From a virus, in IMG/VR virus record IMGVR_UViG_3300045988_043100, positions 1 through 30,518 of that record: DNA of 30,518 bases. One strand, given 5' to 3'. Positions 1-30,518 of the stretch are shown in pieces. The first letter of the stretch is position 1. Each line of letters starts with the position of its first letter. Both the position numbers and the translations under genes were made by a program. Under the pieces are notes generated by a model. It saw only the letters and a list, made by a program, of their open reading frames with translations, did no database searches and had not been told where the DNA came from.

Positions 1-70
1 AGGTCGGCTCCACTCAGATCGGCTCCACTCAGGTCGGCTCCAATCAGGTCGGCTCCAATCAGGTTGGCTC
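1..70. repeat. 15-bp tandem repeat (aggtcggctccactc and variants, about 4.5 copies). The same array is present at 30440-30518. It is the coding sequence of pentapeptide repeats A(D/N)L(S/I)G on the minus strand.
   Basis: Periodicity read directly from the sequence. Minus-strand translation gives ANLIG-ADLIG-ADLSG-ADLSG. Confidence 0.9.
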
Positions 71-143
71 TCTCACCGCCTAGCTCCATATTCGTCCATT
101 TTTTGTGCTTTTCCAAGATCTCCTTCAGATTTTTTACACTCAT
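1..143 (-). CDS. 5' part of a pentapeptide-repeat protein gene that continues across the window junction into 30092-30518. Probable start is the ATG at 143 (MSVKNLKEILEKHKKWTNMELGGERANLIG...). An alternative ATG lies at 89.
   Basis: The minus-strand frame is open from the stop at 162-164 down to position 1, which is why it is under 60 aa inside the linear window and absent from the ORF track. A GAGGAGG sits 6 nt upstream of the ATG at 143. The frame is continuous with ORF 30092..30370 once the 54-nt terminal overlap is taken into account. Confidence 0.55.
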   Translation of the reverse strand, partial: MSVKNLKEILEKHKKWTNMELGGERANLIGADLIGADLSGADLSGAD

Positions 144-519
144 AACCATCCTCCTCAATCTCTACTTCCACCCGGGGCTTTTCCTTGTCGTACAGCACCC
201 GGCTGCCGTCGTGGGAAACTACAATGCCGCTGTGATCGTCCTCCAGGATGCCCCAATGCACCAGGGTATCGTCGATAGCTTCCAACAGGTTTGTCAGATC
301 GACCCTGCGCCTGGTCGCCATGTAAAACACCGCCTTGACGGTCACAGGCCGCTGTATCGGCTCTTTCGGCTTCGGCCTGAGAAAATACCCGGCAGAAGTC
401 TCGAAGTTCTTATAAGCCTGTGACGGGGCCACAAACGGCTTTCCGGTTTTCCGATTCACCAGGATGCGCTGGCTATTCTTCTTGCTCACTGGCGCAATGG
501 GAATTGTGTATTTGAGCAC
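73..519 (-). CDS. rusA: RusA-family Holliday junction resolvase (crossover junction endodeoxyribonuclease). GTG start at 519. The C-terminal tail overlaps the start of the pentapeptide gene.
   Basis: RusA-like motifs in the translation: SKKNSQRI, VDLTNLLEAIDDTLVHWGILEDD, VVSHDGSRV. GGAGGG lies 7 nt upstream of the GTG. The position after the replication genes is typical for phages. Confidence 0.8.
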   Translation of the reverse strand: MLKYTIPIAPVSKKNSQRILVNRKTGKPFVAPSQAYKNFETSAGYFLRPKPKEPIQRPVTVKAVFYMATRRRVDLTNLLEAIDDTLVHWGILEDDHSGIVVSHDGSRVLYDKEKPRVEVEIEEDGYECKKSEGDLGKAQKMDEYGARR

Positions 520-522
520 GAT

Positions 523-1062
523 TCATCCCTCCAACATCAAAGCCTTGGCAGCATCCAGCTCAAACCTTCTCACATCCTGGGGCAGCTTGGCTCTCTCTTT
601 CTCGTTTTCCTTCCTGGCCCGGAAGGACCGCTGGAAGTTGGACGCTACCACGCTCTGAAACGCTGCTTCGTCCATGCGCCCCCACTCTGTCAGCTGCACC
701 GGAGAGCCTACAATCTGCCGAACCTCCGGCGGAAGTTCACTGAACGACCTTTCTGCATTCGATGTGTTCACCGCCTTGGCGACCATCTGCCACGCCTCCT
801 GTTCGGTAAGCTGCTGCGGGTTCTGGATGCGCCAGATTTGCTCCTTCACAGCGCCAATAGCAGGAGGAAAGCCCTTTGTGTCGGTTGCGATCAGCCGTTT
901 TACCGCCGCCAGGACGATCTTCAGCGGATCGTCGGCAAACATACCAGCCCACAGGGTTACGGCGGATTTCTTTTCCGCCGGACCCATGCCCCGGTAAAAT
1001 TGGGGGTATGCTGCTGCCAGGATGTCCATCACAGCCGCCGTCTCCTTGGTGTTCATCGCCAT
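523..1062 (-). CDS. Phage replication protein with a replisome-organiser N-terminal-like domain (possible helicase loader/organiser). The start has been trimmed to the ATG at 1062 (MAMNTKETAAVMDILAAAYPQFY...).
   Basis: The long ORF 523..1386 contains an internal ATG at 1062 with GGAGGTG 6-7 nt upstream. The N-terminal 108 codons overlap the upstream gene, so they were trimmed. The motif YPxF...W...FPPxxAxIKE is typical of phage replisome organiser N-domains. Confidence 0.5.
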   Translation of the reverse strand: MAMNTKETAAVMDILAAAYPQFYRGMGPAEKKSAVTLWAGMFADDPLKIVLAAVKRLIATDTKGFPPAIGAVKEQIWRIQNPQQLTEQEAWQMVAKAVNTSNAERSFSELPPEVRQIVGSPVQLTEWGRMDEAAFQSVVASNFQRSFRARKENEKERAKLPQDVRRFELDAAKALMLEG

Positions 1063-1910
1063 GCACCTCCGGTTTCCATCTCTTCCGCCAGCGCTGAAAA
1101 ACTCTGGCCCCCAGACTGATCCTCCACAGCTTTTCTCGGGGCCCTGTTTTGCTCTCGGGCCAGCCAGCCGTTGACAAAGCGTCCAATGCCGGACGCTGTC
1201 TTGCGGTTTTTGGGGTTGCTGTTGAGCCAGCCACGCATATTGCGTAGCTGCTGGACGACATCCACGGCAGGGTACAGCTCCTGGAACTCGTCCACCTGGC
1301 TTTGAGTGATCCCGTACTCTTCGCCGTTGTTCAGGGAAAGGGAAATCACAAACGGTTCCGCTTCGCCGTCGGCGGCTGCATCGCACGGCGCCGAACTATC
1401 TTCTGTCTTCTGTATTCTGCTTTCTGTTTCTGCTTTCTGTATTCTGTCTTCTGTATTCTGTCTTCTGTATTCTGTATTGGCATACCCTTTGGCTAACCGT
1501 TCCGAAACGGTATCGAGCAGAAGAGAATACGGTTTGTCCATGGCGTTCAAAATGTCCGCAAAGCATTGAAACAACTGGGTTTCGGGCAAATCAAGAAAAA
1601 CAGAGCAGGCCTTTTTCTCGACATTGGTGTTGTCCATAGGATTTGTTTTCAAGAAATCCACAAGCAAAACCATTTCTTCGGCTTTGTCATAGGCCAAAAG
1701 CCCCGCTTTTTCCAGCTCGTGAAACCCTTTCGAAACGGTTTCGATACTCATGCAAAGGTCTGCGGAACAGTATTCGAAGGGTATGTAATACAGTCCGATC
1801 ATGTTACGGTGAGGGCAAGTAAACAGATACAAATACAGTATTTTGGCGCTATCGGAAATCCGTTTTTGCTTCATCTGGCGCCATGTGATATCGTCGATTT
1901 TGGTATACAT
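1053..1910 (-). CDS. Putative phage replication initiator with a winged-helix N-terminal domain and a conserved C-terminal W..NP.KRKT..G..F..WL motif. An internal 7-aa-period repeat linker is encoded by a 7-nt DNA repeat. The start has been trimmed to the ATG at 1910 (MYTKIDDITW...).
   Basis: AGGAGG lies 6 nt upstream of the ATG at 1910. The architecture matches phage Rep/DnaD-like replication proteins. The stop overlaps the start of the next gene. Confidence 0.5.
   Translation of the reverse strand: MYTKIDDITWRQMKQKRISDSAKILYLYLFTCPHRNMIGLYYIPFEYCSADLCMSIETVSKGFHELEKAGLLAYDKAEEMVLLVDFLKTNPMDNTNVEKKACSVFLDLPETQLFQCFADILNAMDKPYSLLLDTVSERLAKGYANTEYRRQNTEDRIQKAETESRIQKTEDSSAPCDAAADGEAEPFVISLSLNNGEEYGITQSQVDEFQELYPAVDVVQQLRNMRGWLNSNPKNRKTASGIGRFVNGWLAREQNRAPRKAVEDQSGGQSFSALAEEMETGGAWR
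1395..1480. repeat. About 12 tandem copies of the heptanucleotide t(c/a)ttctg, which equals cagaa(g/t)a on the coding strand, inside the replication initiator gene. It encodes the Q/E/R/K-rich linker ...YRRQNTEDRIQKAETESRIQKTEDS...
   Basis: Seen directly in the sequence. Confidence 0.85.
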
Positions 1911-1953
1911 ATAGCCTCCTGAGGGCAACTCAAGTGAGCCGCCCATATCATGG

Positions 1954-2223
1954 TTACTGCTCCTCTTTGATGCGGTCCAATGTGCGGATCATCTTCCGTT
2001 CTGCGATATCCTGGATAGTGTCCTCATGGTTGGTGAGGTAAGCGATCTGATCCAGCATATTGTAAGCATCGGCGATCTCTTCGTAGATTCCGCCTTCGCC
2101 GGAAAATGTCCTGGAGTGGATCGCTATATAGAGTTCCTCCAGTTCTTCCAGTGTTTTATGCAGCTGGGCGTCCAGTCCGTAGTGATCGGCCACGGCAGTG
2201 AGGTTGTCGTAGTGATTACTCAT
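1954..2223 (-). CDS. Small MazG-like nucleotide pyrophosphohydrolase-family protein (tentative). The start has been trimmed to the ATG at 2223 (MSNHYDNL...).
   Basis: The motif LEELEELYIAI...EEIADAYNMLDQIA resembles the EExxE...E..D metal-binding helices of the MazG/HisE superfamily. AAGGAG lies upstream of the ATG at 2223. The gene is embedded in the recombination/replication module. Confidence 0.4.
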   Translation of the reverse strand: MSNHYDNLTAVADHYGLDAQLHKTLEELEELYIAIHSRTFSGEGGIYEEIADAYNMLDQIAYLTNHEDTIQDIAERKMIRTLDRIKEEQ

Positions 2224-3025
2224 GGCGCTGCTCCTTATCGTCAAAAATCACTTCGCCGCTGTTCTCGTCCACGGTGTACTCGGCATCGACAGTTTCATTG
2301 GGCACCGCAAACATATCAGCGTCGATCTCGGTTTTGATGCTTTCGTCGGCACTCAGCTGCCGGGTGAAGTCGCTCTTCAAAGGAGCGTATTTCAGAGCCT
2401 TTTTCAGCACAGTCTTTTTTGCCATTTCTTCGAAATTAGTCTGCCAGGGACCGTTGTTGAACGACTTGCTGTACCGCTTTGCGTGGGCTCTTGCGTCCTC
2501 CACGCTCATTACCTCAAAACCAAAACCGCCGTCTTTGGTTTTGAAGATAGCGTAAAACCATACCGGCTCGCCCCGGTCTGCCTTTGCTGGGATATGCTTG
2601 AGGGAGGGCTCCAGGCCGAAGGAAAAATCAAAGGTGTCATTTGCGTAAACGGTATGGGCCTGGATTGTGGAAACCTGGCCGCTGCGGTACGCAAGATCAA
2701 TCAGGCCCTTGTATCCCAGCTGAAACTGGCATTCCAGGATGCCATGATTTTTGAAGGGGATCAGATAAGCCTGACCCAGCGGGGTGTTGGGCTCCATGCC
2801 AAGCTGAGCCGCCGTCATCATGGCGCCCAAGAAAGACTGGGGCGTGGTTTCTGCCAGCTTGGGATTGGCGGAAAGGGCAGAAAGGACGATCCGGGTAAAC
2901 CGCTCCGGCGTCAGCACCGAAGGAAGTGCCTTGGCAATCTCACCTTTCATCCGCTCGATGTACTGCTGCATGGTCTTGCGCTCCGGGGCCAGGTTGGCCG
3001 CCGCCTTCTGAATTGCTCCTACCAT
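2216..3025 (-). CDS. recT: RecT-family single-strand annealing recombinase.
   Basis: Characteristic RecT sequence: ...LIPFKNHGILECQFQLGYKGLIDLAYRSGQV..., AIFKTKDGG...EVMSVEDARAHAKRYS. AGGAGG RBS present. Immediately downstream of the YqaJ-type exonuclease, the classic exo-recT pair. Confidence 0.85.
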   Translation of the reverse strand: MVGAIQKAAANLAPERKTMQQYIERMKGEIAKALPSVLTPERFTRIVLSALSANPKLAETTPQSFLGAMMTAAQLGMEPNTPLGQAYLIPFKNHGILECQFQLGYKGLIDLAYRSGQVSTIQAHTVYANDTFDFSFGLEPSLKHIPAKADRGEPVWFYAIFKTKDGGFGFEVMSVEDARAHAKRYSKSFNNGPWQTNFEEMAKKTVLKKALKYAPLKSDFTRQLSADESIKTEIDADMFAVPNETVDAEYTVDENSGEVIFDDKEQRHE

Positions 3026-3027
3026 TG

Positions 3028-3966
3028 TTATTTCCTCCTGATTTCAAATTTTCTAAATTGTGATGTTTTGAAGTAGGGTTCCAAATCCATGTCCGGGTGA
3101 TCTTCGGAAAACTGGCCGGCATCAAAAGTGCGTTTGCTCTGCATGGGCCATCGGATTTTTCTTTCTCCGCAAATCCCGGTTTCGGCAACGCCAAGATCGG
3201 CCATGAAAATCTGCTTGATCTCTTCCAGCCGAAGATCAATGGCGTTTTTCTGCTCTCGCAGATCATCCCACTCGGCAAGCAGCGGCTCCCGGCCAAGCAA
3301 CTCAACGGTTGCTCCGACTGGATCGCTGTACTCCGCAGACAGGGCCTTTGTGGTGGGCTCTCTGCCGTCAACTGCCGGGGGAGTGTTGTTTTCCACCTTG
3401 GACCAAAAGCCTTGCTCTGCGACCATCAGGGCGTCTATTTCGGCCTGATCTCTCTCAACAGTGAAATGGTAAAACCCCTGGTTAAGCACCAGCACAGCAA
3501 GATACCAACGATCTGCACCGGTGACGGCCATGTAGTGGACGCACTGAGCATAGTATTGCTCAGGGTACTCGCCGTTTTTAAACTTCTTCAGCTGCATGAT
3601 GGAAGTGGTCTTGCACTCAAGTCCGGCGTTTTCGCCGACCACATCCCGGTCGATATTGGCGTGAGCCCACGGATACTTGGCATTTTTCAAAATGGCGCTG
3701 AGACGCCGCACCTTTTTCCCTGTGGCCTCCTGCCAACGATCCGCAACATACTTCTCCAGGTCTCTTCCTTGCCGCATGGCTTCATTATCTTCCTTCGGGG
3801 CGGTCTTGCCCGTCTTTTCGCACCAGAGAGAGTAGGGAGTAACCCAGGGGCTCATGCCGACGATTGCGGCGGCGTCGCTGCCGCCGATGCTCTTGCTCCG
3901 TTCCAGCAGCCACTGACTGTGGCTCATGTTGCTGGTGGAGATTCTTTCAACAGTCTTCGATATCAT
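3028..3966 (-). CDS. YqaJ-like viral recombinase-domain exonuclease (lambda Exo-like, PD-(D/E)XK). The start has been trimmed to the ATG at 3966.
   Basis: Motif SKSIGGSDAAAIVGMSPWVTPYSLWCEKTG is typical of the YqaJ/lambda exonuclease family. GGAGG lies 9 nt upstream of the ATG at 3966. Partner of the recT gene. Confidence 0.8.
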   Translation of the reverse strand: MISKTVERISTSNMSHSQWLLERSKSIGGSDAAAIVGMSPWVTPYSLWCEKTGKTAPKEDNEAMRQGRDLEKYVADRWQEATGKKVRRLSAILKNAKYPWAHANIDRDVVGENAGLECKTTSIMQLKKFKNGEYPEQYYAQCVHYMAVTGADRWYLAVLVLNQGFYHFTVERDQAEIDALMVAEQGFWSKVENNTPPAVDGREPTTKALSAEYSDPVGATVELLGREPLLAEWDDLREQKNAIDLRLEEIKQIFMADLGVAETGICGERKIRWPMQSKRTFDAGQFSEDHPDMDLEPYFKTSQFRKFEIRRK

Positions 3967-4147
3967 CCTGGATAACCTCCAACACATCCTTTTTTCGAAT
4001 GCACTGATCGCAGCCGACCACATCGCCGGTGGATGCGACCAAATACAAGTCCTCGCATACCCGGCCACACACGGGGCACTGGATCACCGGTTCGGGCCGA
4101 TTGGGGCAGCCGGGGGCGCAGGGGGATTGCAAGCAGATATCACACAT
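3947..4147 (-). CDS. Small Cys-rich protein (multiple CxxC pairs; putative zinc ribbon).
   Basis: The 66-aa ORF contains CDIC, CAPGC, CPVCG and CDQC. Codon usage is consistent with its neighbours. Translationally coupled to adjacent genes. Confidence 0.5.
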   Translation of the reverse strand: MCDICLQSPCAPGCPNRPEPVIQCPVCGRVCEDLYLVASTGDVVGCDQCIRKKDVLEVIQDDIEDC

Positions 4148-4331
4148 GATGCTCGCCCTCCTTTTTTACCGTGTCCCAGCAGATGCGATTGATTTCGCTG
4201 TCGGCCAGTATGCCGGCTGTCAGCGGGACGGCGCAGTCCTGGCCGAATTCGCACCACCAAGCGCATTTATCTTCAGCGCATGTCTTTCCGGTCATGGGGC
4301 AAATCTTACCCTTTGCGCTTTCCATATTCAT
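4140..4331 (-). CDS. Small Cys-rich hypothetical protein.
   Basis: The 63-aa ORF carries 8 Cys in a tight operon arrangement. Confidence 0.45.
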   Translation of the reverse strand: MNMESAKGKICPMTGKTCAEDKCAWWCEFGQDCAVPLTAGILADSEINRICWDTVKKEGEHHV

Positions 4332-4488
4332 CCTCCTTGTCCAATTCCTTACAAAGCAGCCGGATCGCCCCGGCCAGGACGGCCATATAGGGCAGGGACA
4401 GCCAGCTCAGCTGCTCGATCTCACGACAGGCCATCAGACCCAAAAAGAACAGGGCCGAAACCCAGGCTGTGTACTTTAAAGCCTTCAT
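4306..4488 (-). CDS. Small membrane protein (one or two predicted transmembrane helices).
   Basis: Hydrophobic segments VSALFFLGLMA and MAVLAGAIRLL. Overlaps its neighbours in operon fashion. Confidence 0.4.
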   Translation of the reverse strand: MKALKYTAWVSALFFLGLMACREIEQLSWLSLPYMAVLAGAIRLLCKELDKEDEYGKRKG

Positions 4489-4694
4489 TCCTGCACGCCC
4501 CCTTCCATCCAGCGGACAAAAGCCCGGCGGGGGATTCTGGTGCGGGTGCCCTGCACGCTCACGGGGAAGCCCAGGGCATCGGGGTTTTCCCGGGCCTGGA
4601 TGCGGATACTCTGCGGGTCGCAGCCGATCACTTGGGCCACGACAGCCGGAGAAATGAACTCCTTATCCATGGCCTTGATATCATTAAGCGTCAT
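4485..4694 (-). CDS. Excisionase/MerR-type (HTH_17-like) DNA-binding protein.
   Basis: Motif AVVAQVIGCDPQSIRIQARENPDALGFPV...RIPRRAFVRWMEG matches Xis/AlpA-like HTH domains. Confidence 0.55.
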   Translation of the reverse strand: MTLNDIKAMDKEFISPAVVAQVIGCDPQSIRIQARENPDALGFPVSVQGTRTRIPRRAFVRWMEGGVQE

Positions 4695-4782
4695 GCTTTT
4701 CCCTCCATTCCTTCAAAATTCCTTCATATTCCGGCCACCGGTTGGGCCAGATGGGCCTACGAATAGGCCATGTGCTGAACAC

Positions 4783-5007
4783 CTATCCGCAGATGATCAG
4801 AAAGGCAATGAAGCCAAACATCAGAGCCGAAAAGGCAAACACGGCCAGGCCAGCCATGAACATCTGGATCATCTCCATCTTCTGACGGGCGGTCAGGCGA
4901 TTGCTGTCGCAGCGGGAGACGCCAGCGGCGTCCATGACCTTGTCCACATCCCTTGCGCTCTGGCGGATGTCGTGGACGACCTGGTTAAATTTGCGATTAT
5001 CTTTCAT
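4783..5007 (-). CDS. Small protein with a C-terminal transmembrane helix.
   Basis: AAGGAGGA lies 7 nt upstream. C-terminal hydrophobic stretch AGLAVFAFSALMFGFIAFLII. Confidence 0.5.
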   Translation of the reverse strand: MKDNRKFNQVVHDIRQSARDVDKVMDAAGVSRCDSNRLTARQKMEMIQMFMAGLAVFAFSALMFGFIAFLIICG

Positions 5008-5093
5008 AAAAAATCCTCCTTGCCTTGTGGCCGGCAGGAGGATGTGGTATAATTCTCCCGCGGGCCTGTTGGATGCTTCAATAGGTTCCGCTG

Positions 5094-5139
5094 CCCTTGC
5101 TGGTGGTGGTGCACCGGCAGGGGCTTTTATTTTGTTTCC
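5094..5139 (+). terminator. GC-rich 12-bp stem hairpin (perfect on the plus strand with two G-U pairs) followed by a T-rich tract. It lies just downstream (minus sense) of the cro-like gene stop. It is a plus-strand or bidirectional terminator candidate.
   Basis: Arms cccttgctggtg and caccggcagggg with loop gtggtg, then cttttattttgtttcc. Confidence 0.4.
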
Positions 5140-5318
5140 TTCAGCAGATTGTCGATGGTAACGCCGAAGAAGTCGGCGACCAGCTTGATGTTGTTGACAC
5201 TGGGGGAGACCCTATCCCATTTGTAGATGGTTCCGAAACCAAGGCCGACTTCTTTTTCAAGAGCGGTAATATTGGTTTTTCTCTCCCGGCAAAGAGCCTT
5301 GATGTTATCGAGAATCAA
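5127..5318 (-). CDS. Cro-like HTH XRE-family transcriptional regulator.
   Basis: The HTH_3 signature ALCRERKTNITALEKEVGLGFGTIYKWD and the C-terminal FFGVTIDNLL are typical. It is divergent from the CI-like repressor. Confidence 0.75.
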   Translation of the reverse strand: MILDNIKALCRERKTNITALEKEVGLGFGTIYKWDRVSPSVNNIKLVADFFGVTIDNLLKETK

Positions 5319-5344
5319 AGTATCACCTCTTCTGTTAAGTAAAG

Positions 5345-5485
5345 CTATTTCAGCAATTCGGCCAAAGCCTGCGCAACCCCCGGGAGAACCGATACTTCTT
5401 CCTCGGGTGCGTTAGGCTTTGTAGCCCTCTCCACAAAAGAGACAAGAGCTTCTTCCAGCCTGGCCCGAACAGTTTTTTCATCCAT
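5345..5485 (-). CDS. Unannotated 46-aa ORF (MDEKTVRARLEEALVSFVERATKPNAPEEEVSVLPGVAQALAELLK). It is the first gene of the leftward early operon.
   Basis: Not in the ORF track because it is under 60 aa. TAAGGAGGAA lies 6 nt upstream of the ATG at 5485. Immediately downstream of the leftward consensus promoter. Confidence 0.4.
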   Translation of the reverse strand: MDEKTVRARLEEALVSFVERATKPNAPEEEVSVLPGVAQALAELLK

Positions 5486-5603
5486 TCCTATTCCTCCTTA
5501 TTTCTTGACGGGAATCGGTATATGCTAATATCGTGTTGGAGGCACAACTGCATATGTTCCGATAAGGCCCGCATTTTATGGGGGCTTGGTTTTTCGTCGC
5601 CCC

Positions 5604-5641
5604 ACACCCTTATTATATTTGAGTATATTCAAGTTGTCAAC
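5604..5641 (-). promoter_or_regulatory. Leftward early promoter with perfect consensus -35 TTGACA (rc of 5635-5640) and -10 TATAAT (rc of 5612-5617), 17-nt spacer. The spacer contains a 12-bp quasi-palindrome TGAGTATATTCA (operator candidate).
   Basis: The minus strand reads gTTGACAacttgaatatactcaaaTATAATaag. The intergenic region 5486-5684 separates the divergent cro-like and CI-like genes. A rightward TTGACG ... TAATAT element is also present around 5504-5531. Confidence 0.6.
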
Positions 5642-5684
5642 AGAGTGTTGGGACATTTTCAAATTTTGTTAAGGGAGGGATTTT

Positions 5685-5999
5685 ATGCCCATTGTTTCTG
5701 TTTTGGAAAGGCTTTGCAAAGAAAACGGAACTACAATCACTGCGTTAGAAAGAAAATGCGGCTTCAGCCTTGGTTCAATAAGAAAATGGGATGCCCATGC
5801 ACCAACAATTCCGAAATTGGAAGCGGTTGCGAAAGAACTTGGTACAACGGTTTCCTATATAATTGGTGAAAAAAATCCCGCCTCCGGAAATGGAGACGGG
5901 ATCAGCGAGCATGATGTCAGGCTTCTTGAGTGGTTCCACTCTCTGCCCGAAGAAAAGCGGCGAGCAATCCTAGAGATTGCAGGCGGGCCAAAAGAATAG
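5685..5999 (+). CDS. CI-like HTH XRE-family repressor.
   Basis: HTH_3 motif LERLCKENGTTITALERKCGFSLGSIRKWD. AAGGGAGGG RBS present. Divergent from cro and located upstream of the integrase. Confidence 0.75.
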   Translation: MPIVSVLERLCKENGTTITALERKCGFSLGSIRKWDAHAPTIPKLEAVAKELGTTVSYIIGEKNPASGNGDGISEHDVRLLEWFHSLPEEKRRAILEIAGGPKE

Positions 6000-6269
6000 G
6001 CCGCAGCTCGTCAGATTCGACGATTGATAAAAAAATCTTGTCTTCTTCCACATTCCTCACCTCTTTTTCCTTTATATTACACCTTGCAAAATGTCGAATA
6101 AAATCGAAATATGTGGGAAAAGGAAAATCTTTCTTGCATTTCAAATTATAGAACATTTGTTCTGTTTGTTCAATGCGCAATAGTCTACAAAAATAATATT
6201 TGATTTTTTAGGTTCAAAATTTTCGGTAGTCCGTACAATGGGACTGTTGCAAAAGGATGGTGAAATTAG

Positions 6270-6938
6270 GTGAGATTCTTTGAATTTTTCAAAAAGAATA
6301 TTGGAAACAAAGCAAGATGCGAAAAGCAAATAGAAAATCCTATACAAGAAAAAGAATCTGCTGTGATATCTATCACGAAGGACGATATGATCCCGTTCAA
6401 CATGCTTCCGTTTCATTTTAATGGGCCATATACAGATGTAAGAAATGAAAAAGGGAAGCCATGTATGTACATGGATTTGGATAAAATGAATCAGGCTGTG
6501 GCTACAAAAGAGCTAGAAAATATCAATTTGTATATTAGGGAAAGCGCTCACTATTATGATTCAATACCTGATGATCTGGAAATACCGATAAAATCTATTA
6601 TGTATAAAAAGTATTCGGAAAGCTACGGCTATAGCAAGCTAAAGTGCACTCCAAAAACAAAGACGGGAAAGCAGTCAAAAATTCCGCTTGAATTTGTGTT
6701 TATGACAAAACTTTTTCCACCGGATTATAAAGAAACAAAAGATGGATTTGAGCAAGTGCACCACGATACAACGACGGGTGAGTTATACTACGGTCATGAT
6801 GGTTCGGTTTTAAAAGGGAAAGTAAATTTTTGGAGACAAGGAAAAGGATATTTTTATGAGCTAAATACAGTTGGAAGAACGCTTTTAATTACAAAAATTA
6901 ACGCAACTTCCAGCGGAATTGTGTATGAATTTAAATAA
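6270..6938 (+). CDS. Hypothetical 222-aa protein encoded in markedly AT-rich DNA (moron/accessory gene). GTG start at 6270; an alternative start is at M40.
   Basis: Long ORF in an AT-rich island (6000-7200) between the repressor and integrase. No recognisable domain. Confidence 0.5.
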   Translation: MRFFEFFKKNIGNKARCEKQIENPIQEKESAVISITKDDMIPFNMLPFHFNGPYTDVRNEKGKPCMYMDLDKMNQAVATKELENINLYIRESAHYYDSIPDDLEIPIKSIMYKKYSESYGYSKLKCTPKTKTGKQSKIPLEFVFMTKLFPPDYKETKDGFEQVHHDTTTGELYYGHDGSVLKGKVNFWRQGKGYFYELNTVGRTLLITKINATSSGIVYEFK

Positions 6939-6951
6939 GGAGAGGTTAAAA

Positions 6952-7200
6952 ATGGTGTGTCCAAAGTGCGGGAGCGAAAACATTAAAATCGAAATGATGC
7001 AGACTTCGGCCAAAACATCAAAAGCCGGGAATGGTGTCTTGGGCCATGTGAACAATGCGGCTAGGGGAATGACCGCACTGTGTACCTTTGGAATGTCCAA
7101 TTTGGTTTGGAAAAAGGCAGAAGGCAGCGAAAAGACAAAATACAAAAACGAAAAAGTTTGCGTCTGCCAGAACTGCGGAAACTCTTGGCCGATCAAGTAA
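6952..7200 (+). CDS. Small zinc-ribbon protein with CPKCG and CQNCG at either end of a hydrophobic core. The start has been trimmed to the ATG at 6952 (MVCPKCGSENIK...).
   Basis: TAAGGAGAGG lies 6 nt upstream of the ATG at 6952. Its 3' end is followed by a strong terminator. It begins 14 nt after the stop of the previous gene. Confidence 0.55.
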   Translation: MVCPKCGSENIKIEMMQTSAKTSKAGNGVLGHVNNAARGMTALCTFGMSNLVWKKAEGSEKTKYKNEKVCVCQNCGNSWPIK

Positions 7201-7205
7201 AATCA

Positions 7206-7233
7206 ACCCGCCGGGACATCCTGGCGGGTTTTT
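7206..7233 (+). terminator. Rho-independent terminator ending the accessory cassette: GC stem cccgccggg/ctggcggg followed by TTTTT.
   Basis: cccgccgggacatcctggcgggttttt lies directly after the stop at 7198-7200. Confidence 0.7.
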
Positions 7234-7250
7234 CAAAAGGAGGATGCGGG

Positions 7251-8351
7251 ATGAAGTGCCGAAAGTGCCATGCAGAAATCCCGGACGAAAGCAAATACTG
7301 TCTCCGCTGCGGGGCCAAGCAGGAGATCAAGCGCAGCACCAGGACCCGGGGAAACGGCCAGGGAAGCGCCATCAAACGGGGAAGCACATGGACGGCCATC
7401 TGGACGGAATCAATGTATGTTGACGAAGAGGGAGGGTTTCACCAGAAGCGCCGGTGGAAAGGCGGATTCAAAACCAAGCGGGATGCCCTGGCTTACGCTG
7501 CCGGCCCGAAGGTGGAAGAAAAGCAGTATCCCTCTTTGAAAAGCTACTGGAAGAGCTGGGAGGATTCAGACTATCAGGACCTTTCGAAGTCCAAGCAAAC
7601 GGCCTTCCGCATTGCCTGGGCAAAGATGGAGGCCATTGCAGACAAAGACATGATGAGCCTGACCATTCAAAACCTACAAAACCTTGTGGATGAAAAAGCC
7701 CCCACATATTACCCGGCCAAGGACATGAAGACCCTTCTATCCCATTTATACAAGCGTGCTGTGGCCGAAGGAAACGCCCGAACTAACCTGGCGGAGTTTA
7801 TCCGGCTGCCGCCGCTGGAAGAAAAGGAAATGCAGCCGTTTGCAGAAGTGGAGCTTAAAAAGCTGTGGGATGCTTACGGCGCCGGGGATGAGTTTGTGGG
7901 GTACATCCTCCTGATGGTGTACTCAGGCATGATGCCCGGTGAGCTGCTTCAGATGCGGGGCAATATGGTGGATTGGGAAAAGGGGGAAATCGTTGGGTGC
8001 GGCCTGAAAACGAAAAAGCGCAAAGTCACCCCCATTGTTTTCCCGGACATGATCGCACCGGTGATCCGGGACACGATCGACCGGAGGGGAAACGAAGAAG
8101 AGTTGATCGTGCCAATCAGACGGGATAAATTCTATGACGAATACCACGCCGCTTTGCAGCGGGCCGGAGTGCGTGATTTGCCGCCATACTCCTGCCGCCA
8201 TACAACGGCAACGGCGCTGGCCCTGGACAACATAGCGCCCAGCGTGATCCAGGAAGTCATGCGCCACACCAAGTTCTCGACCACACAACGGTACATCCAC
8301 CCGGACAGCTCGTCCGCCAGGGATGCGGTCAACAGCCTAAAAAAGGCTTGA
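7251..8351 (+). CDS. int: Tyrosine site-specific integrase with an N-terminal zinc ribbon (CRKC...CLRCG) and an AP2-like arm-type DNA-binding domain. The start has been trimmed to the ATG at 7251 (MKCRKCH...).
   Basis: The C-terminal catalytic region SCRHTTATALALDN...VMRHTKFSTTQRYIH supplies the R...HxxR...Y signature of phage integrases. The N-terminal GNGQGSAIKRGSTWTAIW...FHQKRRWKGGFKTKRDA resembles AP2-type arm-binding domains. AAAGGAGG RBS present. Confidence 0.85.
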   Translation: MKCRKCHAEIPDESKYCLRCGAKQEIKRSTRTRGNGQGSAIKRGSTWTAIWTESMYVDEEGGFHQKRRWKGGFKTKRDALAYAAGPKVEEKQYPSLKSYWKSWEDSDYQDLSKSKQTAFRIAWAKMEAIADKDMMSLTIQNLQNLVDEKAPTYYPAKDMKTLLSHLYKRAVAEGNARTNLAEFIRLPPLEEKEMQPFAEVELKKLWDAYGAGDEFVGYILLMVYSGMMPGELLQMRGNMVDWEKGEIVGCGLKTKKRKVTPIVFPDMIAPVIRDTIDRRGNEEELIVPIRRDKFYDEYHAALQRAGVRDLPPYSCRHTTATALALDNIAPSVIQEVMRHTKFSTTQRYIHPDSSSARDAVNSLKKA

Positions 8352-8586
8352 AAAAATACGAAAGAAATTTAGTTATAGTTAGCATTACAGTTAGCAAATG
8401 CGCCGGAAGCGTTGATTTTACAGGGCCTGTCCACCCCTGATAGATGTGGTAAACATTAGTACCTATCAGCGCAGCAAGCAGCACGCCCACCAGAATTTTA
8501 AGAAAAAAAGCGTGCCGTTTGAGGTCGGCATACATTTCAGACGCCAAAGGTTCGGTATTTTTCGGCTGTTCGTTTTTTCCACACAT
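8329..8586 (-). CDS. Possible small membrane protein (MCGKNEQ...FLKILVGVLLAALIGTNVY...). It converges on and overlaps the integrase 3' end.
   Basis: AAGGA lies 9 nt upstream of the ATG at 8586 and there is one hydrophobic helix. It overlaps the candidate attP, so it is uncertain. Confidence 0.3.
   Translation of the reverse strand: MCGKNEQPKNTEPLASEMYADLKRHAFFLKILVGVLLAALIGTNVYHIYQGWTGPVKSTLPAHLLTVMLTITKFLSYFFKPFLGC
8352..8470. other. Candidate attP region: three direct AGTTA(GCA) repeats (8371, 8377, 8389) and an imperfect inverted repeat ctgatagATGT..ACAT..ctatcag (8437-8469), immediately downstream of int.
   Basis: The repeats are seen in the sequence. Placement 3' of int is the usual attP location in temperate phages of Firmicutes. 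Confidence 0.35.
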
Positions 8587-8606
8587 AAAATCACATCCTT
8601 TGGGCA

Positions 8607-8957
8607 TCATTTTACCATGATGTCTGGCGTTGCGCAATCGATGATCTTGACATGGTTGTCGATGCGTTTCATCAACCGTTTGACGCTGCCGTTTCCGTCC
8701 CGCTTCTCATAAGCATCATACATGGTGGTGAGGTTGTCCATTTCGTCCACAGTGGCCCGTCCAGAGTTGAGCACATTCATTCCGGCTTCCCAGATCAGGC
8801 CGTGTAAAATGGCAACGATGGCATCGTCGATTTCGTCTTTCCACTGCTTTTCCTTTTTTTCCTTGGCTTTCATGGATTTCACCCAGGCAGCAATCAGTCC
8901 GACGAAAAAGACGATTTGCACCCACCAAATGCGGAGAAACTCCGCCGTTTCCCGCAT
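8607..8957 (-). CDS. Membrane-anchored hypothetical protein (N-terminal transmembrane helix plus soluble domain), located between the lysis cassette and int/att.
   Basis: N-terminal IWWVQIVFFVGLIAAWV. This position is often occupied by lysogenic-conversion or exclusion genes. Confidence 0.5.
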   Translation of the reverse strand: MRETAEFLRIWWVQIVFFVGLIAAWVKSMKAKEKKEKQWKDEIDDAIVAILHGLIWEAGMNVLNSGRATVDEMDNLTTMYDAYEKRDGNGSVKRLMKRIDNHVKIIDCATPDIMVK

Positions 8958-8961
8958 GGAA

Positions 8962-9216
8962 TCACTCCTTCGGCTTGGTGTAGTTCATGGCCTGAGCGCT
9001 GTCACTCATGCCGGATGTGGTGGGGTCGTTTACAACGCCCAGGATCACAAGCACAGCAAATACAGCATTGACCACGGCCAGCAGCTTGTTCCCCAGGTCT
9101 CCCATATCAAGGTTGATGCCAAACACCGCCGCCACCACCTGAACCAGCAGCAGGACGGCAGGGATCAGCGAAAGCCAGAAGGTTTTGTTTTTCAGTCTCA
9201 CAGTCCAGTTAATCAT
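8962..9216 (-). CDS. Holin, phage phiLC3 / phage_holin_1 family.
   Basis: The family-typical N-terminus MINWTVRLKNKTFWLSLIPAVLLLVQVVAAVFGI and two transmembrane segments. Located directly upstream of the amidase. Confidence 0.85.
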   Translation of the reverse strand: MINWTVRLKNKTFWLSLIPAVLLLVQVVAAVFGINLDMGDLGNKLLAVVNAVFAVLVILGVVNDPTTSGMSDSAQAMNYTKPKE

Positions 9217-9226
9217 TGTTTCCTCC

Positions 9227-9919
9227 TTAGTCCAGCATCCCGGCCCGGTCCATAAACACGATGGGCTGAAGATTGCAGCCGAGCACGGTGACAGAATTGT
9301 CCCCGTTCGCGCTGACGATGCCTTTTTTCACAGCTTTCTGCACGGATGCCCGCGCCCACTCCGGCATATCGTCATACCAGTGGTATGTTTTCCGTGCCCA
9401 TTCCGGATAATCCAACATGGTATCCACTCCTTCCAGTTCTTTTTTAAAGTCCTCCCACAGCTGGGGGTTTTCCACCATGGGGCGGGGGCAGTTTTTCCCG
9501 GTCACATCGTAGTGCCGCAGCACCCGGTCAATGGGAATGTCATACGCCGCCATCAGCTGCCGCACGACCGACAGGGCCGTGTCGATGGTCCCGGGGCGTA
9601 TGTTTCCCGATTTGTCCAGAAGGCACATTTCCACGCCGATGCTGTTCCCATTGCGGCAAAAGGGGTGCTTGTAGGTCTTGGCCCCGCAGTGATAGGCGGT
9701 GTCCATCTCCCGAACACTTTGCCAGACCTCTTTTTCGTCCACAAAGTAGTGGGCGGAAGTCTTGGTAGTGGCTCGGGCAAAATAGTCGGCGTTGTTTTTT
9801 GCGGTATCGCCTTTGTTGGCGGTGTAATGCACCACGATATACCGGATGGGGGCAGTGCGCCCCGCCCGGTAATTGCCGCTGCCGGCCTGCTTGAAGCCGG
9901 TGATTTTTACAGCGTCCAC
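9227..9919 (-). CDS. Endolysin: N-acetylmuramoyl-L-alanine amidase (Amidase_2/PGRP fold) with a C-terminal wall-binding region.
   Basis: Motifs IRYIVVHYTAN...AHYFVDE...AYHCG...NSIGVEMC...LRHYDVTGKNCP are typical of zinc amidase_2 endolysins. Confidence 0.85.
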   Translation of the reverse strand: MDAVKITGFKQAGSGNYRAGRTAPIRYIVVHYTANKGDTAKNNADYFARATTKTSAHYFVDEKEVWQSVREMDTAYHCGAKTYKHPFCRNGNSIGVEMCLLDKSGNIRPGTIDTALSVVRQLMAAYDIPIDRVLRHYDVTGKNCPRPMVENPQLWEDFKKELEGVDTMLDYPEWARKTYHWYDDMPEWARASVQKAVKKGIVSANGDNSVTVLGCNLQPIVFMDRAGMLD

Positions 9920-10191
9920 GGCTCACCTCTCTGAATCGCTTCGGTGGCCTGCCGGTTGAACTCTGCCATCTGGGCGCCGATCTCTGCAGCGGAGTAGTTC
10001 TCGACCTCTCCGACCCAGGTCATCCAGTTCTGCACACCCTGGGTGCTGCCCTGCACAGGCCGACCGGCCAGCACATCCTTTGCCATGGAGTACGCCATAT
10101 TTGCGCCGACGGAAATGTCGGGCGCATCATTGGCCTTGGTGATCTGGAGGATGATGTCCTTGTGCTCCAGGAAAATGTTTCTTTTGCTCAT
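9907..10191 (-). CDS. Hypothetical phage protein (94 aa).
   Basis: ORF in operon context between the lysis genes and the tail fibre. Confidence 0.45.
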   Translation of the reverse strand: MSKRNIFLEHKDIILQITKANDAPDISVGANMAYSMAKDVLAGRPVQGSTQGVQNWMTWVGEVENYSAAEIGAQMAEFNRQATEAIQRGEPWTL

Positions 10192-10233
10192 GTTCGCAAC
10201 CTTCTTTCTTTTATTTCAAGCCGTTGGGCTTGT

Positions 10234-10350
10234 TTACATATAAATTTCGCCGGTGATTTCCCGGTATTCGTCGGGTGTCAGCTTGTCCGCCGCCACCAAA
10301 GCACGCAGCCGGTCAATGCTCCACAGAACAGGATAATATTTCTGCGCCAT
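10234..10350 (-). CDS. xkdX: XkdX-family small phage protein (38 aa; MAQKYYPVLWSIDRLRALVAADKLTPDEYREITGEIYM). Not in the ORF track.
   Basis: The C-terminal ITPEEY.EITGE motif is characteristic of XkdX. ATG at 10350. Positioned as in PBSX-like lysis regions. Confidence 0.6.
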   Translation of the reverse strand: MAQKYYPVLWSIDRLRALVAADKLTPDEYREITGEIYM

Positions 10351-10361
10351 TTCAAAAGCCG

Positions 10362-10544
10362 TCACAGCAGTTTCACCCCCAGCATGATAGACAAATAGTC
10401 AATATCGGCACGAAGTTGGGCGTCCTTCTGCTCCCTGGCCTGTTTCTCCACAGTTTCAGCAGTCGGCTTGTACTTCCTCACGCCGTTCTCCTCCACCTCA
10501 ACATAACCCGGTTTTGGCGGGAGAGTAGGATTTGTGATTGCCAT
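10362..10544 (-). CDS. Small hypothetical phage protein (60 aa; possibly XkdW-like).
   Basis: ORF directly downstream of the tail fibre. Confidence 0.45.
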   Translation of the reverse strand: MAITNPTLPPKPGYVEVEENGVRKYKPTAETVEKQAREQKDAQLRADIDYLSIMLGVKLL

Positions 10545-10545
10545 A

Positions 10546-11850
10546 TTATTTCCCCCTTATATAAGCATAAGCATTTTTGATACTTATTACTGGTGTACAA
10601 GGTCTAATCAACGAATCAGCCCAAACAATTTGGTTGCTCGAAATGCCAATAAGGTTGCTTCCGGTTTGAGTAATAATAGAGTTTAAAAGGCGGGGGTTTG
10701 TGGTGGCATTTCCGAATGTTTCAAAAGTTTCACTATCAATTATAAGACTTTGGTCTATTGCTGGACTACCCAGCATGAGCAAGTTCCCCAAAGCGTATAC
10801 CATTTTGGTGTTGATAGACCCTTTGTAGGCAACTGTATCTGTATCTATGTTAGCTTGTTTTATGTCAAGACACCGATACAGTTTTGTGCTATCAATTGAA
10901 AAATAGAAAGTATACCCAGACGATTTCACTATATTATACCCAGAAAATTTGATTGAGCTTTGTTGGAAAGTAGGAGTATCAGCTCCGGGATTTCCGCAAA
11001 TATATGAGCTGCTTGTTGCGCTTCGATTGTACGCAATAACCGCTCCATCTATTGCAACCAGTACATCAAGTGCACCATATGGATTAGAGCTTGTAACCTT
11101 ATCTTGGTGCAATGATGTAAAAATGTCTATGGTCGTTTCTCCATAGGTGGTGGTTAAAACAAACAGCTTTCCACCTGCCACCACAGATGATGTGTAGCTT
11201 CTTGAGAGTTGAGTTACGCCACTAACATCCTCCCATGGACCATCAAGACTACCAGAAACAAATATAGCGCCCCCGCCATTGACCAGAAAATACTCTCCAT
11301 TAAAAAACCCAACATCTCTTAAATTGAGAACATTGTCATGTGGAACACTTGCCCAAGGGCCAGAGGGGTTTTTGGCATAGTACAGGGAGTTATTTTTCAG
11401 CTTTGCGAAGATGTATCCATTTACATATTTAACAAAATCAACTGTGTCAGAAAATGTGTACTTGTTGTTCCACACATTCGCCTTTTTTGGAGCAACTTTT
11501 GGCAAATCCGGATACTTGTTTTCGTCAAAAAATTCACCATTGCACAAAAGCCAGCTGTCTCCAAGGTCGGTTCTGGTGGAAACCTTGATATCACCAACCG
11601 CAAACACCGACTGGAACAGGTCGTCAACCGTTCCTTCTGGGCCACGGTTGTAAACGGCCATGGTTTCGTCCTGCCCAAGATTTTCTTTGTTCAGTAAAGT
11701 AGGCTGCTGCTGCCATCCAGCAGCATTAAACAGAATGTCAAGAAGCTGGTTTCCAGCTTCCGCAGCCTGTTTAAACTCTTCGTATGTTGCCGGGAGCGTG
11801 GCTTTCATTTTTCGGCTTGTTCCGTCGCCTTTGATTATTCCATCCTTCAC
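10546..11850 (-). CDS. Tail fibre / receptor-binding protein. The N-terminal part is conserved and at phage-like GC; the C-terminal roughly 250 aa are encoded by AT-rich DNA.
   Basis: Last large gene of the tail module. The N-terminus KGDGTSRKMKATLPATYEEFKQAAEAGNQLLDILFNAAGW is typical of a fibre anchor domain. There is a compositional shift at about 11300. Confidence 0.6.
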   Translation of the reverse strand: MKDGIIKGDGTSRKMKATLPATYEEFKQAAEAGNQLLDILFNAAGWQQQPTLLNKENLGQDETMAVYNRGPEGTVDDLFQSVFAVGDIKVSTRTDLGDSWLLCNGEFFDENKYPDLPKVAPKKANVWNNKYTFSDTVDFVKYVNGYIFAKLKNNSLYYAKNPSGPWASVPHDNVLNLRDVGFFNGEYFLVNGGGAIFVSGSLDGPWEDVSGVTQLSRSYTSSVVAGGKLFVLTTTYGETTIDIFTSLHQDKVTSSNPYGALDVLVAIDGAVIAYNRSATSSSYICGNPGADTPTFQQSSIKFSGYNIVKSSGYTFYFSIDSTKLYRCLDIKQANIDTDTVAYKGSINTKMVYALGNLLMLGSPAIDQSLIIDSETFETFGNATTNPRLLNSIITQTGSNLIGISSNQIVWADSLIRPCTPVISIKNAYAYIRGK

Positions 11851-12251
11851 AGGTTGTCACCTCCGCAAATTGCTTCTCCACATGGAATGAACGCAAGCTC
11901 CATCCGGTGGATTGCGTCCTCCACAGCGAGAAGGGCTTTTTCAATTTCATTTGCGCCGGAATAGGTCAGCTTGGTCATGCTGTCCGGCACGGCATGGGAC
12001 ACTTTCAGCACATCCCGGACAGTCCGCACATTGGCGAGATACTCGGCGAATTGCTCCACGCTGGGGATGCTCTTTTCTATCCAGTCGGGCATGGTGAACA
12101 GAGTAGGCACGGCGTATCCGTAGCCGGTCAGGGTGTCCCGAAGGAACGCCACGGCATCCTGTACCCGGTTCATGTCAATGTCCGTGTATGTGCCCTTTGT
12201 CGTGGCATTTGCGGCATCTGCCGCCGTTCTGTCTGTTATCAAATCAAGCAT
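11847..12251 (-). CDS. Tail/baseplate-associated hypothetical protein.
   Basis: Position between the Tal-like protein and the fibre. Coupled start and stop. Confidence 0.45.
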   Translation of the reverse strand: MLDLITDRTAADAANATTKGTYTDIDMNRVQDAVAFLRDTLTGYGYAVPTLFTMPDWIEKSIPSVEQFAEYLANVRTVRDVLKVSHAVPDSMTKLTYSGANEIEKALLAVEDAIHRMELAFIPCGEAICGGDNL

Positions 12252-12252
12252 A

Positions 12253-14412
12253 TTACCACTCCACTATAATGCACCCATCTTTGCCGGGTGTGCCGTCCGT
12301 GCCGGGGGTCGGGTTCGTTGCCGTGACAAAGTGCCAGATGCCATTCTCGCCTTTCTCCTGGTACTGGTAGCCGTCAGAGCCTTGCTTGCCGCCATCGCCG
12401 CCGCAGCCGTAGCCGGTTTTGTTTTTGCCCCCCGGGGAAGCGTATACAGCGCCGGTCTGAATGTCCATCATGCCGTTGGCGTACACCGTGCCGCTTGCGC
12501 TGGTCAGCTGCCCAAAGGTGGTAGGCTTTCCGGCTTCGCCCATACCGCCGTTATTTCCGATACTGCCGCCTTTGCCAGCTGCGCCGCCGGCGCCGCAGGA
12601 ATAGGCAAAGCCCTGCCCCGGGTTGATGTTGATTTCGGCGATAAGCACCTTACCGCCATCGCCGGGATTGCCGCCGGTGGTTTCTTCCACATCCCAGCCG
12701 GTGTCGTCGGTCATCACGCCGCCGCCGCCACCCTGACCGCCTGTGCCGCCAGAAATGAGGGTGACTTTGATTTTGGCAACGCCGTCCGGGGCGTTCCATG
12801 TGCCGCCGCCGGTGAGCAGAACACGACCAACGGTAATTGCATCGTTGGGAGACTGCACCGCCTCAGAGGACACATTCCGCATTACGCCTTGGTCGAGTTT
12901 GAGGTTTTGTTTAAACAGCCGGGCGGAAACCTGTGTTCCAAACTGGGTGTCAATGCTCATAATGTCCCCGGTTTCACTGGACGGATTTCCCCGGCTTTCT
13001 GCGGCGAACTTCTTGCCGCCGTATTCCAGCAGACAAGAAAGAACGGCTTTCCGGGCGTCCTCTTCGGTGTGGACGAAAGGATTGGAAACACTCAAAGACT
13101 GGTTGCTTTCGGTATTGGTGCCGGGGAATGTGACCTCCCCTTTGTCCAGGGTGAAGGTAATGTCGGAAACCGCTTCGTTTTCCGCCATCGTCATATGGGA
13201 CGGCATGGCGTCAACGGTGATTTCGTTTCCTTCGATGCGTTCAACTTTTCCCACTCGCAGCTTTCCGGTAGCCATGTCCTGCCGGGGCCATGTGTTGGTA
13301 GCCATACAAGCATAGCGCAGCAGATCGCCGCAGGTGGAGCCGGTGACGGCTTCTTTCGTGGCTTTGAGGGGAAGGGATGCCACATCCTCTTCCACGATGT
13401 AGCTTTGCCGGAAGTTCACGCCGATGGATGCCATGATCGCTTCCACCCAGCCGGTAAGTGTAGTGGGCAGGGAAGAAGGCACGACAAAGCGTCTGCTTGT
13501 GAGCATCCCGATGATGTCCACAAGGTTCCATTTTACCGTGAGGTCAGCCAGAGACCAGCCGCCCGACTGCTGGTGATATGTCCCGGCTGGGAGCCACTCA
13601 ATAGAGCCATCTTCCAATCTCATGCCCATTTCAAATGACACAGCCTGCCGCTCTTCAATGGATTTGAAAATGGAATTGGGGGCGTATGGGTCAAAGCGTT
13701 TGTCCTCGTTGTAAATCTCTACATCGCAGGAGGAATAGGGAAGGGAAAGTCCGGAGAAGGTGGATTCCGTGAGAATGTCGATGCTGCGGATCACATCGCC
13801 GTCCCATGTCTCCAGCAGACCAGGAAGCATACGGATGATTCTGGCGCGGCGATTGCCAATGCTCCACTTTTTCACCGTCAGGCGGATTTTTGTTGGATAG
13901 TTGGCGGTAAAGCCATCGAACACTACCCGGGATGCTGTGTTTCCGGTGAAGTCTTTGCCGGCAAGAACCATATCGCCGGACAGCACTTCCACGGTAAAGT
14001 CCTCTGGCACGCCGTTGTAAGCGTGGGCGGAGAATTGCAGAGAGACAGCCTGGACAATCTCCGTGTTGGAGATTGTTTCCTCAGCGTATGGAAAAGGTTC
14101 GGCAAACACGCCGTTGGCATCGCAGATGGTGTCGTTTTCCCACCCTCGCTGGCCGGTCAAATCGGAAGGGTCAATGGTTTCCCATGTTCCATCCAGCACC
14201 CACCGCCCATGCTCAAGGGTGACGGCCTTCTGATTGGTTTCGTCTGTGCCACGGTCGGGAAGTTGGGCTTTCTTACTTTGCGCGCTCTCGTCGCTGACGG
14301 TGACGGCATCCACAACCATGTCAGGGTCGAAAAGGTCAAACACCGCCCGGGCGTACTGCCGGCGAGACCGTCCGACAACCGCCTGGGAGTATGCGGCGCT
14401 GTGTTTAATCAT
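12253..14412 (-). CDS. Phage minor structural / tail-associated (Tal-like, prophage endopeptidase tail family) protein with a Gly-rich collagen-like C-terminus.
   Basis: 719 aa, directly after a putative Dit. C-terminal GGTGGQGGGGG...GGNPGDGG...GAGGAAGKGG...GTDGTPGKDG. Confidence 0.6.
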   Translation of the reverse strand: MIKHSAAYSQAVVGRSRRQYARAVFDLFDPDMVVDAVTVSDESAQSKKAQLPDRGTDETNQKAVTLEHGRWVLDGTWETIDPSDLTGQRGWENDTICDANGVFAEPFPYAEETISNTEIVQAVSLQFSAHAYNGVPEDFTVEVLSGDMVLAGKDFTGNTASRVVFDGFTANYPTKIRLTVKKWSIGNRRARIIRMLPGLLETWDGDVIRSIDILTESTFSGLSLPYSSCDVEIYNEDKRFDPYAPNSIFKSIEERQAVSFEMGMRLEDGSIEWLPAGTYHQQSGGWSLADLTVKWNLVDIIGMLTSRRFVVPSSLPTTLTGWVEAIMASIGVNFRQSYIVEEDVASLPLKATKEAVTGSTCGDLLRYACMATNTWPRQDMATGKLRVGKVERIEGNEITVDAMPSHMTMAENEAVSDITFTLDKGEVTFPGTNTESNQSLSVSNPFVHTEEDARKAVLSCLLEYGGKKFAAESRGNPSSETGDIMSIDTQFGTQVSARLFKQNLKLDQGVMRNVSSEAVQSPNDAITVGRVLLTGGGTWNAPDGVAKIKVTLISGGTGGQGGGGGVMTDDTGWDVEETTGGNPGDGGKVLIAEININPGQGFAYSCGAGGAAGKGGSIGNNGGMGEAGKPTTFGQLTSASGTVYANGMMDIQTGAVYASPGGKNKTGYGCGGDGGKQGSDGYQYQEKGENGIWHFVTATNPTPGTDGTPGKDGCIIVEW

Positions 14413-14791
14413 GGGGCGTTACCTCTTCAAAGTGCAGGGTAAAGCCCGACCATGTGGGCATCTGCCCATCCGTCCAGCGGGTCAATGTAGGCTGGGGCAG
14501 GACGGTCAAAGCGAAAAGTCCGCTTTGCAATTCGCTGCCGCCGGTAGAAGGAAGGAAGAAGAGCCGGTGCTTTCGTGTGACTTTCATGGCGGTTTGCAGC
14601 CGGGAGATGGTGTCGGCGTCCAACTCGTCCATGGACACCTCCACCACCCATATTTTGCCCCGCAATTCCTCCACATACAGACCGGAGATCATGCGGTCGG
14701 ACACGCCCAACTCCTGCTCATAGGCGGTGTAGGCTCCTTCCTCGGCATCTTCAATGTCGATGCCGTCAATGCTCAAAAAGAGATTTGCCAC
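14405..14791 (-). CDS. Putative distal tail protein. It is unusually short at 128 aa.
   Basis: The call is based on its position immediately after the tape measure gene. Confidence 0.35.
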   Translation of the reverse strand: MANLFLSIDGIDIEDAEEGAYTAYEQELGVSDRMISGLYVEELRGKIWVVEVSMDELDADTISRLQTAMKVTRKHRLFFLPSTGGSELQSGLFALTVLPQPTLTRWTDGQMPTWSGFTLHFEEVTPHD

Positions 14792-14802
14792 TTTCGCACC
14801 TC

Positions 14803-16926
14803 CTAATTGTACTGAATCGCAGGGGATTGGGATTCAACCGAACGAATGTCCGGTACAAGCGCCCGAGCCATTTCTTTGCCGTTGACATTGAACACAATTT
14901 CCCGGCTTGCATTGCCGGATACGGCCATAGCCAGCATACCGGCGGCCTGGGTCAATGCGTTTTCGGAAGTAAACCGGGGCGTAGATGCCGCAACCGGAGA
15001 CATTGCGCTGTTTGCCGCCGCCACACTTGCCGCAGCGCCGGGGACAAACTCGGCCATTACAGCCCGGGCCGCAGCCACGGCGTCCTGTGCCACACTTACA
15101 GCGGCGTCAATCACGGTTTGCCGTCCGTCCTCGATGCCGGCAGCCATGCTCTCGTCGAAGAATTTTCCGCTTTCCTCTGCCCCGGATGTATCGGTTTCCA
15201 AATCGAATTCGGCTGCCATATCTCCGGTGTCGGCGGAATCCATCACGGCTTCGCTCAGGCTCTGCATGGCTTCTTCTGCGTTGGGGATAGCCGCTTCGAT
15301 ACCATCCGCAACGCCCAAGCCGATATTCTTGCCGATCTGGTCACGGAACAAGCGAGAAGGAGACTTGATGCCCAGGAACGACTTTGCACCGTCCACCACA
15401 TCACCAAAGAAGCCTTTGACCTTGCCAACGACCCAGTCTTTTGCAGCTTTAATGCCTTCCCAGATACCTTTTACGATCTCTTTGCCGATATCGATAATGC
15501 TTCCCATCAAAGCGCCGATGCCTTCGACGATGGCGGCGATGATCTGAGGAAGGGCAGCGATCAAATCGGGGATGGCTTTGATGATGCCACTGATAAGGCT
15601 CTTCAGTAGGTCCATACCGCCGGAAACAATAGCGGGAAGAGCGCTCGAAATATAATTGGTAATAGCCTTTATGACTTCTGGAAGCTTTGCAACCATGCTA
15701 GGGATGGCTCCAATAATGCCATCCACCAAACTTCCCAAAAACTCAAAACCTTTTTGGATAATACCCGGCATATTTTCAGCCAGGAAATTATAGAAATTGG
15801 CGATAATGTCCGGGATGCGAACAAGCATCTCGGGAATGTACTGCAAGATGCCGTCCGTGAGCATTGTGAGCAGTTCCGAACCAACAGCAACGATGGTCGG
15901 CCACATCTCCTGAAGCGCCGTGACGATGGATGTGATGATGGTCGGAAGCGCTTCCAGCAAAGAGGGTAATGCCGTTACTATCCCGTTTGCCAAAGCTGTG
16001 ATAATTTGCACGCCAGCATCCAGCAAAGGGGGTAGAATTTGCTCAATCAAAACAGGGAACGCCTCGGAAATGATAGGAGCCAATTCCACGATAAGGTTTC
16101 CGACGCCGGACAGAATCTCAATCAGCCGGGGTAGAATATTTTCGGCCGCGGTTGATACGGCTGAGACGAAGTTTTCGACAAGGGCGTCGAAATTTGCATT
16201 GCTGTCTCCCATGCCGGTCAGAAGGTTTTCCCATGCCGCTTTTGCAGCATTCAGAGACCCCTCGATAGTTGTGCTTGCTTCTTTTGCAGTGGTGCCCGTG
16301 ATCCCCATTTCGGTTTGGATCACATGGATGGCGTCAACCACATCAGCATAGCTGGATATATCGTAGTGTATGCCGGAGATAGCTTCTGCATCAGCCAAAA
16401 GCCGTTGCATTTCTTCTTTCGTGCCGCCATAACCAAGCTTGAGGTTGTCAAGCATGGTGTAATTCTGCTTAGCAAAACCCTGGTACGCGTACTGGATGGA
16501 TTCCATTGTGGTGCCCATCTTGTTTGCGTTATCTGACATGTCTGTGATTGCCAGATTTGCCTTTTCTGCGGCTGCCGCCGTGTCTCCATCAAGGCTTTGC
16601 AAAAGCGATGCAGAAAAGCTGGTTACGGTGTCCATGTACTGGTTCGCGGAAAGTCCTGCCGTTTTGTATGCATTTTCCGCATATCCCATTACAATGTCGG
16701 CGCTATCCTTGAAGAGCGTTTCTACACCGCCAGTAAGTTGCTCATAGTTTGCATAGGCGTCAAGGGATTGCTTTGCAAGAACACCGACAGCAGCACCTGC
16801 CGCACTAGCTCCGACGGCAATGCCCTTTAGTGCGCCTTTTGCTATACCACCCAGCTTGGACAATCCGGCTTTAAAACCGCTATTGTCCAGCTCTGTTCCG
16901 ATTTTTACAGTACCGTCGTTTGCCAT
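14803..16926 (-). CDS. Tail tape measure protein.
   Basis: 707 aa, Ala/Gly/Ile-rich, with repeated helical segments. It follows the two tail-chaperone genes. Confidence 0.85.
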   Translation of the reverse strand: MANDGTVKIGTELDNSGFKAGLSKLGGIAKGALKGIAVGASAAGAAVGVLAKQSLDAYANYEQLTGGVETLFKDSADIVMGYAENAYKTAGLSANQYMDTVTSFSASLLQSLDGDTAAAAEKANLAITDMSDNANKMGTTMESIQYAYQGFAKQNYTMLDNLKLGYGGTKEEMQRLLADAEAISGIHYDISSYADVVDAIHVIQTEMGITGTTAKEASTTIEGSLNAAKAAWENLLTGMGDSNANFDALVENFVSAVSTAAENILPRLIEILSGVGNLIVELAPIISEAFPVLIEQILPPLLDAGVQIITALANGIVTALPSLLEALPTIITSIVTALQEMWPTIVAVGSELLTMLTDGILQYIPEMLVRIPDIIANFYNFLAENMPGIIQKGFEFLGSLVDGIIGAIPSMVAKLPEVIKAITNYISSALPAIVSGGMDLLKSLISGIIKAIPDLIAALPQIIAAIVEGIGALMGSIIDIGKEIVKGIWEGIKAAKDWVVGKVKGFFGDVVDGAKSFLGIKSPSRLFRDQIGKNIGLGVADGIEAAIPNAEEAMQSLSEAVMDSADTGDMAAEFDLETDTSGAEESGKFFDESMAAGIEDGRQTVIDAAVSVAQDAVAAARAVMAEFVPGAAASVAAANSAMSPVAASTPRFTSENALTQAAGMLAMAVSGNASREIVFNVNGKEMARALVPDIRSVESQSPAIQYN

Positions 16927-17031
16927 AAAATCACCCCTTTGGGTGAGCTATGGCACTAAGGCACTTTCAGCTCAAATTCTTTTTTGCAGGTCTTGCACTT
17001 AAGCCACACGCCCTTGCACGCTGCATCCTTT

Positions 17032-17643
17032 TCAATGAGCACTTGGGCGTTTGCCGCTCCGCAATGCGGACACCTGGCTTTGTGCTTCTGCCTGTCGTTT
17101 ACGCACATACGCTATGAATTCCTCTTTTGTCCTGCACCTGGTTTCCACCTTTTCCAGCGCATACCGCTTTTTCATTTCCCGGTAAAAAGGTCGTTGATCT
17201 TTCGGCACTTTTTTCAGGTCAATGGTGCGGTACATCATTATCTTGCACATCTGACAATCTTCGGGAAGCGATTTAAAAAGCGCCTTGAAGCGCCACCAGT
17301 GCAGCCGTTCGGCGGTCAGGTCGATGCCGTAAGAATCCATAAAGGCGGAGAAAATGAACTCGCTGTCCTTTTCAAAGTCAAAGGCGATGTCCTTTTTCTC
17401 TCCGTCCGTCGGATTCTCGGTGGATGCCCCGGCGTAAAATTTTACAGCGGCATCCAGGCCGCTTTTGGTCATGGGAAGGGATGCTTCGTCCATGATTTCG
17501 CACAAAGATTTTGCCTTTTCCTCTTCGGTTTTGCCGGAAAGGAGAGCAGCTTGAAACCTGATCCAAAAACGGAAATCGGTGTCGATCGGGTGCTCTACGC
17601 CGTCAATCGTGATGGATTCCGGCGGGGATTCGTACAGGCTCAC
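17032..17643 (-). CDS. Tail assembly chaperone (Gp15/gpT-like). It lies in the -1 frame relative to the upstream chaperone and overlaps it at GTGA.
   Basis: Position between the major tail and tape measure genes. Acidic protein. Confidence 0.55.
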   Translation of the reverse strand: MSLYESPPESITIDGVEHPIDTDFRFWIRFQAALLSGKTEEEKAKSLCEIMDEASLPMTKSGLDAAVKFYAGASTENPTDGEKKDIAFDFEKDSEFIFSAFMDSYGIDLTAERLHWWRFKALFKSLPEDCQMCKIMMYRTIDLKKVPKDQRPFYREMKKRYALEKVETRCRTKEEFIAYVRKRQAEAQSQVSALRSGKRPSAH

Positions 17644-17999
17644 CGCTTCATTTTGGCAACGGTCATCAGCTTCTGAATTTCGGGCCGTGCCATCAGGTCT
17701 TTGACTTCCGCCAGCCGCGCTTCACTTCTTGCCTTTCTGGCCGGGGCATCGTAGGCGGCGATAATGTCCATGCAGGCTTTCAGCAGGTCGTTGGTGTCCA
17801 CTTCTTCCACGGCAGGCAGAGCGCCGGGGGCCAGAGATTCCACGAAAGCGTGCATCTTTTCAACCTCTTCGCGCCAGGTGATTTCACCGCTTGTGTATCG
17901 GGCGTCCAGCTTACTCATTTCCTCGACGCCTTCGCCTACGGATAGAGTGCGGGGCGGAAGGTCGTAGTTTTTGCCAAGGATGGTAACTTTGTAACTCAT
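17640..17999 (-). CDS. Tail assembly chaperone (gpG-like).
   Basis: Small acidic protein directly after the major tail protein gene. Confidence 0.55.
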   Translation of the reverse strand: MSYKVTILGKNYDLPPRTLSVGEGVEEMSKLDARYTSGEITWREEVEKMHAFVESLAPGALPAVEEVDTNDLLKACMDIIAAYDAPARKARSEARLAEVKDLMARPEIQKLMTVAKMKR

Positions 18000-18014
18000 T
18001 TTTCGCTCTCCTTT

Positions 18015-18527
18015 TTAAACTGCGGAATAGGTGTACTCGGTTGGCATTGCGCCGATCTTTTTGAAGTCCACAGAGATTGCGGAACTCTCGCCAGCGTTGC
18101 CGCCGCCGTCGCTGTTCACGATCACGGACACTGTGCCTTTTTCGCCCTTGCCAGTCAGGACATTGAAGTACACATAGGGCACAATCACGGCGTTACCGGT
18201 GCCGTACTTGATCTTGTGGGAGAAGATGAAGTCCTGAGCACCATCGCCGATGTACCGGTCACCGGTCACAGCAAAGGTGCGCTGTGTGCCGGTCTTGGTA
18301 GTAGTCTGACCAGCCCGGATGTAAGTTTTGTCCTGTGTGATGGGGTTCAACTGGGCGTCCAGGCCAGCAATGCCCCTCTGCACAACCTCATAGTCCTTTT
18401 CGCTGGTTTCCTCGCCGGTCACGCCGATGGCAAACACCCAGTCGTCATTTGTAACCCAGCCATCAAAGTCAGGGTTGGGGGTGTAGCCGGCCATCAGTTC
18501 GGACACTTTAAAAGATTTGGCAGCCAT
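18015..18527 (-). CDS. Major tail protein (phi13/TP901-1 family).
   Basis: 170 aa, Thr/Gly-rich, matching the size and composition of the family. Located upstream of the chaperones. Confidence 0.7.
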   Translation of the reverse strand: MAAKSFKVSELMAGYTPNPDFDGWVTNDDWVFAIGVTGEETSEKDYEVVQRGIAGLDAQLNPITQDKTYIRAGQTTTKTGTQRTFAVTGDRYIGDGAQDFIFSHKIKYGTGNAVIVPYVYFNVLTGKGEKGTVSVIVNSDGGGNAGESSAISVDFKKIGAMPTEYTYSAV

Positions 18528-18542
18528 ATTGTTTTCACTCCT

Positions 18543-18974
18543 CTACTCGTAATAGCGGACACGGCATTGGAACATATACTTGGCCGTACCCTCGTTGTTG
18601 TCTATGCCCGCAAAATTGGGCATATTCTGCAAATTTTGGATGGACAAAACCTTGCTCGGTGAGAAGTCAGGGAAATTCCCAGCCTTGTTCTGCTCGTCAA
18701 TCCAGTCCATAAAGTCCTGCACAGCCTGGGTCTCGTCTGCGTTGATGTCGCTCGTGCCGGTGTCAGCCTGTGCGATTTTCACCACGGCAAAGTCCCATTG
18801 TTTGATGCCGTAGCCCCGGACATATTTCTTTTCCCAGGTTTCGCCGGAGACCGTCTGAACGGATGTGTTCCCGATCTGGTCAACCATGGAATTGAAAAAA
18901 AGGAACGATTGCAGGCCGGGGTACTGCCGCAGATATTCCAACATTGCGGTGTTCTTGTTATCCATTGCAATCAT
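18543..18974 (-). CDS. Tail completion / tail terminator-like protein.
   Basis: The call is based on its position in the head-tail joining cluster. Confidence 0.4.
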   Translation of the reverse strand: MIAMDNKNTAMLEYLRQYPGLQSFLFFNSMVDQIGNTSVQTVSGETWEKKYVRGYGIKQWDFAVVKIAQADTGTSDINADETQAVQDFMDWIDEQNKAGNFPDFSPSKVLSIQNLQNMPNFAGIDNNEGTAKYMFQCRVRYYE

Positions 18975-19312
18975 CCCTTCTTCTTGATGTAGGCGGTTAT
19001 GTCGTCCGCCAGCTGCTGCCCCTTGGCTACTTTCATAGCCTGGTCCCAGCGAGATGTGGCAAGCGGGTGTTTGTCCTGAGAGAAGTTCAAGCCATCGCCA
19101 TCATACACCCGGTGAGCGTATGGTACTTTGTAATGGACATAGTCTTTGGTAATGTCCACCGTTTGGTCGAGCATACCGGTGTCCATGGGCACATAGGGGG
19201 AGCAGTAGGCGTGGAGACGGGTATTCGCGTATACCTTCACGCCGTCCCCGATAATGCGCCGAATGGTCTTTGCTTCGTTTTCCAGCTTGACTTCCTTTAC
19301 GGATATTTTCAC
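18971..19312 (-). CDS. HK97 gp10-like head-tail joining protein.
   Basis: The call is based on size (113 aa) and position. Confidence 0.4.
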   Translation of the reverse strand: MKISVKEVKLENEAKTIRRIIGDGVKVYANTRLHAYCSPYVPMDTGMLDQTVDITKDYVHYKVPYAHRVYDGDGLNFSQDKHPLATSRWDQAMKVAKGQQLADDITAYIKKKG

Positions 19313-19314
19313 GC

Positions 19315-19752
19315 TTACACCCCCTCTATATGGTAGTGCTCCAACGCTTCGACCGTTCCGGTGTTGTCCTGGAACAGCTTGATGATGAACGCTTCCGGCT
19401 TGTGGGCGTTGACTATGCTCTGCACCGTGCTTGGCGTGATTTCCTCGGTGATCTCGCCCCGGATGATGTAATCACCGGTGGAGAAGGTAAAGCCATCCAT
19501 GGATCCCTTCCACTCGTTGTATGGGTGGTAGTCGGCAGACTTTGGCACACGCACGACAAACACATTGCCGACGGTGGCGTTATTGCCGTCCATACTACGC
19601 TCGGCCCGACCGGACCAGGAGCAGTTGTGCAGCACGGTGGCTTTCCATACATCCAATTTGGTTGCGCTGTCCCGGGCGGACAGCTTGTTAAGCACGGTGA
19701 TGGTGTAATCAAAGGTGGGGAGCATTTGCCCGGGCTTCCAACTTATACGCAT
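19315..19752 (-). CDS. Head closure / head-tail adaptor protein.
   Basis: The call is based on its position after the gp6-like connector. Confidence 0.4.
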   Translation of the reverse strand: MRISWKPGQMLPTFDYTITVLNKLSARDSATKLDVWKATVLHNCSWSGRAERSMDGNNATVGNVFVVRVPKSADYHPYNEWKGSMDGFTFSTGDYIIRGEITEEITPSTVQSIVNAHKPEAFIIKLFQDNTGTVEALEHYHIEGV

Positions 19753-20072
19753 ACGCTCACCAACTCCACGGGAAGGATTTCCACGATGCGGTCATACACG
19801 CTCGCCCACTTCTGATCTCGTGTCTGAGCGTCTGCAAAGGAAACGGATACTCCGTCATTCGAGAAGCTAGACACATCAAACACGCCGCTTGCATCGTCGT
19901 ATTCCTGGTCGATAATCAGCGTCATGCAGAGCCGGATATCATCATCCGGTTCTGTGATGCGGTTCTGCGTCCAGTAATCCAGGCGCTTTCGGGCCAGAAG
20001 TTCCAGCCGGTGGAAGTCACTTTCCGGCGCTTTTCCGCCCAGTGCTTTGTACTCTTCGGCTGTCAGGTACAT
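19743..20072 (-). CDS. gp6-like head-tail connector protein.
   Basis: 109 aa, directly after the major capsid protein gene. Confidence 0.45.
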   Translation of the reverse strand: MYLTAEEYKALGGKAPESDFHRLELLARKRLDYWTQNRITEPDDDIRLCMTLIIDQEYDDASGVFDVSSFSNDGVSVSFADAQTRDQKWASVYDRIVEILPVELVSVCV

Positions 20073-20144
20073 TCTTTTCGCCCTCCTTCTCAGAGGGGGG
20101 CGCCGGTGCTTTTGGCTGCACCGGAAGCCCCACAGTTCTGTCCA

Positions 20145-21017
20145 TTAGCCTGCCGCCTTGTGGCTCAGAACAATGCCCTTCGCCTTGTTGTCGTACACTT
20201 CCGCGATCCCATACTTGCGGTACTTCATCATGTAAGCATCGAAGGTCTGGTTGGCGGCGGGAGAAATGACATCAGAGGCAACATGCTTGTCATACTTAAT
20301 GATGGCAGGCTTGTAGATGATCATAAAATTGATGTCCGCGCCGGTGCTTGCGGTTTTCTGGTAGTTCCCGGCATCGGTGTCCAGGAGGTCGATCTGGGTG
20401 TAGAACCGGCTCTGAGGAACGGCCACGATCCCGGCAAAGCTGTCCAGGATGCCGCTGCTGATGTAGGTTTTCACATTCTGCGCCAGTCGGTACAGCGTGG
20501 GGGTGATCTTGAGATAGCGCTCGGTGGCGGGGACTTCGGCTTCGTCCATAGCGGTCATAGCGGCAACCAAAGCGTCCAGCACTTCTTCTCCGCTGGAATA
20601 GGTCACGCCGCTGCTTGCAAGGTCAGTGATTCCAGAAGTACCGGCCAGCTTGGCATAGGTAAAGGCATCAGCTTCGGGGGCAACCATATTCCGCATGAAC
20701 TCGGCGCCCAGCTGCCCAAAGGCCAGATTGATGCTCTCTTCGTTGTCCATGGTGTCTACCTGGAACAGCAACCCACGGTCGTAGTTGAACTTCTTGGTTT
20801 CCCACTCCAGCTGAACATTGCCGGTTTTGTAGCCGGTGCCGCGGTCATAGTTCCGCAGGCCGCTCATGCTCATTTTGGGGACTAGAATTTCTTCGGCGTT
20901 CGCCCCAGCCCGGACGATGTCACCGGAGCTGGTCAGATCAGCAGCGGTGGAAGCCAGCTTGTAGACCTCGTCTAGCATATCGATATAGTTTTTTGCCAGT
21001 GCAATAGTATTTGCCAC
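20145..21017 (-). CDS. Major capsid protein (HK97 fold).
   Basis: 290 aa, following the scaffold gene, with composition typical of a capsid protein. Confidence 0.75.
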   Translation of the reverse strand: MANTIALAKNYIDMLDEVYKLASTAADLTSSGDIVRAGANAEEILVPKMSMSGLRNYDRGTGYKTGNVQLEWETKKFNYDRGLLFQVDTMDNEESINLAFGQLGAEFMRNMVAPEADAFTYAKLAGTSGITDLASSGVTYSSGEEVLDALVAAMTAMDEAEVPATERYLKITPTLYRLAQNVKTYISSGILDSFAGIVAVPQSRFYTQIDLLDTDAGNYQKTASTGADINFMIIYKPAIIKYDKHVASDVISPAANQTFDAYMMKYRKYGIAEVYDNKAKGIVLSHKAAG

Positions 21018-21020
21018 TGT

Positions 21021-21599
21021 TTACTCTCCTTTCGCAATCGGAAGGCCCATCACCTTCCGCATCATTCTTTCGTTGTTGTCGCTGTCAGCCCAGGAGCCAG
21101 TCACCCCAGGCACCTTCACCGGTTCCTGCTGGGGATTCTTCCAGATGCCTGCCGCATCCTTGGTGAGAGCATCAAACAGCTCCTTGTCACCCTTGCCGGT
21201 GTTGGCAGGGTCACTGATAGCCTTATTGAACGCATCCAGCAGGCCGCTCTCGGCAAACTGGGAAGAGAAATCCCGGTCGCCTTTGACCTTGCCAAACCGT
21301 TCCACCAGTGCGGCGTGTGCGGCGGCTTCCTGTTCGGCTTTCTGCCGTGCTTCGTCAGCCTGCTTGTACTTGTCCAGCTCGGCCTGGAGGGCTTCGGTGT
21401 CGCCCTTTGCCGCTTCCAGGGTGGCGATAGTGTCCTTTGCGGTTTTCAGATCGTCCTTGGCCTTTTTCACATCGGCATCGTACTTGCCTTTAGCGACATA
21501 CTCGCCGCCGGACAGGTCGGCCAGCTTCATTTCCTTGGTACGCTCGGTAAACTGTTCCAGCGTCAGGCTTTCGCCCTTGAAGATTTCGGTGAAGTCCAT
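21021..21599 (-). CDS. Scaffolding protein. The start has been trimmed to the ATG at 21599 (MDFTEIFKG...).
   Basis: Coiled-coil, Lys/Glu/Ala-rich. AAAGGA RBS. The upstream 73 codons of the ORF lack coding character. Confidence 0.65.
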   Translation of the reverse strand: MDFTEIFKGESLTLEQFTERTKEMKLADLSGGEYVAKGKYDADVKKAKDDLKTAKDTIATLEAAKGDTEALQAELDKYKQADEARQKAEQEAAAHAALVERFGKVKGDRDFSSQFAESGLLDAFNKAISDPANTGKGDKELFDALTKDAAGIWKNPQQEPVKVPGVTGSWADSDNNERMMRKVMGLPIAKGE

Positions 21600-21814
21600 T
21601 TGTTTGTCCTTTCTGCCCCTAAATGGTTTTGATTTGTAAGGCCGCTGCACCACAGCGTGAGGGCCGGTGCTATAAACCCCTGCACCAAGGGGAAAATGGT
21701 GCCCGCCCGGTTCGTGCGCCGTTGTGGGCATATAAAAAAGCGTGAGCAACCTGCATTTCTGCAAGTTACCCACGCTCGGGTCTTCCGGCGGAACGCTTAC
21801 CGCCGGGAAGATGT

Positions 21815-21934
21815 TCACTTGATTTCTTTCCGTTGCACCTGTATCACCTTCACCCCGTCCTTAACGGGGATCAGCTCCACACGATATCCTTTGGAAAGGA
21901 TGCTTTCAATGGCTTTTATGGTTTGCTCCGACAT
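21815..21934 (-). CDS. Possible small ORF (39 aa; MSEQTIKAIESILSKGYRVELIPVKDGVKVIQVQRKEIK).
   Basis: Lies in an otherwise non-coding gap of about 650 nt between the minor head and scaffold genes. The RBS is weak. Confidence 0.25.
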   Translation of the reverse strand: MSEQTIKAIESILSKGYRVELIPVKDGVKVIQVQRKEIK

Positions 21935-22075
21935 ACAGCACCTATATCTTTCCATGCTTCGTAAATTTTTGGCCCCTGAAATGCAATCCAGTCAATCATT
22001 TCTTCGTTTTTCGCCCATCCTCTTGGAGACTGCATGGCGCTGTCAGCAAGGCCGCTTTCGTAAGGATGTTTATTG

Positions 22076-22228
22076 TCATTTTTCAAACCACCATTCGTTA
22101 TGCATAGGACAACCGATACATTTACCTGTCGGTATTTTCCTTCCAATGTTGCACCCAGCAAATATAGCGGACGGGCTTGCTCTTCCGATTTTCCGGAATA
22201 CTCTGCACATGAACGGGATCTTCTTCAT
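22076..22228 (-). CDS. Possible small Cys-containing ORF (50 aa).
   Basis: TAAGGAG lies 5 nt upstream of the ATG at 22228, immediately after the stop of the minor head gene. Confidence 0.35.
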   Translation of the reverse strand: MKKIPFMCRVFRKIGRASPSAIFAGCNIGRKIPTGKCIGCPMHNEWWFEK

Positions 22229-22254
22229 CGTGTCTCCTTAATCTCCATTCCATG

Positions 22255-23442
22255 TTATTTACCTTTTCCTTTCATACTCCGGGTACGCTCCATCTGCACC
22301 GTCAGCCCCGCCTGCTCACTAAACCGCTTATACTCCGCTGTCAGCGCTGCCGACTTCTTCCATGCCTGTGTCACTCCCAGCTTATCGCCAGCCGCCACAC
22401 AAGCGTCCCGCTCGTCCTTTGCATACCGGATCGCCGTCTCAAGCCGTCTTTGCCGCTGGGATGCATCATACCGGCTCATGGTTTTGGTCACGGTGTTTCC
22501 TTTACGGTCGGTGGTTTGGTATGTGATCTTTTGGTTTGATCTCCGGTTGATCTCCGCCAGCTCCGACCGGCTGTAAACTGGCTTGCTCACGCCCAGGATG
22601 ATAGGCGTGGTGAAGTGGCGGCAGTTCAGTGTTCCGATGGGCCGCTTCAATCGGCTGTTGATCCGTTCGAACTCCGCAAGGCTGTACTGCCGTCCCTGGA
22701 TGTGCTGGTGGTCTGGTGCGCAAATGGCATGGGCGGAGATTTCCACGCCATCCGCTCCGAACTCCCGGCCAGTCTGCTCCATCATCTGGCTGTTCAGCCG
22801 CCGGACGCCTTCCAACAGGTTCATTCTGGTCTGGCTGTCCAGCCGCCGGGAATAGCCAGAATCGAAGGTGACACGCCGCAGGCCGCTGCGGGCCATTTCT
22901 TTTATTGTGGAGCGCATTGCCGTGTAGTAATCCACCGTGCCGGTTTGTGCAAAGGTGATCGCTCTGTCTATGGCCTGGATGTAATATTCACGCAATGGAA
23001 TGATACGCTTTCCTGATTTGAAGCCAATCATTGTGGTGTTTGAAATATTGATCACGCCAGCGGCTGCCGTGGCCTTTGCAGCTTCAACAAAGGCGTTGAG
23101 CGCTGCGTTTTCGGCGTAGCTGCCGACCGCCTGCATTCCCCGGGCTTTGTAATAAGTATTTGCAAAGTCCACATTTTCCTTTGCCACATCTTCAAACATG
23201 GCTTCAAGGTCTTTTTCATTCAGCCCCATGATTCGGGCCAGCTCTTTCTGGATCGCCTGCAGGTCCGCACCGGCGTATTCAATAGCGGATTTCAGGCGGT
23301 GAGCGTCTGAAGGGGAGACCTTTCCGATTTTGCCGATCCTCTCGCACAAGCGTTTGACCACATAGTCGTTCAATGCTTGCATATTTTCAGCTATGGGATC
23401 GGGCAGGGAAGAGAGGTAGCTTTCAGATAGCAGCCTGCTCAT
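22255..23442 (-). CDS. Minor head / head morphogenesis protein (SPP1 gp7 family).
   Basis: 395 aa, directly after the portal gene. Family-typical central region. Confidence 0.75.
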   Translation of the reverse strand: MSRLLSESYLSSLPDPIAENMQALNDYVVKRLCERIGKIGKVSPSDAHRLKSAIEYAGADLQAIQKELARIMGLNEKDLEAMFEDVAKENVDFANTYYKARGMQAVGSYAENAALNAFVEAAKATAAAGVINISNTTMIGFKSGKRIIPLREYYIQAIDRAITFAQTGTVDYYTAMRSTIKEMARSGLRRVTFDSGYSRRLDSQTRMNLLEGVRRLNSQMMEQTGREFGADGVEISAHAICAPDHQHIQGRQYSLAEFERINSRLKRPIGTLNCRHFTTPIILGVSKPVYSRSELAEINRRSNQKITYQTTDRKGNTVTKTMSRYDASQRQRRLETAIRYAKDERDACVAAGDKLGVTQAWKKSAALTAEYKRFSEQAGLTVQMERTRSMKGKGK

Positions 23443-24814
23443 CCTGTGTCACTTCCTGCATCAAATCAGCCCCGGTTTCCTCGTTGATCTGCTCCACCGC
23501 TGCACGGGCGGTCGGTTCGTCCTCGTCGGTGAGGAATTGGCGAATTTCCCAGTCCGCAATGGCTCCTACGCCGTTTGCCATCATCATCTGGTTAAAGGTC
23601 TGCGTCATGCTCTCGACGAATCCATAAGACCAATCGAACTTCACTTCCCAATCCCCAACCGGCACAGTGCCGTTCATGTTCAGCAATGCATCGATAGCGT
23701 CCAGAGCGTCCTTGATGCCCTTTTGCACAGCCTTACGGAAAGCGGTAATATAAGCAAAGGTCTGGTTAAGGCTTGCCCTGATTTCGTCTGTGTTGGTGTA
23801 GCGCAGCTCCGAACGGGACAGGATGCCATAGGACAAGCCAATGCACATTTCCACCATTCGCAAATCAACCTGGATTGCCAGTTCGTGCTGATCGCCTTGC
23901 AGGGCAGGGGAGTATTCCTGGATGCGGCTGCCGATTCCACCGTCCCCGCCACGCATCATCATGTATGTGGTGTCGCTGTCGGGGAGAATGTATCGCTCGT
24001 TGCCGTCCTTGATTTCTTTGCGGAATAGGGTCTTGTCCGCAAACACCTTGGTTTGCTTTGCCCGGTATTCCCGGTTAAATCGCTCGTAAGCATCTACGGC
24101 GTGTTTCATGGCCTTGTCTGCCCCGTGGGTGATCTCCACGCCGTTAGCCCCGTTCACATTCAGACGGTTCACGGTGGGGGACTTGATGCGGCCAAACAGA
24201 GGCTTTGAGTAATTCGGGATAATATAGTTGTCAGGCAAATCACGCCATGCCGCCGGGAATTTTGCATCGTCCTTGCTGATCTCCGTGTCGTTGCGGTAGA
24301 ACAGATTGTAGACCAGAACGGCGCTTGTTTCCTGACCGCTTTCTGTCACAGCGTCCCGGACCATCTGAACTTCAAACCGTTGGTAAACGGTTCCGTTATC
24401 ATCCTTGATCTCTCCGGTTTTCAGTACACACGCCAGGATGTCATTCCCGATGCTCTCGCACACCCGGAAATCTCCGTCCTGATTGCTGATGATGTCCAGG
24501 CCGTATCGCTTGCCATCTGTGTAGGGCCGGAGCACGCCGTCACCAGTGCCCAATGCAACCTTACCGGCCACCGGCCAGCGTTCCTCGGCGTAGTTCTCCA
24601 CGAAATCCCGGAACCATTGCGCCCGGGCAGATGTGCCTTCAATGTAAATTTTGCTGTCCTGAAAAGCCAGCGTGGCGATTTTGTTTGCGGCAATCGCCGT
24701 CAGATTCACGCCTGACAAGTCGGAATACTTGAATGTGGACGGCGCAGGAATCTGTTGCAGCTCCAGGCCGAACCGGCGAGCGATGGCGGTTATGATAGTT
24801 TGAATGTAGTTCAA
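23423..24814 (-). CDS. Portal protein.
   Basis: 463 aa, between the large terminase and the gp7-like gene. Confidence 0.8.
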   Translation of the reverse strand: MNYIQTIITAIARRFGLELQQIPAPSTFKYSDLSGVNLTAIAANKIATLAFQDSKIYIEGTSARAQWFRDFVENYAEERWPVAGKVALGTGDGVLRPYTDGKRYGLDIISNQDGDFRVCESIGNDILACVLKTGEIKDDNGTVYQRFEVQMVRDAVTESGQETSAVLVYNLFYRNDTEISKDDAKFPAAWRDLPDNYIIPNYSKPLFGRIKSPTVNRLNVNGANGVEITHGADKAMKHAVDAYERFNREYRAKQTKVFADKTLFRKEIKDGNERYILPDSDTTYMMMRGGDGGIGSRIQEYSPALQGDQHELAIQVDLRMVEMCIGLSYGILSRSELRYTNTDEIRASLNQTFAYITAFRKAVQKGIKDALDAIDALLNMNGTVPVGDWEVKFDWSYGFVESMTQTFNQMMMANGVGAIADWEIRQFLTDEDEPTARAAVEQINEETGADLMQEVTQDEQAAI

Positions 24815-24881
24815 TCGACTTCACCTCACATATAGGAAACGAAAACGGATAAAACAAACCCGATCGTCGCGAGAATAAGCA

Positions 24882-26156
24882 TCATTCGTTTTCACCCTTT
24901 CCAGACCAGTCCAGCCAGTCAAATTCTCTGCGCACAATGGTATGGCACATATAGCGTATGTCGTCCATTGCATGGTCAAATTCTTTTATAACTCTATCTT
25001 CCGGTGCATCGGCGTCCCAGCTGTAAAGCCCGAACTCATCCATGGCGTTTTTGCAGCTCTTATGCACCAGCATCCTCCCGGCGTTCAGAAGGGAAGAGAC
25101 GGTGGCAATTCCGGGTATCACATCGTTGTTTGCATTCCAGGCATCGTACTTGTCATGCCGCCGGATTGTCTCCTTAAAGCTAGTTGCGCTTGGGTCAATG
25201 ACGATAGCTTCTATCGGTATATCACCGATGATTGCATCCAGAGCGGCATAATGCCCTTCATCGTCTTTCTTCGGCTTCTGTTGGCCGTATTGGTCGACAC
25301 TTTTGCTGTCATAGTAATACTCTCGCCAGCAATACGCCACGCCCTTGTATAGCGCCCACAGATGGGCGGAAAACGGATTGTTGATGCCGTAGTCACAAGA
25401 CACCCAAAACTCCGCACCCCGCATGGGTGTTCCATCGCCCCGAAGGAAAGGTGTATCGGCGAATGTGTGCTTTTCTTCGTCAAAATTCTGGTACACCAGA
25501 CCGTCAGCCATGACCCACTCGCCCAACACATAGCGCTGATAGAACACGCCGGAGAAGTCCTGCTTGTACCTTGCCAGGGTCTTTTCTGATAGTGACGGGT
25601 TGTCAGTCATGGAGAAGTGCAGATACAGGGCGTTATGTTTTTCCCTGCCCAATATCCACTCCTGGTAAAACCAGTGCTTCGGGCTGGCCGGGTTGCAGGA
25701 AAACCAAATCTTTGCCCCCTCGACAGAGCACCGCGTGAGTGCCTGCTGCACGAACGACTGCGGCATCAGCACCACCTCGTCCAGAAGCACACCGGCAAGC
25801 GTGCGGCCTTGGATCAGAGCGGCGCTGGCTTCATCTTTTCCACCGAACACTTCAAAGATGTTCACCGTGTTTCCTCGGCGCACTTCCATGATCTTCTCAG
25901 ACCGTCTCCACTTTATGGAGTACCGTTCCTGTGCCCACGCCATTTGAGTATAGGGGACAACAATGTTCTTCGTTGCGCTGTCCACGGTCTTGCCGCAGAT
26001 TCCAAACCGGCATCCGTTGAAATTCTCCATAGCCCAGCGGATGAAAGAAACGGTCATTATTGAGGTTTTCCCGCTGCGGACGGCTCCATCGCACACGATT
26101 GCATCGTATGCGGAGTATGGGAAGGCAAGGATTTTTTGCTGTTTTTCCGAAATCAA
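24882..26156 (-). CDS. terL: Terminase large subunit (PBSX family).
   Basis: Walker A VCDGAVRSGKT and a C-terminal nuclease region (DYG...D). Confidence 0.9.
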   Translation of the reverse strand: MISEKQQKILAFPYSAYDAIVCDGAVRSGKTSIMTVSFIRWAMENFNGCRFGICGKTVDSATKNIVVPYTQMAWAQERYSIKWRRSEKIMEVRRGNTVNIFEVFGGKDEASAALIQGRTLAGVLLDEVVLMPQSFVQQALTRCSVEGAKIWFSCNPASPKHWFYQEWILGREKHNALYLHFSMTDNPSLSEKTLARYKQDFSGVFYQRYVLGEWVMADGLVYQNFDEEKHTFADTPFLRGDGTPMRGAEFWVSCDYGINNPFSAHLWALYKGVAYCWREYYYDSKSVDQYGQQKPKKDDEGHYAALDAIIGDIPIEAIVIDPSATSFKETIRRHDKYDAWNANNDVIPGIATVSSLLNAGRMLVHKSCKNAMDEFGLYSWDADAPEDRVIKEFDHAMDDIRYMCHTIVRREFDWLDWSGKGENE

Positions 26157-26569
26157 TCGCTTTTCAGCCCCTTTGCCAATTCCTCCAGCGACTTAGATAG
26201 CCCATCTTTCTCCCGGCTGTCTCCCATGCCTCTGCCGTTCGCCGTGAACTTGTCAATCAGCGTACCCATTGCCGTTGTGACCTCGGATGCCGTCCGGGCG
26301 TCCTTGATTTTCTCCGGCAGAACAGACAGTCCAATATCAATGATACCGCAAACCTCCTGTCGCTTACTATCCATATACGCCAGTATGTCTGCGGTATTCT
26401 GCTCTTTTTTCTGTTCAATCTTTTGCCGGATATCGCCACACTCATTGACGACACGCTTCACAGTGCCGTCGGATACGCCGTTTTTCCGGCCTGCGGCACG
26501 ATAGCTGCCCAGCTCCAGATAGTCAGCCACTATTTTCTTTTTTTGCTTATCTGTCAGCCTTGCAGCCAT
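26153..26569 (-). CDS. terS: Terminase small subunit.
   Basis: N-terminal HTH RLTDKQKKKIVADYLELGSYRAAGRKNGVSDGTVKRV. ATGA overlap with terL. Confidence 0.75.
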   Translation of the reverse strand: MAARLTDKQKKKIVADYLELGSYRAAGRKNGVSDGTVKRVVNECGDIRQKIEQKKEQNTADILAYMDSKRQEVCGIIDIGLSVLPEKIKDARTASEVTTAMGTLIDKFTANGRGMGDSREKDGLSKSLEELAKGLKSD

Positions 26570-26581
26570 GTTATTATCCTC

Positions 26582-26920
26582 TTAGGTATATTTTCTTATA
26601 AGTTGTGCAAATGCTTGAGCTTTTCCGTTTTTGCTGGTGTCGGAAAAATTGATTCCTTTCATTTTATCAATTATGCTTGATGCGCTTGTTTCTTCGTTTA
26701 TGGCTTTTTTGAGATCTGAAAATCTTTTATTCGAGGCTGTTTTTTGCGCCGAAGAAAGCAATTTGTATTGGGGATTTGATTCAGCTTCCTTTTTCCCCCA
26801 CGAAAGTACATTATTTGCATTTTTCCTAAGCGATGTAGCAAATTCAACCTGTTTTGCCGTGCCGCTCAATCTCGCTCCACCGCCTGCACCACCGCCTCCG
26901 CTTCCGCCTCTACCTCCCAT
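26582..26920 (-). CDS. Hypothetical protein with a Gly-rich N-terminus, in a low-GC moron region.
   Basis: ORF in an AT-rich island. Confidence 0.45.
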   Translation of the reverse strand: MGGRGGSGGGGAGGGARLSGTAKQVEFATSLRKNANNVLSWGKKEAESNPQYKLLSSAQKTASNKRFSDLKKAINEETSASSIIDKMKGINFSDTSKNGKAQAFAQLIRKYT

Positions 26921-27462
26921 TATTTCTCCTCCTGACGATTTGTTCGTAGTGTGGCTCTACACGAACCACATTCCAATCAAACTCTTCCGGGCACTTTCCA
27001 TACCACAGTATTTGAAATGGATTAAGTTTTCTTATCGCTTCTCTGCATCCATCTGCAAAAAGCTGCATTGATTCTTTTTTGTTCTGCGTACCCACGCTAG
27101 ATATGCTAATGGTGCTGTTTGTCGGTTCTCCATATGGCTACCGGCATATCTGTATATTGCGAAAAGTCAGGCGTGCATACCGCCCGAAACCTTTTTAACA
27201 GCGAAATATAATCATCCGCCTTGTTCCACAGTCTTGCGAACTGGTAATCATCCAAATAAAAATGTATTCCTTTGTTTTCGGGGTCTTTGCAGGTTTTTGC
27301 GTAATTAAACGGAATCCAATCTATTTTTCGTATATCTATGTTTTCTGGCTTTATTTTTGGTATGTCATATTTCCCAACGCCACTGATGTACGCTTTGTTT
27401 AGATTTTCAAAATTTATCATTTTTCGTTGCCGCTCCCGCCATGCGTAAAATGCAACGGACAC
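26910..27462 (-). pseudogene. Possible frameshift-disrupted gene. The ORF 27106..27462 (118 aa; IHFYLDDYQFARLWNK...VCTPDFSQYTDMP resembles DUF4417) stops 10 nt before the ORF 26910..27095 begins in another frame.
   Basis: Two adjacent ORFs in different frames within low-GC DNA. A disruption of a single DUF4417-like gene is inferred. Confidence 0.3.
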
Positions 27463-27620
27463 CCGCCCTTTCGGGCACTCCTGCGTGTTGGAGCCGCCCC
27501 CGGCTCATGCACCTGCGGGGCGACAGATTTCCCGGCGGGCGGAGGTGGTACCCGCCGGGACGGAGAATGAAGGGAAATGTGGAAAGGAATGTGAAGAGGT
27601 AGGGTTTCCCCTACCTCTTC
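27463..27620. other. GC-rich structured intergenic element with several perfect hairpins.
   Basis: Hairpins seen: gaagaggtaggg/ccctacctcttc (12 bp), cccggcggg/cccgccggg (9 bp), gagccg/cggctc. Confidence 0.4.
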
Positions 27621-27668
27621 ATTGTATCAGTTTTTTCGGCTTTGGCTGATACGATTGTATCAGCTCTT

Positions 27669-27878
27669 TTATTTTTCTTTTCCTGCCAAATAATCAAGCG
27701 ATACGCCGTAATAATCGGCAATGAGCACCAGAGCACTAAGGCTTGGCTCACGCTCACCGCGCTCATATTTTCGTAGGGCAGAAGGGGAGAGGCCAATCAA
27801 CTGAGATGTAATCACCATGCTGCGGACTGGCCTCATATGTTCCCGGAGGGAGCGCAGCCGCTGCGGAAACCCATCCAT
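27669..27878 (-). CDS. HTH XRE-family transcriptional regulator. The start has been trimmed to the ATG at 27878.
   Basis: HTH_3 motif LRSLREHMRPVRSMVITSQLIGLSPSALRKYERGE. RBS agagggg. Confidence 0.6.
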   Translation of the reverse strand: MDGFPQRLRSLREHMRPVRSMVITSQLIGLSPSALRKYERGEREPSLSALVLIADYYGVSLDYLAGKEK

Positions 27879-27892
27879 CCTATCCCCTCTTT

Positions 27893-28231
27893 CTAGCTTT
27901 TGATTCCCGGGTCTTCCCACCCTTCGTACCTTTCCGGCCAGGGCAAGGCGTCGGAAAAAATCTGCTGAAGCCGCTGATCCACCTTTGCCCGGATATAATC
28001 AGCTTCCGGTCCGCCAGTCAAAGCCGGCATAATCTCTTCCAATCTCTGATTCATTGCGGCGCCGATCTTCTTCAAGCGCTTTTCGCCGAAAGTGTCCTTG
28101 CCCATTATCTCCGGATCGCTCAGAGTGATCGAAAAAGCATCAAACATCATCTGGCCCATCCAGAGCTTGATGATATACTCCCGGGCATCCCGTTGGGCTT
28201 GCAGCTTTGCTGCGTATGCGTTCTTTCCCAT
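27893..28231 (-). CDS. Hypothetical phage protein (112 aa). The start has been trimmed to the ATG at 28231.
   Basis: AAGGAGG lies 7 nt upstream. Confidence 0.5.
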   Translation of the reverse strand: MGKNAYAAKLQAQRDAREYIIKLWMGQMMFDAFSITLSDPEIMGKDTFGEKRLKKIGAAMNQRLEEIMPALTGGPEADYIRAKVDQRLQQIFSDALPWPERYEGWEDPGIKS

Positions 28232-28233
28232 GC

Positions 28234-28734
28234 TTATTCCTCCTTTTTGATTCTCGCAGCTTTTGGAAAAAATCCACGGCATACTTTGTTGTCTCCGTTG
28301 CACCAGCCGCGATTATTGACGCATTCAGGGCGGAAGTTTGCGCAGTATAGCGCGGCATTGTGCACGCCTCCGGTCACAAAGTCCGTGAAATCGTCGCACA
28401 ATTCCATTGCGATTTCTTTCGCTTTTTCCGCCCTGGCTTCCTCCGCCTTTCTGCGCTCCACTTCAATCATGTGGTTTCTCTCAGCAACGGCGCAATCTTG
28501 ACAGGCTTCGTCTCGTTGTTTTTCCGCCGCCTCTGCGCGGGCCACCAGCTCACCAGTTGCAATATTGTTGCAAGTTGGTTGCAAGATCGTCGGCGTCTGC
28601 CCTTCGTCCCCCAACATCGAGAGCACGGCCCGGCAGGCCGCCAGACGGGTTTTTGCGTGTGGATAATTCGCCATGTACTCCCGGATTTTCACGGCAAGCG
28701 CATTTGCATCAATGGGTCTTACTTCATTTTTCAT
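28234..28734 (-). CDS. Hypothetical protein with a Cys-rich C-terminus.
   Basis: 166 aa in operon context. Confidence 0.45.
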   Translation of the reverse strand: MKNEVRPIDANALAVKIREYMANYPHAKTRLAACRAVLSMLGDEGQTPTILQPTCNNIATGELVARAEAAEKQRDEACQDCAVAERNHMIEVERRKAEEARAEKAKEIAMELCDDFTDFVTGGVHNAALYCANFRPECVNNRGWCNGDNKVCRGFFPKAARIKKEE

Positions 28735-28773
28735 TGACAGCCTCCAACTCTACTAGTGGGCACCATGTCGGCT

Positions 28774-29889
28774 TTACATATTTCCAATTTCCGTTTGGCC
28801 AAATCCAATCTCTTCCGGCCTCCACCCAACGCCGATATAATCCAAAACACGGCCCCAGCCGTATCTTTGCCCCTTTTCATCCACGCAGCATCTATGCATC
28901 CAGAAATCCCACTCTTTGGGATTGCTCTGGTAAAGCCTGTCGAACCGATGGGGACGCTTTTCCAGATGGATGCCAAATCCGCACATCGAGCACCCCGTCC
29001 GCTGGGCCTTTGTGGTGCGTAGCGTTCCATCTGCATCCCGAACGATCTCACCGTAAATCTCCGGCACGGGCACATTCAAATCCAGAGCCAGCTGCAAAAG
29101 GTCCTGACGGCTGAAAATTGCAAAAGGAGCCGAGCGAATTGTGCTTTTCCCAAAATAATTGCATCCGTGCATCATCAGCGACTTTTGTCGGCGCCCCCCC
29201 TCAGATGCCATCAGACCCAAATAGGGAACGCTGTTGTGCTTTTTGGCCCAATCTTCACAAGGCTTCTCCTTGAGATAGTAGCAGCATTTCGACGAAACCT
29301 TGAAGGGAGCGATCTTGTAATTCACCCCTTCGCTCTCATTTTCATACCCGGCGAAAAGCTCCAGCCATTTTTGAGCCAGCTTCATCCGTGTATCTTTGCG
29401 ATATCCGCCATATTCTCCCGTCTCTCCGGTGATGATGGCGTGCCGTACCGTAGCATTCTCCCGTGTCGGTCTTTGCAGCAACTCAATCTTTCCCGCCGTT
29501 TCTTTGCTCAAAACAGGAAACCCAAACTCTTGCAGAATGCTGGCCTTGTTCCATGTGTTTCCGTTTTTGTCTTTCAGCGGCGGGATCGACTCGATCCCCA
29601 GTGCCTTATGTACCTTCTGGATGCTCTTATCTTCCAGATGGGAGCAGGAAATCCCCGGCACACCCATGTGCAGTCTTTCATTGATGAAGAGGAAAAGAGT
29701 AATACTGTCCAGGCCTCCCACCGAAACATGGCAATTCAGGCCCCTTCTTTCGCACTCTCCGAAAAATTCGGTGGCCCTTTTGGCTGCATAGGCAACTTTT
29801 TGCTCATAGGGCAAGCCCTGGTTGATCCGGAACCTCGCCACCTTTTCTTCTGTGTTCTCTTCTTTCATTCTTTCCAGAATGCTCTTCAT
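28774..29889 (-). CDS. Phosphoadenosine-phosphosulfate-reductase-family (PP-loop ATP pyrophosphatase-like) protein. The start has been trimmed to the ATG at 29889.
   Basis: PP-loop-like motif CHVSVGGLDSITLFLF. The size and Cys clusters are typical of phage PAPS-reductase-like proteins found near terminase genes. ATGA overlap with the upstream gene. Confidence 0.6.
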   Translation of the reverse strand: MKSILERMKEENTEEKVARFRINQGLPYEQKVAYAAKRATEFFGECERRGLNCHVSVGGLDSITLFLFINERLHMGVPGISCSHLEDKSIQKVHKALGIESIPPLKDKNGNTWNKASILQEFGFPVLSKETAGKIELLQRPTRENATVRHAIITGETGEYGGYRKDTRMKLAQKWLELFAGYENESEGVNYKIAPFKVSSKCCYYLKEKPCEDWAKKHNSVPYLGLMASEGGRRQKSLMMHGCNYFGKSTIRSAPFAIFSRQDLLQLALDLNVPVPEIYGEIVRDADGTLRTTKAQRTGCSMCGFGIHLEKRPHRFDRLYQSNPKEWDFWMHRCCVDEKGQRYGWGRVLDYIGVGWRPEEIGFGQTEIGNM

Positions 29890-30095
29890 GGCTTTCTTCC
29901 TTTCTTCGCTCTCCGCATCCACATTTTTCTGGCCGCAATGTGCAGCACGGCATCTGCTTCGTTTTGACTTTTCTTTTGCTTGCGCAAGCGTTCTCGTTCT
30001 GCGTTTGCAGCTTCCACTTCATCCAGATAACGCTGACAGCTTCCGTGGCAACCGATGTGCCTTTCGGTGCAGTCCTTGCAGCATGTGATGCTCAT
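29886..30095 (-). CDS. Small Cys-rich protein (CCKDC...CHGSC).
   Basis: 69 aa, coupled to its neighbours. Confidence 0.45.
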   Translation of the reverse strand: MSITCCKDCTERHIGCHGSCQRYLDEVEAANAERERLRKQKKSQNEADAVLHIAARKMWMRRAKKGRKP

Positions 30096-30518
30096 CTATG
30101 CTCCACCGCCGCTTGCCGGTTAATGTAAAAATGGATTCCCGGCGCACATTCATTCCACCTGTTTTGGTCAAAATTGGGGACGCTTACCATCTCACCGGTG
30201 CGGTACACAAAGGATGCATCATAAATGCTCCTTGCTTCCTCAACCTCCCCTTCTTCCGTCTCGATCCCCAGCACAAGGGCCTTGTCACACCGGCATTTGC
30301 TCCCAGCTGCAGAGGTTCGCTGGGCATCCTCCAGAATTTTCAATTTAATGATCGCTGGCATGCCATCCACGCCTTTCCCTTTCTTCCAGCCGATAAATTC
30401 TCCTTGTTCTGGGCACGCAAGGGGTATTTGTATATTTTTGGCTCCACTCAGGTCGGCTCCACTCAGGTCGGCTCCACTCAGATCGGCTCCACTCAGGTCG
30501 GCTCCAATCAGGTCGGCT
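30092..30518 (-). CDS. 3' part of the junction-spanning pentapeptide-repeat protein. It comprises the repeats A(D/N)L(S/I)G (about 6 units across the junction), then AKNIQIP, then a roughly 115-aa C-terminal domain with conserved Cys (KCRCD, ECAPGIHFY).
   Basis: The minus-strand frame is open from 30518 to the stop at 30092 and is in phase with the ORF at 1-143 once the 54-nt overlap is removed. The repeats match the A(D/N)LXX consensus. Confidence 0.6.
   Translation of the reverse strand, partial: ADLIGADLSGADLSGADLSGADLSGAKNIQIPLACPEQGEFIGWKKGKGVDGMPAIIKLKILEDAQRTSAAGSKCRCDKALVLGIETEEGEVEEARSIYDASFVYRTGEMVSVPNFDQNRWNECAPGIHFYINRQAAVEHR
30421..30518. repeat. 15-bp tandem repeat array identical to 1-70. 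The last 54 nt equal the first 54 nt of the window.
   Basis: Direct comparison of the two ends of the sequence. Confidence 0.9.

Follow-up and report, generated by a model that had tools for sequence, protein, structure and literature searches.

The interval between the candidate repressor and the integrase of this phage is a well-delimited putative moron locus holding two genes, A and B, whose protein products are both uncharacterised, as had been suspected from a first inspection. Our preferred reading, held with moderate confidence, is that A and B are accessory genes (morons) that are independent of each other and lie stacked in the slot between repressor and integrase; they would benefit the lysogen and would likely have an exclusion or abortion role. 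The initial annotation had taken them for a two-gene cassette; this view did not survive comparison with phages about 97% identical, in which an indel removes A plus its leader only and B stays. The phage itself, represented here by a stretch of 30,518 nt (the window), is probably a temperate, siphovirus-like phage of gut Clostridia. The features of the locus are the following.

5127..5318, minus strand: cro-like HTH gene, 63 aa, divergent from the repressor (Pfam HTH_3, 7.7e-5; PHROG 18248, 2e-15)
5685..5999, plus strand: XRE-family repressor candidate, 104 aa (Pfam HTH_3, 6e-4; PHROG_8, 2e-8)
6000..6162, no strand: AT-rich intergenic segment, GC 0.344, about 97% identical to the A-less L023 and L026 up to 6162
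6163..6936, plus strand: indel segment of 774 bp, made of a 107-bp leader and gene A (blastn and alignment against relatives)
6270..6938, plus strand: gene A, 222 aa, soluble, of an unannotated domain family (ORF and homologue alignments)
6937..6945, plus strand: ribosome-binding site of gene B, AAGGAGAGG, read from the sequence; the gene A indel has its right-hand end here (alignment)
6952..7200, plus strand: gene B, 82 aa, four-Cys split zinc ribbon with a highly conserved helical insert of about 35 residues
7205..7233, plus strand: intrinsic terminator after B (RNA fold), also inverted repeat I6, 18 nt before the integrase start codon
7251..8351, plus strand: tyrosine integrase, 366 aa, with an N-terminal zinc ribbon (Phage_integrase, 2e-17; Zn_Ribbon_1, 7e-7; PHROG_1, 1e-39)

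The evidence for an accessory status is clearest for gene A. Four relatives (L023, L026, L027 and L028), which are about 96-97% identical to the window in both flanks, lack segment 6163-6936 and keep B and the integrase; in A-less relatives the segment is replaced by 126 bp or by 11 bp. It is carried by L019, L020, L021, L024, L025 and L036-39. Presence in some and absence from other close relatives, as expected of a moron, is therefore established for A. The right edge of the indel falls exactly at the ribosome-binding site of B. Neither direct nor inverted repeats were found flanking the indel, so that a transposon-like insertion of A is not supported. Apparent 'truncated' copies of A, of 157 and 183 aa, could be read as pseudogenisation. 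Those of 157 aa (L036/37/39), which were checked, turned out to be gene-caller artefacts and thus no evidence of it: the genes are intact, start with GTG and have lost 12 nt in frame. Gene B is fixed in this phage lineage, yet missing from most related lysogeny modules. Whether the cargo differs between relatives had been raised as a question by the initial annotation: it does for A, and B was kept in every relative of the lineage that we examined.

Base composition also sets A apart. The GC content of segment 6163-6936 (774 nt) is 0.342 versus a mean of 0.519 for the window (z = -3.6); so low a value occurs in only 0.4% of windows of equal size, and the lowest value of the whole window lies there. 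By part, the values are 0.344 for gene A, 0.458 for B, 0.463 for the repressor, 0.458 for the cro-like gene and 0.553 for the integrase. The compositional drop, first described as extending over both genes, is thus real over the intergenic segment 6000-6162 and gene A but does not include B, which at 0.458 equals the neighbouring regulatory genes; atypical composition, another mark of morons, is found for A and not for B. The homologues of A are outliers in their own phages too (0.345 versus 0.53-0.56).

As to transcription signals, the clean terminator initially placed at 7206-7233 was borne out: an 11-bp G+C-rich hairpin at 7205-7230 is followed by a U tract up to 7233 (dG of -21.6 kcal/mol, z = -3.5). 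It was found by RNA fold and was not listed by a simple consensus terminator scan. The consensus scan gave no convincing promoter for A in the window, and no promoter was found in the 13 nt that separate A from B in this phage; a sigma-70-like 12/12 promoter is predicted on the side of the cro-like gene, at 5640-5612 of the minus strand. A candidate antisense unit spans 6173-5874. Of the promoter and terminator of its own that a moron should have, the locus shows the strong terminator after B and, directly upstream of B in A-less relatives, the motif TTGGCA-17-TATAAT, an 11/12 promoter match; these promoters are consensus matches only. Transcription together with cI, as initially proposed, is plausible, no plus strand terminator-like site or significant hairpin having been found between 5999 and 6270. 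Segment 6000..6162, in which no significant RNA structure was found, is conserved in relatives both with and without gene A, and an Rfam scan over 5000-8700 gave nothing meaningful. The repressor candidate consists of an HTH only, with neither S24 nor an ImmA partner; a mosaic breakpoint with relatives whose repressor has another N-terminus lies within its gene, at 5869.

Gene A starts with GTG; this start is backed by L019, which has an ATG there, and by the conservation of the N-terminus. The protein begins with the motif MRFFEFFKK and has, as its hallmark, the loop C-T-P-x-T-x-T-G-K-x-S-K-x-P. Its description as a 222-aa protein without recognisable domain (ORF 6270-6938) was confirmed: Pfam, PHROGs and NCBIfam did not recognise the domain, and scans of A and 71 members of its family against these three collections and PADLOC gave no family for it. 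None of the 71 members matched PADLOC at E<=1e-3; A alone, against PADLOC-DB v2, gave one weak and non-significant match to spbK (E 0.0025, 15 bits). The matches obtained with family members were restricted to fused parts, i.e. a zinc ribbon, FtsK-gamma and PHROG 4611 'minor head protein', the last one being probably on the C-terminal tail. The family, which is unannotated, comprises 137 representatives (about 137 clusters at 50% identity), and its fusions are varied (TerB_N, TM segments, zinc ribbons); the closest homologues are 53-56% identical to A. The 71-sequence profile, used in a word-indexed homology search, brought no further homologues, and loci of the family were sought in genome contigs by a degenerate DNA motif search. 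Among cultured phages, the locus had no match by blastn, nor had B by tblastn; tblastn with A gave a sole match, in Blautia phage Montmirail (WAK79202.1). Profile searches with the A and B families against the PDB returned nothing at E<0.1, and the AlphaFold2 model of A (pLDDT 32, from a 5-sequence alignment) was unusable. Both genes are under purifying selection, with a dN/dS of 0.13-0.23 for A and, for B, a dN of 0.21-0.28 with saturated synonymous sites.

The only invariant residues in the alignment of the A family are Pro, Pro and Gly, and no catalytic-type signature is visible; judging from conservation patterns, A is probably a soluble, non-enzymatic binding domain. No TM segment was found in A, and the amphipathicity of its own N-terminus (muH 0.66) is not significant, being reached by 7% of shuffles. 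Among family members, an MGxFDF-like N-terminal motif occurs in 53 of 136 and an N-terminal TM segment in about 18. These family N-termini (a motif of the MG[LI]FDF[LF]KK type or a true TM segment) suggest that A may act on the cytoplasmic side of the membrane.

The 82-aa product of gene B carries its cysteine motifs at residues 3-7 (CPKCG) and 72-76 (CQNCG). The ORF and motifs of the zinc ribbon first annotated were upheld; the hydrophobic core supposed to lie between the motifs is not membrane-spanning, its highest 19-residue Kyte-Doolittle mean being 0.59, as against 2.5 for the truly hydrophobic insert of a remote homologue, and no membrane-spanning segment was found in B. Homologues fall into 144 clusters, in which Cys3 and Cys6 are invariant and Cys72 and Cys75 conserved in at least 90%. 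The AF2 model (pLDDT 81) predicts a beta-hairpin (11-25/59-72) plus a helix (28-44). Pfam matches were to generic zinc ribbons, every one below cutoff; PADLOC-DB v2 gave no match, and a fold search gave nothing significant in the PDB and, as top matches in BFVD, phage 'TFIIS-like' proteins, with weak scores (E 7e-3, TM 0.4).

Two named families were considered for B and rejected. With LITAF (PF10601), it shares the succession of an N-terminal CxxC knuckle, a beta-hairpin, an inserted segment and a C-terminal CxxC knuckle, and its remote homologue in L031, with its truly hydrophobic insert, gives a sub-threshold PF10601 match. However, where LITAF has between its knuckles a hydrophobic stretch of about 22 residues that is embedded in the membrane, the insert of B is polar or amphipathic; B has no PF10601 match at E<=1, and the B family reached an hhalign probability of 2.5% with human LITAF. 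The label given to gene B by IMG, which names the TFIIS / RNAP subunit M family (PF01096), is an over-annotation. B does have the CPxCG...QT...CxxCGxxW knuckle motifs, but the match (20.7 bits, for a cutoff of 21.0) covers residues 2-18 only, i.e. the first knuckle, and in place of the acidic hairpin tip, the defining element of TFIIS function, B has its conserved helical insert (about 35 residues); the PDB, too, yielded no fold match.

The genomic surroundings of both families were then considered. Upstream of integrases related to those of two comparison phages, 38 distinct configurations were counted among 61 loci, which supports the initial proposal that the repressor-integrase interval is a cargo hotspot of lysogeny modules. 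The A family belongs to such slots: in 9 of 11 lineages, including phage Montmirail, an integrase lies on the same strand no more than 1.6 kb downstream. The gene that follows the closest A homologues encodes a zinc-ribbon/TM2 protein or a multi-pass membrane protein, and in L032 an Ltp-domain gene adjoins an A-domain fusion. The zinc-ribbon genes found next to A in several lineages hint at a functional link that independence does not explain. B is very widespread: hundreds to thousands of contigs carry it, as do isolates of Roseburia and Dorea; its named hosts are Roseburia, Dorea, Qiania, Lachnospiraceae and Oscillospiraceae. It is found, with A absent, downstream of HTH or HTH+M78 genes and upstream of Tyr or Ser recombinases.

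The main question is whether A and B work together. That they (or, more generally, an A-family protein and a split zinc-ribbon/membrane partner) form one two-component system, with the zinc-ribbon protein at or near the membrane and A as its cytoplasmic partner, is in our judgement unlikely. The short spacing, the common terminator and the missing intervening promoter speak for it, as does the fact that a split zinc ribbon of the B superfamily comes directly after A in three lineages, i.e. the window, L031 and L040/44 (hhalign probability of 96%); in the latter two, the A homologues are divergent (30-41% identity) and the B homologues remote (E about 1e-9). Two further lineages (L001-6 and L045) have another zinc-ribbon plus TM protein in the position of B, and some A-family members possess a TM segment or a zinc ribbon of their own. 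Yet the near-identical A-less phages keep B with its own predicted promoter, A was present in none of 11 B-anchored loci from two other B clusters, and A lacks a B-like neighbour in Montmirail, L033 and L043. The enrichment of B-like genes beside A, 3/11 versus 3/38 in the integrase-anchored control, is not significant (Fisher p = 0.12, or 0.28 without the window). A bolder version, in which the A domain would define a new membrane-proximal immunity family with interchangeable zinc-ribbon/membrane partners (B superfamily, TM2, LITAF-like), i.e. an undescribed two-component exclusion/Abi system of which the TerB_N- and TM-fused proteins would be single-chain forms, strikes us as highly doubtful. 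A toxin-antitoxin or addiction pair stabilising the prophage is extremely improbable: A and B are small, adjacent and co-oriented, and B is very weakly similar to MqsA-type CxxCG zinc-ribbon antitoxins (NCBIfam, E 0.096), but this match spans the first zinc knuckle only, no toxin or antitoxin family was matched, and instead of the obligate pairing of such systems each gene is commonly found without the other.

B could also be part of the lysogeny switch, as a cofactor or modulator of repressor stability, of induction or of integrase expression, A being then the only accessory gene. We hold this for distinctly unlikely, even though B directly follows the repressor or ImmA in all loci examined, whatever the type of repressor or recombinase, and, besides being fixed in this phage lineage, shows an unusually high conservation, with 55-72% identity between phages whose neighbouring genes are unrelated. 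Moreover, its terminator ends 18 nt before the integrase start, and the transcription unit of B would therefore gate read-through into the integrase gene. Against this role, 35 of the 38 control configurations, as well as L001-6 and Montmirail, do without a B-like gene, B has a predicted promoter and a terminator of its own in the sister phages, and no DNA-binding or regulatory domain was detected in it beyond the generic zinc ribbon.

In the reading that we prefer, two morons stacked independently, B would be the older resident, from a large, strongly conserved family whose genes come just after the repressor, with or without ImmA, in many otherwise unrelated prophages of Lachnospiraceae and Oscillospiraceae, and forming in the sister phages what appears to be a self-contained promoter-gene-terminator unit. 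A would be a later AT-rich single-gene insertion (6163-6936) that displaced the promoter-bearing spacer of B. Because this spacer was replaced, A and B are probably co-transcribed in this phage, from an upstream promoter, the repressor's or another, transcription stopping at the terminator after B. Position and orientation suggest that both are expressed in the lysogen. They would most likely benefit it, and the most probable role of each gene, taken singly, would be to exclude or abort superinfecting phages. The exclusion, abortive-infection or lysogenic-conversion role initially put forward is a reasonable hypothesis, and A and B are plausible candidates for phage-exclusion genes rather than a proven two-gene system. 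A literature search that covered LITAF in prophages, zinc ribbons in superinfection exclusion and phage Montmirail turned up no account of what either protein does.

The locus can be compared with several known systems. The moron concept of temperate phages is said to go back to Hendrix and Juhala, with lambda bor and lom and the extra genes of HK97 and HK022 as reported examples. The resemblance lies in the presence of A in some and its absence from other near-identical phages, its atypical composition, the terminator, the predicted separate promoter of B in sister phages and an orientation that fits prophage expression; unlike in typical morons, no convincing promoter was found for A, the GC content of B is ordinary, and neither gene has a known lysogenic-conversion phenotype. 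In temperate phages of Gram-positive bacteria, superinfection-exclusion genes such as those for lactococcal Sie2009 and for Ltp of Streptococcus thermophilus TP-J34 occupy the repressor-integrase interval. A and B sit in the same slot and orientation, with homologues in the same position, and are likewise small and variable between phages; the A family adds hints of membrane proximity (N-terminal motif or TM segment, membrane-protein neighbours). In contrast to Sie2009 and Ltp, they have no TM helix or lipobox, and Pfam and PHROG revealed no homology to Ltp (PF07553) or known Sie proteins. Prophage-mediated defence genes reportedly also occur in variable central or immunity regions, as in cluster N mycobacteriophages (work attributed to Dedrick et al. 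2017) and for BstA. There too, otherwise near-identical prophages carry variable cargo beside immunity and integration genes, but hosts and proteins are others, and A and B have no significant PADLOC match.

The human gut abounds in temperate phages of Lachnospiraceae and Oscillospiraceae, whose lysogeny-expressed cargo is, to our knowledge, almost wholly uncharacterised. The locus offers two concrete candidates: B, a widespread and conserved 82-aa zinc ribbon, and A, a variable accessory gene from a rarer, fused domain family. Since nature provides isogenic phages that either carry or lack gene A, a clean functional test of A is possible, and Blautia phage Montmirail in B. coccoides provides a cultured entry point for its family. 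Should A or B turn out to act in exclusion or defence, the immunity repertoire of gut phages would gain a new protein family.

A temperate, siphovirus-like phage genome in its non-integrated arrangement makes up the window. Nearly all its genes are borne by the minus strand; the lysogeny module (repressor candidate, genes A and B, integrase) is the sole plus-strand block:

2216-3025, minus strand: RecT, early gene
3028-4068, minus strand: YqaJ, early gene
5127-5318, minus strand: cro-like HTH gene, divergent from the repressor; its putative sigma-70-like promoter scores 12/12
5685-5999, plus strand: XRE-type repressor candidate
6270-6938, plus strand: gene A (222 aa, GTG start)
6952-7200, plus strand: gene B (82 aa, CPKCG...CQNCG)
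7205-7230, plus strand: terminator hairpin after B, followed by a U tract (fold -21.6 kcal/mol, z -3.5)
7251-8351, plus strand: tyrosine integrase
8962-9216, minus strand: holin
9227-9919, minus strand: amidase
12253-14412, minus strand: 719-aa ORF of the presumed structural-gene region, no significant Pfam domain
14803-16926, minus strand: 707-aa ORF of the same presumed region, no significant Pfam domain
24882-26156, minus strand: large terminase

Both ORFs between repressor and integrase, as well as the terminator closing the interval, were found as described in the initial annotation. The GTG start of gene A is backed by an ATG at the equal position in the related locus L019 and by the conserved N-terminus among homologues. 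Lengths of 157 and 183 aa given for A, and of 91 aa for B, in public gene calls stem from start-site artefacts; the 157-aa 'truncated' A versions were rejected as gene-caller artefacts on intact genes. GC is lowest in segment 6163-6936, the deepest trough of the window: 0.342, where the average is 0.519 (z -3.6), and 0.4% of segments of this size fall so low. The AT-rich drop ascribed to the whole pair is real for the intergenic segment 6000-6162 and gene A (0.344 in both), but excludes gene B, which at 0.458 is like the repressor (0.463) and cro (0.458). A homologues, at 0.345, likewise stand out as AT-rich against the 0.53-0.56 of the phages that carry them. A second AT-rich trough (10400-11600, GC about 0.40-0.41) lies inside a 434-aa ORF without Pfam match (10546-11850, minus strand), upstream of the lysis genes; a module for receptor binding or a tail fibre may have been swapped in here.

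Two classes, A+ and A-less, can be distinguished among the contigs whose B protein is 99% identical. L019, L020, L021, L024, L025 and L036-39 have A, B and the integrase as in the window, whereas L023, L026, L027 and L028 are without 6163-6936, their flanks being 96-97% identical on both sides. In the alignment, the left junction of the indel comes after ...ATAGAACATTTGTTC and the right junction is exactly the ribosome-binding site of B, AAGGAGAG. Instead of the missing 774 bp, L027 has 11 bp and the other three an unrelated 126-bp spacer, in which a TTGGCA-17-TATAAT site (11 of 12) immediately precedes B; no repeats flanking the indel were found. Given these boundaries, gene A is a single-gene presence/absence polymorphism. 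The idea of A and B as one cassette is thus not supported, since such closely related phages lack only 6163-6936 and keep B: B and its terminator are a resident unit of their own, and the spacer with its putative promoter is replaced here by the A-carrying segment. The N-terminal linker of gene A also displays in-frame indels among near-identical phages (L036, L037 and L039, at about 2865-2880; proteins P0264 and P0268), one being a 12-nt deletion and another a loss of 5 aa plus part of the conserved MLPFHF motif.

At 90% identity, the B family amounts to at least 144 clusters, which share 55-72% identity with the window protein. Its members are found in Roseburia hominis, R. lenta, Dorea and Qiania as well as in other Lachnospiraceae and Oscillospiraceae, and individual B sequences recur on more than 500-1000 contigs. 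Values of dN are 0.21-0.28, with saturated synonymous sites. In the AF2 model (pLDDT 81), residues 11-25 and 59-72 form a long beta-hairpin that the two CxxC knuckles presumably close, and its tip bears a helical insert (28-44). The invariant residues (Cys3, Cys6, G28, G31, N35, R38, G47, S49, L51, W53 and K55) take in much of the insert, and Cys72 and Cys75 are kept in at least 90% of sequences. The core had been called hydrophobic; a Kyte-Doolittle 19-mer maximum of just 0.59 shows that it does not span a membrane. No significant match to the model was found in PDB or BFVD, and Pfam gave sub-threshold generic zinc-ribbon matches only. Since the TFIIS match is sub-threshold (20.7 versus 21.0 bits) and limited to the first knuckle, the IMG label 'RNAP subunit M/TFIIS' over-annotates B. 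Small proteins in L031 and L040 are remote homologues of B (hhalign probability 96%); they have the split ribbon in common with it but an insert that is truly hydrophobic or Gly-rich. A LITAF-like match below threshold was obtained for the L031 protein; LITAF was rejected as an identity for B (hhalign probability 2.5%).

For A, a word-indexed search yielded no more than four clusters, at 97% and 53-56% identity, and an exhaustive profile search 137 representatives at 50% identity, 78 with E<1e-10. The earlier description of A as lacking a recognisable domain holds: no family member matches any Pfam family over the domain, and nothing was obtained from NCBIfam, PADLOC or PDB sequences. Structure prediction from a 5-sequence alignment reached a pLDDT of 32. 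The domain, of about 190 residues, has the hallmark loop C-T-P-x-T-x-T-G-K-x-S-K-x-P, and invariance across 71 diverse members is limited to two Pro and one Gly, from which we infer that the domain serves in binding or structure and is not an enzyme. Purifying selection acts on gene A: dN/dS is 0.13 in comparison with 55%-identical homologues and 0.23 with one that is 96% identical. Its protein has no TM segment and starts with MRFFEFFKK; an MG[LI]FDF[LF]KK-like start is present in 53 of 136 relatives and is replaced by a genuine N-terminal TM helix in about 18. This alternation suggests that the family acts near the membrane, although the amphipathic moment of the window protein's own N-terminus is not significant. 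Relatives of more than 330 aa (34 in all) have unannotated N-terminal domains, and 23 of 136 members carry a C-terminal tail CPKS..GYRRMK. The tail (about 60 aa, LPxxCPKSxxGY/FRRMKxxNxxNYQ in P0140, P0142, P0149, P0152 and others) is missing from the window protein; it is probably through it that 13 of 71 scanned members match PHROG 4611, 'minor head protein'.

A same-strand integrase lies at most 1.6 kb downstream of the A-family gene in 9 of the 11 lineages with enough flank (the window, L001-6, L029, L031, L033, Blautia phage Montmirail, L040/44, L043 and L045; not L032 and L042). The Montmirail protein, WAK79202.1, is annotated as hypothetical. Unlike L001-L006, the IMG/VR loci L078-L086, L112 and L116, whose integrases match the L001 one at 98-100% identity, have no A-family gene in the 3 kb preceding the integrase, which makes the A homologue a variable insertion in this second phage lineage too. 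An association with TerB_N recurs: in L032 (3715-5148, Lachnospiraceae MAG) the A domain is fused to TerB_N, adjoining an Ltp-lipoprotein gene and a Fic gene, and in L033 a zinc-ribbon+TerB_N protein (133-1275, minus strand) is divergent from the adjoining A-family gene.

A true two-component system of A and B would account for the B-superfamily ribbon encoded next after A in three lineages (the window, L031 and L040/44); in two others (L001-6 and L045) the next gene encodes another zinc-ribbon+TM protein. The control set was 61 loci, each anchored on an integrase related to the Montmirail or L001 one. Their 38 distinct upstream configurations, 3 with a B-like gene and 1 with A, show the cargo slot (the repressor-integrase interval) to be highly variable, as anticipated in the initial annotation. 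The enrichment of B-like genes beside A (3/11 versus 3/38) is not significant (Fisher p=0.12; p=0.28 without the window), so the link is neither established nor ruled against, and we regard a two-component system as unlikely. In 11 loci (two other B clusters), A is absent and B is always directly 3' of the repressor, or of repressor and ImmA-type M78 peptidase, and upstream of a tyrosine or serine recombinase; that B is part of the lysogeny switch is nevertheless quite improbable, and a toxin-antitoxin pair highly so.

Between the repressor stop codon and gene A there is no terminator-like site or significant RNA structure, so co-transcription with the repressor is possible; the only nearby plus-strand promoter-like site (6076-6104) is a weak 9/12 match. 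The 18 nt from the terminator U tract to the integrase start codon (7233-7251) contain the RBS AAAGGAGG and no promoter-like site. Integrase transcription must therefore pass the terminator or begin inside B, an arrangement that may keep integrase expression low in lysogens. The integrase itself starts with a zinc-ribbon domain (7251-7330; Pfam Zn_Ribbon_1, 7e-7) preceding the arm-binding and catalytic domains, an architecture shared by its relatives. A gene-like unit antisense to the repressor 3' end (5874-6173, minus strand) comprises a promoter-like TTGAAC-17-TATAAT (6173-6145), an RBS-like GAGGTGAGG with a GTG near 6044 opening a 44-codon ORF that ends at 5917, and a terminator-like hairpin (5903-5874); its product may be a small protein or an antisense RNA that targets the repressor. 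A mosaic breakpoint at 5869, within the repressor gene, coincides with this hairpin: L007, L019, L020 and L024 are about 97% identical from there onward and different upstream, so that the HTH part has been swapped and the C-terminal 43 residues kept.

To conclude, the best-supported reading is that A and B are two independently acquired morons of the lysogeny module. Sie2009 and Ltp are genes of the repressor-integrase slot in Gram-positive phages; by analogy with them, and from the variable presence of A, excluding or aborting superinfecting phages seems the most likely function, possibly with a role near the membrane. The A-family scan gave no significant match to known defence proteins, and A alone a weak spbK match. 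The locus is a real, well-delimited accessory locus of uncharacterised proteins, of a kind already known but with new protein families, and the natural A+ and A- sister phages, together with a cultured Blautia phage, make it experimentally tractable.
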